Shown one piece after another: positions 1 to 64,000 of a stretch of 64,000 nucleotides of DNA. The first letter of the stretch is position 1. Every line of letters starts with the position of its first letter. Source of the stretch: Polyangiales bacterium (GTDB taxonomy: Bacteria; Myxococcota_A; Polyangia; Polyangiales; Polyangiaceae); contig JBBRLQ010000005.1 of assembly GCA_038231275.1 (NCBI GenBank), positions 323,645 to 387,644 of the forward strand, given 5' to 3'. The notes below the pieces were generated by a model. That model ran no database searches. It had not been told where the DNA came from and worked only from the letters and a program-made list of their open reading frames with translations. Both the position numbers and the translations under genes were made by a program.

Positions 1-1300
1 CCGAGCTCGGGTTCCAGTGCTGGCACACGTCGTCGTCGCCGCCCCCCATCGAGCGCCCCATCTCCGACGCGAGCACGATCGTCGTGTAGTCGAAGTAGCT
101 CTTGCCAGTCGCCGCGTACTGCGTGCTCTTGAGGCGCGCCACGAGCGCCTTCAGCGGCGTCCACATGTTGACGTCGATCTGGTTCTTCTGGTCGTACTGC
201 CCCTTGTTCGAAAGCACGTTGGCGCGGCTGCGGTGGCTGTCGAAGCCGCGCACGTCGCGTGACTCGATCCAGAACGCGATCGACGCGCCCTTCGTCATGA
301 GCTCGTAGGTCATGAGCGCCTGGACGTTCGTATTGGGCGAGTTCTTCGAGCGCGCGGGGTTGCCGTTGACCGCCGTGGACGTCGTCTGCTCGTCGGCGGT
401 CTTCACGTTGAACTCGGTCCGCAACGTCGCGTCCGTGAACATCGTCGACGGATTCAACGTCGCGCCGCCCGACACCAGCGCCGCGTGCGCCTGGACGGCC
501 GCCGCGAACGCCTGGGTCGTCGTGCCGTGCTTGTCCTTGAGGAAGTTCGTATTCAGGTTCTCCACGAACTTGTGGATCTCCTTGTCGCGGCCCGCGCCCG
601 AGGCCGCGGCCACCGACGCGATGCGCTGCCGCATGACCGTCGGGGTGCTCCCGTAGATCGTGTTCGCGTACGCCGGTCCGAGCTTCTCGTAGTAGCCGGT
701 GCCTTCGGGGTAGTCCGCTGAGCTGAGCTCACCGTCGGCGAGCCAGTTGTGCCAGCTGATGTGCGGCATGAAATACGCCGATCCGTACGCTTCGCAGAAC
801 GCCTGCATGACCGAGCGCTCGTCGGGCCCGCGCTTGGCCGAGAACGTCATGTCGTATTTGCCCATGTGGTACTGGAGGCGGCTGCCGGAGTGGAACGTGC
901 CGCCGTGGTGGCTCGACACGACCGCCATGTCGGGGAAGAGCGACGTTCCGCTCCCGGCGAGGTGCCCGTACTTGATGTTGCCCGACGTGCTCACCGGATA
1001 GAGACCGTTCACGAGCGCGATGTTGGGGCGGTAGATCTGATCGAGGGGCGCAGCAGTGGCGCCGCCGAGCGCGTCGTTGCGCGTGGCGACGGGGTTCAGC
1101 ATCGAATAGCCGTCCCAGCCTCCCTCGTTGAACCAGTAGATGAGGAAGCGCGGCTGGCCGACGACCTGCGCCGCCGCCTCCGCGAGCCCGAGCGAGCGCG
1201 CGGTGCCGGGCACGCCGTTTTGGCGGAAGTACCGCATCCAGTCGAGCATGCCGATCGCATACGAGCCGCTGACCGCCGCGAGGAATTCTCTACGTTTCAT
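1..1300 (-). CDS. DUF1501-like Tat-exported protein (3' end runs off the window)
   Basis: Not in the ORF track; read manually. ATG at 1300 follows an AGGAGAG RBS. It reads MKRREFLAAVSG (twin-Arg), then RFLIYWFNEGGWDG, and later GFDSH and SEMGRS, motifs typical of DUF1501. Confidence 0.8.
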   Translation of the reverse strand, partial: MKRREFLAAVSGSYAIGMLDWMRYFRQNGVPGTARSLGLAEAAAQVVGQPRFLIYWFNEGGWDGYSMLNPVATRNDALGGATAAPLDQIYRPNIALVNGLYPVSTSGNIKYGHLAGSGTSLFPDMAVVSSHHGGTFHSGSRLQYHMGKYDMTFSAKRGPDERSVMQAFCEAYGSAYFMPHISWHNWLADGELSSADYPEGTGYYEKLGPAYANTIYGSTPTVMRQRIASVAAASGAGRDKEIHKFVENLNTNFLKDKHGTTTQAFAAAVQAHAALVSGGATLNPSTMFTDATLRTEFNVKTADEQTTSTAVNGNPARSKNSPNTNVQALMTYELMTKGASIAFWIESRDVRGFDSHRSRANVLSNKGQYDQKNQIDVNMWTPLKALVARLKSTQYAATGKSYFDYTTIVLASEMGRSMGGGDDDVCQHWNPSS

Positions 1301-1309
1301 GGTCTCTCC

Positions 1310-2914
1310 TCAGTTCCCCAGGTAGCCGGGGACACCGGCGGCGATGACTTTGACGATTTCGCGCAGGTCGCCCTGCTTGCTCCACGCGGCGTTCCAGAGC
1401 GCGAGGTAGAGAACGCGCTCGTCCTCGCTGTAACGCATCTGCCGGCCGAGGAAGAAGAGGAACTGCGCCTGGAACGTCTGCCGGAAGAACTTCTCCTTGC
1501 GGACGGCGACGGTGGAGAAAGCCTCCATCCCGGCTCCCTTGAACGGATAATCCGGCACCACGCCCTTGTCGGAGTCGTCGATGGTGGCGCCGGTCAAATC
1601 GGTCGTGCGGTACGTGCCGTCGTCGGCCCATTTCAGGCGCTGGAACTCGAGCGGCGTCAGGATGCCGTGGCACGTGACGCACAGGCTGCCCGGCTCGACG
1701 GTCGATCCCGCCGTCGCCGAGATGCGTCCCGCGAGGATGGCCGGCGTGATCTCGAAGAGCTGCCCCATGTAGTCGGTCATGACGCGCGCCGCGTAGTTGT
1801 AGTGCGGCAGACCCGGCTTCGTCTTGATGAAGCCCGGCATCGTGAGCACACCGCTCTTTCCGTGCTCGGGGCCGCGCGTGATCTTGTTCCATTGCGCGTC
1901 GACCGAGTAGTCCGCGGTGAGGACGTCCTGCATCGGCGCGCCGTTGATCATCAGGTAGGTCCAGAGGCGGGCGGGCTCGCTCGACTCCGGCGTCCTGACG
2001 CTCTCGGTGCGCACCTGCGCGCGGTGGTAATAGAAATCGCGGAACTCCGGCGTCCCGATGTAGTGCGTGACCTTCTCGACGACGCTCTTGCCCGCGAGGC
2101 TCGTGATCTCGGCGTCGCTCGGCAAGCGCCCCGACAAATCGAGGGCGAGCTTTACGAGCTGCATCCGCTCTTTGTCGGCGCCGGTGACGACGGCGACGCT
2201 CGGCGGCAGCGTGAAGAGGAAGTCGGGATGACGCACGAGGCCTTCGCAGAGACCCGCCCACGCGCTCGCCGCGTCGGGGCTGATCGGCTTCAGCGTCGTG
2301 ACGAGCGCGACGGCGTCGGTGACCTCTTGCGCGAGTGGCGCGCGGAGGAGGAGCTTCTGATAAAGCGTCGTCGCGAGCGCCGTGTCGCCGCCGGCGGGAT
2401 TCGCCGGATCGCTTCCGGCGAACGGCCCGGTCTTGTTCGTCGCCGCGCGCGCGCACGAGTCCTTCGCCACGCCGTCGAGCGCGACGAGGAAGTCCGGCGA
2501 CGCGACGCGCGCCTCGCTGAACGTGGTCTTGAAATCCGCGCCGCCGAGCAGTGCGATCTTGGTCGCGAAGTACGCCTCGGTGCCGCCGCCGATGCCGGTG
2601 TCGGCGAAGAGCTGCGTCACGCGCGCCTTCAGCTGGAGGTAGCTGACGAACGTGTTCTCGTAGTCGGTGTTCGGCGGTCCGGTGTACGGACCGAGGAGCT
2701 CCGGCGGAAATTGTTCGTCGGCGAGGGTCCCGCCGGGGATCGGCGTCGGCCCGCCCTCGGCCGTCGTCCCTCCGTCGTCACCCGTGCCGGGCGGCGTCGG
2801 TGGCGTCGCGCCGGACGTTCCGCCGGCGTTCAACGCGTCGGGATTTCCACTCGAGCAGGCGGCCGCCACGGCGACGCCGAGCACGAGGCCCAGGAGATTT
2901 CGATGAGGGCTCAT
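1310..2914 (-). CDS. Lipoprotein with a single CxxCH motif, DUF1549/DUF1585/DUF1588-like partner of DUF1501
   Basis: Start re-chosen at MSPHRNLLGLVLGVAVAAAC (lipobox). Has SGVLTMPGF and CVTCH; lies directly upstream of the DUF1501-like gene. Confidence 0.7.
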   Translation of the reverse strand: MSPHRNLLGLVLGVAVAAACSSGNPDALNAGGTSGATPPTPPGTGDDGGTTAEGGPTPIPGGTLADEQFPPELLGPYTGPPNTDYENTFVSYLQLKARVTQLFADTGIGGGTEAYFATKIALLGGADFKTTFSEARVASPDFLVALDGVAKDSCARAATNKTGPFAGSDPANPAGGDTALATTLYQKLLLRAPLAQEVTDAVALVTTLKPISPDAASAWAGLCEGLVRHPDFLFTLPPSVAVVTGADKERMQLVKLALDLSGRLPSDAEITSLAGKSVVEKVTHYIGTPEFRDFYYHRAQVRTESVRTPESSEPARLWTYLMINGAPMQDVLTADYSVDAQWNKITRGPEHGKSGVLTMPGFIKTKPGLPHYNYAARVMTDYMGQLFEITPAILAGRISATAGSTVEPGSLCVTCHGILTPLEFQRLKWADDGTYRTTDLTGATIDDSDKGVVPDYPFKGAGMEAFSTVAVRKEKFFRQTFQAQFLFFLGRQMRYSEDERVLYLALWNAAWSKQGDLREIVKVIAAGVPGYLGN

Positions 2915-3109
2915 TCGGCGTCCAGCAACGCAAGAGATGTGCACACTCATTGAACGCCGAAATAGCGGAGTCATTCTCCGCCTGGATCTGCGACGCGCGG
3001 CGGACCAGGCGCGTCCATGAAGGAGGCCCGATCCATGTGCGCGGTCGGTGCTGATGAGCACCAACATGCGCCTGGATCGGCGTGGGCCCAGACGCTTTGC
3101 CCGACTCTT

Positions 3110-6004
3110 CTACGGCGAGGTCCAGACCACGTGATCCTCGGCCGCCGCGATCACGTCGGCGCGCGCGAAGGGAATCGGGCGATTCTGGTTTCGACGCCAG
3201 CGCTCCGCCTCGTCACGGAAGTGCGGGCTCGCGTTGTCCCAGATTTCTCCACCCGGAAGCGCGTTGCGTGCGACGGGACCGGAGGGCGTCATCTCGACCA
3301 CGAAGCGCTGCGTCGGCCCGTGGCTGTAGTGGAACGTCGTCGTCGCGAGTGCGTCGCCCAGGCCATAGCCGCCGACGTCGATGTTGTAGCCGTCGCCGTG
3401 CCGCGGGAACCCGTCCGGGAACACCGGATCGGTGTCCGGCGGGATCGACAGGCCGGGCCACAGCGACACGAGGGACGAGAAGCGCAGCCGATGGAGCTTG
3501 CCCCAGCGCCAGCCGTTCGTGTCGGCGCCGAGCTTGGACTTCAGGTAGTCGAGGCCGTCGAGGAGCGACAGGAGCGCCCGCTGGTCGCGCGTCTCGACCA
3601 CCGCGGCGGTGGAGAGATCGTCGAAGAGGATGCTGTCCTTGAGCGTCGCGTCGTAGGTCTTGAGCGTGGACGGCGGCGGCAGCATCACGTTGACGAGGCC
3701 TCGGACCAGATCGTAGCCGTCGCGCGTGCCGAGCGCGGTCGTCTCGTCGCCGAAGACGTTGAACACCATCGCGACGAGCCACGTGTTGAAGATGGCGGTC
3801 GCCTTGCTTGCCGTCGCCTCCTTCGCGTCGGTGACCAAGCCGTCGTCGTCGGGGGAGACGCCGGACGCTGCGTCGTAGTCGCTGTCGGCCGCCCATTTGG
3901 TGAGCGCGTCCTTCGCCTCCGCGATCAGCGCGGGGGAGTAGCGCGCGCCTGCGACGAGGGCGGCGATGTCGGGGTGCGAGCCCGGCGTGGCCTTCTCTGC
4001 CTGAGCGCTGGCGATCGCGGCGAGGAGCTTGGGTGCGAGCATGTTCCCGATCGACGACTTGGCGTCGGCTTGGATGCTCGCCATGTCATCGAGCGTGATC
4101 GGGTGGCCGGTGTTCTCGATGCGCTGGTGCACCCGCCCGACGCGGAAGCCCGGATCGTGGAAGCAGGCGGTGTAGACGGGATCGCCGCTCGGCAGCACGT
4201 CGTTGGAGGGATCGTTGTCGAGCGTGCCGCCCACTTGGTCGCCGTTGGCGGTCCCGATGTACTCCTTCTTGGGGTTCTTGATGTGCGGGACGAAGCCCTC
4301 GTCGAGGAACTTGTCGGTCCACTCGGCGCTTCCGTCGCCCGGCAGCACCAAGCAAGGCAGCGTTCCGGAGTAGGTGGCGGGCGACCACGTGTATGCGGCC
4401 TTCACGCGCAACGGGATCTGCGACTGCGTCGTGTAGAAGATGTCCCCGTGGCTGTCGGCGACGACCCAGTTCTGTGCGCCGACCTCGAAGCTGCGAAAGG
4501 CGGTCCGCGCGTCCTCGACGTTCTTGGCCTGGACGAGCTTGGCGACGGTGTCGAGCTCGTGGGTGGGCTGATGGCCGGTCCAGCGAACGCTGAGCGAGCT
4601 CGGGAGAGGCGGGTGAACCTGATGATCGGCGCCGATGTTGGGGACCAGCGGCCCGTGGTGTGGAACGATGAGCACGTCGAACTCGTACGAGCCGCCGCCT
4701 GCGATGGGGATGATCTCGTGCACCTTCTGGAAGGTCACGGGCTGCCCCTTGTAAACGACGCCGCTGAGATCGGCGGTCAGCGTCTCCTTGTAGACATCGG
4801 TCACGTCGTAGTCGGCGGTGGTCGCGCCCCACGCGATGTTCTCGTTCATGCCGAGGATGATCGCGGGGATGCCGGGGAAGGAGAGGCCCGCGAAATCGAG
4901 CGGCGCCTGCGGATCGGAGACGTTCACGTGCACCATCCAGAACACGCTCGGGGCGCTCAGCGACAAGTGCGGATCGCTCGCGAGCATCGCGTGGCCAGTG
5001 GCGGTGAGCTGGGGGCCGACGATCCAGTTGTTCGAGCCGGTGAACGCCTTGTCGCCGAGCAGATGGCGGATCGTCTTCAGCGCGTCGGTGAACGGCTTGG
5101 CCGCGGCGAGGGTCCCCTCCGACACGCGCGGCGTGCGGACCTTCGCCGCGGGCGATGCCCCGTGGACCGGCATGCCGGTCTTGCCCGGATCGTTGGGGAA
5201 GCCGTCCATCGCCAGCGTGGGATCAATCGGCGCGAAGCGCGCCACGTCGTTCAAGAAGCCGGCGCGCTTGGCCAGGTTCGGGTCGACGGCGCCCGGCGCG
5301 AACTTGGTGCGCGACGCCTCGACGAGCTGCGTGAACGAAATTTCGTCGTCGGCCTGGTAGCCGAGGTTGAACGCCTGGAACCGCGCGACCGCGAGCACGT
5401 CTGTGCCGGTCCACGGCGCGAACGCCGTCTTTTTCAGCCCGAACATGTAATCCGGGTAGTGCTCCTGCCCGGCGTTCACGCGCGTGTTGAACTGGTTGAT
5501 CCCATCGACGTACGCGTCGACCCATTTCTTGAGATCGCCGCCCGCCGGCAGCGCGTCGTACATCTGCTTGGCGACCCGCGCGAGGCCGACGGTGCGGATG
5601 GCGATGTCGGTGTCGACGAGTCCTGGCGCCTGATCGCCGAAGAGCTCGGCGAGACGACCGGTGGCCGAGCGCCGCAGCACTTCGAGCTGCGCGGTGCGAT
5701 CCTTCGACACTTGGTAGCCCTGCACGCGGAACGCATCTTCGGCGTTCGTCGCGTAGATGTGGATCATGCCGTACTTGTCCCGAAGGACGTCGACCGGTCC
5801 GTGAAGGTTCCCGATCGAGACCTTGCCGGTGACCGGCGGGAGATCGCCCCCATCGGGCCCTGCGTCGACCCCCGGCGGGACCGTCACGTCGAACGCGCCG
5901 CCGCCGCCGCCGTCCTTGGGCGCGAAGGTCACGTCGTCTCCACCGCAGGAGGACGCGAGCGAAGCAAGGGCGAGGCACGAAAGGACGAGGAACTGGCGCT
6001 TCAT
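3110..6004 (-). CDS. Penicillin acylase family (Ntn-hydrolase) lipoprotein
   Basis: VDVLRDKYGMIHIYA, GSNNW (catalytic Ser), ASDPHL, TANGD and WRWGKLH motifs; lipobox LASSC. Confidence 0.92.
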   Translation of the reverse strand: MKRQFLVLSCLALASLASSCGGDDVTFAPKDGGGGGAFDVTVPPGVDAGPDGGDLPPVTGKVSIGNLHGPVDVLRDKYGMIHIYATNAEDAFRVQGYQVSKDRTAQLEVLRRSATGRLAELFGDQAPGLVDTDIAIRTVGLARVAKQMYDALPAGGDLKKWVDAYVDGINQFNTRVNAGQEHYPDYMFGLKKTAFAPWTGTDVLAVARFQAFNLGYQADDEISFTQLVEASRTKFAPGAVDPNLAKRAGFLNDVARFAPIDPTLAMDGFPNDPGKTGMPVHGASPAAKVRTPRVSEGTLAAAKPFTDALKTIRHLLGDKAFTGSNNWIVGPQLTATGHAMLASDPHLSLSAPSVFWMVHVNVSDPQAPLDFAGLSFPGIPAIILGMNENIAWGATTADYDVTDVYKETLTADLSGVVYKGQPVTFQKVHEIIPIAGGGSYEFDVLIVPHHGPLVPNIGADHQVHPPLPSSLSVRWTGHQPTHELDTVAKLVQAKNVEDARTAFRSFEVGAQNWVVADSHGDIFYTTQSQIPLRVKAAYTWSPATYSGTLPCLVLPGDGSAEWTDKFLDEGFVPHIKNPKKEYIGTANGDQVGGTLDNDPSNDVLPSGDPVYTACFHDPGFRVGRVHQRIENTGHPITLDDMASIQADAKSSIGNMLAPKLLAAIASAQAEKATPGSHPDIAALVAGARYSPALIAEAKDALTKWAADSDYDAASGVSPDDDGLVTDAKEATASKATAIFNTWLVAMVFNVFGDETTALGTRDGYDLVRGLVNVMLPPPSTLKTYDATLKDSILFDDLSTAAVVETRDQRALLSLLDGLDYLKSKLGADTNGWRWGKLHRLRFSSLVSLWPGLSIPPDTDPVFPDGFPRHGDGYNIDVGGYGLGDALATTTFHYSHGPTQRFVVEMTPSGPVARNALPGGEIWDNASPHFRDEAERWRRNQNRPIPFARADVIAAAEDHVVWTSP

Positions 6005-6044
6005 TGGGCGCGAGTATGCCATTTTTCACGGCGCATCCGGGCGC

Positions 6045-6761
6045 TCACGGACCGAGCGCGTCGAGCACCGCGCGCGCCTCGGCCTTTCGATACCCCTTGA
6101 AATCCCCGCGTGCGAACGGCTCGAGCGCGTCGCGCGCCTCGTCGTTGCGTCCGAGACGGACGAGGTCGAGGCCCCTGTTGTACCGCGCCTCCAGCGCATA
6201 CCGCCCGCGCGGGAACGCCGCGAGGTACGCGTCCCATCCCGCGACGGCCCGGGCGGGATCCTTGTCGACGAAATGGGCGCGATGGGCAACGGAGTAGAGG
6301 CGGTCCTCCACGTCGGAGGCCGCGGCGGGAGGGGGGAGGGGGCCAGCGGAGGTCGCGGTCGAGGTTTGAGTCGGCGCCGGAGTCGGGGTCGGGGTCGGAG
6401 TCGTGGTCGGGGTCGGAGTCGGGGTCGGAGTCGGGGTCGGGGTCGGAGTCGGGGTCGGGGTCGGAATCAGGGTCGGGGTCGGCGCTGAGGTCCGCGTGTT
6501 CGTCAGCGCGTCGATGGCGCGTGAGAGGCGGCCCGTCGCTGCGGCCCATGCCGTGGCCGCGAAGAAGGTCGCCGCGAGGGCGATGGCGACGTAGCCCCAG
6601 CGCGCTCGGCGTCGCCGGGTGGCGGACGCCGCGAGGAGGATGCGGGCGCGCGTGCGGGGCGCCAGGCTCGGCGCGCGCACGTCCGCGGTCGTTTCGCGCA
6701 GGGCTGTGAACGCTTCGCGGAGGTGCGCGTCGTCGTCCTGCTCGTCGTGGAGCGGCGTCAT
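6045..6761 (-). CDS. Putative anti-sigma factor: TM helix, (PT)n linker, C-terminal TPR-like domain
   Basis: Overlaps the ECF stop (ATGA). One hydrophobic segment; YLAAFPRGRYALEARY TPR-like motif. Confidence 0.7.
   Translation of the reverse strand: MTPLHDEQDDDAHLREAFTALRETTADVRAPSLAPRTRARILLAASATRRRRARWGYVAIALAATFFAATAWAAATGRLSRAIDALTNTRTSAPTPTLIPTPTPTPTPTPTPTPTPTPTTTPTPTPTPAPTQTSTATSAGPLPPPAAASDVEDRLYSVAHRAHFVDKDPARAVAGWDAYLAAFPRGRYALEARYNRGLDLVRLGRNDEARDALEPFARGDFKGYRKAEARAVLDALGP
6370..6485. repeat. Hexamer tandem repeat (GGGGTC/GGAGTC)n encoding a Pro-Thr linker
   Basis: Directly visible in the sequence. Confidence 0.9.
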
Positions 6762-7354
6762 TCGATTCCCCTCTTCGTGAGCGCGGCGCGCAGCTTCTTT
6801 TTGCCGTGAAACACGCGCGTCCGAATCGTTGCCTCCGGCGCGCCCGTGATCTGCGCCGCCTCGCCGGCCGTTCGCTCCTCGACCTCGCAGAGGACGATCG
6901 CGATGCGCTGCTCCAACGGCAGCTCGTCGAGCGCGGCGCGCAGCGCGTCGGCGAGCTCCTGACGGCGGGCCTTCGACTCCGGGCCGCTCGGCGGGGTCGA
7001 CTCGTCGCCTGCCACCGCGCTCATCGCGGCGGCGCGGCGCGCGGTGCTCCTGGCGTGGTGCCGCGCGTGGTTGGCAGCGACGCCGATCACGAAGGATCGC
7101 AGCGGCGCGTCGCCGCGATACCGCCGTGCCGCGCTCGGCAACGCGAGGAACGTCTCCTGCACCAAGTCTTCGGCCGCCGTTGCGTCGCCGACGAGCCGCC
7201 TCGCGAAGCGCCTCACTTGCTCGTGGAAGGCGTCGTAGGCCTCCCCGAGCGCCTCGACCTCGCCATGCGCGAGCCGCGCCGCGAGCCGGCCGTCGGGACC
7301 CGCCTCGACGTCGCCTTCCACAGCCTCGTGACTAACACGTACCGCCGCGTTCAC
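6758..7354 (-). CDS. ECF RNA polymerase sigma factor
   Basis: Region 2 AEDLVQETFL; region 4 LDELPLEQR...EATIRTRVFHGKKKLR. Confidence 0.92.
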   Translation of the reverse strand: MNAAVRVSHEAVEGDVEAGPDGRLAARLAHGEVEALGEAYDAFHEQVRRFARRLVGDATAAEDLVQETFLALPSAARRYRGDAPLRSFVIGVAANHARHHARSTARRAAAMSAVAGDESTPPSGPESKARRQELADALRAALDELPLEQRIAIVLCEVEERTAGEAAQITGAPEATIRTRVFHGKKKLRAALTKRGIE

Positions 7355-7416
7355 GCCAAGCGGTTCCCGCGCGCGCGCATTCCATTCAAGAGAATCTTTT
7401 CAAAGGAACGTTTCTT

Positions 7417-8523
7417 TCAAAAGACGCCGCCGAGCCCGACCATCGCGCCGCCCGCGATGGGGGAGACGGAGAAGCGCGGGCCGGCCGTGGCGCTGGAGGG
7501 CCTTACGGCGCGCCCGCTCGTCTTCTCGAACACGCGCAGGGACGTCTCCAGGGGACCGTCGGTCGCCGCGTAGATCACGCCTGCCAGCGCACCGAACGCG
7601 CCATAGGCGAGGAGAAACCCGGCATCGGTTTTTCGGTTCGCCCCCCACGTTCGTTCGTCGACGAGCGCCCAGGTCCCGAGGCCGGCGCCGACGCCCGCGA
7701 CGGCGAACCCCAAGATCGCAGAGAAGCGTCGGGCGCGCATCTCGTCGGCCGCGGCATTAGCCCATGCCTCGTCGAGCTCTATCGGCTGGAGAGCCGCCTT
7801 CCCGAGGAGCTCTTCGAACGGCGAATCGGGCGCGAGCGCGAATCCGAGGGCGGCGTACAACGCGCCGCCCGCGCTGAAAAAGAGGATGGTGGGGCCGGTC
7901 GTACGATCGCCGCTAGCATACACCGCGGTCCCCACGCCTATGCCGGTCGCCGCGACGCCCAGCACGCCGAAGAGAACGGCCCTGCGGAACCGGCGGTCCT
8001 GAGCGGCGTAGTATTCGAGGATTTCCCGTACGTTCACCCGACTGGGGCGCGGCGCGTCGTCACGCGTCGGGGACGGAGCTGCAGCTTCTCTCTTTCTCCG
8101 GAGATCGCGCGCGAGCTCCGCGCCCTCGTCGCGCGCAAGGTTGCCGGCGACCAGCACCGCTTCGCGACGTGCGGTGTCCGGGTCGGCGGGGAGCGCCACC
8201 GTCCGAACCGTCGGCGCCGCTTTGGCGAGGTAGGTGATGCGCATCGCGTGCTTGGCGCCGTAGACCTCGACGCGGAGCGTCCCCTTGGCGCCCGGCGCAC
8301 GCGGATCGTCGGGGGCGACCGCCGTGGCGTGCAGCTCCTCGCTGAGGGCTGCGCGCAGCTTCTCGACATCCAGGATCGCGCTGCCATCGTCGACCTCGAC
8401 GACGACGGTCTCGGGTTCGGCCGCCCGCGCGTCCGACTCCCCCAGAATCCCCACGAGGGCGAGAACACCCAAGAGCAACACAAGCGCACGAAAAAACGGC
8501 ATCCAAGCACTCCTTCTGATCAA
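7417..8523 (-). CDS. Hypothetical membrane protein (signal peptide, several C-terminal TM segments)
   Basis: N-terminal signal-like segment; GAMVGLGGVF C-terminus; overlaps the upstream gene. Alternative start at 8502. Confidence 0.65.
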   Translation of the reverse strand: MIRRSAWMPFFRALVLLLGVLALVGILGESDARAAEPETVVVEVDDGSAILDVEKLRAALSEELHATAVAPDDPRAPGAKGTLRVEVYGAKHAMRITYLAKAAPTVRTVALPADPDTARREAVLVAGNLARDEGAELARDLRRKREAAAPSPTRDDAPRPSRVNVREILEYYAAQDRRFRRAVLFGVLGVAATGIGVGTAVYASGDRTTGPTILFFSAGGALYAALGFALAPDSPFEELLGKAALQPIELDEAWANAAADEMRARRFSAILGFAVAGVGAGLGTWALVDERTWGANRKTDAGFLLAYGAFGALAGVIYAATDGPLETSLRVFEKTSGRAVRPSSATAGPRFSVSPIAGGAMVGLGGVF

Positions 8524-9425
8524 GGGTGCCCGCGGCGCGCCGTTTCGTTCAATCGCTCCACGGGCACGCCGAGCAGCTCGGCCTCGCGGACGACGGTGGA
8601 GAGACCCTCTTCATCGGACGCGTGGAAGAGCGCGTCGGCTGCGCCGATCCACGCGAGCGCGTCGTCGCGAGAGACCTTCCCGACGAAGCGCGCGTCGACC
8701 CCACGGCGGCGCGCGTGCTCCAGGAGACGCGCGCGCTCGGGGCCGTCGCCGACGAGGACCAGGCGCGCGCCGCGCTCGTGAGCGGCGATGTATTCGATCG
8801 CGCGATCGAAGCGCTTGCTTCGCACGAGACGCCCCACAGCGACGAAGAGCGGCGCGCCGATCTCGAGACGCCGCTGGCGAGCGCGGTCGGCCACGTCGGG
8901 GATCTCGATCGGGCTCGGGGCCACGATGGCGACCGCACGCACGAGGTCGCGTGTCGCGTCGGTCAGCCCGTCGGTGAGGCGGGCGAGCAGCGCCTCCGAC
9001 ACGAAGCGCCAGAGCGCGACGCGCGCGACGATCGCACGAACCATGCGCGCCCGTATCGGCGCCGGCAACGCGAGGAGCAGTCGCACGTCAGCCCCGTGTG
9101 AGACCCCTTCGACGCGCGCTCGCCCACCGAGCGCGATCGGGAATACCGAGGGCACGACCCAGTGGCACACGATGCGCTCCGCGTTCGCCGACGCGAGCTC
9201 TCGTCGCGCGTGGACGATCCAACGCGCGGCGCCGAACGCCCTCCACGGCGCGGCGCGCAGGCGTGCGGCCACGCCAGGCCAGCCGAACGCCCCCGTAGGG
9301 TGCGGCGCGATGACCTGGACCTCGTGCCCTTCGCGCTCCATCGCCCGGACCTCGGCGCGAACGAAATGGCCGGCCGGATCCCCTTCGCTCGCGGGGTAGC
9401 TGGTGGTGACGACGGCGACGCGCAC
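8520..9425 (-). CDS. Glycosyltransferase family 4 (GT-B)
   Basis: RVAVVTTSYP, VGRLVRSKRFD, LVGDGPER, EGLSTVVREA. Confidence 0.88.
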   Translation of the reverse strand: MRVAVVTTSYPASEGDPAGHFVRAEVRAMEREGHEVQVIAPHPTGAFGWPGVAARLRAAPWRAFGAARWIVHARRELASANAERIVCHWVVPSVFPIALGGRARVEGVSHGADVRLLLALPAPIRARMVRAIVARVALWRFVSEALLARLTDGLTDATRDLVRAVAIVAPSPIEIPDVADRARQRRLEIGAPLFVAVGRLVRSKRFDRAIEYIAAHERGARLVLVGDGPERARLLEHARRRGVDARFVGKVSRDDALAWIGAADALFHASDEEGLSTVVREAELLGVPVERLNETARRGHP

Positions 9426-9479
9426 GCCGGGAGGGTAGCCTGCTCCGCAGGCGCGGGACGGTGCTACCTTCTCCCGGCC

Positions 9480-10661
9480 GTGACCGAGTCGCTCAAGGAT
9501 GGCCGCTACGTCGTCACCCGCGCCCTCGGCGAGGGATCGCAGGGCACGACGCTCGAGGCCGTCGACAAGCGTGAAGGGCGCCTCGTCGCGATCAAGCGCT
9601 TCGAACTCAAGAGCGCGCGCAAGTGGAAGGACGTCGAGCTCGCCGAGCGCGAAGCGCGTGTCCTCGCGTCACTCTCCCACCCGCAGCTTCCAGCGTATGT
9701 CGAGCACTTCGAGGAGAACGGGACCCTCTACCTCGTGATGGAGCGCATCGAGGGGTCGAGCCTCGCCGAGTTCCGCAAGAGCGGAGGATCGTTTGGCACC
9801 GACGACGCGATCGCGCTGCTCGAGCAGGCCTCGATCATCCTCGATTATCTCCACGGGCGGGCGCCGCCCATCATTCACCGCGATTTGAAGCCCGGAAACG
9901 TGATCCGACGGCCCGACAAGAGCTTCGCGTTCGTCGATTTCGGCGCGGTGCGCGACAAGCTGCGGCTCGAGGGGGGCAGCACGATCATCGGGACGTTCGG
10001 GTACATGGCGCCCGAGCAATTCCAAGGGCGCGCGGCGCCGGCGTCGGACGTCTATGCCATCGGTGCGACCGTGCTGTGGATGCTCACCGGCGTCGAGCCG
10101 GAGGATCTTCCGCACAAGGGCCTCGCGGTCGACGTGGCGGCGTCACTCGGCGCCCAGGCGAGCCCCGACATCGTCCGTGTGCTCTCGGCGATGCTCGAGC
10201 CCGATCCGGAGAAGCGTCCGCGCCGCATCGGACCGCTCCTCGTTGGCCTGCACGCGGCGCCGGCGGCCGCGCGCCCACGGGTCACGTCGCGGCCCGCGCC
10301 CCCGCCGCCCCCGCCTGCCGCGCTGCGGCCCTCGTCTCATGAAGACGAGTTTCCCGGCAATCTCGTGCGGATCCTGAGGCGCTTCATGCCCGCGCTCTGG
10401 GTGATGAGCGCGCTCGCGTGGTGGTGGCTGCCGTTTCGCACGTCGATGAGCTTCACGATCGGCCTCGTCGTCCTCTCCATCGTCACGCGCGCGTCGCGGC
10501 CTCGGTCGCCGCGAAACAAGGAGGCGCGCCGCAATGAACGTGGCGCCCGCACGCGGGTCGCCGACCCACGCGTCCGGGTCTCCGAGCCCGATCCGCACGA
10601 GGTCGAGGCCGAAGCGGAGCGCGCCTGGCGCGAAGAAGAAGCTCGCCGCCGCGGCCCTTGA
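9480..10661 (+). CDS. Ser/Thr protein kinase with C-terminal TM helices
   Basis: LGEGSQG, VAIK, HRDLKPGN, DFG, GTFGYMAPE. GTG start chosen at 9480. Confidence 0.93.
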   Translation: MTESLKDGRYVVTRALGEGSQGTTLEAVDKREGRLVAIKRFELKSARKWKDVELAEREARVLASLSHPQLPAYVEHFEENGTLYLVMERIEGSSLAEFRKSGGSFGTDDAIALLEQASIILDYLHGRAPPIIHRDLKPGNVIRRPDKSFAFVDFGAVRDKLRLEGGSTIIGTFGYMAPEQFQGRAAPASDVYAIGATVLWMLTGVEPEDLPHKGLAVDVAASLGAQASPDIVRVLSAMLEPDPEKRPRRIGPLLVGLHAAPAAARPRVTSRPAPPPPPPAALRPSSHEDEFPGNLVRILRRFMPALWVMSALAWWWLPFRTSMSFTIGLVVLSIVTRASRPRSPRNKEARRNERGARTRVADPRVRVSEPDPHEVEAEAERAWREEEARRRGP

Positions 10662-10673
10662 TGCGATGAGGTG

Positions 10674-11804
10674 TCACGCAGCTACCGGCAGAGTGAAGTG
10701 GAACGCCGCGCCTTTTCCGAGCTCGCTCTCTGCCCAGATTCGACCGCCGTGCGCCTGCACCGTCTTCTCGCAGATGTAGAGCCCCAGACCGAGCCCGCGC
10801 GGCGCCTCCGTGTCGAGTTGCCAGAAGCGCTCGAACAAATGGGGCAGCGCATCGGACGAAATGCCCGGCCCGTTGTCGCGAACGGTGAACTCGACTTCGT
10901 CCGCCCGCTCCACGACGTGCACGTCGACGGTCCCCTTCGCCGGGGTGAACTTCAACGCGTTGCCGAGCAGGTTCGAGAACACCTGGACGATGCGGTCGTG
11001 GTCGAATGACGCGACGAGGGGCGACGGACGGCCTTCGACGAGTAGGGACATTTTGCGATCCAAGAAAAGCGGCCCATACGCGCGCTGCACCTCGTGGAGG
11101 AGCTCGCCGACGTTGTGTGGCCGTTTGACGATGCGAAACGTGCCCGCGTCGATCCGGGTTACATCGAGCATGTCCGTCAGGAGGCGCTCCATGCGCCCTG
11201 CGGCTTGCGTGATCTCCTCGGCAGCTTGACGCGTGGACTCCTCCTTCGTCTCGTCGACGATCATCCGCGCGCAGATCACGACGACGGTCAGCGCGCCGCG
11301 GAGGTCGTGCGCCACCATTCCCGTCACGTCGTCCCGGCGGTTCCCGTCCGCCTCGGCACGGGCGAGCGCGGCCCCTGCGAGATCGAACGCCATCGCTTGC
11401 GCCACCTCCTCGCCAGCCCTCTCCGTGGCCAGGCGGGCGTCGGTGTCGTGGCGACGTGCCTCCACGCCCGCGCTCAGGTTCTCCTCCTGTCGCCTTCCCG
11501 CAGCTACAGCAGCGTCTGCGTGCTGGCGCTCACGTTGAACGAGCGCGTCCGCATCTTCGCGCTCGGCAATGGCAGAGGAGTTCGGTGACGGCGCGTCCGC
11601 GCGATCGCGCGGCAGCGAACGATCCGACGCTTCCCGAGACGCCCGCAACCGCCGGTCCGCCGCGAAGCGATCGAGCTCGATGATGTCGTCGAGCGTTCGC
11701 CGCAGCGTCGAGCGAATTCGATCGGAGTCAGCTCGCTCCTCGCCGAGTCCCGCATCGGTGCTCGCGCGTCGCGCCAGCAAGTCGCGAAGTCGATTCATGA
11801 CCAC
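10674..11804 (-). CDS. Cytoplasmic sensor histidine kinase
   Basis: H-box VAHDLRG, N-box NLLGNALKF, DNGPG, GLGLGL; no TM segment, charged N-terminal coil. Confidence 0.92.
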   Translation of the reverse strand: MVMNRLRDLLARRASTDAGLGEERADSDRIRSTLRRTLDDIIELDRFAADRRLRASREASDRSLPRDRADAPSPNSSAIAEREDADALVQRERQHADAAVAAGRRQEENLSAGVEARRHDTDARLATERAGEEVAQAMAFDLAGAALARAEADGNRRDDVTGMVAHDLRGALTVVVICARMIVDETKEESTRQAAEEITQAAGRMERLLTDMLDVTRIDAGTFRIVKRPHNVGELLHEVQRAYGPLFLDRKMSLLVEGRPSPLVASFDHDRIVQVFSNLLGNALKFTPAKGTVDVHVVERADEVEFTVRDNGPGISSDALPHLFERFWQLDTEAPRGLGLGLYICEKTVQAHGGRIWAESELGKGAAFHFTLPVAA

Positions 11805-11981
11805 CCCCCCACCGACGTTACAGGATCGGCCGGAAGAGGGGAGGGCCGCAAGGGTCTTTCGTCGGTCTCAGGGTTTGACTCGTGCGCCGACCGCTGCCCT
11901 TGTACGCATGGCGGTTCGCGGTTTCGTGCGCCCTATGGAAGGGCGAGCGCCGAAGCCAAGGAAGTGAGCCGCCGCCGACCG

Positions 11982-12599
11982 TTACTGTCGAAGCATCTTC
12001 GCGGCGAGCTCCGCGCGCTGGGCCGGCGTGAGCACCGGCACCGTCGCGTCGAGGCGGTCGACCATCCGAGCGGCGCCGCGATCGCCCGCGGGCTCCTGCG
12101 CCATCCGGTCGTGAATCTGCTTCTTCTGCTCCGGCGTGAGGTTCAGCCCGTGGCCGCCGTGGTGGCGACCCTCGCCCTTCGCCTCGCCGTCTTTGCCGCC
12201 CTTGCCGTTGGCGTCCTTCTTGGCCTGATGGGCGGCGTGCTTCGCTTCGCGGATCTTGGCGAGCTCCGCCTTCTGCGCGGCGGTCAGCGTGTCCTCTTGG
12301 ACCTTCTTCGCGTTCGCCTCGGCGACCTTCGCCGCGTCGAGCTGCGGCTTGACGGCGGCGCGATCGATGATGCCTCGCTCGACCTGCGCGGCGAGCGCGA
12401 CCCTCAGATCGGCGTGCGCCTTGTGCTCGGCCGCCTCCGCGGCGTCGAGCTTGGCTTTTTGATCCTGCGTGAGCGACGGCAGCGCGCGTGCGCCACCGCC
12501 GTGACCGCCGTGACCGCCACCGGCGAGCGCGGCGCCGCCGAGGGCGAGCGACGCGAGGACGAGGGACGCGGACACGAGCGTGCGGATGTTCTTGGACAT
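11982..12599 (-). CDS. Spy/CpxP-like periplasmic helical protein
   Basis: Signal peptide MSKNIRTLVSASLVLASLALGGAALA; repeated LTxxQ motifs (LTQDQ, LTAAQ, LTPEQ, LTPAQ). Confidence 0.8.
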   Translation of the reverse strand: MSKNIRTLVSASLVLASLALGGAALAGGGHGGHGGGARALPSLTQDQKAKLDAAEAAEHKAHADLRVALAAQVERGIIDRAAVKPQLDAAKVAEANAKKVQEDTLTAAQKAELAKIREAKHAAHQAKKDANGKGGKDGEAKGEGRHHGGHGLNLTPEQKKQIHDRMAQEPAGDRGAARMVDRLDATVPVLTPAQRAELAAKMLRQ

Positions 12600-12663
12600 G
12601 TTGGTTTCGATGGCCTCCGCACGGATCGACGTACGGCCCGCCCGATCGAATCCTGCGCGCGCG

Positions 12664-12678
12664 GTAAAGAACCGTGAA
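12664..12678. promoter_or_regulatory. Candidate CpxR/OmpR-family box GTAAA-N5-GTGAA
   Basis: One mismatch from GTAAA-N5-GTAAA, about 65 bp upstream of the Spy/CpxP-like gene. Confidence 0.4.
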
Positions 12679-12804
12679 CCCGAAAACCCGTCACGTTGCG
12701 CGGAGAACGGCCCGCGGCAGCGTGCGTAACGGCGTACGCTTTGGCCACGGAAGACCTCCGGCGACCACGTGAACGGCCGCCCTCCGCGTGGTAAGACGCA
12801 AGAC

Positions 12805-14766
12805 ATGGACGTGACGATCGCCGGGAGAATCCTCTACATCACCGAGGACCCGAAGCTCCTCGAGGCGCAGCTGATCGGGCAAGACCTCCCGCACGCGCCG
12901 TACGCCGCGGGCGCCGGGCTCGTCTCGAACATCTCCACCGACGAGCTCACCCCCGGCTGGGTTTGTTACTACTACGACGAGACGCTCGCGCGGTATTGCC
13001 TCGTCGGCCTGCGCGGCGGCGTCGTGAAGCAGGACGCCATCAAGAACGGCGGCTTCGGCGTCATCGTGAGCGGCATCTCCAAGGGCTGCGGCAGCTCGCG
13101 CGAGACCGCGCCGTACAGCGAGCTGAAGAGCGGCGTCCAGCTCGTCATCGCCAAGAGCATCGAGAAGATCTACCGCCAGAACTCGCAGAACATCGGCCTC
13201 CTCACGAGCACCGACTTCGGTCTCATCCCGCGCATCGCGCGCGGCGAGGCGATCCCGATGAGCGAGTTCACCAAGGGGCTCGATCCGATCAGCGCGTCCA
13301 TCGTCGAGCACGGCGGCCTCTTCGCGTACAACCGCGCGCGCGTCGCCGGGAAGATCAGCCCGCCGCAGATCACGACGGCGGCGCGGCCGATGACCCTGTG
13401 CGAGAAAATCCTCGCGCGTCACGTCATCACCGACGCCAAGAGCGGCGCGCTCGGCGTGACCGCCGTGAAGCCGGGCGACGCGTTCTTCGCGCGCACCGAC
13501 GTCCGCTTCAGCCACGAGTACGTGACGCCGATGGCCGAGTCGCTCTTCGTCGCCGAGATGGGCAAAGACGCCACGGTCACCGATCCCGCGAGCGTCTTCG
13601 CGTTTCGCGACCACCTCACGTTCCTCGATCTCGTGATGCCCAAGGCCCACAAGGACATGGGCCTGAAGGAGCAGGCCGGCTCGCTCGCGACGGTGCAAGA
13701 GAGCTTCACCAAGCGCCACTCCATCAAGCTCTACGGCGAGGTGCACCGCGACGGAAAGCTCGTGGGCAGCGAAGCCATCTGCCACAACAAGGTCATCGAA
13801 GAGCTCGCGCTTCCCGGGCAGCTCGTCGCCGGCACCGACTCGCACACCTGCATGGCCGGCGCCCTCGGCTGCTTCGCATTCGGCGTCGGCTCGACCGACA
13901 TGGCCAACGCCTGGTACACGAAGGACGTCCGCGTCACGGTGCCCGAGACCGCCAAATTCGTGCTCCGCGGGAAGCTCCGCCCCGGCGTCTGCGCGAAGGA
14001 CGTCATGCTCCACATCTTGAGCCAGCCGTTCTTCAAGACCGGGCAGGGCATCGGCAAGGTGCTCGAGTTCACCGGTGACGGCGTTCGTGGCCTCTCGCTC
14101 GACGAGCGCGCCACGCTGACGAACATGGCGGTCGAGGCCGGCAGCTTCACCGGCATCATCGAGGCCGACGACGTCATCGTGGACTACCTCGTCGCGCAGC
14201 GCGGCCTCCGCGCCGACGACGTTCGCGCGCGCATCGTCAAAGCAGATCCCGACGCCACGTACGCGGCGACGTTCGAGATCGATCTCGCGTCCTTGGCCCC
14301 GATGGTGGCCACGCCCGGCGATCCTCGCAACGGCGTCCTCCTGAGCGAGCTCGGCGCCGAGGTGAAGATCGACATCGCGTACGGCGGCTCGTGCACCGGC
14401 GGCAAGAAGGCGGACATGGACATGTACGCCGAGGTCCTGCGCGCGGCCGTCGCGAAGGGCCGCAGGGTGGCGCCCGGCGTGCACCTCTACATCCAGTTCG
14501 GCTCGCAGGACATCCGCCGCTACGCGGAGGCGAAGGGGTACCTCGAGGTCTTCGCGAAGGCGGGGGCCGAGCTCGTCGACCCGTCGTGCGGCGCGTGCAT
14601 CAAGGCGGGACCCGGCGTGAGCGACCGCGCCGAGCAGGTCACCGTCAGCGCGATCAACCGCAATTTCCCGGGCAGAAGCGGCCCGGGAAAGGTGTATCTT
14701 GCAAGTCCGCTGGTCGTCGCCGCCAGCGCGATCTGCGGCAAGATCGCCGGCCCCGAAGCGATCTAG
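12805..14766 (+). CDS. Aconitase/isopropylmalate isomerase family; LeuD-like swivel domain fused N-terminal to a LeuC-like domain
   Basis: NISTDELTP, GCGSSRE (small subunit); MTLCEKIL, GTDSHT, GGSCTGG, PSCGACI, NRNFPGR (large subunit, Fe-S cysteines). Confidence 0.9.
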   Translation: MDVTIAGRILYITEDPKLLEAQLIGQDLPHAPYAAGAGLVSNISTDELTPGWVCYYYDETLARYCLVGLRGGVVKQDAIKNGGFGVIVSGISKGCGSSRETAPYSELKSGVQLVIAKSIEKIYRQNSQNIGLLTSTDFGLIPRIARGEAIPMSEFTKGLDPISASIVEHGGLFAYNRARVAGKISPPQITTAARPMTLCEKILARHVITDAKSGALGVTAVKPGDAFFARTDVRFSHEYVTPMAESLFVAEMGKDATVTDPASVFAFRDHLTFLDLVMPKAHKDMGLKEQAGSLATVQESFTKRHSIKLYGEVHRDGKLVGSEAICHNKVIEELALPGQLVAGTDSHTCMAGALGCFAFGVGSTDMANAWYTKDVRVTVPETAKFVLRGKLRPGVCAKDVMLHILSQPFFKTGQGIGKVLEFTGDGVRGLSLDERATLTNMAVEAGSFTGIIEADDVIVDYLVAQRGLRADDVRARIVKADPDATYAATFEIDLASLAPMVATPGDPRNGVLLSELGAEVKIDIAYGGSCTGGKKADMDMYAEVLRAAVAKGRRVAPGVHLYIQFGSQDIRRYAEAKGYLEVFAKAGAELVDPSCGACIKAGPGVSDRAEQVTVSAINRNFPGRSGPGKVYLASPLVVAASAICGKIAGPEAI

Positions 14767-14779
14767 AGCAGACCGAGCC

Positions 14780-16315
14780 TCACAGCGGACCGAACAGCTC
14801 GTGGTATTTCGCTGCCGCGACGGGTACGGCGTCGGCGCCGTCGTGGAAGGGGCCGTTCTGGCTGCCTGTGGACTGCTTGGTCATGGGGTAGACGACGGAC
14901 TTGGCCGCCGGTCCCACGTCGCTGCCGTCGAGGCCCTCGGCGAGCACGTCATAGGCGACGTTGTTCGCGGGGTCGGCGAAGAAGTCGTACATCAGCTGGA
15001 CGAATGCGTCGTCGTCGTTGCCGCCGTGGCCATCCATGCGCAGCGGCGGCGCCCACTCGCTGACGGCCAAGGGCTTGTGCTTCTCCCTGCCGAACGCCGC
15101 GAACGCGGCGAGGCTCGCCCGATGACCCGTGACCGCATCGTCGAACGCAGCGGTCGGCCATGCGTCGAAGAGGTTGACCATGACGCCGGTGACGGCGCGC
15201 GCGGCCGGCACGTTGAGTGTGGCGCTCGGCGGGCTGGCGGAGAGATCGACGGAGTCGACCTTGGCAAACAGCGGGTAGCTCGTCGGCGCTCCTCCGCTCG
15301 TCCCTGCCGTGTACACCTGGATGGAGCGTCCACGGTCGGTCGCCGCGAAGTGACGGCCGCTCGGTGTGGACCATCCCGTGACGACCATGCTGGCCGCCGC
15401 CATCGACCCCGTGCCTTGCACGATCGTCGGCGTGCCCGCGGCATAACTCTGATCGAACAGAGTGAGACCGACGTAGTCGACGTAGTCGGCGCCGGCGCCG
15501 TCGGGGCCGCCCGGGTACGCCGCCGCGACGACCGACGCCGGAACGTGCACGCCGCCCGCCTCCGCGTCCACGTACGTCGCGTTCCACTCGAATCTGAATT
15601 TCTGCCCGGGGACGCCGCGCGCGATGTCGACGACGCGCCGATATGCCGATTTGTACGCGGTGGCCGCGTCGGTCAGCGACGCGTACCCGGTCGTCGCGTC
15701 CAGGTTGATCGGCGCCGCGATGCTCCACGCGAAGCCCGATCCTCCCATCGCCCATCCGAGTCGAACGATCGCATCACCCTGCCCGTACTGTACGAGCCTG
15801 TTGAACCACGTCTTGAAGCTCGCGTCGGCGTTGCCGGCGTTCGTGTCTTTCAGGCCCACGTCGTTGCCGCGCGTGAGCGGCGTCGACCACAGCGCCTGGA
15901 GACCGACGAGCGACGGCGTCATCCTCGCCGGCAAACCCCACGTCGATCCGTTGCGCGTTCCGAACGCGTAATCGAGGACGGTCTGCGCTTGCCCGGGATC
16001 CGGATAGGCAATCGCGTTGAAGATTTTGCAATTGTTGCGACTGGTGCCCGTGCGCCAGGTGCCGATGTTCTTGTACCAGGTCATCGCGTCGTCGACGCTC
16101 TGCGTGCGGTAGGTGTCGTCGACGACGTTGCGCATGAGGAAGCCGGACATCCAGGTCCTGCCGACGCCGGCCTCGGCGTCCGCGCCAGCGTCGATGGCGC
16201 TGCCGCTCGCCGGATCGATCTCTCTCAGTCCGAGCACAGTGCTGCACGCGCAGAGCCACGCCAATCCGGCCGCGAGCGGAAGGGAGAGGCGGGGACGCCA
16301 GAGACGGCCGATCAC
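14780..16315 (-). CDS. GH26-like lipoprotein with degenerate active site (probable pseudoenzyme)
   Basis: Lipobox-like WLCAC. RLGWAMGG in place of RLGWEMNG; VGLTLFD in place of VGTDSYD; KPLAVSEW retained. Close paralog of 19925-21565. Confidence 0.75.
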   Translation of the reverse strand: MIGRLWRPRLSLPLAAGLAWLCACSTVLGLREIDPASGSAIDAGADAEAGVGRTWMSGFLMRNVVDDTYRTQSVDDAMTWYKNIGTWRTGTSRNNCKIFNAIAYPDPGQAQTVLDYAFGTRNGSTWGLPARMTPSLVGLQALWSTPLTRGNDVGLKDTNAGNADASFKTWFNRLVQYGQGDAIVRLGWAMGGSGFAWSIAAPINLDATTGYASLTDAATAYKSAYRRVVDIARGVPGQKFRFEWNATYVDAEAGGVHVPASVVAAAYPGGPDGAGADYVDYVGLTLFDQSYAAGTPTIVQGTGSMAAASMVVTGWSTPSGRHFAATDRGRSIQVYTAGTSGGAPTSYPLFAKVDSVDLSASPPSATLNVPAARAVTGVMVNLFDAWPTAAFDDAVTGHRASLAAFAAFGREKHKPLAVSEWAPPLRMDGHGGNDDDAFVQLMYDFFADPANNVAYDVLAEGLDGSDVGPAAKSVVYPMTKQSTGSQNGPFHDGADAVPVAAAKYHELFGPL

Positions 16316-16375
16316 CCTCCGACTATAACGCACGCGGCAGCGGGCGAGTTGGCGACCCATGTAGATGCCCTGCCC

Positions 16376-17263
16376 TCAGGGGTCGTCGATGCGCAGCATG
16401 CTTCCGAGGGTCATGTCGAAGCGGCTCTGGATCATGTTCACGATGCTGTCGACCTCCGCGTCGGTCGCCCCGAGACGCGCCATCATCGCGCGACGCGTCT
16501 CGTCCACGAGCGCTTGGCGCGCTTTGACGATCCAGCGGGCCGCCGTCGCGCGATGCACGCCGTAGATGGCTCCCACCCGATCGACGTCGAGCTTCTGCGC
16601 GAACGCATACGACAAAAGATTCCGATTCTTCGGGTCGAGGGCGAGGAGGGCGTCGGTGACCGCCGCCTTGAAGTCGGCGCGGTACACCCGCTTCAGATGC
16701 TCCAGCTCGAAGTCTCCTTCGCCTGCTGCGAGGTCGGCGAGCACCTCCGCGTCGGTCGGCGTGTCGCGCTCGGGCTTGGCGACGAGTCCCAGGACCACGC
16801 GTGACGCGACGACGCGCAACCACGCGCGGACCGAGCCGAGCCCGCGGTACTCTGCGATGCGCGGCGGCGCGCCCTCACGCGCGACGAAGATGCGCTCGCG
16901 CACCAACTGCGCCACGTCGTCGTCGGACGATTGGAGTCGCGTGGATCGGCGCACGGCGTGGAAGACCTCGCCGAAGTAGCGCCGCTCGAACGCCGCGATC
17001 GCCCGCGCGTCGCCCTCCGCGCACGCGCTGGCCACGTAGAGATCGGCGAGACGCAACGACGAGAGCGCCGCCGCGAGAGGCAGGTCCGCCGGCAACCGAA
17101 GCGCGATCCAGCGGGCGAACGCGACCTCCGCGACCGCGAGCCCTGGCCACTCGGCGCACGCATGCGCGAACGCGTCGTCGGCGGCGCGACGCCCGGCGGC
17201 ATCGAGGTCCTCACGGCGCCCCGCGGCTGCCGTCGCTTCGGTCAACGCAGACGAGAAGAGCAC
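16376..17263 (-). CDS. Myxobacterial-type ECF sigma-70 factor with N-terminal extension
   Basis: DLYVASACAEGDARAIAAFE, YRGLGSVRAWLRVVA, IYGVHRATAARW HTH. Recalled as typical of Myxococcales kinase-associated ECFs. Confidence 0.85.
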   Translation of the reverse strand: MLFSSALTEATAAAGRREDLDAAGRRAADDAFAHACAEWPGLAVAEVAFARWIALRLPADLPLAAALSSLRLADLYVASACAEGDARAIAAFERRYFGEVFHAVRRSTRLQSSDDDVAQLVRERIFVAREGAPPRIAEYRGLGSVRAWLRVVASRVVLGLVAKPERDTPTDAEVLADLAAGEGDFELEHLKRVYRADFKAAVTDALLALDPKNRNLLSYAFAQKLDVDRVGAIYGVHRATAARWIVKARQALVDETRRAMMARLGATDAEVDSIVNMIQSRFDMTLGSMLRIDDP

Positions 17264-18268
17264 TCAGAATCTCCCCGTGACATCGAGCGAAGCGCCGGCG
17301 GGGCCGACGTTGGGCGCGAAGACGAGACCCGTCCGAGAGGGGCGAGCCGGCGACACGACGAGGAGCGTCACGCCGCCGGCTGCGAGCACGAGGCCGGCGA
17401 CGAAGGCGACCGTCGATACGCGCGCAGCCTGATGCGCTGTGTCGTTTGCGGAGAGGCCGTCGGCGTTCGCGCAAGGACTGCGGGGGCAGGCGCGGTCGAC
17501 GTCCGCCTTCTTCGCCCATGCGAACGCGCCCGCCGCGATCCCGACGCCGACGCCCGTCGCACCTGCCGCCAGGCCGACGATGCCGAGCGTGTGCATCGTC
17601 GTCGACGGGCGCGCGGGCGGCGAGGACGCAGCTCTCTCCGGCGCGGCCTCTCTCACGGCCACCGGCTCCTCGGTCGCCTGCGCGAGCTCGGGTACGGTCA
17701 CGCGCGTGGAGGCATGGGCGCCCTCGACGCGTGTTCGGCTCGTCCACGCGACCCTTCCGGGCGCTCGCGCGACCACGACGTGCTCACCGGGGTCGACGGG
17801 GATCTCGACGCCCCACTCGGCGGGACCGACCTCGAGGCCGTCTCTCGTGATCGTGAGCCCGGCGACGGCGTTGTCCGCGGGAACCTCGACGACGAGGTGC
17901 AGGAGCTGGCGCTCGAGCGCCTGCGCGCGTTCGAGCGCAGTGGCGCGCCAGTCGGCGCGATGTCGCTCGTTGGCCGCCTTCGCAGCGTCCGTGAAAGTCA
18001 CCCACGCGCTCGCGGTGCGTCCCGTTCGCTCGTAGCAATCCGCGAGGTTCAGCAGCGTGCCCGCGGCAGGGTCCAGCCGTTGGCTCTCTGCGAGCTTCGG
18101 GCATGCCTCCGCGTAGCGTCCTTCGACCATCAGCTTCCGCGCTGCCTTGAACAGCGATTCCGCCGCGGCTTGCGCCTCGGCGTCGGTCGCGCGCGCCGCG
18201 GGGGCGACCGCGAGGACGGCGACGACGGCGAACGAGGCTGCCCTATTCGCGAGCGATCGTCGGCTCAT
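17264..18268 (-). CDS. Exported TPR + PEGA-like membrane protein
   Basis: Signal peptide; ACPKLAESQRLDPAAGTLLNLADCYE TPR; VDPGEHVVVARAPG; C-terminal TM segments ending GRF. ATGA overlap with the kinase stop. Confidence 0.85.
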   Translation of the reverse strand: MSRRSLANRAASFAVVAVLAVAPAARATDAEAQAAAESLFKAARKLMVEGRYAEACPKLAESQRLDPAAGTLLNLADCYERTGRTASAWVTFTDAAKAANERHRADWRATALERAQALERQLLHLVVEVPADNAVAGLTITRDGLEVGPAEWGVEIPVDPGEHVVVARAPGRVAWTSRTRVEGAHASTRVTVPELAQATEEPVAVREAAPERAASSPPARPSTTMHTLGIVGLAAGATGVGVGIAAGAFAWAKKADVDRACPRSPCANADGLSANDTAHQAARVSTVAFVAGLVLAAGGVTLLVVSPARPSRTGLVFAPNVGPAGASLDVTGRF

Positions 18269-19761
18269 CGTTCGTCCGGAATTTTGCCGCCGCCCGACGG
18301 GCCGCGGGGCAGGGTGCCGGGCGCCACGCGCCGCGGCGGACGGCGCGGATCCATCGCGGGCGCGATCATGCTCGCGTGTGGTGGCGCGAGCGTCGGCGCA
18401 GGCGGGTCGGGGGCGGCAACCTGCGGCGCCGCTGCCGCGATGGGCGGCGTCGGGGCGATCGCCGACGCCGGCGCGTCGACGACCGACGGCTCGTGGCGGG
18501 TCGACCTGTTTCGCGCGAGGGAGACGCTCAGCGCGAGGGCGAGCACGAGCGCCACTATAACCGCCGACACGAGCCGCACGTTCGGAGCGCGCTTCGGGCC
18601 TGCGTCCGCAGGCGGCTGACGAAGCGAAGACGTCGGCGACGGTTGGTCCATGACCGCGGTCACGGACGTCGCCGACGACGTCACGTGGGTCGCGGTGACG
18701 TCTCGGGGCAGTGGCGCGGGCGCCGCTGCGCCCACCCGCGCTCGGCACGCCGAGCACGACGCTGCGTGTCGCTCGACGCGCGCCAGCGCCTCACTTCCTA
18801 ACGCGCCTTCCTGCATCTCGGCGAGCACGTTGTCGTCGAGGCACGGCGTCGCCGCGTCGGAGGCCGGCGATGAGGTCACACGAAACGGCGCGAGCGCCTC
18901 CGCGAGCGCTTCGACACTGGAGAAGCGTTCGTCCGGCACCTTCGCGAGGCACTTCGCGACGACGTCGGAGAGCCCGCGAGGAACGTCCGGCCGTACGTGG
19001 TGCAGGGCCTGCGGATCGTCGCGAAGGATACGCGCGCCAATCTCGATCAGCCCCGTCCCCTGGAAGGGCGGCCGTCCTGCGAGGACCGCGTAGAGGCAAG
19101 CGCCGAGCGCCCAAACGTCGGCCCGCGCGTCGATCTCGGCTCCTCCGCGGAGCTGCTCGGGGGCCATGTAGTGGGGTGTCCCGACGAGCTCGCTCGTCTG
19201 TGTCAGCATGGGATCGCTCGCGTCCGTGGTGCGCGCGATCCCGAAGTCGAGCACCTTCACCAGCCCGTGCCCCCGCCGCTCGCGAACGATGAACAGGTTC
19301 TGCGGTTTGAGGTCGCGGTGAATGATCCCGAGGGCGTGCGCTTCGGCGACGCCCTCGCACGCCTGCGCGATGTAGTCGACCAGGACCGCAGTGGGCTTGT
19401 CCTTCGACTCGCGGGTCAGCCTCTGAAGATCCTTGCCCTCCAGCAGCTCGAGCACCAAGAACGGCGTCCCTTCGTGCTCTCCGGCGTCGAAGATGCGCGC
19501 GACGTGAGCGCTCTTCAGACGCGCGAGCGCCCGAGCCTCCCGCATCAAGCGCGCAGCCCCCGTGGCGCTCGCGAGCGACTCGTCGCGAAGGAGCTTCAGG
19601 GCGACGTTCTCGCCGAGGGTCAAGTGACGCGCAGCGACGACGATCCCCATCCCGCCGGAGCCGAGGATCTTCTCGACCCGGTACTTGCCGGCGACGACGC
19701 ATCCCGGGCGAATTCCCGACGTGATGGCGTCGCTCTCGGGTTGCGTCACGCTATCACCCAC
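18265..19761 (-). CDS. Membrane Ser/Thr kinase with an internal HxxxCxxC zinc-finger module
   Basis: LGSGGMG, VALK, HRDLKPQN, DFG, GTPHYMAPE; then HAASCSAC, a TM helix and a Pro-rich tail. Start approximate (19761 or 19749). Confidence 0.92.
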   Translation of the reverse strand: MGDSVTQPESDAITSGIRPGCVVAGKYRVEKILGSGGMGIVVAARHLTLGENVALKLLRDESLASATGAARLMREARALARLKSAHVARIFDAGEHEGTPFLVLELLEGKDLQRLTRESKDKPTAVLVDYIAQACEGVAEAHALGIIHRDLKPQNLFIVRERRGHGLVKVLDFGIARTTDASDPMLTQTSELVGTPHYMAPEQLRGGAEIDARADVWALGACLYAVLAGRPPFQGTGLIEIGARILRDDPQALHHVRPDVPRGLSDVVAKCLAKVPDERFSSVEALAEALAPFRVTSSPASDAATPCLDDNVLAEMQEGALGSEALARVERHAASCSACRARVGAAAPAPLPRDVTATHVTSSATSVTAVMDQPSPTSSLRQPPADAGPKRAPNVRLVSAVIVALVLALALSVSLARNRSTRHEPSVVDAPASAIAPTPPIAAAAPQVAAPDPPAPTLAPPHASMIAPAMDPRRPPRRVAPGTLPRGPSGGGKIPDER

Positions 19762-19828
19762 GCGCGCACAGCGTATCACGCGTCGCCGGGCGCGCATGTG
19801 CGGCGGGCACTTGAGACCGTCCCGCGTG

Positions 19829-19884
19829 AAAAAGAAAATGAATTTCTCCATCGCGATGCGACGGCGGTCCGCGAGTCCTGTCTC
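19829..19884 (+). promoter_or_regulatory. Candidate ECF-type promoter for the intact GH26-like gene
   Basis: A/T tract 19829-19846, GCGAC (19858-19862), 17-nt spacer, GTCTC (19880-19884), about 40 nt before the ATG. Confidence 0.35.
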
Positions 19885-19924
19885 TGGAAAACGTGGGCAT
19901 CGGTCGCCCATGCGGAGATAGACC

Positions 19925-21565
19925 ATGAAGATCCCTCGCCACGGCTTTCGATTGGGTACCTCCCTGACCCTCCTCGGCACGCTCGCGGCCCCGGTGGGCG
20001 GTACCGGCTCGTGCAATTTCTCCGTCGATGGCACGATCAACGAGGAGGACGGAGGCGTCGCGCTCGACGGGTCCGTCCTGGCAACGGACGGCGAGGCGCC
20101 CCGCGACGCGGCGGTCGACGCCGGCGGCGAGCTGGATGCCGGGTCCTCCACGGACGCGCCCCTGTCCCCCGACGCCGGATCCGTGCACACGTGGATGTCG
20201 GGCTTTCTCATGAGCGCGATCGTGGACGACGACTACGTCGCGCCGAGCGTCGACAATGCGAAGGACTGGTACCAAAACATCGGCACCTGGCGTACCGGCT
20301 CGGGCCGAAACAACTGCACCGTGTTCAACGCGAACTCGTACCCCGACCCCGGCCAGGCACAGACGATCCTCGACTACAATTTCGGAACCCACACCGCCAG
20401 CGGCTGGGGGCCGCCCGCGCGCTTCGTGCCTTCGTCCGTCGGGCTTCAACCCGTGTGGTCCACCTCGCTGACGCGCGGCGACAACTACGGCCTCAAGGAC
20501 ACGAACTCGGGCAACGCCGATCCGAATTTCCGGACCTGGTTCACGAAGCTCGTGAGCTACGGCCAGGGGGACGCCATCATTCGCCTCGGCTGGGAAATGA
20601 ACGGCACGTGGTTCGTATGGGGGATCGGCGCGCCGATCAATACGGACAAGACCACCGGCTACGGCTCGGTCGACGGCGCCGCCGCCGCGTACAAATCGGC
20701 GTTCCGTCACGTCGTCGATATCGCGAGGAGCGTGCCGGGGCAGAACTTTCGATTCGAGTGGAACTCCTACTTCCTCGACTCGAACTACGGTGGCGTCAGA
20801 ATTCCCGCGTCGTCCGTGGCCGCCGCGTACCCGGGGGGACCCGACGCGCATGGGCGCGACTACGTCGACTTCGTCGGGACGGATTCGTACGACGAGAGCT
20901 ACACGAGCGGAACGCCCACGGTGGTCCAGGGCAACGGGTCGATGGCATCAGGGAGCAAGGTCGTCACCGGTTGGACGGGCCCGAGCGGTCGCCACTTCAC
21001 GGGCGCCGACGTGGGTAAGTCCATTCAGGTCTACACCGGCGGCACCAACGGCGGCGCCGCCACCAACTACCCGCTCTACGCCAAGATCGTGTCGGTCGAC
21101 GCGTCTTCGAGCCCACCGACCGCGACCCTCAACGCCCCCGCACGGCGCGCGGTCTCGGGCGCGGCGATCAATCTCTTCGACGCGTGGCCGAGCGCGGTGT
21201 TCACGAACCCGACAAACGGCATCTCGCCGAGCCTCGCCGCGTTCGCCGCGTTCGGGCGATCCAAAGGCAAGCCGCTCGGCATCAGCGAATGGGGGCCGAT
21301 GCTGCGGATGGACGGGCACGGAGGCAACGACGATCCCGCATTCATCCAAGTGATGTACGACTTCTTCGCCGACCCGGCGAACGACGTCGCCTACGAGACG
21401 CTGTTCCAGGGGATCGACGGAAAGGCCGTAGGACCGAGCGCGCAGTCGATCGTGTACCCGCTCCTGATGCAGAACGCGGGGAGCAGGAACGGCCCCTTCC
21501 ACGACGGGACCGAGCCCCTGCCACTGTCCGTCGCCAAGTACCGACAGCTGTTCGGACGGCTCTAG
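19925..21565 (+). CDS. GH26-like (clan GH-A) exported glycoside hydrolase, catalytic residues intact
   Basis: RLGWEMNGTWFVW (acid/base Glu), FRFEWN, YPG..DYVDFVGTDSYD, KPLGISEWG (nucleophile Glu); N-terminal signal-like segment with Cys. Confidence 0.8.
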   Translation: MKIPRHGFRLGTSLTLLGTLAAPVGGTGSCNFSVDGTINEEDGGVALDGSVLATDGEAPRDAAVDAGGELDAGSSTDAPLSPDAGSVHTWMSGFLMSAIVDDDYVAPSVDNAKDWYQNIGTWRTGSGRNNCTVFNANSYPDPGQAQTILDYNFGTHTASGWGPPARFVPSSVGLQPVWSTSLTRGDNYGLKDTNSGNADPNFRTWFTKLVSYGQGDAIIRLGWEMNGTWFVWGIGAPINTDKTTGYGSVDGAAAAYKSAFRHVVDIARSVPGQNFRFEWNSYFLDSNYGGVRIPASSVAAAYPGGPDAHGRDYVDFVGTDSYDESYTSGTPTVVQGNGSMASGSKVVTGWTGPSGRHFTGADVGKSIQVYTGGTNGGAATNYPLYAKIVSVDASSSPPTATLNAPARRAVSGAAINLFDAWPSAVFTNPTNGISPSLAAFAAFGRSKGKPLGISEWGPMLRMDGHGGNDDPAFIQVMYDFFADPANDVAYETLFQGIDGKAVGPSAQSIVYPLLMQNAGSRNGPFHDGTEPLPLSVAKYRQLFGRL

Positions 21566-21631
21566 CTGCGAGGTCGTGCCGCTGCGCGAGCTCGAAGGGT
21601 GCCGTTCGTGCGTGCCGAACCTCGGGTGGCG

Positions 21632-22765
21632 TCAGTGGTGCGTCGCGCCGCCCGGCATCGCGCTCGGTGCGGGGGCGCCGCTCGGCATGCCGGGGGGCCG
21701 CTTCGGTCCTTTGCCGCGCGGCTTGGTGCCGGCGAGGCCGCTCACGACGTCGCCCGGCTCGATCTCGAATGGGAAGGGCCAGTCTTTGATGCGTCCGCTC
21801 GGCGATCCGGTGCCCAGGCGCAGCCGCTCGCCCTCGAGCCGCCCCGCGAGCGCCTCGCGCTGCTCCGGCGTGAGGATCGATACGAGCTGCGCGAGGAAGA
21901 GGACCTCGCGATCCATCGGCACGCGCGCCTTCGCGGCGGGCGGACCGAACGCGTCGAGCTTCTTGGCGTCGAACTTCGGCGAGTCGAAGGCCGCGACGAG
22001 CGTGTCGAATCGTTTGCGTGCGTCGGCGCGCCCGTCCGACTCGGGCGGCAGCTTCGCGAGGATGGGATCGAGCTTCGCGGCCTGCGCCGCGTCGAGATCG
22101 AGCTCCCTCTTGAGGCGATCGGGTCGGCCCTTGGCGCGCTCGGTGATGGCTTCGCTGCCCGCGTCGCCGGCGGCGCGCACGAAATCCTGCTCGCGCTCGC
22201 GCGCCTTCTTCTGCGCGGCGGCGCCGAGCGCCTTGCGGTTCTCGGGCGTCAGCGCGGTGAAGAGAGCGTTCATCGCGACGACCTCCTTGTCGAGCCGCGT
22301 CTGCATGCTCCGCTGGAGGGCGACGACGCGTGGAGTGAGCTTCTTGTCGTCGACGGCGCCGGCGCGAACGGCCGCCACGATGTCGTCGTGGAGCTCCTTG
22401 ATCTCGCCGCGCGGCGCGTCGTCTTCGTCAGCGTCGAGCTGATCGGCGAGCTTCTCCACGATCGCCTTGTGCGCTTCGTCGAGCTCCAGCCCTTGCGCTT
22501 CGTCGAGGAAGAGCGCGGCTGGTCCCGCGCGGAAATGGAGCGACATCGGCGCCGGCGGCGTCGAGCCGGACCCCATCGCGCTCGCGGCGGCGCTGCCCAT
22601 GTCCGCGAGGGAGGAAGGCGCGGCGCTCACCGTCGCGCTCGGGGCCGCGCTGACGACCGGTGCGGGGCCGCTGCTCTTCTTGTCGTCACAGCCGGCGATG
22701 AGCGCCGGGAGGGCGGGGAGAGCAGCGAGGGCGAAGGCGAGCGAGATCAGGCGTCGCGATTTCAT
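21632..22765 (-). CDS. Spy/CpxP-like helical lipoprotein
   Basis: Lipobox LIAGC; LTPEN, LDAAQ and LTPEQ motifs. Confidence 0.65.
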   Translation of the reverse strand: MKSRRLISLAFALAALPALPALIAGCDDKKSSGPAPVVSAAPSATVSAAPSSLADMGSAAASAMGSGSTPPAPMSLHFRAGPAALFLDEAQGLELDEAHKAIVEKLADQLDADEDDAPRGEIKELHDDIVAAVRAGAVDDKKLTPRVVALQRSMQTRLDKEVVAMNALFTALTPENRKALGAAAQKKAREREQDFVRAAGDAGSEAITERAKGRPDRLKRELDLDAAQAAKLDPILAKLPPESDGRADARKRFDTLVAAFDSPKFDAKKLDAFGPPAAKARVPMDREVLFLAQLVSILTPEQREALAGRLEGERLRLGTGSPSGRIKDWPFPFEIEPGDVVSGLAGTKPRGKGPKRPPGMPSGAPAPSAMPGGATHH

Positions 22766-22824
22766 CGCGCACGACGGTCCCACAGGATCGCGCGCTCCGA
22801 AAGGGTGAAGATTTGCGGGCCGCG

Positions 22825-24129
22825 TCAGTGCTCACACGCCGCGATCGGCCCCCGGTGGGGCCACTTCCAGCTGCAGTGCGAGGCCGGTCCCACCGGCGAC
22901 GTCCGAACGGGCTCGAACGTGCTGTGATCGTTGGTGCATCCCCAATGTCCGTTGAAGGCGAGGGTGAGCCGCGCGTCGTCGGTGAGCGGCCGATCGACCT
23001 CGCCGAGGTTCAGCGGGCGGCTCTTCACGTCGGGCACGAGGTAGCTGGTCCCCTGGCCGTTGTGGGGGTTCAGGTGGATCGTGATCGGCCCCGCGTCGAT
23101 TTGCGCGTGCCCCCACGCGCCGGGCCAGAACTCGTGCGCGCCGCGCTCGACGTACACGACGACGTGCTTGTACCCCGCGGCGTCGAGCCAGAACTCTGCC
23201 TGGTTGTCGTCGTACGCCGGCCGCGCCGCGTCGTCGAAGAAGTTCCCCAGCGACGCGGTCCCGTTGTGGCTGCCCTTCACCGTGACCATGCAGCTCTTGC
23301 ACGACGCCGGCGCCGCGGCGGGCACGTGGAACGTGATCGACTTTCCGTGGATCAAGTAGAGGAGCTGGGCGACGCGCTGCTCGGTTCGGTCGAACCAGAC
23401 CTGCACGCTCGTCCAATCCCCCTCGTGATCGCCGTACGAGCCGAGGCCGAGCACCGTGATGTCCTGGTTGTTGAACGCGAAGAACTGCCAGTACTCGATC
23501 TTGTACGCGGGGTGGCCGTTCACGGTGTCCGTCGCGACGTGGGCGGAGAGGCCCGTCGCGTTGGACTTGGCCTCCGCGAACGAGACCCCGGCGTAGCGAT
23601 CGTTCTCGACGTTCAGGCAGAGGGTGCTCTTCGCCATCGAGACGGCGAAGCTCGCGTCCTTCTCGCACGTGTAGAGCGACTCCGGCGGGTCGAGGTGGCG
23701 ATCGGCCGTGCGCCCGCAGCCGGCGATCGGATCGCCCGCGCCGTTGCCTGGGCTGGCGAGCCGTTTCAGCTGCGCGTGGCGGAGCTCGTCGACGGGATCG
23801 GCGGGGCGGCGATCCTCGTCGTGGCCGTTGTCGCTCGAGAACTTGTAGTAGGGGCGGTAGCGACGAATCAGATCTTCTTCGAGCGCGTCGTCGATCCCGT
23901 CGCCGTCGCGGTCGGCGGTGGTGGCGTCGCCCGAGGCGGCCGCGACGAGGCGCGCGAGGTCGGCGCGTCGGTTGGCGGGCTCGGGATCGGCCTCGCGATC
24001 GCGCGCGTCGCCGCCGCTGCTCAGATCCGACTCGACGGGCGCGGGAGCCGTGGGCGCGCTGCCGCACGCCGTCGCGAGGCCGAGGCCCAGGGCGGGGACC
24101 AAGAAGGAGAGGACGGAGCGCGCATTCAT
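22825..24129 (-). CDS. Lipoprotein with HEGDW motif (Vps62/NPP1-like)
   Basis: Lipobox LATAC; DRDGDGIDD; IEYWQFFAFN...DHEGDW; VYVERGAHEFW; FNGHWG. Confidence 0.65.
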   Translation of the reverse strand: MNARSVLSFLVPALGLGLATACGSAPTAPAPVESDLSSGGDARDREADPEPANRRADLARLVAAASGDATTADRDGDGIDDALEEDLIRRYRPYYKFSSDNGHDEDRRPADPVDELRHAQLKRLASPGNGAGDPIAGCGRTADRHLDPPESLYTCEKDASFAVSMAKSTLCLNVENDRYAGVSFAEAKSNATGLSAHVATDTVNGHPAYKIEYWQFFAFNNQDITVLGLGSYGDHEGDWTSVQVWFDRTEQRVAQLLYLIHGKSITFHVPAAAPASCKSCMVTVKGSHNGTASLGNFFDDAARPAYDDNQAEFWLDAAGYKHVVVYVERGAHEFWPGAWGHAQIDAGPITIHLNPHNGQGTSYLVPDVKSRPLNLGEVDRPLTDDARLTLAFNGHWGCTNDHSTFEPVRTSPVGPASHCSWKWPHRGPIAACEH

Positions 24130-24302
24130 CGACGTGGAGAGAGCACGGCGCGTGCCGGCCCACATTCACCACAACCCCGCGATTGTGCTGAGAGGCGACC
24201 CGTCCATGGTCCGCCCGTCGATCCGGATCCCATACGCTCCAGCTCGCGACGGATCGCGAGGGGGGTCGCGATGTGCCGCGCGCTGCTCCATAATGGCAGC
24301 GG

Positions 24303-25334
24303 ATGAAGGCGCGCGCCGAGATCGGCCCCACCGACAAGACCTTCGCGTCCGGTCTCCTCGTCGAGCTCATCGCTGCCCTGCGCGGCGTTGCGCCGGGAGA
24401 GACGATCGCGCTCACCTGCACGGGCGCATCGGTCTCCGAAGATCTGGAGCTCTGGTCTCGCCTTACGGGAAACGCGCTCGTCGACGTGGCGCCCGCCTCG
24501 GGGGGCGCGGTTCGCTTCGTGATCCGGTCCGGCGAGGCGCCGCAGATGGGAGACGGCGATCGCCCTGTCGGCTCGCGCCTCTGGCTCTACACGAACTTCG
24601 ACTGCAACCTCGCGTGCGACTATTGCTGCGTGCGCTCGTCTCCGCAGGCGCCGCGCCGCGCCCTCGGTATAAGCGCGATACGCCGCATCGCGGCCGAGGC
24701 GCCGGCGCTCGGCGTGAAGGACATCTTCGTGACGGGCGGCGAGCCGATGCTCCTCCCCGACATCGTCGACGTCCTCGCGGTGTGCTCCTCCGCCGCGCCC
24801 ACCACCCTCCTCACGAACGGTCTCCTCTTCAAGGGCGCGACGCTCGAGGCGATGCGTGGCCTCTCGCGTGAGCGCGTCGTGCTTCAGATCAGCCTCGATA
24901 GCCCGACGCCGCCGCTCCACGATCTTCACCGCGGCGCGGGGACCTGGACACGCGCGTGGCGTGGCGCGCGGGCGGCGATGGACGAAGGGTTTCGCGTGCG
25001 CCTCGCCGCGACGGTGTCGACCGCCGAAGACGAAGCGGCCTTCCACGCCTTCCTCGAGCGCGAAGGCATCGCGATCGAGAACCGCGTAGTGCGTCGCGTT
25101 GCGCTGCGCGGCGTGGCAGGCGACGGCATCCCCCTCGCGCGCGCCGATCTCGTCCCCGAGATCACGATCACCGATCGCGGCGTCTACTGGCACCCGGTCG
25201 GCGCCGACGACGAGGACTTCTTCGTCACGAAGGACGTCTTCCCCCTCGCCGACGCGTTCGAAGCGACGCGCGCCGCACTAGGCCGCGAGCGCGCGACGAG
25301 CGAGACGATGGCCAGCATCTTTCACTGCGCGTGA
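24303..25334 (+). CDS. Radical SAM protein with N-terminal TusA-like domain (Rv1681/MoeX-like)
   Basis: WLYTNFDCNLACDYC, TGGEP, LLTNG, ISLDS; N-terminal ~80 aa with a TusA-like pattern. Confidence 0.85.
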   Translation: MKARAEIGPTDKTFASGLLVELIAALRGVAPGETIALTCTGASVSEDLELWSRLTGNALVDVAPASGGAVRFVIRSGEAPQMGDGDRPVGSRLWLYTNFDCNLACDYCCVRSSPQAPRRALGISAIRRIAAEAPALGVKDIFVTGGEPMLLPDIVDVLAVCSSAAPTTLLTNGLLFKGATLEAMRGLSRERVVLQISLDSPTPPLHDLHRGAGTWTRAWRGARAAMDEGFRVRLAATVSTAEDEAAFHAFLEREGIAIENRVVRRVALRGVAGDGIPLARADLVPEITITDRGVYWHPVGADDEDFFVTKDVFPLADAFEATRAALGRERATSETMASIFHCA

Positions 25335-25344
25335 GTCGCGCCGC

Positions 25345-26181
25345 TTACGGTCGCTTGAAGTGCCCTTGCGCTTCGCACGCCGCCTCGAGCGAGGCGTAGC
25401 CGTCCGTCGCGGCGGGCAGCCATTTCTTGAGCCCCTCGGCCTCGAGCACCGGTCGGTGCGCGGGGTTCTCCCACTTCATCGCGTAGAGGGCCGCCGCGAA
25501 GCGCGCGCGTCGAGCTTCGTCGAAGCCAGGCCGCGCCGTGAACATGCAGTGCGAATACCCCGGCGACGTCCACACTTCGCTCACCGCGCCCGCCGGCGCG
25601 AGCTTCTTCTCGAGGACGCCGGCCCAGAACGGGCTCCCCACCGTGCCTGCGTCGGCGCGCCCATCGAGGATGGCCTTGAGGACGTCGACCTCGCTCGTCC
25701 CGGTGTCGCCGTGCTTGCCGACGTCGGTGTCGAAGCGGAGGACTTTGTAGTCCTTGCCCTCGACGAGGCCTTCCTTCGCGAGGAAGTGCACCGGGAGGAT
25801 GGCGGCGTGACCGCTGTCTTTGCTGCCGATGGCGATGGTCTTGCCACGCAGATCGGCGATCGTCTTGATGCCGCCGCCGGCCGGCGCGAGGATCTTGGTC
25901 TCCCAGCCCAGATCCGTGTCGCGCATCGCGATGGGCGTGCACTTGCCCTGGCTCCAGCGCATCGACTGGAGGTACGCGAGGTTCGTGTTCCAGCCGATGT
26001 CGATGCGCGGCGCCGACGCGCCGTCCGAGAGGAGCGCCTCGACCTGCGCCTCGTAGCTGAGGAAGAGGAGCACCTCCACGGGAAGCTTCGCCTCCTCGTG
26101 GAAATAGCGGCGCATGCCCTCCCAGATCGTGACCACCTTCGGGTCGTACGCGACGGCGCCGAGCCAGATCGTATCGCTCAT
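25345..26181 (-). CDS. PhnD/SsuA-fold substrate-binding-like protein without signal peptide (Rv1680-like)
   Basis: LGAVAYDPKVVTIWEG, DLRGKTIAIGSKDS, GKHGDTG, DGRADAG. Start MSDTIW has no export signal. Confidence 0.82.
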   Translation of the reverse strand: MSDTIWLGAVAYDPKVVTIWEGMRRYFHEEAKLPVEVLLFLSYEAQVEALLSDGASAPRIDIGWNTNLAYLQSMRWSQGKCTPIAMRDTDLGWETKILAPAGGGIKTIADLRGKTIAIGSKDSGHAAILPVHFLAKEGLVEGKDYKVLRFDTDVGKHGDTGTSEVDVLKAILDGRADAGTVGSPFWAGVLEKKLAPAGAVSEVWTSPGYSHCMFTARPGFDEARRARFAAALYAMKWENPAHRPVLEAEGLKKWLPAATDGYASLEAACEAQGHFKRP

Positions 26182-26198
26182 GTGCGTGGTCCTTCTTC

Positions 26199-27341
26199 TC
26201 AGAACAGCGGGATGCCGAGGAGCGCTTTGCCGACGAACTCGCGGAGGACGTCGCCGGTCGGGGCCATTACGGCGCACGCGTGCGCGTCGCGGAAGAGGCG
26301 CTCGATGCCGAGGTGCTTCGAGAACGCGGCGCCGCCGCACACCTGCATGGCGTCGGACGTCACCTTGATGGCGGTGTCGCCGGCGGCGGCCTTCGACTCG
26401 AGGACGCGCAGGACGGTGAGGTCGCCGGGCTGCTCCAGGTGCTTAAGGAGATCGTCGAGGCGCGCGCCGAGGCCGTCGGTGTCGATCTGCATCTGCGCGA
26501 GGCGCGCGCGCAGCGTCGGCAGCGCTTCACCCAGCGACACGCCGAGGTGCTCGAAGCGGGCGGACTTCAGGTGCCCGACCGCCGCGCCGACGACGCCGCG
26601 GCAAATGCCCAGCGAGACCGCCGTCTGCCCCGCGTTGAAGAGCGGCAGGACGACCTCGAGCATCACCTTGAAGCCGGCGCCCTCGTCGGAGACGCGGTCC
26701 TCGTCCTTGACGTCGCACGCCTCGAGCGCCATCGGCGTCGACGCGTTCGCGCGCATGCCCATGCCGTTCCAGCCGCCGGCCGTCGTGAGACCGGTCGCGC
26801 CGCCGCGCACCATGTAGAGAGTGGTATCGGTCGGGCCTTTTCCGTCGGCCGACAGCGTCGACACGATGTAGCTCTGCGCGAAGCCCGCGCTCGTCACCCA
26901 GGATTTTTTCGCGTTCAAGCGGACGCCGGCCGGCGTCTTCTGGGCCTTGGAGATGGGCGCCCAGAAGTGGCTCCGCGAGCCGGCCTCGCTGAAGGCGAGC
27001 GTCGACAGGTGCTTTCCCTGCGCGATTTCTTTCAAGGTGGCGTCGGCGCGTGGAGACTTCGACGCCGCGATGCACGCGACGCCGGCCTGGTGCATGAGAA
27101 ACACCATGGCGGCCGACGGATCGACCTCCGCGAACGCTGCGATCGCCTCGCACACGGCGCGCGGTCCGAGCCCGGCGCCGCCCTTGTCCTTCGGAACGAG
27201 GAGCCCGAGGAGCCCCGCTTCGCCGAACGCCGCGACCGCCTCGGTCGAAAATCGCGCGTCCGCGTCGTTCTTCGACGCAGCGGGAGCGAGAACCTTCGTG
27301 GCGAGATCCTTGGCGAGAGCGGCAACGGTCGTCGAGTCCAT
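26199..27341 (-). CDS. Acyl-CoA dehydrogenase family protein (Rv1679/FadE16-like)
   Basis: LAFSEAGSRSHFW, KSWVTSAG, GMRAN, MQVCGG, ERLFRDA. Confidence 0.9.
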   Translation of the reverse strand: MDSTTVAALAKDLATKVLAPAASKNDADARFSTEAVAAFGEAGLLGLLVPKDKGGAGLGPRAVCEAIAAFAEVDPSAAMVFLMHQAGVACIAASKSPRADATLKEIAQGKHLSTLAFSEAGSRSHFWAPISKAQKTPAGVRLNAKKSWVTSAGFAQSYIVSTLSADGKGPTDTTLYMVRGGATGLTTAGGWNGMGMRANASTPMALEACDVKDEDRVSDEGAGFKVMLEVVLPLFNAGQTAVSLGICRGVVGAAVGHLKSARFEHLGVSLGEALPTLRARLAQMQIDTDGLGARLDDLLKHLEQPGDLTVLRVLESKAAAGDTAIKVTSDAMQVCGGAAFSKHLGIERLFRDAHACAVMAPTGDVLREFVGKALLGIPLF

Positions 27342-27409
27342 CAGCAGTACCTCCGGGCGCGGTCATACCTGCACCGCCGCCCGGAGAGAAGCCACAGCCT
27401 GGCGAAATG

Positions 27410-28870
27410 CTAGTTGGACGCGACCGTCTTCGGACGCGCGGGACCGGCGCCGCGCGGCCCGAAGTAGTTGTCCAGCACGAAATCGGCGACCTGATTGCCC
27501 ATGGTCACGCCCGAGTCTGCATCCTCTTGCCAGTGGACGCCGAGGTAGATGCGGCTGCGTGCGTTCTCCGCTTCCGCCTTCGTGAAGCTCGAGAACTTCC
27601 GCGGAAGGCGAGGCCGCGGCTTTCCGTCGTGGCCCGTGGTCGTCCCGTTGTATTCGTCCGAAACGAACGTGAACGACCCGTCGCCCACGAGGCGGCGGAG
27701 CACTTGGAAGAGCGCGCCGCCGAAGGTCGCGTGACCCGACGGATACGCGGGGAACGGCGGCGTGAAGTCCGGGGAGGTCGTGTTGCTCTCCATCGCGCCG
27801 AGCGCGGTCCAGTCCTCGTCCGGCGAGCCGGCCTTCGCGCCCGCGCGGATCGCGTTCGTCGGGCGCCAGAGGTTGTAGAAATACTTGCTGTCCCACGCCG
27901 CCATGCCGGCGTCGGCCATCGCCACGTTGACCGCCGCGAGGACGCGGCTCAGCTCGCTCGGCTTCGTGAGGAGTCCCCGATCCTTTGCGACCTGCATCGT
28001 GATCATGTTGTAGAGGCGCGGGGGCGTGCCGATTTGCGGCGCGCCGTCGTACCCAAAGTAGATGCCGATCCGGGTCTCGTCCTCGGTCCGAAGCGTCGGC
28101 GTCGAGACGCCATCGCCGCCGAAGTCCTTCGTGTCTTGAACCTGCGCCCGGAACGCCGCCGAGTCGAGGGCGAGCGGCGGCGCCGCGCGGAACTGGTTGG
28201 TCGCGTTGAGCGCGAACGGCTCGACGTTCATCCAGTACCCCCCGAGGGCCACGGGCGCCTTGGAGAGGACGTCCGGCGCCCACTGGCCGCGGCCGGTCGG
28301 GAGCTTCATGTCCGTGTACTTCGGCTCCGGCACGTCCGAGCCGTCCGTCTGGCGCAACGCGAGGATGTTCGCCGCAGCCAACGCGCCGCGGGCGATGCCT
28401 GCCTTCTTCGTCGACGCAGTGTTCGCCGACAAGTCATGCTTTAACGCGAGGTCGAAGTCCGCCTTCTGGGACGGAAAGAGCTGCGCGAGCGTGTCGTGGG
28501 CCGCCACCGCGATCGCGGCGCCCATGCTTGCGTGGCTGTCGTTCGGCATGGCGGTGTACGGCTCGTACACGCCGGCGATGGACTGCACGGCGTCGTAGAT
28601 CGCGATGTGGACGATGGCGAGCGCGCGCGAGGCGCGCGTCGGTCCCCCTTGCTCGCCTGTGACACGCTTCTCGCCCGGCGCGGGAGGCGTCGCGTCGCGC
28701 CAGACCGCGTCGAGGGCGATCTGGTTCCACGAGGTGAGCTCGACCGAAGCGGAGCTCGAAGAGAGCTCGTCGGTGCTCGTCGTCGAGTCACCTTCGGTGG
28801 GCGCGCTACCGCACGCGGTCATCGCAAACGCCGCCGAGACGGCAAGCGGAAAGGAAAAAGAGCGGATCAT
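27410..28870 (-). CDS. Vanadium-dependent haloperoxidase / PAP2 superfamily lipoprotein
   Basis: SKYFYNLWRP, PPFPAYPSGH and SRIYLGVHW vanadate/phosphate-binding motifs; lipobox MTAC. Confidence 0.88.
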   Translation of the reverse strand: MIRSFSFPLAVSAAFAMTACGSAPTEGDSTTSTDELSSSSASVELTSWNQIALDAVWRDATPPAPGEKRVTGEQGGPTRASRALAIVHIAIYDAVQSIAGVYEPYTAMPNDSHASMGAAIAVAAHDTLAQLFPSQKADFDLALKHDLSANTASTKKAGIARGALAAANILALRQTDGSDVPEPKYTDMKLPTGRGQWAPDVLSKAPVALGGYWMNVEPFALNATNQFRAAPPLALDSAAFRAQVQDTKDFGGDGVSTPTLRTEDETRIGIYFGYDGAPQIGTPPRLYNMITMQVAKDRGLLTKPSELSRVLAAVNVAMADAGMAAWDSKYFYNLWRPTNAIRAGAKAGSPDEDWTALGAMESNTTSPDFTPPFPAYPSGHATFGGALFQVLRRLVGDGSFTFVSDEYNGTTTGHDGKPRPRLPRKFSSFTKAEAENARSRIYLGVHWQEDADSGVTMGNQVADFVLDNYFGPRGAGPARPKTVASN

Positions 28871-29012
28871 GGAGACCTCTCGCGAAATCAAAGGGAGAAA
28901 GCGTCCGACGGGCCGTGATACGCGGTGCCCCGGAGAACCTTCCTTCCTCCGACCCAGCCGGTCGCGTCGCCTTCACTCGGGCGCGCGTCGCACCGTGGTA
29001 GAAGGCCCCGAC

Positions 29013-30493
29013 ATGAGGTCCTGGCCGCCTGCGCTCGCCCACGCGGTACGCGCCGCGTGGGCCTTGATCGCGCTATGGGGCCCGTGGGAGCAGGTGCGGC
29101 AGTGCGTGGGGATGCTGCGCGCGCGCCTCGCCTTCCCGATGGATCTCGAGTGGATGGAGGGGGCGCAACTCTATCACGCGTAGCGCATCCTCCACGGCTT
29201 GCCGCTCTACGGAGATCCGGCGCGCGGGTTCGCCACGTTCCCGTATCCGCCGCTCTACTGGGCGATCCTCGCCGGCGCGGGCGCGACGTTCGGGCTCGAC
29301 TACGCCGTCGCGCGGGCCGTGTCGCTCGCGTGCATGGGACGAGCCGCGCTTCTTCTTTGTCACGCGATCGTCAGGCACGCACCGTCCCGTGCGACGGGAA
29401 TCGCGCTCTCGGCGGCCGCGCTGGGGATGATCGCGGCGGCGTAACCGCTGACGGGGACGGCGTTCGATCTCGCGCGCTCGGACGCGATGGCGCTCTTTTT
29501 CCCTGTCCTCGCGGCGACGCTCGCGCGCGACGGGCGCGGCTCGGCGGCCCTCGCCTCCTCGCGGTCGCGACGGCGCTGACGTGTGCAATCGACACTAAAC
29601 AAACGAACATCTTCTACGTCCTGTGGCTCCTCGCGTTCGTCGCGATGCGTGATCGGAGGGTCGGGCTTCGCCTCGCCGTCGCGACCTTGGTGCCGTGCGG
29701 CGCGCTGTTGGCGGTGCTGACCGCGCGAACCGGCGGGTGGTTCTGGACGTGGCTCTTCGATCAGTCGCAGCACGGCTTCCGGCCGTTCACAGAGTGGGTG
29801 ACGGCCCTCCCCGAGCTCGTCCGGCACGATCCGATGCTCCTCGGCCTGCCTTGGATGGCCATGCTGCTGCATCGCCGCGGTCGCCTCGGCGCCGACTCGG
29901 TGAAATGGATCGGCATGCTCGCGGCGGCGTTCGCGGCGGCGTTCGCGGCGGCGATGCTGCCGTACGCCAAGATCGGCGGCTGGCTCAACGTTCTTCTCCC
30001 AGTCTTCGTCCTGTCGTGGCCGGTCGCGTTCGTGCTCCTCGGCGATCTTGCTCGCGCGCGCGACACGCTCCGCGGCGCGCCTGCGTTCGGCCTCGCGGTC
30101 GCCGCGATCGCGTCCCTGCAACTGAAATACGATCCGGCGCCGCACGTGCCGAACCCGGCCCGGGAAGAAGGGGCGCGAAAGGTCCACGCGCTCGTCCGCG
30201 ATTTGCCCGGAAAGGTCGTCTTCACGACGAGCCCGTTCGTCGGCGTCCTCGAGGGCAAGACGAACCCGCAGCCCGCCTACCAGGGCTACATCGACGCCGA
30301 GCTCGCCGGCATCTCGCTCGACTATGCGGACGCGCTCGACGCGTCGGGCGCCGATTGGCTCGTCGTCATCGCGCAGCCCGGCCCCCACGACTACCGCGCC
30401 AAGCTCGCCGCGAAATTCGAGCGCGTCCGCGACGTGGACTTTTGGTTCGAGCCGCTCCCGTGGGCGCCCGCGTCGGTGTGGAAGCGACGCTGA
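29013..30493 (+). pseudogene. Disrupted GT-C (ArnT/PMT-like) integral membrane glycosyltransferase
   Basis: DLEWMEG, YPPLY, DLARSD and KQT motifs are split by in-frame TAG (29181) and TAA (29442) and a frameshift near 29535-29560. Confidence 0.75.
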
Positions 30494-30508
30494 CGCGGGC
30501 TCGATTCT

Positions 30509-30982
30509 TCAGGGGCCGTGAATCGGTGACGTGACGCCGCCCGCGCGATGGCACGAGTTGCAGTTGCCGTCCGGCGCGTCCGCCCGCATCGCGATGGACC
30601 CGCCGTCGGGGCCGTAGGCGACGGCCCTGAGCGGCGACGTCAACGCAAAATGGGCGAAGAAATTCGCGAACACGTTCGGCGCCATCGTCCGCGTCTCGCC
30701 GCGCGCGTCGGTGACGACGATCTTCGCGACCGGCGCAGCTCCCACATCGACCGACCCGCCGATGCTGAACTCGTCGGAGTGGCAGCAGAGGCACGTCGAT
30801 CCATGGCGCTCTTGATCGGGATCGGCCGTCGTGCAGCCGGCGTCCACGGCCGGAGCCGGAGGCGGAGTCGGGGTCGGGGTCGGAGTCGGGGTCGGAGTCG
30901 GCGTCGGCGTCGGCGTTGGGGTCGGAGTCGGCGCGGCGCCGTTGCTGCACGCCGCGGCGAGGAGCAGGCACCCCATTCGCAT
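30509..30982 (-). CDS. Small putative di-heme cytochrome c lipoprotein
   Basis: Lipobox LAAAC, (PT)n linker, two CxxCH motifs (CLCCH, CNSCH). Confidence 0.72.
   Translation of the reverse strand: MRMGCLLLAAACSNGAAPTPTPTPTPTPTPTPTPTPTPTPPPAPAVDAGCTTADPDQERHGSTCLCCHSDEFSIGGSVDVGAAPVAKIVVTDARGETRTMAPNVFANFFAHFALTSPLRAVAYGPDGGSIAMRADAPDGNCNSCHRAGGVTSPIHGP
30865..30931. repeat. Hexamer tandem repeat encoding a (PT)n linker
   Basis: (GGAGTC/GGGGTC/GGCGTC)n visible. Confidence 0.9.
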
Positions 30983-31019
30983 CGCCGCCGGCGCGTCCAT
31001 CTTTGCTAGCATAGCCGTC

Positions 31020-31844
31020 ATGAGGCATGTGCGGTGGCTCCTCGCGGGCGCGTTCTCGGCGTTGCCGGTCGTAGGCTTCGCGTGCAACGGCGGAGAGGTC
31101 GCGCGTCCCCTCGGGCCGCCGGTGCCTGGGTCGCCCGACGCTGGCGGGGCCGGTGACGCCGAAGACGCGGCGGTGGACGTGCCGTGCACCCAGATCCCGA
31201 TGCCCGACGGCGCTCCGATCACCGTGACCGGGACGGTCGTCGAGCTGGCGTCCGATGGCGGCGTCGCCAAGACGATCGCCGACGCCATGGTCGCCGCCGA
31301 GTACGGAGGCCTCTACGTCCCCTGGTGCGATCTCGCGCACGCAAGCCCCTATTACATTTACGGCGCGACCACCGACGCGAAGGGAAAGTTCTCGATCGAC
31401 GTGCGCGAAGGGTTTCTCGGCTTCCACTCGTTCGCCACGGGCTACCTCTACACGCGCGCGCCGCTCCACACCGGCGACGGCGGCACCGTCACGCTGCAAA
31501 TGGAGCAGATCAAGGCGGGGCAGCAGAAGCCAGTGGTGAGCGGTGCCGCGTTCGACAAGACGACGGTCGCCCCCGGCGAAGCGCTCACGTTCACTGCGAC
31601 GGTGAAGGCCGCGGTGTCGACCGATCCCCTCTCCGACGAGCTCATGCTCGTCGAGCCGTCGCGCTCGTGGGCGACCGAGCTCGACGCGCCGAGCGTGGGC
31701 ATCAAGGACGACTTCCCCGACGGCCTCTGGACGAAGACATTCGCCGCGCCGATGACGAAGGGAACCTACACGTATTATTTTTCGGCCACGACCTCGCAGT
31801 GCCTGACGAGCGATGTCCAGCCATTCAAGATCACGGTGCAATGA
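31020..31844 (+). CDS. Hypothetical lipoprotein with carboxypeptidase-regulatory-like and Ig-like beta domains
   Basis: Lipobox VGFAC; ITVTGTVVE...ATTDAKGKFSI; ATGA overlap with the next gene. Confidence 0.7.
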   Translation: MRHVRWLLAGAFSALPVVGFACNGGEVARPLGPPVPGSPDAGGAGDAEDAAVDVPCTQIPMPDGAPITVTGTVVELASDGGVAKTIADAMVAAEYGGLYVPWCDLAHASPYYIYGATTDAKGKFSIDVREGFLGFHSFATGYLYTRAPLHTGDGGTVTLQMEQIKAGQQKPVVSGAAFDKTTVAPGEALTFTATVKAAVSTDPLSDELMLVEPSRSWATELDAPSVGIKDDFPDGLWTKTFAAPMTKGTYTYYFSATTSQCLTSDVQPFKITVQ

Positions 31845-32527
31845 CGGTGGGCGACGCACGCGAGGGGAAGGTCACGATCGGCGTGATGGCGCGCGCGCCA
31901 GTGCTCGGTCGCTGCAAGACCCGGCTCGCGGCGACGCTCGGCGACGAGGCCGCGACGCGTCTTTATGAGGCGATGCTCGGCGATTCGCTCGATCTCTTCG
32001 CGCGCGTCGGCGCGACGCGCCTCGTGATCATGACGGCGCCTGAAGACGACGGGGTGGCGATCATGACGCAGCTCGCGCCTCCGGGTTGGGAGGTCGTGGC
32101 GCAAGAGGGAGCCGCGCTCGGCGAGCGCCTCGCCCACGCGTTTCGCACGCTCGGTAGAGAGGGAGACGCCGTGCTCCTCGTCGACAGCGACTCGCCGACG
32201 GTTCGCCCCGAGCCGATCGCAGAAGCCGTGCTGCGCTTTCACGGACCGCGTAGGGCCTTGATGGGGCCGTGCGACGACGGCGGCTATTACCTGATCGGCC
32301 TCACGTCGCTGGAGCTCGGCATCCTCGACGGCATCGCGTGGAGCACGCCGCAGGTCGCCGCGCAGACGCGCGCGCGATGCAAGGTCCTCGGTCTCGCGCT
32401 GGAGGAGCTGCCGGGCGCGTTCGACGTCGATCGCGCCACGGATCTCGCGCGCCTCCGCGACGAGCTGACGGCGCATCCGTCGCGCGCGCCACGGACCGCG
32501 CGGGCGCTCGGGCTCGAGGGCGCGTGA
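31841..32527 (+). CDS. DUF2064/TIGR04282-like glycosyltransferase (CofC-like fold)
   Basis: MARAPVLGRCKTRLA, QEGAALGERL, DSDSP, GPCDDGGYYLIG, WST, DVD. Confidence 0.88.
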   Translation: MTVGDAREGKVTIGVMARAPVLGRCKTRLAATLGDEAATRLYEAMLGDSLDLFARVGATRLVIMTAPEDDGVAIMTQLAPPGWEVVAQEGAALGERLAHAFRTLGREGDAVLLVDSDSPTVRPEPIAEAVLRFHGPRRALMGPCDDGGYYLIGLTSLELGILDGIAWSTPQVAAQTRARCKVLGLALEELPGAFDVDRATDLARLRDELTAHPSRAPRTARALGLEGA

Positions 32528-33222
32528 TCGTCGCCGTCATTCCCGCGCTCGACGAAGAGGGAAGCATCGGCGAGGTCGTCACCGGCATCGGACGCCACGT
32601 CGCGCGCGTCGTCGTCGTCGACAACGGGAGCCGCGACCGGACGCCGGAGGTCGCGCGCGCGGCCGGCGCCGAGGTGGTCCGCGAGCCGCGCCGCGGGTAC
32701 GGATCCGCGTGCCTCGCCGGCGTCGCGAGGGCGCGCGCGCTCGGCGCCACCGTCGTGGTCTTCATGGACGCCGACGGGAGCGACGATCCCGACGACGCCC
32801 CGCGCCTGCTCGGGCCACTCGCCGTTGACGAAGCGGATCTCGTGCTGGGCATGCGCACCCGCGCGTCGACCGAGCGCGGAGCGATGCGTCCGGTTCAAGC
32901 GTTCGGCAACTGGCTCGCGCCGCTCCTCATGCGGCTCGCGGTCGGCGCGCGCTACCACGATATGCCTCCCTTCAAGGCCGTCCGGATGGCGACGCTCGAC
33001 GCCCTCGATCTTCGTGACGCCGGCATGGGCTACATCATCGAGATGCTCCTCGCCGCACACGCGCGAGGCGTTCGCGTCGTCGAGGTCGAGGTGAGGTGCC
33101 GCGCGCGCCGCGCCGGAGTGTCGAAGATCTCCGGCACGCTCGTCGGCACCCTCCGCGCGAGCGTGAAGATCACGACGTCGATCGCCTGGCACGCGGTCGC
33201 GCAGCGCTTCCGGAGGTCGTAA
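32524..33222 (+). CDS. Glycosyltransferase family 2 (polyprenol-phosphate sugar synthase-like)
   Basis: VIPALDEE, VVDNGSRD, RGYGSAC, FMDADGSD, SKISGT. Confidence 0.9.
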   Translation: MIVAVIPALDEEGSIGEVVTGIGRHVARVVVVDNGSRDRTPEVARAAGAEVVREPRRGYGSACLAGVARARALGATVVVFMDADGSDDPDDAPRLLGPLAVDEADLVLGMRTRASTERGAMRPVQAFGNWLAPLLMRLAVGARYHDMPPFKAVRMATLDALDLRDAGMGYIIEMLLAAHARGVRVVEVEVRCRARRAGVSKISGTLVGTLRASVKITTSIAWHAVAQRFRRS

Positions 33223-33246
33223 TCGCCGCGGGTTCGTCGCTCCGCG

Positions 33247-34472
33247 CTACGGAGGGATCATCTCCAGGACGACGTGGCACATCTCGTTCTCGGTCGTCAG
33301 GCCGAGCGTCATGTCGTAAGGCACGCGGTGACGCTGGCGGAGGACCTCCGCGAGCCGCGCATTTCCCAGCGTATCGTCATATGTGCATGTTACACGTATG
33401 CGATCTCCCGGCGCGATCACAGGGAGCGCGGCGAGCGGAGCGTCGAACGCGTAGATGCGCTGCCAGTGAAAGTCCCACGCGTCGTGGAGGAGGCACCCAT
33501 CCCCGCCGCTCGCCTTCTCGACGTGGACCTCGACGCCGACGCCCGCGACGTGCTGATGCGCGAGGACGCCATAGACCTTGCCGAGCAGCGCGCTCGAGGC
33601 CGCGGGGACCGTGTAGCGCATCGTCTCGGTGTGCCCCGACACGCCGGCGGGGATGAGGACCGCCGGCCCGTCGGCCGGATCGTCGGGCCCCGGCTGGAGG
33701 CCGTCGCCGTCGGGGAGCATCGATGCGTAGTTCCCGACCGCCGGAAATGCGAGGCCGTGCGCAGGCGGCGCGTCGTGGAAGGCTAGGTGAACGCGCGTGC
33801 GTTCGACGATCCCGTCGAGGGCAGCCGCGTGTCGCGCTCGTCCGCTGCGGATCGGCGAGCAGCGTCGCGTGGTATACGACGCGCGCGTCGCCAGGGATCA
33901 CCTCGCTCGCCCGGATCCATCGATCGACGGACAGCGCGGGATCGAACACGAAGCAGCGCAACGCGTCGGCGTCGCTCGGCGCCGCGAACGGCTCGGTCTC
34001 GAGCGCGAGGTCGACCCGATCGAGGCCGCTCGGCGGCTCCTCGCGCGGCGGCCTCATCGGGAAAGGCGAGCCCTCCTTCGCGCCCGCCTGCGCCCACGCC
34101 TGGAGGACGGCGATCTCCAGATCGTCGAGGCGCGCGGAGTCGCGGTAGCGGAGGATCGGCGCGCACGTGTCCGTCGTCATCGCGCGCCACGGCGGCATCG
34201 TTCGCGACGCGACGGCGCGCGCAATGTCGTTCGCGCGGGCGTGCGCGTTGGCGAACGACACCAGCGAGAACGGCGCGAGCTTCCCCGGCGCGTGGCACGA
34301 CTGGCAGCGCGCCTCCAGGATCGGCGCGACGTCGGCGTGGAACATCGGTCCCGGTTCAGTCGCCGGCGCAGAAGCGCTGCATCCGGTCGACGTCGCCGCC
34401 GCCGCGAGCGCGATGCCGGCGGCGAGCTCGCAGGCGATGACGGAGCGCCGCAGATGGCTTCCGGGCTACCAT
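33247..34472 (-). pseudogene. Disrupted CxxCH + copper type II (PHM/DBH-like) monooxygenase protein
   Basis: 5' part has CQSCH, MPPW and RCFV. 3' part, in another frame, has HQH, WDFHWQ and ENEMC. The frame break near 33830 looks like an internal deletion, and the likely ATG (34472) is also out of frame. Confidence 0.7.
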
Positions 34473-34580
34473 GGGGCAGGCGTGTGTCCGGCGGGTGTGT
34501 CTCCTCGCCCACGCGCGCCGCACGGCGACCCTGGATTTCTCGGTGAAATGGCTTGGTCGAGAGCTTGCTCAAGGGAGGGC

Positions 34581-35408
34581 ATGCGCCGCTTCCCGCTCGT
34601 CCTCGCCGCCCTCGTCCTCGGTTTCGCCGCCACTGGATGCACCCGCGCCGAATCGCCCGCCGACGCCGTCGTCCGCCTCTCCGATGGCCCGGCCCCCGCC
34701 ATTGCTCTCGCCGCCACCGCCTCCGCCGCCTCCGCCGCCTTCCATGCGCCGCCGTCCCGCGCGTGGGTCGAAGCCATCCATCACGAGACGCACGACACGG
34801 CGGACGTCGAGGTCTCGTACTACCGCGTCCACCTCCCGAGCGCGGTCGCCGGCGAGGCGATCTCCACGCACCTCCACGACTGGGCGATGGCCAACGTCGC
34901 CTCCATCACCCGCGACGCCGAAGACGCGGCGTCCGAGGACGACGTCGCCACGCCGGAGCGCCCGCGCTTCTCGCTGCGCATCACGTGCGAGCCCCATGTC
35001 GTCGCCGAGTCGCTGGTGAGCGTTCGCTGCTTCGTCGCCTCGTACTTGGGCGGCGCGCACGAGTCGCTCGTTGCCGAGGCGTTCAACTTCGCGATAGACG
35101 GCGACACCGCGCGCCCGATCGGCATCGACGATCTGTTCTTGGATCCGAAGGTCGGCCGCGCCGCGCTGGGTGACGCGTGCCTCACGGAGCTCCGCGCGCA
35201 GGAGGCCCTCTGGGTCACCGCGGGCAACGTCACCGATTTGCACGAGATGGTCGACACGTTTCACCTCGAGCCGGGCAAGCTCGTCGTCACGTTCGCGCCC
35301 TACGAAGTCGGCCCTTTCGCCGAAGGCGAGCACGTCGTCGAGGTCCCTTTGACGTCGCTCCGCGGCCTCCGTCCGGTGTGGGCGCGCCGCCTCGCGCAGC
35401 TCCCCTGA
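34581..35408 (+). CDS. DUF3298/RsiV-PdaC-like lipoprotein
   Basis: Lipobox ATGC; YLGGAH; FAPYEVGPFAEG. Confidence 0.82.
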   Translation: MRRFPLVLAALVLGFAATGCTRAESPADAVVRLSDGPAPAIALAATASAASAAFHAPPSRAWVEAIHHETHDTADVEVSYYRVHLPSAVAGEAISTHLHDWAMANVASITRDAEDAASEDDVATPERPRFSLRITCEPHVVAESLVSVRCFVASYLGGAHESLVAEAFNFAIDGDTARPIGIDDLFLDPKVGRAALGDACLTELRAQEALWVTAGNVTDLHEMVDTFHLEPGKLVVTFAPYEVGPFAEGEHVVEVPLTSLRGLRPVWARRLAQLP

Positions 35409-35440
35409 CAGAGGCGCCGAACCGTGTTACGCCACCGCCC

Positions 35441-36046
35441 GTGACCGCAGAAATCCAGTCCAACACGTTCGTCACGCTCGACTACACCCTCAAGGACGAC
35501 GCAGGGGGCACCCTCGACGAGAGCGAGAGCGAAGGCGGCGAGCCCATCAAGTACGTCCACGGCTACGGGATGCTCGTCCCGGGCCTCGAGGCCGGCCTCC
35601 TCGGTCTGAAGCCGGGCGACAAGAAGGACATCGTCGTCCCCGCCGACGCCGGCTTCGGCGAGCGCGACGAGGAGCTGATCCTCGAGATCGATCGCAGCGA
35701 GTTCCCCGATCCCGAGAAGATCACGCCGGGCGACGAGTTCGTCGCCGAGTCGCCGGACGGGGACGAGGTCGTCATGCGCGTCGTCGAGATCCGCAAAGAC
35801 GCGGTCGTCGTCGACGCCAACCACCCGCTCGCCGGCGAGACGCTCCACTACTCCGTCATCGTCCGCGAGGTGCGCGACGCCACGGACGAGGAAATCGAGA
35901 CCGCGGCCGCCGCCTTCGAGGAGGCGCACGACCACGTTCACGGGGAAAACTGCGACCACGACCACCCGCACCCGGCCCCGCCGGGCGGCCAGGGCGACGG
36001 CCAGGTGGTTCAGCTCGGCAAAAAGAAGAAAGATCTCGAGAATTAA
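35441..36046 (+). CDS. slyD: FKBP-type peptidyl-prolyl isomerase SlyD
   Basis: VTLDYTL, LVPGLE, VDANHPLAG; His/Cys-rich tail HDHVHGENCDHDH. Confidence 0.92.
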   Translation: MTAEIQSNTFVTLDYTLKDDAGGTLDESESEGGEPIKYVHGYGMLVPGLEAGLLGLKPGDKKDIVVPADAGFGERDEELILEIDRSEFPDPEKITPGDEFVAESPDGDEVVMRVVEIRKDAVVVDANHPLAGETLHYSVIVREVRDATDEEIETAAAAFEEAHDHVHGENCDHDHPHPAPPGGQGDGQVVQLGKKKKDLEN

Positions 36047-36177
36047 CGGCTCTTTCGCCCGAGCGTCGGTTTCCCGCGCACGGGCGCGCCGTTGATGGCA
36101 TATTCCGCGCCCCTTCCGGGTTGCGCCTCTCGAGGCGGGCCTAATGCAACCTAGGGGACACACAACTAGAGGACACG

Positions 36178-36369
36178 ATGAGCACCAAAACCGTCATCAA
36201 CAGCTGGGACTGGGACATCCGCGTTCGCGAGCGCAACCTGAAGAGCGGCGCGCTCACGGACAAGGACGTCGAGAAGCACATCGCGGCCCTCCCGGATCTC
36301 GAAGGGCAGACCGATCCGGTCACCCTCGCGCAGCCCGCCATCGCCGGCCGCGAGGATTCGTCGTCCTAG
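36178..36369 (+). CDS. Small hypothetical protein (63 aa)
   Basis: AGAGGA RBS; high-GC codon usage; DIRVRERNLKSGALT...LPD. Confidence 0.75.
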   Translation: MSTKTVINSWDWDIRVRERNLKSGALTDKDVEKHIAALPDLEGQTDPVTLAQPAIAGREDSSS

Positions 36370-36404
36370 CCACGCGCGTTCCACCCCCCTTGGCGGAGGT
36401 CCCC

Positions 36405-36692
36405 GTGTCCGACGAAGTAGAAACCCCGGTCGATTTCGCCACCTTCATCATCTCGATGAACCACTCCGCGCTCATCGAGCTCGGCGTCGCGCCGCATCCG
36501 GAGACCGACAAGGTCGAGGTGAACGTCGCGCACGCCCGCAACACCATCGATCTGCTCGCCATGCTGGAAGAGAAGACGAAGGGCAACCTCACCGGCGACG
36601 AAGAGCGCCTTCTCCATCAAGTCCTCTACGACCTGCGCATGCAGTGCGTGGAGCTGGAGAAACGGCTGGCCGGAGCGAAGGCAGGGAAGTAG
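36405..36692 (+). CDS. DUF1844 family protein
   Basis: FATFIISM, ARNTIDLLAMLEEKTKGNLT..EERLL..LYDLRM; GGAGG RBS. Confidence 0.88.
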   Translation: MSDEVETPVDFATFIISMNHSALIELGVAPHPETDKVEVNVAHARNTIDLLAMLEEKTKGNLTGDEERLLHQVLYDLRMQCVELEKRLAGAKAGK

Positions 36693-36694
36693 CC

Positions 36695-37945
36695 ATGGCG
36701 TCACGCGCGCTTGCCGGGGCCTTCATGGTGGCCCTCGCGGTTTTTCCGCTGATTTCTGCGTGTGGCAAAGGGAAGGGGAGCGGTGGTCCGGGTGGGCTGC
36801 CGAGCGGCGCCGTGCCGGTCGCCAGCGCGAACCCTCCGCCCGGAACGCCGCTCACGTCGCCGCCGCCCTCGCCCGTCCCCGAGGTGAAGCTCGCGGCGGG
36901 TGGTCCGGTCGGCGCCCCGATGTCGTTCGCGCCGATCGCGAAGCACGCCGATCCGAGCGTCGTCACGATCAACACGGTCGTCGAGGAGACCGAGCCCGAC
37001 ATGTTCGGCCGCGCGCGCCGCCGCGTCGCCAAGGGCCTCGGCACCGGCTTCGTGGTCGACAAGGACGGCGTCATCCTCACGAACAACCACGTCATCGACG
37101 AGGCCAAGTCGATCCTCGTGAAGACGTCCGACGATCGCGAGTTCCCGGGAACGCTAGTGGGCCGCGACTCCCGCACCGACGTCGCCGTGCTCCGCATCGA
37201 CATGAAAGACCCGAAGGGCGGTCCGCCGCTCGTTCCCCTCGCGCTCGGCGACTCGGACACGCTCGACGTCGGCGATTGGGTCGTCGCGATCGGCAACCCG
37301 TTCGGCCTCTCGCACACCGTCAGCGCCGGCATCGTCAGCGCGAAGGGCCGCGGCAAAGAGGAGGTCGAGCTCGATCCGAGCGGCTACTACAACTTCCTCC
37401 AGACCGACGCGTCGATCAACCCGGGCAACTCCGGCGGGCCGCTCCTCAACTTGAAGGGCGAGGTCGTCGGCATCAACACGGCGATCCGAGGCGGCGGCGC
37501 GCAAGGCATCGGCTTCGCGATCCCGGTCAACATGGTGAAGCAGCTCCTCCCCATGCTGCTCCGCGACGGTCACATCACCCGCAGCGCCCTCGGCGTCAGC
37601 GTCCGCGATTTGCGCGAGCTCTCTCCAGAGGACAAGGCGCAGCTGAAACGGACGGACGACAAGGGCACGCTGGTGATGGCGGTATCGCGTGGAGGTCCGG
37701 CCGAGAAGGTTGGCCTCGCGCCGCTCGACGTCATCCTCACGTTCGACGGCGAGCCGGTCGATCGCGCCAGCCAGCTCCAGTGGCTCGCGAGCATGGCCGG
37801 CGTCGGAAAAACCGTGACGTTGCGGGTATCTCGCGAGGGCAAGCCGTTCGACATCAAGGTGACGCTCGGCGAGCTCAAGGACGGCCCGGCCCCCGCCGGT
37901 CATCGCCCAGGCCCCCCACGCGGCCGTGGCGGGGATCCGCCCTGA
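36695..37945 (+). CDS. HtrA/DegP-family serine protease with one PDZ domain (lipoprotein)
   Basis: GTGFVV, TNNHV, DVAVL, QTDASINPGNSGGPL, then PDZ. Confidence 0.95.
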   Translation: MASRALAGAFMVALAVFPLISACGKGKGSGGPGGLPSGAVPVASANPPPGTPLTSPPPSPVPEVKLAAGGPVGAPMSFAPIAKHADPSVVTINTVVEETEPDMFGRARRRVAKGLGTGFVVDKDGVILTNNHVIDEAKSILVKTSDDREFPGTLVGRDSRTDVAVLRIDMKDPKGGPPLVPLALGDSDTLDVGDWVVAIGNPFGLSHTVSAGIVSAKGRGKEEVELDPSGYYNFLQTDASINPGNSGGPLLNLKGEVVGINTAIRGGGAQGIGFAIPVNMVKQLLPMLLRDGHITRSALGVSVRDLRELSPEDKAQLKRTDDKGTLVMAVSRGGPAEKVGLAPLDVILTFDGEPVDRASQLQWLASMAGVGKTVTLRVSREGKPFDIKVTLGELKDGPAPAGHRPGPPRGRGGDPP

Positions 37946-38139
37946 ACACCCGTACCCCCCGACTCCTCTGGACACGGGACCCACTGTCCGTACTACGGTA
38001 GGCGGAGATGTGCCCTCGGGAAGACAAGCTCGACGACGCTCCGGAGTCGGAAGCGGCGGCAGAGTCCGAGGACGAGCAACGTCCCCACGCAAGGGATCGG
38101 GGCGCGAATGCACCCTCGCGCGCGCCCGCCGTACCAATA

Positions 38140-38859
38140 GTGAATCAGCGTGAAATCCCCGCGTCCAACAGCAAGCAGGTAAGGGCTCGGGAGGCGGAAG
38201 AAGATCGTGGTCTCATCGCGCGCGCACAATCCGGCGACATGGCGGCTTTTCGGAAGCTCGTCGAACGCCACCAGCGTCGCGCCTTCGCGATCGCGCTCTC
38301 TCTCGTGCGCGACGAGAACGACGCCCGTGAGCTCGTTCAGGAGGCCTTCCTGCGCGTCTACCGTGGGCTCGCTTCGTTCCAGGGCGGCTCGAGCTTCTTC
38401 ACTTGGCTCTACCGGATCATCACGAACCTCAGCATCGACCTCATTCGAAAGCCCGGCCGTCAGCTCGGCGACCTGGACGACTCGCGCCTCGAGGCGGATG
38501 AATCCCAAGAAGCAGACTTTCCTTTCCTCAGCCGCGTCGACGGTGGCGATCCTGCCGACGTCGTTCGACGGCGAGAAATCGCGGCGCGGCTGCAAACAGC
38601 CCTCGACGCGCTCCCCAGCTACCACCGCGGCGTAATCGTCATGCGCGAGATCGAAGGGCTCAGTTACGAGGAAATGGCGCAGGCCATGGGGGTCTCCAAG
38701 GGGACCATCATGAGCCGGCTGTTCCACGCCCGCCAGAAGCTCCAGAAGGCGCTGGTCGACTGCTACACCGAGCAGATCGGCCACAAGCCGGACACCGATC
38801 GCGATCGCGATGGCGCGGAGTCGGAGCACGACGCGGCCGAGGAAGAGAGGCCCGCGTGA
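38140..38859 (+). CDS. ECF sigma factor (RpoE-like)
   Basis: ARELVQEAFLRVY, FFTWLYRI, GLSYEEMA..GTIMSRLFHAR. Start uncertain (38008-38140). Confidence 0.92.
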   Translation: MNQREIPASNSKQVRAREAEEDRGLIARAQSGDMAAFRKLVERHQRRAFAIALSLVRDENDARELVQEAFLRVYRGLASFQGGSSFFTWLYRIITNLSIDLIRKPGRQLGDLDDSRLEADESQEADFPFLSRVDGGDPADVVRRREIAARLQTALDALPSYHRGVIVMREIEGLSYEEMAQAMGVSKGTIMSRLFHARQKLQKALVDCYTEQIGHKPDTDRDRDGAESEHDAAEEERPA

Positions 38860-39485
38860 CCTCCGCCAAGCTGACCAAAGACGTGATGCTCGAGCTCATG
38901 GCCTACGCCGACGGCGAGCTCGACGCCGAGGAGATGGCCCGCGTGGAGCGGCTCATCGCCAAGGATCCGGACGCCAAGCGCCTCGTTTCGTCGATCGGCG
39001 TCCTCGGCGCCTACGTCGAGGACATGCACGAGCCTGCGCACGCCGCGGCGACCGAAGGGCTCGCCGACGACATCATGGCGCGGGTCCAAAAAGAGGGCCC
39101 GCCGCGGAAGTCCAGCATGCGCCCGCCGAAGGTCGTCGACCTTCGGGACGCGCGGGAGAAGCGGGTCAAGGTCGCAACCGCGCTCGTGGCCGTCGTCGCG
39201 CTCGCCGCCGGCATCGTGCTGACGACCCGCAAGGCGAACGAGGACGGACGCATCCAAGCGTCGCCCGGTACGCAGCACACGACGTCGCCGGCCACGCCGG
39301 GGGCTGGTGCCGGCGCTCCGCCCGCGCCTCCCCAGCAGCTCGCCACGGCGGCAGCAGCAGGCGGCGTCGACGTCGATCAGGTCGACTCGAACAACGACGT
39401 TCAGGTGTTCTACTTGCCCTCGTCCCTCGGCGTGAACGCGTCGAGCGTGGTCGTTTGGATCGACGACAAGGGGTCCGGCCAGTGA
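38856..39485 (+). CDS. Anti-sigma factor (membrane-anchored)
   Basis: LMAYADGELDAEE anti-sigma domain, single TM segment, GTGA overlap with the ECF. Confidence 0.82.
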   Translation: MTSAKLTKDVMLELMAYADGELDAEEMARVERLIAKDPDAKRLVSSIGVLGAYVEDMHEPAHAAATEGLADDIMARVQKEGPPRKSSMRPPKVVDLRDAREKRVKVATALVAVVALAAGIVLTTRKANEDGRIQASPGTQHTTSPATPGAGAGAPPAPPQQLATAAAAGGVDVDQVDSNNDVQVFYLPSSLGVNASSVVVWIDDKGSGQ

Positions 39486-40030
39486 AGGTCCGTCGCCTCG
39501 CGCTCGCGCTGTCGGTCGCCGCAGCGGTGGTCTCGTCCGCCGTCGCGTGGGCCGACGCGCCCGCGCAGCCGCCCAAAGCGTCGGCGCCGGTTGCCACGAT
39601 TGCCACAGCTGCTGCCGCTGCTCAATCCGCGGTGGCCGAGATCGTCGTGATTCACGCGACGAAGGATGACGCCGGCTCCGGCGTGGACCCGCGCATCGGC
39701 CGGATGCCGAACGTCGGCAAGAAGCCCTTCAGTGACTACACGACGTTCAAGCTCGTCGAGAAGAAGCTCCTCACCCTCGAGAAAGGGCGCGCCGAGAGCT
39801 ACGCGATGGTCACCGGCCGCACCCTCAAGGTCGCGCTCCACGGCGTGACCAACGACGGCCGCTACGTCGTCGAGGCGTCGATCGATCAGCCGGGAAAGAC
39901 CGAGTACCTGAAGCTGCTCGAGGTGACGGCGGCCCCCAACGAGCCGTTCTTCGTGGGTGGTCAGTCGCACAAGGGCGGCACCCTGATCCTCTCGATCACG
40001 ATGCGCCCGGCGCCGCCCCCCGCGCGTTGA
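39482..40030 (+). CDS. Exported hypothetical protein in the ECF operon
   Basis: Signal peptide ending AWA; GTGA coupling with the anti-sigma gene. Confidence 0.72.
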   Translation: MKVRRLALALSVAAAVVSSAVAWADAPAQPPKASAPVATIATAAAAAQSAVAEIVVIHATKDDAGSGVDPRIGRMPNVGKKPFSDYTTFKLVEKKLLTLEKGRAESYAMVTGRTLKVALHGVTNDGRYVVEASIDQPGKTEYLKLLEVTAAPNEPFFVGGQSHKGGTLILSITMRPAPPPAR

Positions 40031-40161
40031 TGGGGTGGTTCTGACCCACGGGTCACGGCTGATTGTGCCTGGCGCAAGGTGCGAGCGCTTTACGCAGTGA
40101 AGAGAGAGCAGCTGCTTGAAGGTGTAGAGCGCCGCGCTATACGCACCGCATGCGCTCGGGG

Positions 40162-41610
40162 ATGACGCGTCTTCTTCTCTCACTTTCTCTCGTCGCTGCG
40201 TGCGGCGGATCCTCCACGCCTGAGGCGACGATCACCGCGCCCGACGCGGCGACCTCGACTCCGCTTCCGCCGATCCCGAGCCCGCCGCCTGCCGGTTCAC
40301 CCGCGGACGCGGGCGTAGAGTCGGATGGCGGCGTCGATTCCGCGCCCACGCCCTCGCCGGTCGCGATCACCTTCCTCGACTCCGCCGGCCGCGAGATCAC
40401 CGAACAGATCGTCTTCGAAGCCGCCGAAGTGCGCGTCAGTGGAGCAGCGCCGGGCGCGAAGCTCACGCTGAGCGCGAGGCTCCGGGGCGACACGTACGAG
40501 TCGAGCGCGACGTTTCTCGTTCGCGCCGACGGGACGGTCTCGACGCGGCAGCAGGCGCCTGAGGCGGGCGGCTCGTACTCCGGCGTCGACGTCGATGGCT
40601 TGTTCTGGAGCATGGCCCCAACCGATCCGGCGCTGACCGGCTTCTCATCGACCGACATCGCGGTGCGCGCAGAGCTCGACGGGAAATCCGTGAGCCTGGC
40701 TTGGCTCACGCGCCCGTTCGCGGCCGCAGGGGTCCGCTCGCGGCACGTGTCGGACAACGGCCTCGTCGGGGTCTTCCACACGCCCGCGTCGCCGGGTCCG
40801 CACCCTGCGATTTTGGCTTTTGGCGGTTCGGAAGGGGGTCTCCAGGGCGGCGACACCATGGCCAGCTTCTTGGCGTCGATGGGGTATGCCGCGCTGGGCG
40901 TGGCGTATTTCGGATCGCCGGGCCTCCCGAAGGATCTCCAGGGGGTGCCGCTCGAATACCTGGGCAAAGCCCTCGCGTGGCTCGCGGCGCAACCCGAGGT
41001 CGTTCCCTCGAAGCTCGGCGTGATGGGCGGCTCGCGCGGCGGCGAGCTGGCGTTGCTGCTCGGGGCCGTCTATCCCGAGGTGCACGCCGTGGTCGCGCAA
41101 GCCCCGAGCGCGCTCGCGTGGGGCGACGCGTGGACGTACCAAGGAAAGACGATTCCCGGGATCATGCGGTACGGCACCCCGCAGACGGCCGTAGATGCGC
41201 AAGGTCGCACCGTCTACCTCGAAACCCCGGCGTTCGAGCAGGCGCTGGCCGAGTCGACCGCCGCGGAGATCGACGCGGCGACCACGCGCGTCGAGAAGAC
41301 GCGTGGGCCCATCTTGATGATCGCGGGGGCGGCGGACTCGCTGTGGCCGTCGTGCCGTTTCGCCAAGGTCGCGATGGATCGCCTCGACGCGGCGGGTCAC
41401 ACGGCGACGTACGGCGACGAAATGCACTGCTATCCGGGCGCCGGGCACTGGGTGACGCCGTATGGAGCGGGGTTGCCCACGAACGTCCCGCAGGAGTTCT
41501 CGGCGGACGGGTTGCTTTACTCGGTCGGCGGAGATGGACCGGGCCTCGGGCATGGCGACCGCGACTCCTACGCGCGACTCCAGGCGTTCCTCGCCCGCGC
41601 TCTGAAGTGA
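40162..41610 (+). CDS. Acyl-CoA thioesterase/BAAT-family alpha/beta hydrolase, lipoprotein
   Basis: GSYSGVDVDGLFWSM, GGSEGG, GGSRGGE nucleophile, D..WPS, YPGAGH; lipobox VAAC. Confidence 0.88.
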   Translation: MTRLLLSLSLVAACGGSSTPEATITAPDAATSTPLPPIPSPPPAGSPADAGVESDGGVDSAPTPSPVAITFLDSAGREITEQIVFEAAEVRVSGAAPGAKLTLSARLRGDTYESSATFLVRADGTVSTRQQAPEAGGSYSGVDVDGLFWSMAPTDPALTGFSSTDIAVRAELDGKSVSLAWLTRPFAAAGVRSRHVSDNGLVGVFHTPASPGPHPAILAFGGSEGGLQGGDTMASFLASMGYAALGVAYFGSPGLPKDLQGVPLEYLGKALAWLAAQPEVVPSKLGVMGGSRGGELALLLGAVYPEVHAVVAQAPSALAWGDAWTYQGKTIPGIMRYGTPQTAVDAQGRTVYLETPAFEQALAESTAAEIDAATTRVEKTRGPILMIAGAADSLWPSCRFAKVAMDRLDAAGHTATYGDEMHCYPGAGHWVTPYGAGLPTNVPQEFSADGLLYSVGGDGPGLGHGDRDSYARLQAFLARALK

Positions 41611-41731
41611 GACGTCGTGACGAGGCCGTCGGAACCCGAAAGCTGATCGCTTGTTCCGTCGTTCTCGGGTCATGGAACGCAAGTGCGCCGGGTTTTCGTC
41701 CGAATCGCGCCGTTATGGTAACTCTCCTGCG

Positions 41732-42670
41732 ATGGGTGAAGGCAAGGAGCGACCCTTTTCCGTCGACCTTCCGCGCGCGGGTGAGGATCGACCCGCCTGG
41801 GTCAAAGTGGGCGTCATTGCCGCGGTTGGCTTCGCCGTGGGCGTCGCGTGGCCGCGCATCGCCGGCGTTCGCCTCGGCCCGTCGGCGCCCGGAGATGCGC
41901 CGAGCGCCGCGACCGCGACGACCGCCGCGCCGCGCGCGAGCGAGCCCACCTCCGCCACCGCGCCCGCCGTCCTCGCCACCGCGCCGAGCGCGCCGCCTTC
42001 CGCGTCTGCCGCAGCGTCGTCCGGACCGCCGAACGTCGTCGTGTCGCGCGGCGCCATCGTGGCGTGCAAGACCGACGACGGCGAGGCGCTGAAAGGCCAA
42101 GCCGCGTGCGGGCACCTCGCGGGGATCGACAACCTCGTGCAGCCGCGCATCCGCCGGCTCAAGGAGTGCTCCGCGGCCGAGGGGGCGACCGGCAAGCTGT
42201 CAATCGTCTTCGGCGTGGACTTCGCGAACAACCGGCTGAACGTCGAGGTCGGCAAGGGCTCGAACGTCGCGAACGTCGAGTCGATCGCGGGGTGCGTGAA
42301 GCACGAGTTCGGCGGCATCTCGCTTGGCGCGATGGACCACGATCATCCGCGGTACACCGTCGCCTACACTGCGACGTTGACCGCCTCCGATGGGGCGACC
42401 GCATCGAACGCGACGCCTGGCGCGTCGACGGCAACGACGGCGACGGGTGGCGGGACTCCCACGCCGGTCGCCATGGACGCGCCGACGTCGTCGGTGGTGT
42501 GGGAGGTCGCGATCGTCCGTGACGCGCCGCGCACCGGTCAAGTCGTCGGGCGCCTGCAGCGCGGCACGAAGGTGCGCGTGGGGCAGGGGCAGGAGAACTG
42601 GTACCGCGTCCGCTACGGCGGCAACTACGCGAACGAGGGCTGGGTCTACCGCGGCGCGATCGGCCGCTGA
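41732..42670 (+). CDS. Membrane-anchored protein with C-terminal bacterial SH3 domain
   Basis: N-terminal TM segment; VRDAPRTGQVVGRLQRGTKV...WYRV...GWV. Confidence 0.8.
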   Translation: MGEGKERPFSVDLPRAGEDRPAWVKVGVIAAVGFAVGVAWPRIAGVRLGPSAPGDAPSAATATTAAPRASEPTSATAPAVLATAPSAPPSASAAASSGPPNVVVSRGAIVACKTDDGEALKGQAACGHLAGIDNLVQPRIRRLKECSAAEGATGKLSIVFGVDFANNRLNVEVGKGSNVANVESIAGCVKHEFGGISLGAMDHDHPRYTVAYTATLTASDGATASNATPGASTATTATGGGTPTPVAMDAPTSSVVWEVAIVRDAPRTGQVVGRLQRGTKVRVGQGQENWYRVRYGGNYANEGWVYRGAIGR

Positions 42671-42681
42671 TCGACGCTCGG

Positions 42682-42963
42682 TCAGCGATCCGAATACGGC
42701 TCGGAGAACGGCACGTCGTCGTCGTCGGCCGTCGTCTGGAAGGGCTTGGTCTTCGCATTCCCTTCCGCGTCGACGGCGAGGAGCTGCTCGACCTTCTTCT
42801 GCGCGGCGTCGAGGCGCTCCTGGGAGAGGCGTGAGAGGCGCACTCCCTCCTCGAAGAGCGTGAGCGAGTCCTCCAGCGGCAAGTCACCCTTCTCGAGCTT
42901 CTGCACGATCTCGCTCAGGCGCTTGATCGCGTCTTCGAAGGTAGGGGCGGCCGCGTCGGTCAT
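42682..42963 (-). CDS. xseB: Exodeoxyribonuclease VII small subunit
   Basis: TFEDAIKRLSEIVQKLEKGDLPLEDSLTLFEEGVRL. Confidence 0.95.
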   Translation of the reverse strand: MTDAAAPTFEDAIKRLSEIVQKLEKGDLPLEDSLTLFEEGVRLSRLSQERLDAAQKKVEQLLAVDAEGNAKTKPFQTTADDDDVPFSEPYSDR

Positions 42964-45119
42964 GGGCGCGGATCCTGGCCTCGCGGGAGGCGGGGCGCAA
43001 GCACCAGACGGGCCTCGCCGGGAGGCACGCCGAGGACGAGCGCGTAGCCGTCGTCGTCGAACACGATGGGCACGGCCAGTCCGTCGGCGCGGACGAGTGC
43101 GCCGATGAAGGGAGACCCGGTCGGCGCGCCGCCGCCGGGCTCGGTGACGCGCACCCACGCGACCTCGTTCGAGGGGGCGGAGCGCAGCGTGGCGGGGCGA
43201 CCGTCGAGCGCGCGACCGGCCATCCAGCGCACCATCGGATCCGGATCGAGGCGCGCCGCGGTCGCGAGGGCGAGGGCGCGTGAAGGAGCGGGGCCGTCTT
43301 GGGTGCGGGCGGCCAGCGCGGATACGATCGCGCGGCGGACGCCGAGGTTGGCTTCGTACATCCACGCCTCGGCGAGCTTGCCGCTCGCGGACGGCGCCTG
43401 GCTCGCGCCGAGGCCGAGCGCGGTGTGGGCGCGCAGGAGCGGATCGCGCGAGGCGAGGAGCGCGTCGATCTTCGCGTCGAGCGTCGCGTCGGCGCGGCGC
43501 GCGAGGGTCATCGCCGCAAGGGGCGCGCCGGGGGCTCCGGACTCGGCGCGATCGAGGAGCGTCGTGGTCGTGAGGCGCGCGGCCGTGTCTCCCGCGAGGA
43601 GCCCGATGTCCATGACGGCGCGCGTCGCCTCGTCGGTCTCGATGGCCCCCTGACGAACGAGCGCGTCGAGGCTGTCGGCGGCCTGGTCCCCGAGGGCGGC
43701 CATCGCCGCGGCACGCCGAACGCGAGGCTCGCGATCTGCGAGGAGATCGGTCACCTTCGCCTCGCCGAGGGCCACGCGCGCGAACGCCCCGAGCGCACGG
43801 CTCGCCGAATCGGACGACGACGCGACGCTCTGGATGACGCCGTCGAGCGCTCGGCTCCTTTCGCCTCGGACGCGCGCGCGGACGACGTACGCCCGGATCG
43901 CGAGCCTTCGCGTCGTCGGCTGCGCGGCCGCAGCCTCGATCGCGGCCATCGCGTCGGGCGCCGGCGATCGTCCCAGCGCGTTCGCGGCGTCGCCGGCGAG
44001 ATCGGGGTACGCGAGGAGGGCCACAAGTGAGCGCACGGCCTCCGCCGTGCTCCCGCGGCCGAGCGCCGCGACGCCCGCGGTTCGCACGGCTTCGTTTTGC
44101 GTCGCGACGATGCGCGCGGCGAGCGCCTTGGCGACGTGCGCGTCCTGTGCGCGCTCCGCCAACCGGGCACCGGCGAGGGCCGTCGCGTCCTCGGCGAGGA
44201 GCGCCTCGACGGCGCGAGGTGCGTCCGGCGCGGCGAGGAGCACGAGCGCTTCGGTCGCGGCGGCGCGCACACGGACGTCATGCTCGGCGAGCGCCGCGCG
44301 GACTTGCTCGAGCGAGCGCGCGTCGCCGAGCTCGCCGGTCGCGATGAGCGCCGCCGCGCGCACCTGAGGATCGTTCGCCTTGAGCGCCGCGCGTACCGGC
44401 TCCAGCATGCGCAAATCGCCGAGCAGCGCCGCGAGGTGTACTGCCTGCGGAGACGTGCTGCCCGCCGCTGCCCCCGCCGTCCGGGGAGGGAACGCCACCA
44501 GCGCCGCGGTCGCCGCCGCCTGTCCGGGCCCCACACCGCGCGCCAGCGGCACGAGCGTCTCGCCCGCGCGCGGATCGTCGCTCGACGCCAGCGCGAGCGC
44601 CGCGATCTCGCGCGCCAGCTCGATGCGCGGCGGTCCCTCGGGATCGTCCCCCTCGCGCGAGATCGCCCGCGGAGGCACGCCGGTGGTCACGATCTGCAGG
44701 AGCCACCCGCGCGGCCCCGCCTGATCTGCCGCGCGCGCGAGCCCACGCGCCACGCACACCAGCGCGCGCGGATCGAGCCGCGCCGCGCCGACGGCCCCCG
44801 ACTGTGCGTCGAGCGCGGCCCCGAGCAGCGCGAGCGCTTGCGGCGTCCCGATGTCGGCCGCGCGCTCGAGGCCGCGAAGACGCTCGTTCGCATCGCTGGA
44901 GTGCACCAGGCGCGCGGCCATGTCGGCGCCGAAATGCGCGCGCAGCTCACGCGTCGTCCCGAGCGGAGTCGCGACCACGATCGGCGGCTGGGCGCGATCC
45001 TCGCGCCGCGGAGGCGGCTGCGCGAAGCGTGGCGTAGGACCGACCGGCTGCGCGTCGGCGGCGCCCGCGAGGAGGAGCGCCGCGAGGCACGAGCGCCGCG
45101 CTGCCGCCCCGCGCGTCAC
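42960..45119 (-). CDS. Exported HEAT-repeat protein
   Basis: Signal-like N-terminus; repeated D..VRAAA units; 4-nt overlaps with both neighbours. Confidence 0.78.
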   Translation of the reverse strand: MTRGAAARRSCLAALLLAGAADAQPVGPTPRFAQPPPRREDRAQPPIVVATPLGTTRELRAHFGADMAARLVHSSDANERLRGLERAADIGTPQALALLGAALDAQSGAVGAARLDPRALVCVARGLARAADQAGPRGWLLQIVTTGVPPRAISREGDDPEGPPRIELAREIAALALASSDDPRAGETLVPLARGVGPGQAAATAALVAFPPRTAGAAAGSTSPQAVHLAALLGDLRMLEPVRAALKANDPQVRAAALIATGELGDARSLEQVRAALAEHDVRVRAAATEALVLLAAPDAPRAVEALLAEDATALAGARLAERAQDAHVAKALAARIVATQNEAVRTAGVAALGRGSTAEAVRSLVALLAYPDLAGDAANALGRSPAPDAMAAIEAAAAQPTTRRLAIRAYVVRARVRGERSRALDGVIQSVASSSDSASRALGAFARVALGEAKVTDLLADREPRVRRAAAMAALGDQAADSLDALVRQGAIETDEATRAVMDIGLLAGDTAARLTTTTLLDRAESGAPGAPLAAMTLARRADATLDAKIDALLASRDPLLRAHTALGLGASQAPSASGKLAEAWMYEANLGVRRAIVSALAARTQDGPAPSRALALATAARLDPDPMVRWMAGRALDGRPATLRSAPSNEVAWVRVTEPGGGAPTGSPFIGALVRADGLAVPIVFDDDGYALVLGVPPGEARLVLAPRLPRGQDPRP

Positions 45120-47119
45120 GGCTTCTTGGACGCGGGCGCCGGCGCGCTCGGCAGCGGCGCCGGCGGTTCCGTCTTCGCCGCCGGTTGCGACGGGGCCACG
45201 AGGATCATGAGCCCCAACCCTCCGTCTGTCGGACGCCCCTTCACCGCGTCCCAGCCGACCGTCTCCGCGATCCCGTCGCGGTGCGACAGCGCCGCGAGCG
45301 CATGGACGACCGCGAACGCGCGCGCGAGCGACGCCTGCTGCCCCTCCGGCGTCTCCGCGGTCGGCTTGCTCGCGATCGCGAGCGTCCACTCGCGGTGCCG
45401 GTGCAGCTCCAGCGCCAGCGCGCGCAGGATCACGGTGCTCGACGCGTCGACCTCCTGCGCGTCGGCCGCGCCACTCAGCTTGATCGGCGCCGCGAGCTTC
45501 ACGACGAGCTTCGGATCCTTCGGATCGATGACGACGAGCGGCTTTCCGCCTTCGTCGGGGCAGCCGTCGTCGTCCTTCACGCCGTTGAAGACCTCGGCCT
45601 CGTTGGGGCACTGGTCCTTGTCGTTGTCGAACGTGTCGCCGTCCTTGTCGAGGTTGGGGCAGCCGTTCTTCGACGGATCGGTGGACGGCTCGCCGGCCTC
45701 GTTGGGGCATGCGTCGGTCTTGTCGCCGATGCCGTCGCCGTCGTTGTCGGGATCGGGGCAGCCGTCGCCGTCCTGGAAACCGTCCTTGTCCTCGGGCTGA
45801 TCGGGGCACTTGTCGAGATCGTCCCAGATCCCGTCTTCGTCGCGATCGTGCGCGGGGCAGCCATTTTTGGCCGGATCGTCGGAGTGCGGGCCCTTCTCGT
45901 TCTTGCACGCGTCGACGTCGTCGCCGATGCCGTCGCCGTCGGCGTCCTCGGCGGGGCAGCCGTTCTTCTTCGGATCGGAGCTCTCGACGCCCTTCACGCG
46001 CGGGCAGGCGTCTTCCCTGTCGATGATGCCGTCGTCGTCGTCGTCGATCTCCGGGCAGCCGTCGGCGTCCTCGAAGCCGTCTCGGTCCTCCGGGACATCC
46101 GGGCATTGGTCGACGTCGTCGGGCACGCCGTCGTGATCGAGATCGTGCTCGCGCGGAGCCCAGCCCAAGCCGACGACCGCGCGGAATGCCGGCACGCCGA
46201 CCGCGTCCGACAACCCGATGTCGACGCCGCCGAGCGCGTAGAAATCGCGCCCGTGGCCGAGGGCCCACCGATCGCTCACGTTGAGGAGGACCGGCGACTC
46301 CTTGGAGCTGCCAGGATCGCCCGCGCCGAAGGGTCCGACCGGTGTGGCCGGAAGCCAGCCGTGAAAAGAGATGTCCCAGCGCTGTCGGTTCTCGCTGTCG
46401 ATCTTGAGGATGCCGGGCTTGAGCGAGAGGCCCACGCTCCACGGGATGGTGTCCCCGAACGTGAAGCCGCCGACGTTCTTGTCCGGCCAGTCGCGGTTCG
46501 CCGTACGCGCGGTGTAGCCGAGGCTCGCCTGCGCCGAGGCGATGACGAGCGTGTATTCTGCAAGGAGTCGCGCGGTGGCGGTGAGCGAGCCCTCGCCGAG
46601 GAAGCTCGCCTTGTCGCCCGTCGGCAACGTCACGTTCGCGAGGCCGGCGAGGCCGAAGCCGCCGCCCGCGTTGTCGACGATCGCGACCTTGCCGTGCACG
46701 CCGAGATCGCCGATGCCGGTGCTCGGCACCGAGCCGGACGCGTGCACCTGCACGGGGAGGTTCGACGACCCGTCTTGGTAGAGGATGGTCGGGATGGAGA
46801 GGCCGACCGCGGCGCGCGACCCGAGGCCGAGCGACGCGATCATGTCGAGGCCGAGCGCCAGCTCCACCGGGCGGTACGCGACGCCGTTGGTCGCCGCGTC
46901 GCGCAGCGTGATCGGATGGTGCGTGTAGCTGACGAGCGCGCCGACGTTCCAGTTGCCGGCTCCCGGGGTCGACACCGGCTCGAGCACGAGGCCCGCCATC
47001 GGATCGGTCGAAGGCCGCCAGGTGCGCGCGTCGATCGACGGCAGCGATTGAGCGTGAGCGGCGGCGGAAAAGAAGGCCGTCGGGAGGATCAGGGCGAGAA
47101 AGGGCCAACCGCGTCGCAT
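45116..47119 (-). CDS. Outer-membrane protein: beta-barrel, thrombospondin type 3 repeats, divergent OmpA-like C-terminus
   Basis: Signal peptide; many DxDxDG..D.CP..DGCP repeats. Confidence 0.85.
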   Translation of the reverse strand: MRRGWPFLALILPTAFFSAAAHAQSLPSIDARTWRPSTDPMAGLVLEPVSTPGAGNWNVGALVSYTHHPITLRDAATNGVAYRPVELALGLDMIASLGLGSRAAVGLSIPTILYQDGSSNLPVQVHASGSVPSTGIGDLGVHGKVAIVDNAGGGFGLAGLANVTLPTGDKASFLGEGSLTATARLLAEYTLVIASAQASLGYTARTANRDWPDKNVGGFTFGDTIPWSVGLSLKPGILKIDSENRQRWDISFHGWLPATPVGPFGAGDPGSSKESPVLLNVSDRWALGHGRDFYALGGVDIGLSDAVGVPAFRAVVGLGWAPREHDLDHDGVPDDVDQCPDVPEDRDGFEDADGCPEIDDDDDGIIDREDACPRVKGVESSDPKKNGCPAEDADGDGIGDDVDACKNEKGPHSDDPAKNGCPAHDRDEDGIWDDLDKCPDQPEDKDGFQDGDGCPDPDNDGDGIGDKTDACPNEAGEPSTDPSKNGCPNLDKDGDTFDNDKDQCPNEAEVFNGVKDDDGCPDEGGKPLVVIDPKDPKLVVKLAAPIKLSGAADAQEVDASSTVILRALALELHRHREWTLAIASKPTAETPEGQQASLARAFAVVHALAALSHRDGIAETVGWDAVKGRPTDGGLGLMILVAPSQPAAKTEPPAPLPSAPAPASKKP

Positions 47120-47162
47120 GTTTGGCCCCGGAGGGTACCCGATTCGAAGAGGCCTCTGCGTC

Positions 47163-49310
47163 TCAATTGCTGAGGAGGACCGTGCCGCTGACGGCGGCCT
47201 CGGGAGGCACGGGCGTCGCGACCTGCTGCCCATGCCCGCCGTTGCCGTTGCCGCTTCCATTGCCGTTGCCGTTTCCGTGGCCGTTCCCGTTCGCGTCGAC
47301 CTCGCGGGTCTCGCGGCCGCTCTGGCGCTCGCGCCATCGCTTGATGGAGCCGCTCAGCACGTCGCCGATGAGCGTGCGGTAGGCGATCTTCGCGCCGTTC
47401 GCGATGAGGCAGAGATCGCTGTAGTCCGGCGTGAGGCCGGGCAGCGGGTTCACCTCGATGATGTAGATGCGACCTTCGGGCGTGAGCCGCAGATCGATGC
47501 GCGCGACGTCGCGGCAGCCGAGCGCCATGAACGTCGTCCGACAGACCTTCTCCATCGCGCGGAGCTCGTCCTTCGTCAGGTTGGCGGGGACCTCGTAGCG
47601 GACGTGGCTCTCCCAGTCCTGCTTGCACTCGTAGTCGTAGACCGGGCGCGGCGTGGGCTTGAGGAACACGACTTCCATTGGAGGCAGCACGCGCGGGCGC
47701 TTCTCGCCGAGGAGGCCGACGGTGAACTCGCGGCCGAAGATGTACTCCTCGACGAGCGCGGGCTGGCCGTAGCGCTCGATGAGCTCACGCGCGACCTCGC
47801 GGACGCGGGCCTCGTCGTCGCACACGCTCTTCTGGGTGATGCCCTTGCTCGTGCCCTCTTGGTTGGGCTTCACGATGACCGGGTACTTGAACGCGCGGAG
47901 CTTCTCGCGGCCCGTGACGAGCACCTGAAACTCCGGCGTGTCGACGTCCTGCAGGATTTTCTTCGTGAGCGCCTTGTCGAGGCAGATGCTGAGCGTCGCC
48001 GAGTCGCTGCCGGTGTACGGCACGCCGAGGAGCTCGCACAGGTTCGGCACTTGGGCCTCGCGGTTTCTCCCGCTGATGCCCTCGGCGATGTTGAAGACGA
48101 CGTCCACGTTGCTGCTCATGAGCACGCGCGGAAAATCTTGGTTCGCCTCGAGCGGGACCACGACGTGGCCGAAGCTCTCGATCGCCTTGGAAATGGCCTC
48201 GATCGTCTTCGGCGAGTCGTATTCGGCCTCGCGATCGTCGCCGTCGTGTGACTCGATGCGCTTCACGTTGAAGGCGAAGCCGACGGTGAGCTGGGTCTTC
48301 TTGGAGCGCGGGCGCGATTTGGTCTCGAGCGCGGCGGTGAGGCCGACGCGCGCGGCGGCGGCGCGGAGGACGGCGAGGACGGTCTGGTCGTAGTCCATGC
48401 CGACCGCCGCGGCGCTGGCGAAGAGGGCCGTGTTGGGCTCGAAGCTCGGGATGGCCGTCGCCGAGAGGAACGTCACCTCCCCGTCGGGGCCGACGCGGAA
48501 GTCGAGCGCCGCGACGTCATGGAAGCCGAGGGCGGTGAACGCGCGCTCCGAAATCTCGCGCAGGCGCTCGTGGGCGCGCGGGGTGAGCTCCGCAGGCACG
48601 CGCGGCTTCATGAGGTGCTGCTTCGGGTGCGAGATCGTGAAATCGAGGACGCTCCAGCGCCGCTCGTACGACGGATCGACGACGATCTCGACGGGCGGCA
48701 TCGCCGGCGCGCCGTCCACCTTCACCACGCGGACGTCGATGCCGGGGACATAGCGCTCGACGAGGACGCCGTCGGGATAGCGGCCGAGCACGTCCTCGAG
48801 GACGCGGGTGAGCTCGTGGGCGTCCTCGGCGACGCTCGCTTGGGAGATGCCCTTGGAGGAGCCCTCGAAGTTCGGCTTCACCAGCACCGGGAAATGAAGC
48901 TCGTCGAGGCCGCCGCTCTTGAGGCTCGCCTTGGTGAGGAAGCGGCCGCGCGGGCTCGCGACGCCGAAGCCGGCGAGGATCTTCTTGGTCATCGCTTTGT
49001 CGAGCGTGACGCAGAGCGTGTACGGATCGCTGCCGGTGTACGGGAGCCCCAGCTCCTCGAAGAGCGCCGGGTAGAAGCCGCGACGCATCTTGCCGCGCCG
49101 CCCCTCCGCCGTGTTGAACACGATGTCGGGCAAGAACGCCTCGAGCCGCGCGACCAGTCGCGACGCCGGACCCGTCACGTCGATCGTCTCGACGTGGTGC
49201 CCGACCTTCTCGAGCGCGCGGGCGATGGTGGCGATGGTCTCGGGGGAGTCGAACTCCGCTTCTTCTTCCGAGTCGTTGATGCGGAGGTTGTGCGTCAGTG
49301 CGATGCGCAT
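47163..49310 (-). CDS. Tandem double D-Ala-D-Ala ligase-like ATP-grasp protein
   Basis: Two copies of EAE(F/Y)DSP..VFN.AEG..PYTGSD..DKA..KPN.EG.SKGI. Only the second has ARIDLR and EVNPLPG. Confidence 0.88.
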   Translation of the reverse strand: MRIALTHNLRINDSEEEAEFDSPETIATIARALEKVGHHVETIDVTGPASRLVARLEAFLPDIVFNTAEGRRGKMRRGFYPALFEELGLPYTGSDPYTLCVTLDKAMTKKILAGFGVASPRGRFLTKASLKSGGLDELHFPVLVKPNFEGSSKGISQASVAEDAHELTRVLEDVLGRYPDGVLVERYVPGIDVRVVKVDGAPAMPPVEIVVDPSYERRWSVLDFTISHPKQHLMKPRVPAELTPRAHERLREISERAFTALGFHDVAALDFRVGPDGEVTFLSATAIPSFEPNTALFASAAAVGMDYDQTVLAVLRAAAARVGLTAALETKSRPRSKKTQLTVGFAFNVKRIESHDGDDREAEYDSPKTIEAISKAIESFGHVVVPLEANQDFPRVLMSSNVDVVFNIAEGISGRNREAQVPNLCELLGVPYTGSDSATLSICLDKALTKKILQDVDTPEFQVLVTGREKLRAFKYPVIVKPNQEGTSKGITQKSVCDDEARVREVARELIERYGQPALVEEYIFGREFTVGLLGEKRPRVLPPMEVVFLKPTPRPVYDYECKQDWESHVRYEVPANLTKDELRAMEKVCRTTFMALGCRDVARIDLRLTPEGRIYIIEVNPLPGLTPDYSDLCLIANGAKIAYRTLIGDVLSGSIKRWRERQSGRETREVDANGNGHGNGNGNGSGNGNGGHGQQVATPVPPEAAVSGTVLLSN

Positions 49311-49406
49311 TGAGATCTTGGTTAATACGAGTGCACGCCCAGGGGAAGGAACAAGCGACGCGCGCGCACGCGAAAAGCGCATGAAAAGCCGGGCGCCGCG
49401 CGACGT

Positions 49407-49473
49407 CGGTGGAGAGCCGGTGGAGAGCCGGTGGACAACCGAGGGGCAACCGAGGGGCAACTCGGACGGCAAC
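49407..49473. repeat. Degenerate 11-bp tandem repeat array
   Basis: CGGTGGAGAGC x2, CGGTGGACAAC, CGAGGGGCAAC x2, TCGGACGGCAAC. Confidence 0.8.
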
Positions 49474-49505
49474 TCGGGAAGCGCGGATCCCCTCGGGTGC
49501 GATCG

Positions 49506-49895
49506 CTAAACGTGGGCGCGCGCCAGTTGGGGAATGTTCGCGAAGTGAGCGTCCTTCGAGCAAAGGAGAAGGTCGTTCTGGATCGCGAGTGCCGCGATCC
49601 AGAGATCGTTCGTCGGAATCGGCGTTCCGGCCTTCCGTAGCGCGGCGTAGATCGCGGCGTAGTGATGGGTGGTTTGCTCGTCGGCGTACGCGATTTCTAC
49701 GCGCGGCGACTGTAAGAAGAGGACGAGGCCCGCTTCGTTCTTCATTCCGGCCTTGCCTGCCGCAAAACCCGCCCGAAGCTCGGCGACGACGACGAAGGGG
49801 AGCCAAATCTCGTCGGCGGCGGTGATGACGCTCCTGACCCGACGATCGTTGCGTGCCGCGTCGCTGTAGGCGTTCGTGTCGAGCGCGATCCTCAC
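49506..49895 (-). CDS. vapC: VapC/PIN-domain toxin
   Basis: IALDTNAY, VVAEL, IPTNDLWIAA, SKDAHF. Confidence 0.92.
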   Translation of the reverse strand: MRIALDTNAYSDAARNDRRVRSVITAADEIWLPFVVVAELRAGFAAGKAGMKNEAGLVLFLQSPRVEIAYADEQTTHHYAAIYAALRKAGTPIPTNDLWIAALAIQNDLLLCSKDAHFANIPQLARAHV

Positions 49896-50143
49896 TTCCA
49901 GAGATCCTCGTCGATGCGGCGCTGCTCGCGCAGTGCGCGATCGACGGCGGGGTCGGCGACCCACGAGCCGAAGAAGGCGTCGAGGTCGTGTCTCGCGTCT
50001 GCCGTGACGTTCGCCGCCTTCGTGAGCGCGTCGAGGGCGACGGCATTGAGGCTGCGCCGCGAACGGGCCGCTTTCTTTCGCAGCGCCTGGTCGACCGCGG
50101 CGGGGACGTTGCGGATGGTGTACTGGTGTTCGCCTCGACGCAT
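49892..50143 (-). CDS. FitA-like ribbon-helix-helix antitoxin
   Basis: QYTIRNVPAAVDQALRKKAARSRRSLN; GTGA overlap with the toxin gene. Confidence 0.85.
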   Translation of the reverse strand: MRRGEHQYTIRNVPAAVDQALRKKAARSRRSLNAVALDALTKAANVTADARHDLDAFFGSWVADPAVDRALREQRRIDEDLWK

Positions 50144-50239
50144 GCCTACATAATAGGCATGGATGCAGGCACACGCTAGGCAAAAGCTCCCGCGAAGGCC
50201 GGGGTTGGCGACGCCGGGCGGGTCGCGTATAGCCATCGC

Positions 50240-51808
50240 GTGGGGCTCGGAATCGATTTCGGAACGACGCGCACCGTGGTCGCTTACGCCGACCGCGGGA
50301 ACTATCCGGTCGTGAGCTTCGACGGGCCGCACGGCGACGCCGTCGAGTGGTTCCCGTCGGTGGTCGCCGAGCGCGGCGGAGAGCTTCGCTTCGGCTTCGA
50401 CGCGCTCGCGGTCGCCGACGATCCGAGCTTCTCGCAGGTCCGCTCGTTCAAGCGATTGCTCGGCGGGAGCGACGTCACCGCCACCGGCGAGATCCTCGTC
50501 GGCTCGATTCGGCTGCCGATCGCGGAGCTGGTCGCCCGGTTCATCGCCGCTTTCGCCGCGGCGCTTCGCACCACGTCGAATTTGCCGAAGGCGCTGCGCA
50601 AGGCCTCGGAGCTCGACGCGGTCGTCGCCGCGCCGGCCAATGCATTCTGCACGCAACGGTTCGTGACGCTCGACGCCTTCCGGCGCGCAGGCTTCGTCGT
50701 GCGGGCGATGCTGAACGAGCCGTCGGCCGCCGGCTTCGAGTACGCGCACCGCCACGCGCGCACGATCACGTCGAGGCGCGAGCACGTCATCGTCTATGAC
50801 CTGGGTGGAGGCACGTTCGACGCGTCGCTCGTGCGGATGAGCGGCACGCACCACGACGTCGTCGCGACCGCGGGGCTCGCCGCGCTCGGAGGGGACGACT
50901 TCGATCGCGTGCTCGCGGAGCAAGCCGCGAAGCAGGCGAAGATCGATCTGAACGCGCTCGGCACGCACGCGCTCGCGCGGCTCCTCGATCATTGCCGCGA
51001 CGCGAAAGAGGCGCTCGGCCCGAGCTCCCGCAAAATCGCGCTGGATCTCGAGGCGTGCCTCGGCGACGCCGCCCCTGTGCGCGAGCTGTCGTTGCCGGTG
51101 AGCGACTACTACGACGCGTGTGCGCCGCTCGTCGAACGCACCGTCGAGGTCTTGCGCAGCGTGACCGAGCCCGAGGGGATTGGAGAGGCGGCATCCGACG
51201 ATCCGCTGGCGGCCGACGTCGCCGGTCTCTACGTGGTCGGCGGAGCGAGCGCGCTTCCCGTGGTCGGGCGCGTCTTGCGCGCGTCGTTCGGGAGGCGCGT
51301 GCACCGATCGCCGTACCCCCACGCCGCCGTGTGCATCGGCCTCGCGAACGCGAGCGACGGCGAGACCGGGTTCCTCCTCGACGATCGCTTTTCCCGGAAT
51401 TTTGGCGTCTTCCGCGAGGCCGAAGGCGGCGACAAGTCCACGTACGATCCCATCTTCACGCGCGAGATGCCGCTTCCGCGCCCCGGCGATCCGCCGATCA
51501 CCGTGCGTCGCCGTTACCGCGCCGCCCACGATCTCGGGCACTTTCGCTTTTTCGAGTGCGCGGCGTTCGACGGCGAGGGCAACCCGCGCGGCGACATCGC
51601 GCCGATCACGGACGTGCTCTTCCCGTTCGACACGAAGCTGCGCCAGGGCGCCGTCGACCTCCGCGGGGTGCCCGTGCATCGCCTCGAGAGCGAAGGCCCG
51701 GTCGTCGAGGAGAGCTACGCCGTCGACGCGAACGGGATGGTGCAGGTCACGATCACCGATCTGGACTGCGGCTTCTCGCGCACGCACCCGCTCGGCGCCG
51801 CCGGCTGA
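50240..51808 (+). CDS. Atypical Hsp70-family protein (ATPase domain plus short C-terminal domain)
   Basis: GIDFGTT, NEPSAA, VYDLGGGTFD, LGGDDFD, VVGGAS. Confidence 0.9.
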   Translation: MGLGIDFGTTRTVVAYADRGNYPVVSFDGPHGDAVEWFPSVVAERGGELRFGFDALAVADDPSFSQVRSFKRLLGGSDVTATGEILVGSIRLPIAELVARFIAAFAAALRTTSNLPKALRKASELDAVVAAPANAFCTQRFVTLDAFRRAGFVVRAMLNEPSAAGFEYAHRHARTITSRREHVIVYDLGGGTFDASLVRMSGTHHDVVATAGLAALGGDDFDRVLAEQAAKQAKIDLNALGTHALARLLDHCRDAKEALGPSSRKIALDLEACLGDAAPVRELSLPVSDYYDACAPLVERTVEVLRSVTEPEGIGEAASDDPLAADVAGLYVVGGASALPVVGRVLRASFGRRVHRSPYPHAAVCIGLANASDGETGFLLDDRFSRNFGVFREAEGGDKSTYDPIFTREMPLPRPGDPPITVRRRYRAAHDLGHFRFFECAAFDGEGNPRGDIAPITDVLFPFDTKLRQGAVDLRGVPVHRLESEGPVVEESYAVDANGMVQVTITDLDCGFSRTHPLGAAG

Positions 51809-51916
51809 TTTGCCGGATATTGCAACCTTCCGCCCTACGGACGCCTCTCGACGCCGCGGGAAAGCGACCCTCCGGCCTCCGTCCAGACGCGGCCGGTCGC
51901 GAAGCCGTTGTTCGGA

Positions 51917-52588
51917 TCACGGATCTCGGCTGCGGGTTTTCGCGAACCCACGTGCTTGGAGCCACCGGCTGAAGAGGAAGGCGGCCGCCATCGCGACCAC
52001 GCCGGCGCCGACCCACAGCCACGCGGTGGGCGGGAGGTTCTTCATCCAGACGAGCATCTTCTCGCCGAAGTAGCTCACCGCGAGGAGCGGCGGGATGTAC
52101 CCGAGCAGAGAGCCCCAGAAGTGCGTCGAGAAGCGAACCTTGGAGACGCCGAAGAAGGCGTGCAGGAGCGGTGGCATCCAGAAGACGAGGCGCAGGAGGA
52201 CGACGGTCTGGAACGCGCGCTGGGCCAGCGCGTCGTCGTACTTGCGGAAGCGCGCGGGGATCTTCGACTCGACGAAGTCGCGGGCGACGAAGCGCGCGAA
52301 CGAGAAGCCCACGACGCTGGCGGCCATCGTCCCTGCCATCGAGAGGCCGAACGCGGTCGGCCACGGCCAGATGAGCGGCGCCGCGAAGATGAACACGGTG
52401 CCGGGGACGCCGAACGGCTGGAGCGCTGCGTACGCCGCGACGAACGCCACGTAGCCCCACGGGCCAAGCTCGACCAGCGTCTGCTTCGCGCGCGCCGGAT
52501 CGCGGAATTCGTCGATGAGCCCGAAATGCCACGAGAGCGCGAGGATCGTGACCACCAAGACGACGGCGGCGATCTTCGCGTTTCGCAT
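51917..52588 (-). CDS. TVP38/TMEM64 (DedA/VTT) membrane protein
   Basis: PFGVPGTVF, FSFARFVARDFV, VVLLRL; multiple TM segments. Confidence 0.88.
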   Translation of the reverse strand: MRNAKIAAVVLVVTILALSWHFGLIDEFRDPARAKQTLVELGPWGYVAFVAAYAALQPFGVPGTVFIFAAPLIWPWPTAFGLSMAGTMAASVVGFSFARFVARDFVESKIPARFRKYDDALAQRAFQTVVLLRLVFWMPPLLHAFFGVSKVRFSTHFWGSLLGYIPPLLAVSYFGEKMLVWMKNLPPTAWLWVGAGVVAMAAAFLFSRWLQARGFAKTRSRDP

Positions 52589-52609
52589 GGACGTGCGAGC
52601 GGGCGCGCG

Positions 52610-53281
52610 TTACTCGGCGTCGCCCGACGCGAGCGGGAGAACCATCGCCAGGCCCTCGGGCAGCGCATGGGCCATGCGCGCGCGCTTGGCTTGCAGGTAC
52701 CCGATCGAGTGCGGGTTCGCGGGGACGATGACGGGCAGTCGCCCGCTGACGATCACGTCGAGCGCCGCGAGCGCGCGGACCTTCTCGGGGTTGTTCGTCA
52801 TGAGGCGCACGCTCTTCACGTCGAAGGCGTCGAGCATGTCGCGCGCGACGTCATAGCGGCGTGCGTCGTCGGGGAGCCCGAGGAGGCGGTTCGCGTCGAC
52901 GGTATCGGCGCCGCGTGACTGGAGATCGTACGCCCGGATTTTGTTCGCGAGGCCGATGCCGCGCCCCTCTTGGCGCAAGTAGAGGACAGCGCCGGCGCCG
53001 CGACGCGCGACCTCGCTCATCGCCGCGTCGAGCTGGTCTTTGCAATCGCATTTCAGCGAACCGAAGACCTCGCTCGTGATGCACTCGGAGTGGATGCGGA
53101 TCGGCACGTCCGACTTTCCGCGGATATCTCCGTAGACGAGGGCGACGTGCTCTTTCACGTCACCGCTCTCGTCCGTGCTCTGGAAGACGTGTGTATCGAA
53201 CTGGCCGTGTCGCGTGGGGATCTTCGCCGACGCGACCAACTTGGCGTGGTGAGGCCGGATCACCCCGTGGGGGACGTGCAT
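52610..53281 (-). CDS. ribA: GTP cyclohydrolase II
   Basis: RIHSECITSEVFGSLKCDC, YLRQEGRGIGL, LMTNNPEK. Confidence 0.95.
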   Translation of the reverse strand: MHVPHGVIRPHHAKLVASAKIPTRHGQFDTHVFQSTDESGDVKEHVALVYGDIRGKSDVPIRIHSECITSEVFGSLKCDCKDQLDAAMSEVARRGAGAVLYLRQEGRGIGLANKIRAYDLQSRGADTVDANRLLGLPDDARRYDVARDMLDAFDVKSVRLMTNNPEKVRALAALDVIVSGRLPVIVPANPHSIGYLQAKRARMAHALPEGLAMVLPLASGDAE

Positions 53282-53456
53282 CTCAGGTATCTCCGTTTCT
53301 TCTTTTACTGACGCTGCTCTGGCGCGCTCTACCCTTCGGATGCCGGGCGCGCGCCCTTCGTTGTGAATGTAAGGCTTGTTTCGCGAAGGACCATGGCTTC
53401 GCATAGCTTCGACCTTGCTGCAAGTCTGCTAGAAAATCCGTATAGTTACGGCGCCA

Positions 53457-54695
53457 ATGGCGGAGAACTCAGGTCGACCGAAGCGAGGGGCTTTGCCGCC
53501 GCTCGTGCGCGCGCTGGGCTGGGTGTCGTTCTTCACGGACGCGGCGACGGACCTCATCTATCCGCTCCTGCCTGCGTTCCTGAAGTCGCTGGGCGCGGGT
53601 GGCGCGGCGCTCGGGATCGTCGAAGGCGTCGCGGAGAGCGTCGGTGCGTTCGTCAAGTGGCAGGCCGGCACGCGGAGCGACTCGTTCGCGCGGAAGAAGC
53701 CGTTCGTCGTCGCCGGGTACACGATCGCGACGTTCGTGCGGCCGCTCCTCGCGCTGGCCACGGCGCCTTGGCACGTCGTCCTCGTGCGGACCGTGGATCG
53801 CTTCGGGAAGGGCATCCGCTCGGCGCCGCGCGACGCGCTCATCACCGGCGCCGTGGATCCGTCGGAGAGGGCGGCGGCGTTCGGGTACCAGCAGATGATG
53901 GACAACGCGGGGGCCGTATTGGGGCCGCTCGTCGCGTTCACGCTTACGCGGGTCTTCGAGCTGCCGATCCGGACGGTGTTCGCGTGGGCGATCGTGCCGG
54001 GGCTGTGCGCGCTGGCGATGTTGATCGTGCGGGTGGAGGAGACACCGGCACCGACTCCGGGTCCGACGCCGACGCCGAGTCTGGGTCCGACTCCGACGCC
54101 GACTCTGGGGCCGATTCCGACTCCGGCTCTCACACCGACTCCGCTTCCGAAGCCGCTTCGGGTGTACCTCGGGCTCGTGGGGCTGTTCACGCTCGGGGCG
54201 TCGGCGGATTCGTTCTTGCTCCTGCGGATCAACGATCTCGGGCTCGACGCTGCGTGGCTGCCGATCGTGTGGCTGTCGCTCAACCTGACCAAGTCGCTCA
54301 CGAACATGCCGGGGGGGCGGCTCGCGGATCGGATCGGGCGGGCACGGACGCTGACCTTCGCCTGGCTCGTGTACGCGGCGGCGTATCTGGCGTTTCCGCT
54401 CACGCAGTCGGTCACGGTGACGTGGGGGCTCATCCTCTTCTATGGGGTTTATTACGGGCTCGCGGAGGGGGCCGAGAAGGCGATCGTCGCCGACATGGCG
54501 CCCAAGGATTCGCGCGGGCGGGCGTTCGGGGCGCTGCACGCGATCACGGGGCTCGCCGTGCTGCCGGCGAACGCGCTCTTCGGGCTGCTCTATGGGATGA
54601 AGCTCCAGGGCGTCGCGTTCGGCGCCAGCGCGGCGTGCGCGGGGCTCGCGGCGATTGGGCTCTTCGTCGCGACGCCGCGGCACGCGCCGGGCTGA
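53457..54695 (+). CDS. MFS transporter with (PT)-rich central loop
   Basis: DRFGKGIRSAPRDALI, GRLADRIGR; many TM segments. Confidence 0.92.
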   Translation: MAENSGRPKRGALPPLVRALGWVSFFTDAATDLIYPLLPAFLKSLGAGGAALGIVEGVAESVGAFVKWQAGTRSDSFARKKPFVVAGYTIATFVRPLLALATAPWHVVLVRTVDRFGKGIRSAPRDALITGAVDPSERAAAFGYQQMMDNAGAVLGPLVAFTLTRVFELPIRTVFAWAIVPGLCALAMLIVRVEETPAPTPGPTPTPSLGPTPTPTLGPIPTPALTPTPLPKPLRVYLGLVGLFTLGASADSFLLLRINDLGLDAAWLPIVWLSLNLTKSLTNMPGGRLADRIGRARTLTFAWLVYAAAYLAFPLTQSVTVTWGLILFYGVYYGLAEGAEKAIVADMAPKDSRGRAFGALHAITGLAVLPANALFGLLYGMKLQGVAFGASAACAGLAAIGLFVATPRHAPG

Positions 54696-54732
54696 TGAGT
54701 GGAGCGGAGCGAAGCGCAGCGGAGCGAAACGC

Positions 54733-55632
54733 TCAGCGGTCTCCAGAAGGCGCGCCGTCCCAGAAGGGGAAGGCTTCGTCGAGGTACTCCTCGCGCGCGC
54801 CGTGGGCGAATGGATGCTCGGCCGCGAGCACCGGCCAGTGCGCGGCGGTGAGGAGCGCGGTGAGGGCGCGCGAGGACGGGCGCGTCTCCTCGTCGTAGGT
54901 GCCGTGGCCGACGTAGAATCGCCGCGCCGGCGACGTGAGCGACGCCGCCGCGCGGCCTCCTGCAGAGCCGCCCGAGATGGCGCCGTACGCGTCGACGGAA
55001 AATCCGAGGCGCTCGAGATCGCCGCCGAGCGCGAGCGCGGTCAGGAAATAGGCGCCGTTCGACGAGCCCGCGAGGTACGTCCGCGCGAAGGGCGCGCCGG
55101 CGAGCGCTTCGAGGCGTCTCTTCGCGCTGGCCCATTTCGCGACGATCGCCGCGGCGTGCTTCGCGTGTGCGCCCGGCTCGGTGGGCCACGCCCACCAGTC
55201 GCGCGACGTGCCGGGCCCGATCCCTCGAACGCCGCGAGGAACGAGCGCCGCAGCGTTGGCGCGCGTGGCGGCGTGAAGTACCGCGCTCTGGACCCGCTCC
55301 TTTTGCGCGCTCGTCTTCGTCGGCGGCACGATCCCGTGAAGGTAGATGAGGAGCCGTCGCGGACTGGCCGCGGCGTCCGCGCTCTCGGGAAGGAGGTAGC
55401 AGGTCTCTTCGTCGAGCGCGGCGAGCCCATCGACGCACCAGTCGGTGACGCTCTGCGGTGGTTCGGGCCCAGGCGCCGGCGGGGCAAGGAAAGCGTGCTG
55501 CCCCGGGTCGGGCGCCGATGCGACCAGGGACGGCGAAGCGGACGCGGCGTCTTGCGCTGCATGCTCGCGCGGCTCCGAGCGGCACCCGGCGAGCGTGAGC
55601 GCAGCGACGCCGAGCCGCCGCCTCCAGCTCAC
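54733..55632 (-). CDS. Alpha/beta-hydrolase-fold lipoprotein
   Basis: Lipobox LAGC; LIYLHG, YLAGSSNGA, GHGTYD, late His. Confidence 0.72.
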   Translation of the reverse strand: MSWRRRLGVAALTLAGCRSEPREHAAQDAASASPSLVASAPDPGQHAFLAPPAPGPEPPQSVTDWCVDGLAALDEETCYLLPESADAAASPRRLLIYLHGIVPPTKTSAQKERVQSAVLHAATRANAAALVPRGVRGIGPGTSRDWWAWPTEPGAHAKHAAAIVAKWASAKRRLEALAGAPFARTYLAGSSNGAYFLTALALGGDLERLGFSVDAYGAISGGSAGGRAAASLTSPARRFYVGHGTYDEETRPSSRALTALLTAAHWPVLAAEHPFAHGAREEYLDEAFPFWDGAPSGDR

Positions 55633-56171
55633 TCGCCGGGGGCGAGGGCGGAGACCGACTTGAGGCTCGGATCGTGGAGGCGCAGATCGACGCGGCGATC
55701 GGCCTGCCAGCCGTCCTCGTCGATGCCCTTCGCGTCGAGCTCACCGCGCGAGGTCGAGTTAAGCTGGTCAGAATCGACGCCGAGGGCGGTCAAGTACTGC
55801 TCGACCGCGGCCGAGCGCTCGCCGCCGAGGCCCATGTTGTACTCGGTCTCGCCGCGCGGATCGGCGCGGCCGACGAGATCGACGTGGCGGCCCTTGAGGG
55901 GCCCCTCGATGAGGCAGCGCGCGACCTGCGCGAGGACGTCGCGATCGGCGGGCGTGAGATCCGACGAGTCGTAGTCGAACTTCGGGGTTCGCCGCGGCTC
56001 CTCGATTTTGCAGGCTCTCCGGATGTCGTCGCCCACATCGACCTCGTGCGCGGGACGTACGGTCCGCGCCGAGGTCATCTCCACGGGGTCCTTGGCGCGC
56101 GGCTTGGCGCACCCGGCGAGGGTCAACAAGGCACAGGCGGCAACGGCGGCGGTCGTTCGTAGAGTGCTCAT
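55629..56171 (-). CDS. OmpA/Pal-family lipoprotein
   Basis: Lipobox LAGC; FDYDSS, GRADPRGETEYNMGLG, SRGE, DRRVD. Confidence 0.9.
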   Translation of the reverse strand: MSTLRTTAAVAACALLTLAGCAKPRAKDPVEMTSARTVRPAHEVDVGDDIRRACKIEEPRRTPKFDYDSSDLTPADRDVLAQVARCLIEGPLKGRHVDLVGRADPRGETEYNMGLGGERSAAVEQYLTALGVDSDQLNSTSRGELDAKGIDEDGWQADRRVDLRLHDPSLKSVSALAPGE

Positions 56172-56237
56172 GCGTTTGGGACTACCCAACGCGCACATGT
56201 GGGGCCAAGAAAACGGCGAGCCGCCGAGACGACGAAA

Positions 56238-57917
56238 TCAGGGAATCGCGGCGGTCCAGAGCCCGTTGAGGGGCGAGCTTGGCGTCGGATCGGCCTGGTA
56301 CGTGTAGACGAGCCTCGTCTTGTCGGGCGTCGGGTAGTAGTTCGCGTCCGCCGCCTTCACGAGCTTCTTCGGCGTCACGCCGCCGGTCGCGAAATCGAGC
56401 ACCTCGAGGTCGGCGCGGAAGTACGCGCCGCTCACGTTCACGGAGTTGTCCGCGTACGTGATCTTGGAACCGGTCAGGGCCCACTCGAGCCAGACGAGAT
56501 CGGCGATCTTGACGGGGACGCCGGTGGCCACGGGCGCGACCTGCAGCGTGCCGACGAGACCGTTGCCGATCAGCTGCGTGCCGTCGACGTACATGACGCG
56601 CGTGCTGTCGGCGGTCCAGACGTCGCCGAAGAGGGAGGCCGTAGGGTTCGCCTGCAGCGTCTTGACGGTCTGGTTCGCCGTGGTCGTGTCGACCATCACG
56701 AGATCGGTCGCGTTCGTGGTGTTGTCTTGCTGCGAAAAGAGCAGGACGTGGCTCTGATCCGGCGGGAGGAGTGTGGGGTAGATGCCGATGCCGTTGGCGG
56801 GCACGGTCGCGAGGTTCTTGGGGGCCACCGCGCCGGTCGGCGTCGAGCGGAACGACGACCCGGCGATGTAGTACGCGGTGTTGCCCGCGGTGTTGAAGAA
56901 CGCGACGAGATCGCCGCCTTCCACCGGCGTCTTCGCGCCGTTCGCGGTGGCGACGAGGTTGATCGTCGGGGCGCCGCCGTCGGCGCCGAGGATCACCGTG
57001 AGGAGCTTGCTTCCTGCGGCGTCCGACACGAACGAAGCGAACGAGTTCGGGGCCACGTTGGTCGCGACATCGGTCTTCACGTTGCCGGCGCCCTGGTACA
57101 TCGAGATCGTCTGCGTCGTGCCGGTCGGCGTGCACCACGCGAGCGCGACCTTGTCGGACTTCCCGCCCGCGAACGCGAGCGTGGCGCCACAGCCGGGCTG
57201 CTTGGTGTTCGACAGCGTCGCGATGTTCGCCTGGAGCACCTGCTTGCCGGTGCCGTCGACGTTCGCGACGCTCACGTCCCCGACCTTCGCCGTGCCGGTT
57301 GCGCTCACGTACGTGACCTTCGTGCCGTCGGCGCTGAGGCCTCCGGCGCCGGCGATGGTGCTGTTGTCGATGAGCGTGACGCCTTTGGCGGCCGTCCACG
57401 TGTACATCGTGCCGAGGGGCGGCTTGGCGGCGGGGGACGGCCACATGAGGACCGTGCTGCCGACGACGCTGATGAAGTTGTTCGCGTTGAACGCCCCCAC
57501 GACGACCGGAGCGCCGCCGTCGCCTGCGAGCGACGCGATCTTCATGTTCTTGTCGCCGTCGTCCAGGTAGACGACGTAGCCGTCGCTCGTGATCGGGTTC
57601 TGCGAGGGGAGCTCGTAGAGGCCCGAGATGATCTTGGTGCCGGTCGGCGGGACGCCCGCGTCGAACGGGGGCGGCGGCGGCGGGTGGGTGTCGCCGGTGT
57701 TCGCGTCGTCGGGCGGGGGCGCCGAGTCGCCCTGGTTGGCGTCGTTCGGAGGAATCGAGTTGTCCTTGGCGGCGTCGTTCGGGGTCGACGTGTCGGTCGA
57801 CCCGTCGGCGGTGTCCCCGCCTCCGCCGTTGTCACTCCCGCCGCAACCCGTAGAGATTGCAGTCGATCCACCCATCAGCGAAGAAGCAACGAGTGCGGTA
57901 AGGACCCAACGACGCAT
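56238..57917 (-). CDS. Putative beta-propeller lipoprotein
   Basis: Lipobox STGC, Pro/Asp linker, TolB-like repeats (SADGTKVTY, TADSTRVMY, TPDKTRLVY); GGAGG RBS. Confidence 0.75.
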   Translation of the reverse strand: MRRWVLTALVASSLMGGSTAISTGCGGSDNGGGGDTADGSTDTSTPNDAAKDNSIPPNDANQGDSAPPPDDANTGDTHPPPPPPFDAGVPPTGTKIISGLYELPSQNPITSDGYVVYLDDGDKNMKIASLAGDGGAPVVVGAFNANNFISVVGSTVLMWPSPAAKPPLGTMYTWTAAKGVTLIDNSTIAGAGGLSADGTKVTYVSATGTAKVGDVSVANVDGTGKQVLQANIATLSNTKQPGCGATLAFAGGKSDKVALAWCTPTGTTQTISMYQGAGNVKTDVATNVAPNSFASFVSDAAGSKLLTVILGADGGAPTINLVATANGAKTPVEGGDLVAFFNTAGNTAYYIAGSSFRSTPTGAVAPKNLATVPANGIGIYPTLLPPDQSHVLLFSQQDNTTNATDLVMVDTTTANQTVKTLQANPTASLFGDVWTADSTRVMYVDGTQLIGNGLVGTLQVAPVATGVPVKIADLVWLEWALTGSKITYADNSVNVSGAYFRADLEVLDFATGGVTPKKLVKAADANYYPTPDKTRLVYTYQADPTPSSPLNGLWTAAIP

Positions 57918-58032
57918 CACGGACCTCCAAACAAAAAAGGAACCTTGTGCGGGCGCAATAGCAGCTTTTCTCACCGGGCGTGGTCTCAATCGAGGACCCG
58001 CTCGGGTGACGCGCTTCGACTACCCTTGGGGC

Positions 58033-58380
58033 GTGACACTCAGATCCGAGCTTCAGCGCGTCGTCGACATGCTGCTTACGGACGCTCCGGTCGGGACTGG
58101 CGTGTCGCTCGACACCATCGGGCAGGCGCTGGGTCTGCTGGCCGTCTCGCAAGACGAGATCGACGCGATCTTCGTCGTGCTCGAGCGCGCGGGGCGTCGC
58201 GTCGTCGGGCCGAGCGGAGCAAACAACGAAGCCACGCTGCGCATCGTCCTCGAGACGGCGCGCGTCCTCCGCGGGGAGACCGGAAGGGCTCCGAGCCCCG
58301 CCGAGATCGCAGCGCGCGCCGGGCTCGATCCGGAGCGCGTCCGCCATGCGCTCGCCCTCGCGCGGGTCATGCAACGCTGA
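58033..58380 (+). CDS. Small protein resembling sigma-70 region 1.1 joined to region 3
   Basis: VSLDTIGQAL..VSQDEIDAIFVVLERAG and LRGETGRAPSPAEIAARAGLDPERVRHAL. Confidence 0.6.
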   Translation: MTLRSELQRVVDMLLTDAPVGTGVSLDTIGQALGLLAVSQDEIDAIFVVLERAGRRVVGPSGANNEATLRIVLETARVLRGETGRAPSPAEIAARAGLDPERVRHALALARVMQR

Positions 58381-58423
58381 CGCGGGCGGGGCGCGGCGGC
58401 GCCGTTCGTTGTGCCCTTTCGTC

Positions 58424-59317
58424 TCAGCCCGCGCCGTGCACGCGGTTGCGTCCAGCGTTCTTCGCCGCGTAGAGGCGCGCGTCGGCGCGACGCACCAGGG
58501 ATGCGACGTCGGGCGACTCGCAGCATCGAAGCGACGCGACGCCGAAGCTCGCGGTGACGTGAATCGGAGACCCGTCGGGGAGCGCGATGGCGGCTCTTTC
58601 GATCGCGGCGCGGAGGCGTCCGGCCGCCGTCATCGCGCTCTCGAGGGCCACGCCGCGCAAGATCACCAAGAACTCCTCGCCGCCGTAACGTCCGACGAGA
58701 TCCTCGACGCGCACCGCCCCCGCCATCGTCCGTGCGACGGCGCGCAGGACCGCATCGCCCGCCGGGTGACCATGGGTGTCGTTGACACGCTTGAAGTGAT
58801 CGATGTCCGCGATGGCGACGGAGAGGGGTACGTCGTGCCGGCGCGCGAAAGCGACCTCGGCAACGATCCGCTCGTCGAGGTGACGGCGGTTGCACAGGCC
58901 GGTGAGGCCGTCGCGCGTCGAGGCGTCGTAGACGGCGGTGAGCGCGGCCTCCTCCCCAGGCGTGACGAGTGTGAAGGACAGCGTCATCTCGCCGCCGAGG
59001 AGGACTCGATCGCCGTGGCGCAGCGGCACGAGACCCACCGTCCGGGCGTCGTTGACGACAGTGCCGTTCTTCGATCCCGCGTCCTCGAGCGCGAAATTTC
59101 CCTGGATCCCGAAGATGCGCGCGTGCAGGCGCGAGAGGCCGGCGTGCGCGAACGCGAAGGTGCAGTCGTCGCCGCGACCGAGCGTCGCTTCACCCGCGTC
59201 CGGTAAGCGCAGGACACGCCCGGCGCTCGGACCTGCCGTCACCGTGAGGAGCCCGACGGTGCGCGACGTCGGCGCCGGCGCCTCGGTCATCTGCGTGGTG
59301 ATGGAACGCGCCGCCAC
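58424..59317 (-). CDS. FHA-domain diguanylate cyclase
   Basis: FHA LGRG..LSRLHA..SKNGT; DGLTGL.NRR, DIDHFKRVND, RVED I-site, RYGGEEF. Confidence 0.93.
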   Translation of the reverse strand: MAARSITTQMTEAPAPTSRTVGLLTVTAGPSAGRVLRLPDAGEATLGRGDDCTFAFAHAGLSRLHARIFGIQGNFALEDAGSKNGTVVNDARTVGLVPLRHGDRVLLGGEMTLSFTLVTPGEEAALTAVYDASTRDGLTGLCNRRHLDERIVAEVAFARRHDVPLSVAIADIDHFKRVNDTHGHPAGDAVLRAVARTMAGAVRVEDLVGRYGGEEFLVILRGVALESAMTAAGRLRAAIERAAIALPDGSPIHVTASFGVASLRCCESPDVASLVRRADARLYAAKNAGRNRVHGAG

Positions 59318-59356
59318 GCCTGGGAGAACGGCCGTGCGCAGCGCTTCTTGAGGGGC

Positions 59357-60376
59357 TCAGCCCGCGCGGCGGCAAAGCTTGGTGAGCGCGTCCTCGAGGA
59401 TCGCGTCGGCGGCGCGGCGCGAGCTCTTCAGCGCCACGTCGGTCTCCGCCAGGACGAGGAGCCATCGCTCCAGATCCTTGGGCTTCAGCCCCTTTGCCTT
59501 TTGCTCCAGCTCGCGCGCGCGGAACGGCTGGAAGACGCCGGCCTTCTTCGCCGCCTCCTGCGCGGTCGCGCCCGCGCCGAGCGCCGCCTGGAACTTTGCG
59601 AGCTGCCGAATCGACCACGCGAGCGCGCCGAGGAGCGGCAACCCGCGATCGCGCGGATCGTAGGCGTCGGCGAGCATTCGCAGCGCCTTGCCGAGATCGC
59701 GCGCGCCGACCGCGTCGACGAGCGCCCACGTGTCCGCCGTGCGCACGCGCGCGACGCAATCGTTCACGGCGTTCTCGTCGATCGCCTTGCCGGCGCCGAC
59801 GAAGAGGCTGAGGCGCTCGACCGCGTCGTTGATGTAGGCGAGCTCGGGGCCGCCGATCTCGGCGAGCAGATCGGCGACGTCCCGATCGATCGCGTGGCCG
59901 AGGGTCGCGCAGCGCTCGATGATCCAGCCGGGCAGGGCGTGGCGGTCGAGCACGTTGCACTCGACGAGGAACCCCTTCTTCTTCGCCTGCGCGATGAGCT
60001 TGCGACGCCCGTCGACCTTCTCGAACACCAGCACCATGCACGTCGAGTCGATCGCGGCCTCGGCGTACGCGGCGATCATGTCGAGGGGCGAGCCGTCGTC
60101 GCCGCTCGCGCCGTCCCATCGCTCCGCGCTCCGCACGAGGACGAACCGGCGCGGCGACATCATCGGCACCGTGCGCGCGGCGGAGACGACCTTGTCGGCG
60201 TGCGTCTCGCCGGCGGTGAACTTGTCCTCGTTGAAGCCGGCGATCCCACCGGCAAGCGCCGCCTCGCGGATCGCCGCGACGACCTGATCGCGCAAGAAGC
60301 GCTCCTCGCCCGTGACGAGGTACACCGGCAAGAGCTGTCCGCGTTTTGCGGACTCGATCGCGGCGGCAGGGTTCAC
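59357..60376 (-). CDS. holA: DNA polymerase III delta subunit
   Basis: PVYLVTGEERFL, PMMSPRRFVLV, WALVDAV, ETDVALKSS. Confidence 0.92.
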   Translation of the reverse strand: MNPAAAIESAKRGQLLPVYLVTGEERFLRDQVVAAIREAALAGGIAGFNEDKFTAGETHADKVVSAARTVPMMSPRRFVLVRSAERWDGASGDDGSPLDMIAAYAEAAIDSTCMVLVFEKVDGRRKLIAQAKKKGFLVECNVLDRHALPGWIIERCATLGHAIDRDVADLLAEIGGPELAYINDAVERLSLFVGAGKAIDENAVNDCVARVRTADTWALVDAVGARDLGKALRMLADAYDPRDRGLPLLGALAWSIRQLAKFQAALGAGATAQEAAKKAGVFQPFRARELEQKAKGLKPKDLERWLLVLAETDVALKSSRRAADAILEDALTKLCRRAG

Positions 60377-60436
60377 GCGGTCTTCTAAAGCACAGGCGCC
60401 TTGTGGACTCAAAGGGGACGGGGTGAAATGCGCGCG

Positions 60437-61003
60437 ATGAAGGACGTGACGCGTTGCGGATGGTCGACGAGCGAGCCCCTCTACACGCGCTACCACGATG
60501 AAGAGTGGGGCGTGCCCGTCCACGACGACCGCCTCTTCTTCGAGATGCTCACCCTCGAGGGCGCGCAGGCGGGGCTCTCGTGGATCACGATCTTGAGGAA
60601 GCGCGAGAACTACCGACGCGCGTTCGCGTCGTTCGATCCGAAGAAGGTGGCGCGATTCGACCGCAAGAAGACCGAGGCGCTCATGAAGGACGAGGGCATC
60701 GTCCGAAATCGCCTGAAGATCGAGTCGACGGTGACGAACGCGCAAGCGTTCATGGACGTGCAGCGCGAGCACGGATCCTTCGACGCGCTCATCTGGACCT
60801 TCGTCGGAGGGAAGCCGATGAAGAACCGCCGCGCGTCGCTGAAAAACGTCCCGCCGCGCACCGCGGAGTCCGACGCGATGAGCAAGGCGCTGAAGAAGCT
60901 CGGCTTCCGCTTCGTCGGCTCGACGATCTGCTACGCGTTCATGCAGGCGTGCGGCCTGGTCGACGACCACGTACGGTCGTGCTTTCGCGCGCGCCGCGCG
61001 TGA
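60437..61003 (+). CDS. tag: DNA-3-methyladenine glycosylase I
   Basis: RCGW, YHDEEWG, LEGAQAGLSW, IVRNRLKI, FVGSTICYAFMQACG. Alternative start at 60428. Confidence 0.95.
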   Translation: MKDVTRCGWSTSEPLYTRYHDEEWGVPVHDDRLFFEMLTLEGAQAGLSWITILRKRENYRRAFASFDPKKVARFDRKKTEALMKDEGIVRNRLKIESTVTNAQAFMDVQREHGSFDALIWTFVGGKPMKNRRASLKNVPPRTAESDAMSKALKKLGFRFVGSTICYAFMQACGLVDDHVRSCFRARRA

Positions 61004-61033
61004 CGCGCCTCCAATCGAGGTAGGCTGTCGCGC

Positions 61034-61918
61034 ATGGCCAAGAAGAAGCCCAGGGGAGGTGAGATCGCGCGCAACGCGAAGGAGCGCGCGGCGGTCGAGA
61101 AGCAGTGGAAGATTCGCGGCAAGGGAAAGCCGCCGCGTCCCAAGCGAGGCAAGAAGTACAAATACATCGACGAGCTCGCGCGGCTGCAGTTCGAGCTCTT
61201 GAAGCTCCAGGAGTCGGTTCGGATCGAAGGGCTGCGCGTCGTGATCGTCTTCGAAGGGCGCGACGCCGCGGGCAAGGGGGGCGTCATCAAGCGCATCGCC
61301 GAGTCCCTCAACCCACGCTACTGCCGCGTGGTGGCGCTGGGCACGCCGACCGAGCGCCAGCGAGGCCAGTGGTACTACCAGCGCTACGTCGAGCACCTCC
61401 CGGCGCGCGGCGAGATCGTCCTCTTCGATCGCAGCTGGTACAACCGCTCGGGCGTCGAGCACGTGATGGGCTTCTGCACGGAGGACGAGTACCGAGAGTT
61501 CCTCCGCTCGTGCCCCCTGTTCGAGGACATGCTCGTCCGGTCGGGGATCTACCTCCTCAAGTACTGGTTCTCGGTCAGCGATGAAGAGCAAGAGAAGCGG
61601 TTTTTGGAGCGCATCAAGACGCCCATCAAACGCTGGAAGCTGAGCCCGATGGATCTCGAGTCGCGCGAGCGATGGGTCGAGTACTCGCGCGCGAAGGACG
61701 TGATGCAGAAGCACACCGATCGCAAGAGCACGCCTTGGAACATCGTCGACGCGGACAACAAGAAGAGGGCGCGCCTCAACTGCATCGCGCACCTCTTGAA
61801 GTCCATCCCGTACAAGAACCTCACGCCCGTCGAGGTGGAGCTGCCGCCGCGCCAGAAGGATCAAGGCTACCGGCGCCCGAAGAAGTCGGCCCAGCGCTGG
61901 GTGCCGGAGGTCTATTAG
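61034..61918 (+). CDS. ppk2: Polyphosphate kinase 2
   Basis: FEGRDAAGKGG, FDRSWYNR, WKLSPMD. Confidence 0.95.
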   Translation: MAKKKPRGGEIARNAKERAAVEKQWKIRGKGKPPRPKRGKKYKYIDELARLQFELLKLQESVRIEGLRVVIVFEGRDAAGKGGVIKRIAESLNPRYCRVVALGTPTERQRGQWYYQRYVEHLPARGEIVLFDRSWYNRSGVEHVMGFCTEDEYREFLRSCPLFEDMLVRSGIYLLKYWFSVSDEEQEKRFLERIKTPIKRWKLSPMDLESRERWVEYSRAKDVMQKHTDRKSTPWNIVDADNKKRARLNCIAHLLKSIPYKNLTPVEVELPPRQKDQGYRRPKKSAQRWVPEVY

Positions 61919-63147
61919 TCGGCAGTGATTGGCGTGGACGCGTCGACGAAGGCCCAGCACGCGGCGCCGAGGGCGGCCACGCCGGCCATCACGCAGAGCG
62001 GGATGTCGTAGCTGCCGGTAGCTTTCACGAGGTAACCGAAGACGACGGCGGAGATCGCGCCGCCGATCTGTCCCGCGGTGTTCATGACGCCCGCGACGGT
62101 GCCCGAGTGCGCGCGCCCGACGTCGATGCACACGGCGAGGCTCGTCGCCTGCGCGAGGCCCCATCCGCACGTCGCGAGCGTCAGCCACGCCAGCGTCGCG
62201 ACCTTGCCGGTCACCGTCGCGGCGCACGCGTAGCCGAGGGCGACGATCGCGAGGCCGCTGCCTGCCGCGATCGCGCGACCCAACCTGCGACCGACGCGCG
62301 CGACGAGCACGTCGCTGACGACGCCCCCGGCGAAGTTGCAGACGAAGCCTGCGATCCACGTGAGCGCGCCCCAACGAAGCTCGTCCTCGGTGAAGCCGCG
62401 CGCCTTCACGAGGAACGTCGGCGCCCAGAAAATCCCGAAGAACACGGCGTAAATCGCGCAGAAGAACGCCACGCTCATCGCCCACAGGCTGGGGCTTCGC
62501 AGGGCGACCGACCACGCGAGGCCATGGCTCGCCTGAGGAAGGACAGGGCCGAGCTCGCGCAGCTCCGCAACGCTCGTGCCCGGCTTCTCCGTCGGCGAGT
62601 CGCGAAAGAGCAAGAACCACAAGGACGCCCATACGAGCCCTACGACGCCGAACGCGAAGAACGGCACGCGCCACCCGAAGCGCTGCAGGAGCGGGATCAT
62701 GAGCAGCGGCGACAGCGCGCCGCCGAGCTGGCTCGCGGACAGGAACGCGCCCATCGCCCTGCCGCGCGCGTGGCCGGGGAACCAGCGCGACACCGCGGAC
62801 GACACGTTCGGCAGCGCGCCCGCCTCGCCGGCGCCGAACGCGAAGCGCGTGACGAGCAGCGAGGTCAGACCGGTGGCCGCGCCGGTAAGCGCCGTGAACG
62901 CCGACCACGCAACGACGATTCGCGTGAGCACGCGTCGCGGGCCGCGGCGATCGCCGAGGTGACCGGCCGGCACCTCGAACCCGGCGTACCCGAGCGAGAA
63001 GGCCAGACTGATCCACCCCAGCTGCTCCGGGGCGAGCTTCAGGTCTTCCTGGATCCGCGGCAAGGCCACGCCGATGCAGACGCGATCGAGGTAGAGGATG
63101 ACGCCGAGGGGAAGGAGCAGCGCCATCACGACGTGGCGCTGCTTCAT
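61915..63147 (-). CDS. MFS transporter (ACS/glucarate-like family)
   Basis: YLDRV, GDRRGPRR, RFAFGAGEAG, RWFP, GVMNTAG. Confidence 0.92.
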   Translation of the reverse strand: MKQRHVVMALLLPLGVILYLDRVCIGVALPRIQEDLKLAPEQLGWISLAFSLGYAGFEVPAGHLGDRRGPRRVLTRIVVAWSAFTALTGAATGLTSLLVTRFAFGAGEAGALPNVSSAVSRWFPGHARGRAMGAFLSASQLGGALSPLLMIPLLQRFGWRVPFFAFGVVGLVWASLWFLLFRDSPTEKPGTSVAELRELGPVLPQASHGLAWSVALRSPSLWAMSVAFFCAIYAVFFGIFWAPTFLVKARGFTEDELRWGALTWIAGFVCNFAGGVVSDVLVARVGRRLGRAIAAGSGLAIVALGYACAATVTGKVATLAWLTLATCGWGLAQATSLAVCIDVGRAHSGTVAGVMNTAGQIGGAISAVVFGYLVKATGSYDIPLCVMAGVAALGAACWAFVDASTPITAD

Positions 63148-63172
63148 GCGCAGCTCGCGGCGACGCGCGCGG

Positions 63173-63988
63173 TCAGCGCCGTCGGGTCCTGCGGCGTGCG
63201 GCGACGACGAGGCCGATGCCAACGCCGACGAGGGAGAGGGGAGCGAGGGGAGCGCCGTCGCCGTGCGTTCCGGGCACGCTGCAGCCGCATCCCTTGGGGT
63301 GGTCCTTGAAGCCCTGCTCCTCCGGCGTCTTGTTGTACGCGTCGGCCGGGATGAACGGCTTTGAGGTGCCGGTCGGCGTGACGTCGCCGGTGTTGACGCC
63401 CGCGTGCTCGACGTCGTCGCCGCCCTTCGCGCCCGCGTCGCCCGTGCCGTCGTCGATCTTCTTGATCTTCTGATCCTTGGCGTTGAACGTGATGCTGCGG
63501 CGGTCGACGACCGGGTTGTCGCCCTTGAGCGTCATCGTCGCCTTGCCGCCGATGTCGGTGCCGTCGCTCGTGCGGACCTGCACGACGTACTCGCCGGCCT
63601 CGTACCCGCGCTGGCGCGTGAGACCGAAGTCGAAGCGCGTCGTCTTGAAGATCTTGCCGCTGCCGTCGGCGAAATCGACGTCCATGCTCTCGATGCTCGG
63701 CGTCTGCCCCTGCAGCGCCATGCGGTTGGTGACCGGCTCGGCACGGTTGTCGACGAGCGCGCGCTCGAACACGGCGGTCTTCGTGAAGAGGAACTTGATC
63801 GGCGTGTGCGCGATGGTCGGCGCCTTGGGCAGCTCGATGGTCACGAAGACGTGCCAGGCTCCGGACACTTCGTTCGCCTCGGTGCTCTTGAGCTTGAAGT
63901 TCCCGGCGGCGCGGGCGTCACGGCCGAGCAGCACCGCGGTCGTGAGGAGGAGGAGGGCGGCGAAAACGTGCGTGAACTTGCGCGTCAT
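63173..63988 (-). CDS. Exported protein with MYXO-CTERM-like sorting tail
   Basis: Signal peptide; C-terminal GCGCSVPG, hydrophobic helix, then RRRTRRR. Confidence 0.8.
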   Translation of the reverse strand: MTRKFTHVFAALLLLTTAVLLGRDARAAGNFKLKSTEANEVSGAWHVFVTIELPKAPTIAHTPIKFLFTKTAVFERALVDNRAEPVTNRMALQGQTPSIESMDVDFADGSGKIFKTTRFDFGLTRQRGYEAGEYVVQVRTSDGTDIGGKATMTLKGDNPVVDRRSITFNAKDQKIKKIDDGTGDAGAKGGDDVEHAGVNTGDVTPTGTSKPFIPADAYNKTPEEQGFKDHPKGCGCSVPGTHGDGAPLAPLSLVGVGIGLVVAARRRTRRR

Positions 63989-64000
63989 GATGGAGGAAAC

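Follow-up and report, generated by a model that had tools for sequence, protein, structure and literature searches.

Gene organization of the locus

The window (the whole stretch of DNA that was analysed, 64 kb long) comes from a soil myxobacterium. It contains a five-gene block with two paralogous genes, called L and R, at its outer ends:

14780-16360, minus strand: L, GH26-like lipoprotein and predicted pseudoenzyme, 526 aa; terminal gene of the operon
16376..17263, minus strand: sigma-70 family factor, Myxococcales family 1 (TIGR03001), 295 aa
17264..18268, minus strand: TPR/PEGA-like protein, exported, 334 aa
18265..19797, minus strand: Hanks-type Ser/Thr kinase, 510 aa if its uncertain start is the ATG at 19797
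19798..19924, no strand: divergent intergenic region of about 127 bp, separating the kinase operon from R
19925-21565, plus strand: R, GH26-like lipoprotein with every family-conserved catalytic position, 546 aa

The kinase stop and TPR start codons overlap (ATGA), the TPR stop and sigma start codons abut directly (TGAGTG, 0 nt), and 15 nt separate the sigma stop codon from the start of L. The tightly coupled operon described in the first-pass annotation thus stands, and expression of L is quite likely to be coupled to that of the sigma operon. On its other side L stops 13 nt from the stop codon of a convergent aconitase-family gene. R is monocistronic, with a convergent LTXXQ/Spy-like gene downstream. 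The 64-kb window holds just two copies of the L/R-type gene, and no further glycoside hydrolases, TonB receptors, sugar uptake genes or other glycan-utilisation genes were found in it. The divergent region includes an AT-rich stretch and a sigma-70-like hexamer pair directed toward R (first hexamer from 19811, second to 19839; one such pair found upstream of R versus 0.3 expected), a pair that may serve R as a separate promoter. In this region we recognised no shared ECF-type motif.

L and R are paralogous GH26-like lipoproteins

The two end proteins, which face outward as the first-pass annotation observed, are identical at 312 of 480 residues (65%, BLASTP), and their genes share 71.7% DNA similarity over 1379 nt, which is confined to the mature coding part and excludes the flanks. 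L is a full-length, unbroken open reading frame with a lipobox, also as described earlier; a lipobox-type pattern (a PROSITE-like regular expression) is present in L (Cys39), R (Cys30), P0003 and the fragment P0006. The tether is 29 aa long in L, against 55-73 aa in the three live-type homologs; that of R is 58 aa.

Exhaustive searching found 1270 relatives at E<=1e-3, which match R in two stretches flanking an insert private to the L/R subfamily:

15131..15424, minus strand: subfamily-specific insert of about 100 aa, approximately L residues 313-410

The insert lies after the DxYD strand and before the nucleophile strand, and no counterpart was found in other GH26-like proteins. It is the segment with the lowest dN/dS between L and R (omega about 0.09-0.10 in sliding windows). 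Pfam GH26 was matched by 134 of 152 scanned proteins (97 of 110 plus 37 of 42), a set made up of the L/R subfamily and its GH26-like relatives. The family profile matches the solved GH26 lichenase 2bv9 end to end (E 9.5e-25), and hhalign joins the L/R subfamily to the relatives with a probability of 100% (E 3.5e-48). This profile evidence upholds the earlier GH26/GH-A assignment, and by it L and R are members of a large, divergent GH26-like clade. The subfamily itself is almost absent from public data; L-type proteins are confined to this lineage among the database sequences searched, and the sole return of a genome-collection scan for a related locus was an actinobacterial locus at 32% identity.

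Active site loss in L

The catalytic positions of the two proteins are encoded as follows, those of the nucleophile codons being obtained by arithmetic (for L, from the gene start):

15749-15751, minus strand: L Ala204 codon GCG, at the family acid/base Glu position
20594-20596, plus strand: R Glu224 codon GAA, acid/base position, aligned with Glu109 of the solved GH26 lichenase CtLic26A
15056..15058, minus strand: L Glu435 codon, retained nucleophile position in the motif SEW
21287..21289, plus strand: R Glu455 codon, nucleophile position, aligned with CtLic26A Glu222

R carries the motifs RLGWEMNGTWF, GTDSYD and SEW, and L carries RLGWAMGGSGF, GLTLFD and SEW; the motifs and the acid/base codons read as the first-pass annotation gave them. 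The nucleophile Glu is present in all 110 aligned relatives. The acid/base column is Glu in 107 of the 110, the exceptions being L (Ala), P0084 (Arg) and the truncated P0133, so that within the L/R pair the loss is found in L only. The L motif has no Asp or Glu neighbouring the lost position. Four other L-only changes fall at conserved positions (W229G, D320T, Y322F and F494A in R numbering). We took as the conserved set the 39 columns that are each at least 85% conserved among 107 distant relatives; over these L shows five lone deviations, R none and P0003 three, and L keeps 28 of the 39 family-conserved positions. Fisher's test of 5/39 versus 0/39 gives p=0.055. The 0/39 of R is depleted relative to its own background rate (p=0.026), whereas the 5/39 of L is not. 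Thus, the conserved columns of L change at L's background rate, indicating that constraint on its catalytic core has been relaxed. Among the PDB matches is the structure of a GH26 protein with a Glu-to-Ala substitution and an oligosaccharide bound (7xs3, 'E243A-X3X4X').

L nevertheless evolves under purifying selection. Omega between L and R is 0.24 (NG86) or 0.22 (LWL85), with dS saturated under maximum likelihood, and a relative-rate test counts 53 L-unique and 44 R-unique changes (p=0.36), balanced across all four regions. Selection is therefore not relaxed throughout L, and since L has not evolved faster than R overall, it looks like a maintained pseudoenzyme rather than a decaying gene. 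Identity of the P0006 fragment is 78% with R and 65% with L, which places the duplication before a speciation. From these comparisons, L is very probably a selected, non-hydrolytic GH26-like lipoprotein.

The kinase, the TPR/PEGA-like protein and the sigma factor

All three genes between the kinase start and L had been identified correctly in the first-pass annotation. In the kinase the catalytic motifs are intact; the protein also carries a zinc-finger motif of the HxxxCxxC (ZAS-like) type and a single transmembrane helix. Its outer part, just a low-complexity, Pro/Ala-rich tail of about 80 aa, lacks any folded sensor domain, so that a sensor may be needed in trans. The TPR protein consists of a TPR-like helical domain and a PEGA/transthyretin-like beta-sandwich, then a membrane hairpin of two helices and, at the C-terminus, a beta-hairpin. 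The family to which it belongs has at least 1560 members, with strong conservation of the outer domain: column identity averages 46% in 71 sequences. One weak fold match, to a chain of an RtkS-PpkA complex (E 4.6e-3), is only a lead. The sigma factor, which matches TIGR03001, has an N-terminal extension of about 70 aa and keeps the acidic motif of sigma2.2 (S-D-D-D). No RsgI or sigma-I domains were found at the locus, and none of the 152 scanned GH26-like proteins is fused to a kinase or anti-sigma domain.

A possible role for L

The explanation of the whole locus that we prefer, to which we give a rough probability of 0.38, is that L serves as a glycan co-sensor upstream of the sigma factor and R. 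Both proteins would go back to a single GH26-like lipoprotein gene that was duplicated long ago. R, with its full catalytic set, is predicted to be a working retaining glycanase acting on a beta-glycan. In L the acid/base Glu and four conserved residues near it would have been replaced, while purifying selection kept it as a protein that no longer hydrolyses glycan but can probably still bind it. The kinase, TPR/PEGA-like protein, sigma factor and L would be transcribed together in that order. A polysaccharide or its fragments would be bound by the short-tethered L, which would act on the membrane-anchored TPR/beta-sandwich protein and/or the Pro-rich tail of the kinase; the kinase, with its ZAS-like motif, would then activate or release the sigma factor, which would step up transcription both of the operon that encodes it and of divergent R. 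We infer the glycan binding by L, its protein contacts, the direction of the signal and the dependence of R on the sigma factor. The narrower proposition, that the pathway controlling R receives input from L as a co-sensor, is held just as tentatively. Against it, a module whose TPR/beta-sandwich family is so large, while L-type proteins are limited to one lineage, does not generally require an L-like partner. The sigma-70-like hexamer pair before R, the lack of a recognised shared ECF-type motif, the absence of signalling fusions among the 152 scanned proteins and that of other glycan-utilisation genes in the window also count against the sensor reading.

L might instead be an output. The module would then sense some other cue, for example from the envelope or from prey, and switch on its own operon; L, possibly along with R, would be made under its control, L being a glycan-binding helper without catalysis, a tethered lectin able to capture or present substrate. 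We think this somewhat unlikely, although it fits the data about as well as the sensor reading does. Because L is terminal and lies 15 nt past the sigma gene, its expression follows the operon; ECF-type operons often carry effector genes, and a terminal place in a probably autoregulated operon suits an output as well as an input. The TPR/beta-sandwich family, very large, conserved and found without L-like partners, suggests a module that senses by its own means, and fusion of GH26 to a signalling domain in 0 of 152 scanned proteins points the same way. Two considerations, neither of them strong, weigh on the other side: the kinase lacks a folded domain on the outside and the conserved TPR domain resembles an adaptor rather than a ligand-specific receptor, so that the component conferring specificity is unaccounted for; and the L tether, half as long as those of the live enzymes, better suits a membrane-proximal partner than capture of distant substrate.

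It is considerably less likely that L acts on R, which it would activate, inhibit or localise, its place behind the sigma gene only timing its production. Both are lipoproteins, and the private insert that they share is their most constrained segment. The inactive beta-amylase BAM9 is described as binding and activating the alpha-amylase AMY3, but that precedent pairs different families, and the unequal tethers argue against a fixed heterodimer. Slightly less probable still is an L that remains enzymatic with an altered mechanism or substrate, as a transglycosylase, as an enzyme whose acid/base comes from outside or from the substrate, or as one acting on substrates with an activated leaving group. 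The retained Glu435 nucleophile, the 28 of 39 conserved positions and the purifying selection would suit such an enzyme, and retaining glycosidases without an acid/base exist, myrosinase being one. It is disfavoured by the multiple L-only losses, which include the Tyr beside the nucleophile (Y322F) as well as Asp320, Trp229 and Phe494, by the lack of a nearby Asp or Glu in the L motif, and by the background rate of change in its conserved columns. We regard the L/R locus, with glycan co-sensing by L as its preferred reading, as a sound lead drawn from a single locus.

Comparison with known systems

Chitinase-like proteins such as CHI3L1, and BAM9, are likewise described as hydrolase folds that have lost catalytic residues and serve in binding or regulation; all come from eukaryotes and from other GH families, and none is tied to a bacterial kinase/sigma operon. 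Several ECF groups are associated with kinases, among them ECF43 (EcfP/PknT), EcfK/PknS and the myxobacterial ECF210 (Sorangium, Sandaracinus, Chondromyces) and ECF267 (Sorangium, Chondromyces), the last encoded near kinases and a putative regulator that contains TPRs (PMC7826278). They resemble the present locus in having a sigma gene beside a transmembrane Ser/Thr kinase gene. In the EcfK/PknS pair, PknS phosphorylates the ECF factor EcfK. ECF43 lacks the acidic DAED motif of sigma2.2, whereas the sigma factor here keeps acidic residues. Compared by group description, the ECF267 TPR protein is FecR-like and lies at +1, whereas here the TPR gene is upstream and has no FecR match. No GH-like partner is described for any of these four.

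[quoted passage not shown] Its output is Fha1 phosphorylation and T6SS assembly rather than a sigma factor, its proteins are unrelated in sequence to L, the TPR protein and the kinase, and no FHA or T6SS genes adjoin the L-R block. ECF52 proteins of Actinobacteria (e.g. SCO4117) are described as combining an ECF domain, zinc finger, transmembrane region, Pro-rich stretch and carbohydrate-binding domain (PMC5826349). Similar elements occur here as the sigma factor, the HxxxCxxC motif, transmembrane helix and Pro/Ala-rich tail of the kinase, and the GH26-like protein, whose carbohydrate binding is putative. In that description ECF52 is a single chain and has no kinase; the present locus divides the elements among four genes, one of them for an active-looking Hanks kinase.

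The first-pass annotation knew of no described system with this architecture. The exact wiring of a separate GH lipoprotein, a Hanks kinase and a myxobacterial sigma factor was indeed not found described in the literature searched, but a low-activity GH paralog as sensor for a sigma factor is already known from Clostridium thermocellum. The GH10 sensing module of RsgI6 has very low activity, keeps binding and shares 57% identity with Xyn10D, and sigma-I6, itself autoregulated, turns on xylanase genes (PMC4711584). As far as the available text shows, RsgI6 differs in being a Gram-positive protein with its GH10 fused to the anti-sigma factor, whereas L is a separate lipoprotein in a diderm, and in signalling through RsgI proteolysis and a sigma-I factor, domains of which were not found here; the present locus has instead GH26, a Hanks kinase with a ZAS-like motif, a TPR/beta-sandwich protein and a TIGR03001 sigma factor. 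The likeness lies in a low-activity, GH-fold outer sensor that is a close paralog of a true enzyme from the sigma-activated gene class, a sensor role that L would share. By analogy with RsgI6-GH10, ECF52 and TagQ/TagR-PpkA, a receptor function for L is plausible.

Organization of the block and its surroundings

The block at 14780-21565 consists of five genes, four in a row on the minus strand and a fifth that diverges from them. Here L denotes the left GH26-like lipoprotein (526 aa, predicted to be catalytically dead) and R its right-hand paralog (546 aa), in which the catalytic positions are kept.

18265-19797, minus strand: Hanks kinase, first of the four minus-strand genes, if the ATG at 19797 is its start
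17264-18268, minus strand: TPR/beta-sandwich membrane protein, second in the row
16376-17263, minus strand: sigma factor, third in the row
14780-16360, minus strand: L, fourth and last in the row
19925-21565, plus strand: R, divergent from the other four genes
12730-14766, plus strand: aconitase-family gene, convergent flank on the L side
21635-22831, minus strand: LTXXQ/Spy-CpxP-like periplasmic chaperone gene, converging on R
6761-7399, minus strand: canonical ECF sigma gene, within 8 kb of the block
9102-10658, plus strand: second Hanks kinase gene, within 8 kb of the block
10677-11867, minus strand: histidine kinase gene, within 8 kb of the block
36242-37942, plus strand: DegP-like trypsin/PDZ protease gene, directly 5' of an ECF sigma gene
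38002-38856, plus strand: another ECF sigma gene, directly 3' of the DegP-like gene

The kinase and TPR genes overlap by an ATGA, the TPR and sigma factor genes abut (TGA-GTG), and a 15-nt spacer separates the sigma factor gene from L; R and the kinase operon point away from each other across an intergenic region of ~127 bp. The statements that the first-pass annotation had made about the sequence itself, including the codons it gave for the acid/base positions of both paralogs, were all confirmed. A single weak sigma-70-like promoter match lies upstream of R, and in an inverted-repeat search and a reading of both strands at this single locus no ECF-type motif common to the R side and the operon side was seen. 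Rfam gave no regulatory RNA match in the block or the window, and no further glycan-utilisation genes were found in the 64-kb window.

On each side the block is flanked by a convergent, unrelated gene. The aconitase-family ORF joins an N-terminal small-subunit-like (swivel) domain to a large-subunit domain, and the LTXXQ/Spy-CpxP-like ORF, at 399 aa, is unusually long for its family. The surroundings are dense in signalling genes, as the ECF sigma factor, second Hanks kinase and histidine kinase genes listed above illustrate, and the DegP-like gene and its ECF sigma neighbor (36242-38856) look like an envelope-stress pair. Hexamer-based tandem repeats at 6368-6482, 30851-30931 and 54051-54143 (units GAGTCG, CGGAGT and CCGACT) probably encode acidic Asp/Ser/Pro linkers. 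A reading of the block as a defence system was rejected; PADLOC matched only the kinase, generically (PD-T4-6, mad6, PglW), and none of the remaining four proteins.

L and R as distant relatives of GH26 enzymes

GH26 (Pfam PF02156) is a family of clan GH-A retaining glycoside hydrolases. Direct comparison with its model did not place either protein in it, since R scores 12.9 bits (E 0.071), below the cut-off of 20.2, and L gives no match; homology was reached through intermediates. A word-indexed search in which 8000 candidates were scored gave five matches, namely L, R, P0003 (a live-type metagenome protein of 533 aa, 54% identical) and two distant GH26 proteins, while an exhaustive search gave 1270 relatives at E<=1e-3 and three at E<=1e-30, these being L and two fragments. 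Close relatives of L and R are very rare by both searches, and L-like proteins are apparently confined to this lineage. PF02156 is matched by 134 of the 152 proteins scanned (97 of 110 plus 37 of 42), a set that comprises 147 listed relatives (P0008-P0154) with L, R, P0003, P0004 and P0005; the alignments did not include the R-like fragments P0006 and P0007. Against the PDB the family profile finds CtLic26A, the GH26 lichenase domain of C. thermocellum CelH (2bv9), over its whole length at E 9.5e-25, followed by GH26 mannanases and a beta-1,3-xylanase, and profile-profile comparison of the subfamily with its relatives (hhalign) gives a probability of 100% and E 3.5e-48. By these intermediates and solved structures L and R qualify as GH26 homologs at the level of sequence, and a (beta/alpha)8 barrel is predicted for both, the profile having aligned with a solved barrel over its full length. 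The earlier assignment to GH26 and clan GH-A was upheld in this way (134 of 152; 2bv9), the predicted fold being of the GH-A type.

A lipobox regular expression of the PROSITE PS51257 type matches residues 29-39 of L and 20-30 of R, as well as P0003 and P0006, so that by this pattern both proteins carry the lipobox Cys of predicted bacterial lipoproteins. An acidic tether rich in Gly, Ala and Ser links the lipid-anchor Cys to the domain. Its length is 29 aa in L, against 58 aa in R, 55 aa in P0003 and 73 aa in P0006, all three of live type; a short tether would hold L near a membrane partner. The similarity of distant relatives to R falls into two stretches, residues 170-332 and 430-500, and the residues between them therefore form an insert private to the subfamily:

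20921-21214: private insert of R (residues ~333-430), ~100 aa, within the GH26-like domain
15131-15424: private insert of L, within the GH26-like domain

The insert is the most constrained segment between L and R (sliding-window omega ~0.09-0.10) and is apparently beta-rich. It had no match at E<=10 among PDB sequences and no useful look-alike in the atlas, where scores of at most 0.79 were uninformative.

A scan of genome contigs with the L/R/P0003 alignment yielded one confirmed locus from 136 pattern matches, a Solirubrobacterales gene 32% identical; the source genome was not among the scan's matches. At this locus (L001, 5753-8695, from a Solirubrobacterales MAG) the GH26-like gene directly follows a LytR-CpsA-Psr gene, and this adjacency, a single case, hints that the wider GH26-like clade may act on cell-envelope glycopolymers and not on plant mannans.

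Loss of catalytic-site residues in L under continued selection

In the printed alignment the Glu of the family's RLGWE motif falls on Glu109 of the lichenase CtLic26A and that of PEWG on Glu222, which we take to be the acid/base and the nucleophile, respectively. Of the 110 aligned proteins, 107 have Glu at the acid/base position; L has Ala there, P0084 has Arg, and P0133 is truncated. R has the expected residue, Glu224, at the position of Glu109, and L, with Ala204 (GCG), lacks the GH26 acid/base. The nucleophile position, which aligns to Glu222, is Glu in all 110 proteins including L (Glu435 in L, Glu455 in R). The same Ala is found at the acid/base position of a fusion-partner GH26 lichenase domain in PDB 8xvi_R and 8xvj_R (LRPLHAANG, against LRPLHEANG in 2bv9), which are receptor structures in which this domain is folded and crystallised.

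The loss extends beyond one residue. Among 39 columns at least 85% conserved in 107 distant relatives, L has five specific deviations (E224A, W229G, D320T, Y322F and F494A in R numbering), R has none, and P0003 has three, all conservative; live-type relatives readable at the relevant positions all keep the consensus. Fisher's test of 5/39 in L against 0/39 in R gives p=0.055. The 0/39 of R is a depletion relative to its own background rate (p=0.026), and the 5/39 of L is in line with the background rate of L; the catalytic core of L has thus lost its constraint.

Between L and R, dN/dS is 0.24 (NG86) or 0.22 (LWL85), rough upper-range estimates with dS near 1 and saturated under maximum likelihood, and the argument on selection is therefore carried by a relative-rate test. 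With P0003 as outgroup there are 53 changes unique to L and 44 unique to R (p=0.36), balanced across all four regions, the private insert included. These values speak against relaxed selection throughout L, the outcome that the first-pass annotation had named as damaging to its proposal; L as a whole protein is, by this measure, still constrained, and we regard it as a predicted but maintained pseudoenzyme. The fragment P0006 belongs to a different organism; it shares 78% identity with R and 65% with L, and agrees only with R at 33 sites and only with L at 12. Since it is closer to R than to L, the duplication predates the split from P0006's organism.

The kinase, the TPR/beta-sandwich protein and the sigma factor

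The kinase matches Pkinase at E 2e-49 and, in its 510-aa form, carries VALK65, HRD160, DFG184 and APE212, the motifs expected of an active Hanks-type Ser/Thr kinase, as which it is predicted. C-terminal to the kinase domain are an HxxxCxxC motif (HAASCSAC at residue 344), one transmembrane helix and an outer tail of ~80 Pro/Ala-rich residues with no folded domain. The match to zf-HC2 at the motif reaches 18.4 bits against a cut-off of 22.2 over ~35 aa and is followed by low-complexity sequence. The kinase alone cannot sense outside the cell, so a signal would have to arrive via co-encoded exported proteins.

In Myxococcota the family of the TPR/beta-sandwich protein counts at least 1560 members. 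The protein itself scores 18.4 bits against TPR_2 (cut-off 27), does not match Pfam PEGA, and had no match in a plasmid collection. Its AlphaFold model (pLDDT 82.8; residues 31-200, which hold both outer domains, average 92-98 per 10-residue block) comprises five TPR-like helices and a beta-sandwich, after which come a membrane hairpin of two helices and, at the end, a beta-hairpin. A fold search with the model gave one match at or below 1e-3, the full-length entry of carboxypeptidase D chain 3mn8 (E 6.6e-4), with TPR designs at ~2e-3; we read the matched part of 3mn8 as its transthyretin-like domain, a reading backed by a weaker match to the isolated domain 5aq0_B. PEGA is annotated on 32-57% of members of the protein's look-alike clusters in the atlas, and "TPR/PEGA" seems a fair label for the modelled protein. 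Mean column identity in the outer domain of the family is 46% (71 sequences). At the C-terminus (residues 314-333), after the two membrane helices, the family has a conserved beta-hairpin ending in an aromatic residue (W or F).

With 221.2 bits (E 1.3e-65, model positions 1-243 of 244) the sigma factor lies well above the cut-off of 154.6 for TIGR03001, Myxococcales family 1, and clearly belongs there. Relatives at E<=1e-10 number 106, among others in Polyangiaceae, Kofleriaceae and Sandaracinus; an ortholog, P0276, is 71% identical. The N-terminal extension of ~70 residues is typical of its family. As a single sequence it matched nothing in the PDB; a family profile was required, and this retrieved solved ECF factors (AlgU-like, sigma-E) at E 6e-7 to 7e-4. 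In ECF43 factors, according to PMC8999054, the acidic DAED motif of sigma2.2 is lost and replaced by phosphorylatable Ser/Thr. The residues that the alignment to the solved factors puts at this position are S-D-D-D here (family consensus ..D-E), so the hallmark of ECF43-type phosphorylation dependence is lacking.

Possible roles of L

L is alone in the block in having an ancestry that would point to a ligand, and it is encoded beside the putative live enzyme R; a signal would pass to the kinase through exported co-encoded proteins. The reading that we rank first, with a rough probability of 0.38, is that L is an input of the pathway controlling R. What places it there is the kinase without an outer sensor, L's ancestry and short tether, and the precedents of TagQ/TagR-PpkA, PknS-EcfK, RsgI6-GH10 and ECF52. 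The complete route, from a dead GH26 receptor through a TPR/PEGA adaptor and a Hanks kinase with a ZAS-like motif to a TIGR03001 sigma factor that turns R on, is less likely than not. Much the same route had been put forward in the first-pass annotation, from which the GH26 homology, the loss of the acid/base in L, the selection, the operon geometry and the identities of the partners stand, the signalling itself staying tentative.

Several observations count against L as an input. The TPR family is very large, with a strongly conserved outer domain, and L-like proteins occur in this lineage only, so the module works elsewhere without such a partner; no fusion of a GH26-like protein to a kinase or anti-sigma domain was seen among the 152 scanned. 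The sigma-70-like match at R, the want of a shared ECF-type motif and of other glycan-utilisation genes in the window weigh on the same side. The last position in the operon suits L just as well as an output of the sigma operon as it does an input, and we give the output role a somewhat lower probability than the input role. That L serves as a partner of R is improbable, and that it is an altered enzyme slightly more so.

Sorangium/Polyangiaceae-type myxobacteria have hundreds of Hanks kinases and ~100 sigma factors (PMC3696898), and the published ECF survey (PMC7826278) could say almost nothing on myxobacterial groups. In the module described here the signal is hinted at from within, by a copy of the neighboring enzyme that is disabled yet conserved. 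If the complete route holds, it would supply the first signal assigned to any of the kinase and sigma modules that are so greatly expanded in Polyangiaceae. If L is indeed an input, a class of ligands would be open to direct testing for one of the at least 1560 modules of the family. If it is not, L still offers a clean natural example, within GH26, of decay specific to the active site in a protein that is under purifying selection as a whole.

Comparison with known systems

In the literature searched, which lacked most subscription journals, no paper described the coupling of a dead GH lipoprotein to a kinase and sigma factor, which leaves its absence unproven. Individual parts of such an arrangement are established: a lipoprotein and a periplasmic protein arranged with a transmembrane Hanks kinase in TagQ/TagR-PpkA (PMC13713981), phosphorylation of a sigma factor by a kinase in PknS-EcfK (PMC13147305), and, in ECF52, a single chain that combines a sigma domain with a zinc finger, a TM segment, a Pro-rich stretch and a carbohydrate-binding domain (PMC5826349). 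In RsgI6-GH10/Xyn10D a barely active GH paralog senses for a sigma factor that induces active paralogs (PMC4711584). None of the block's five proteins has a sigma-I or RsgI domain, and whereas the sensing module of RsgI is fused to the anti-sigma, L is a separate lipoprotein. If L does act as an input, the use of a dead enzyme as sensor for a live one would have arisen separately in Gram-positives and Gram-negatives, and the block would represent a new, kinase-based form of polysaccharide sensing in diderms, reached independently of the clostridial RsgI sensors.
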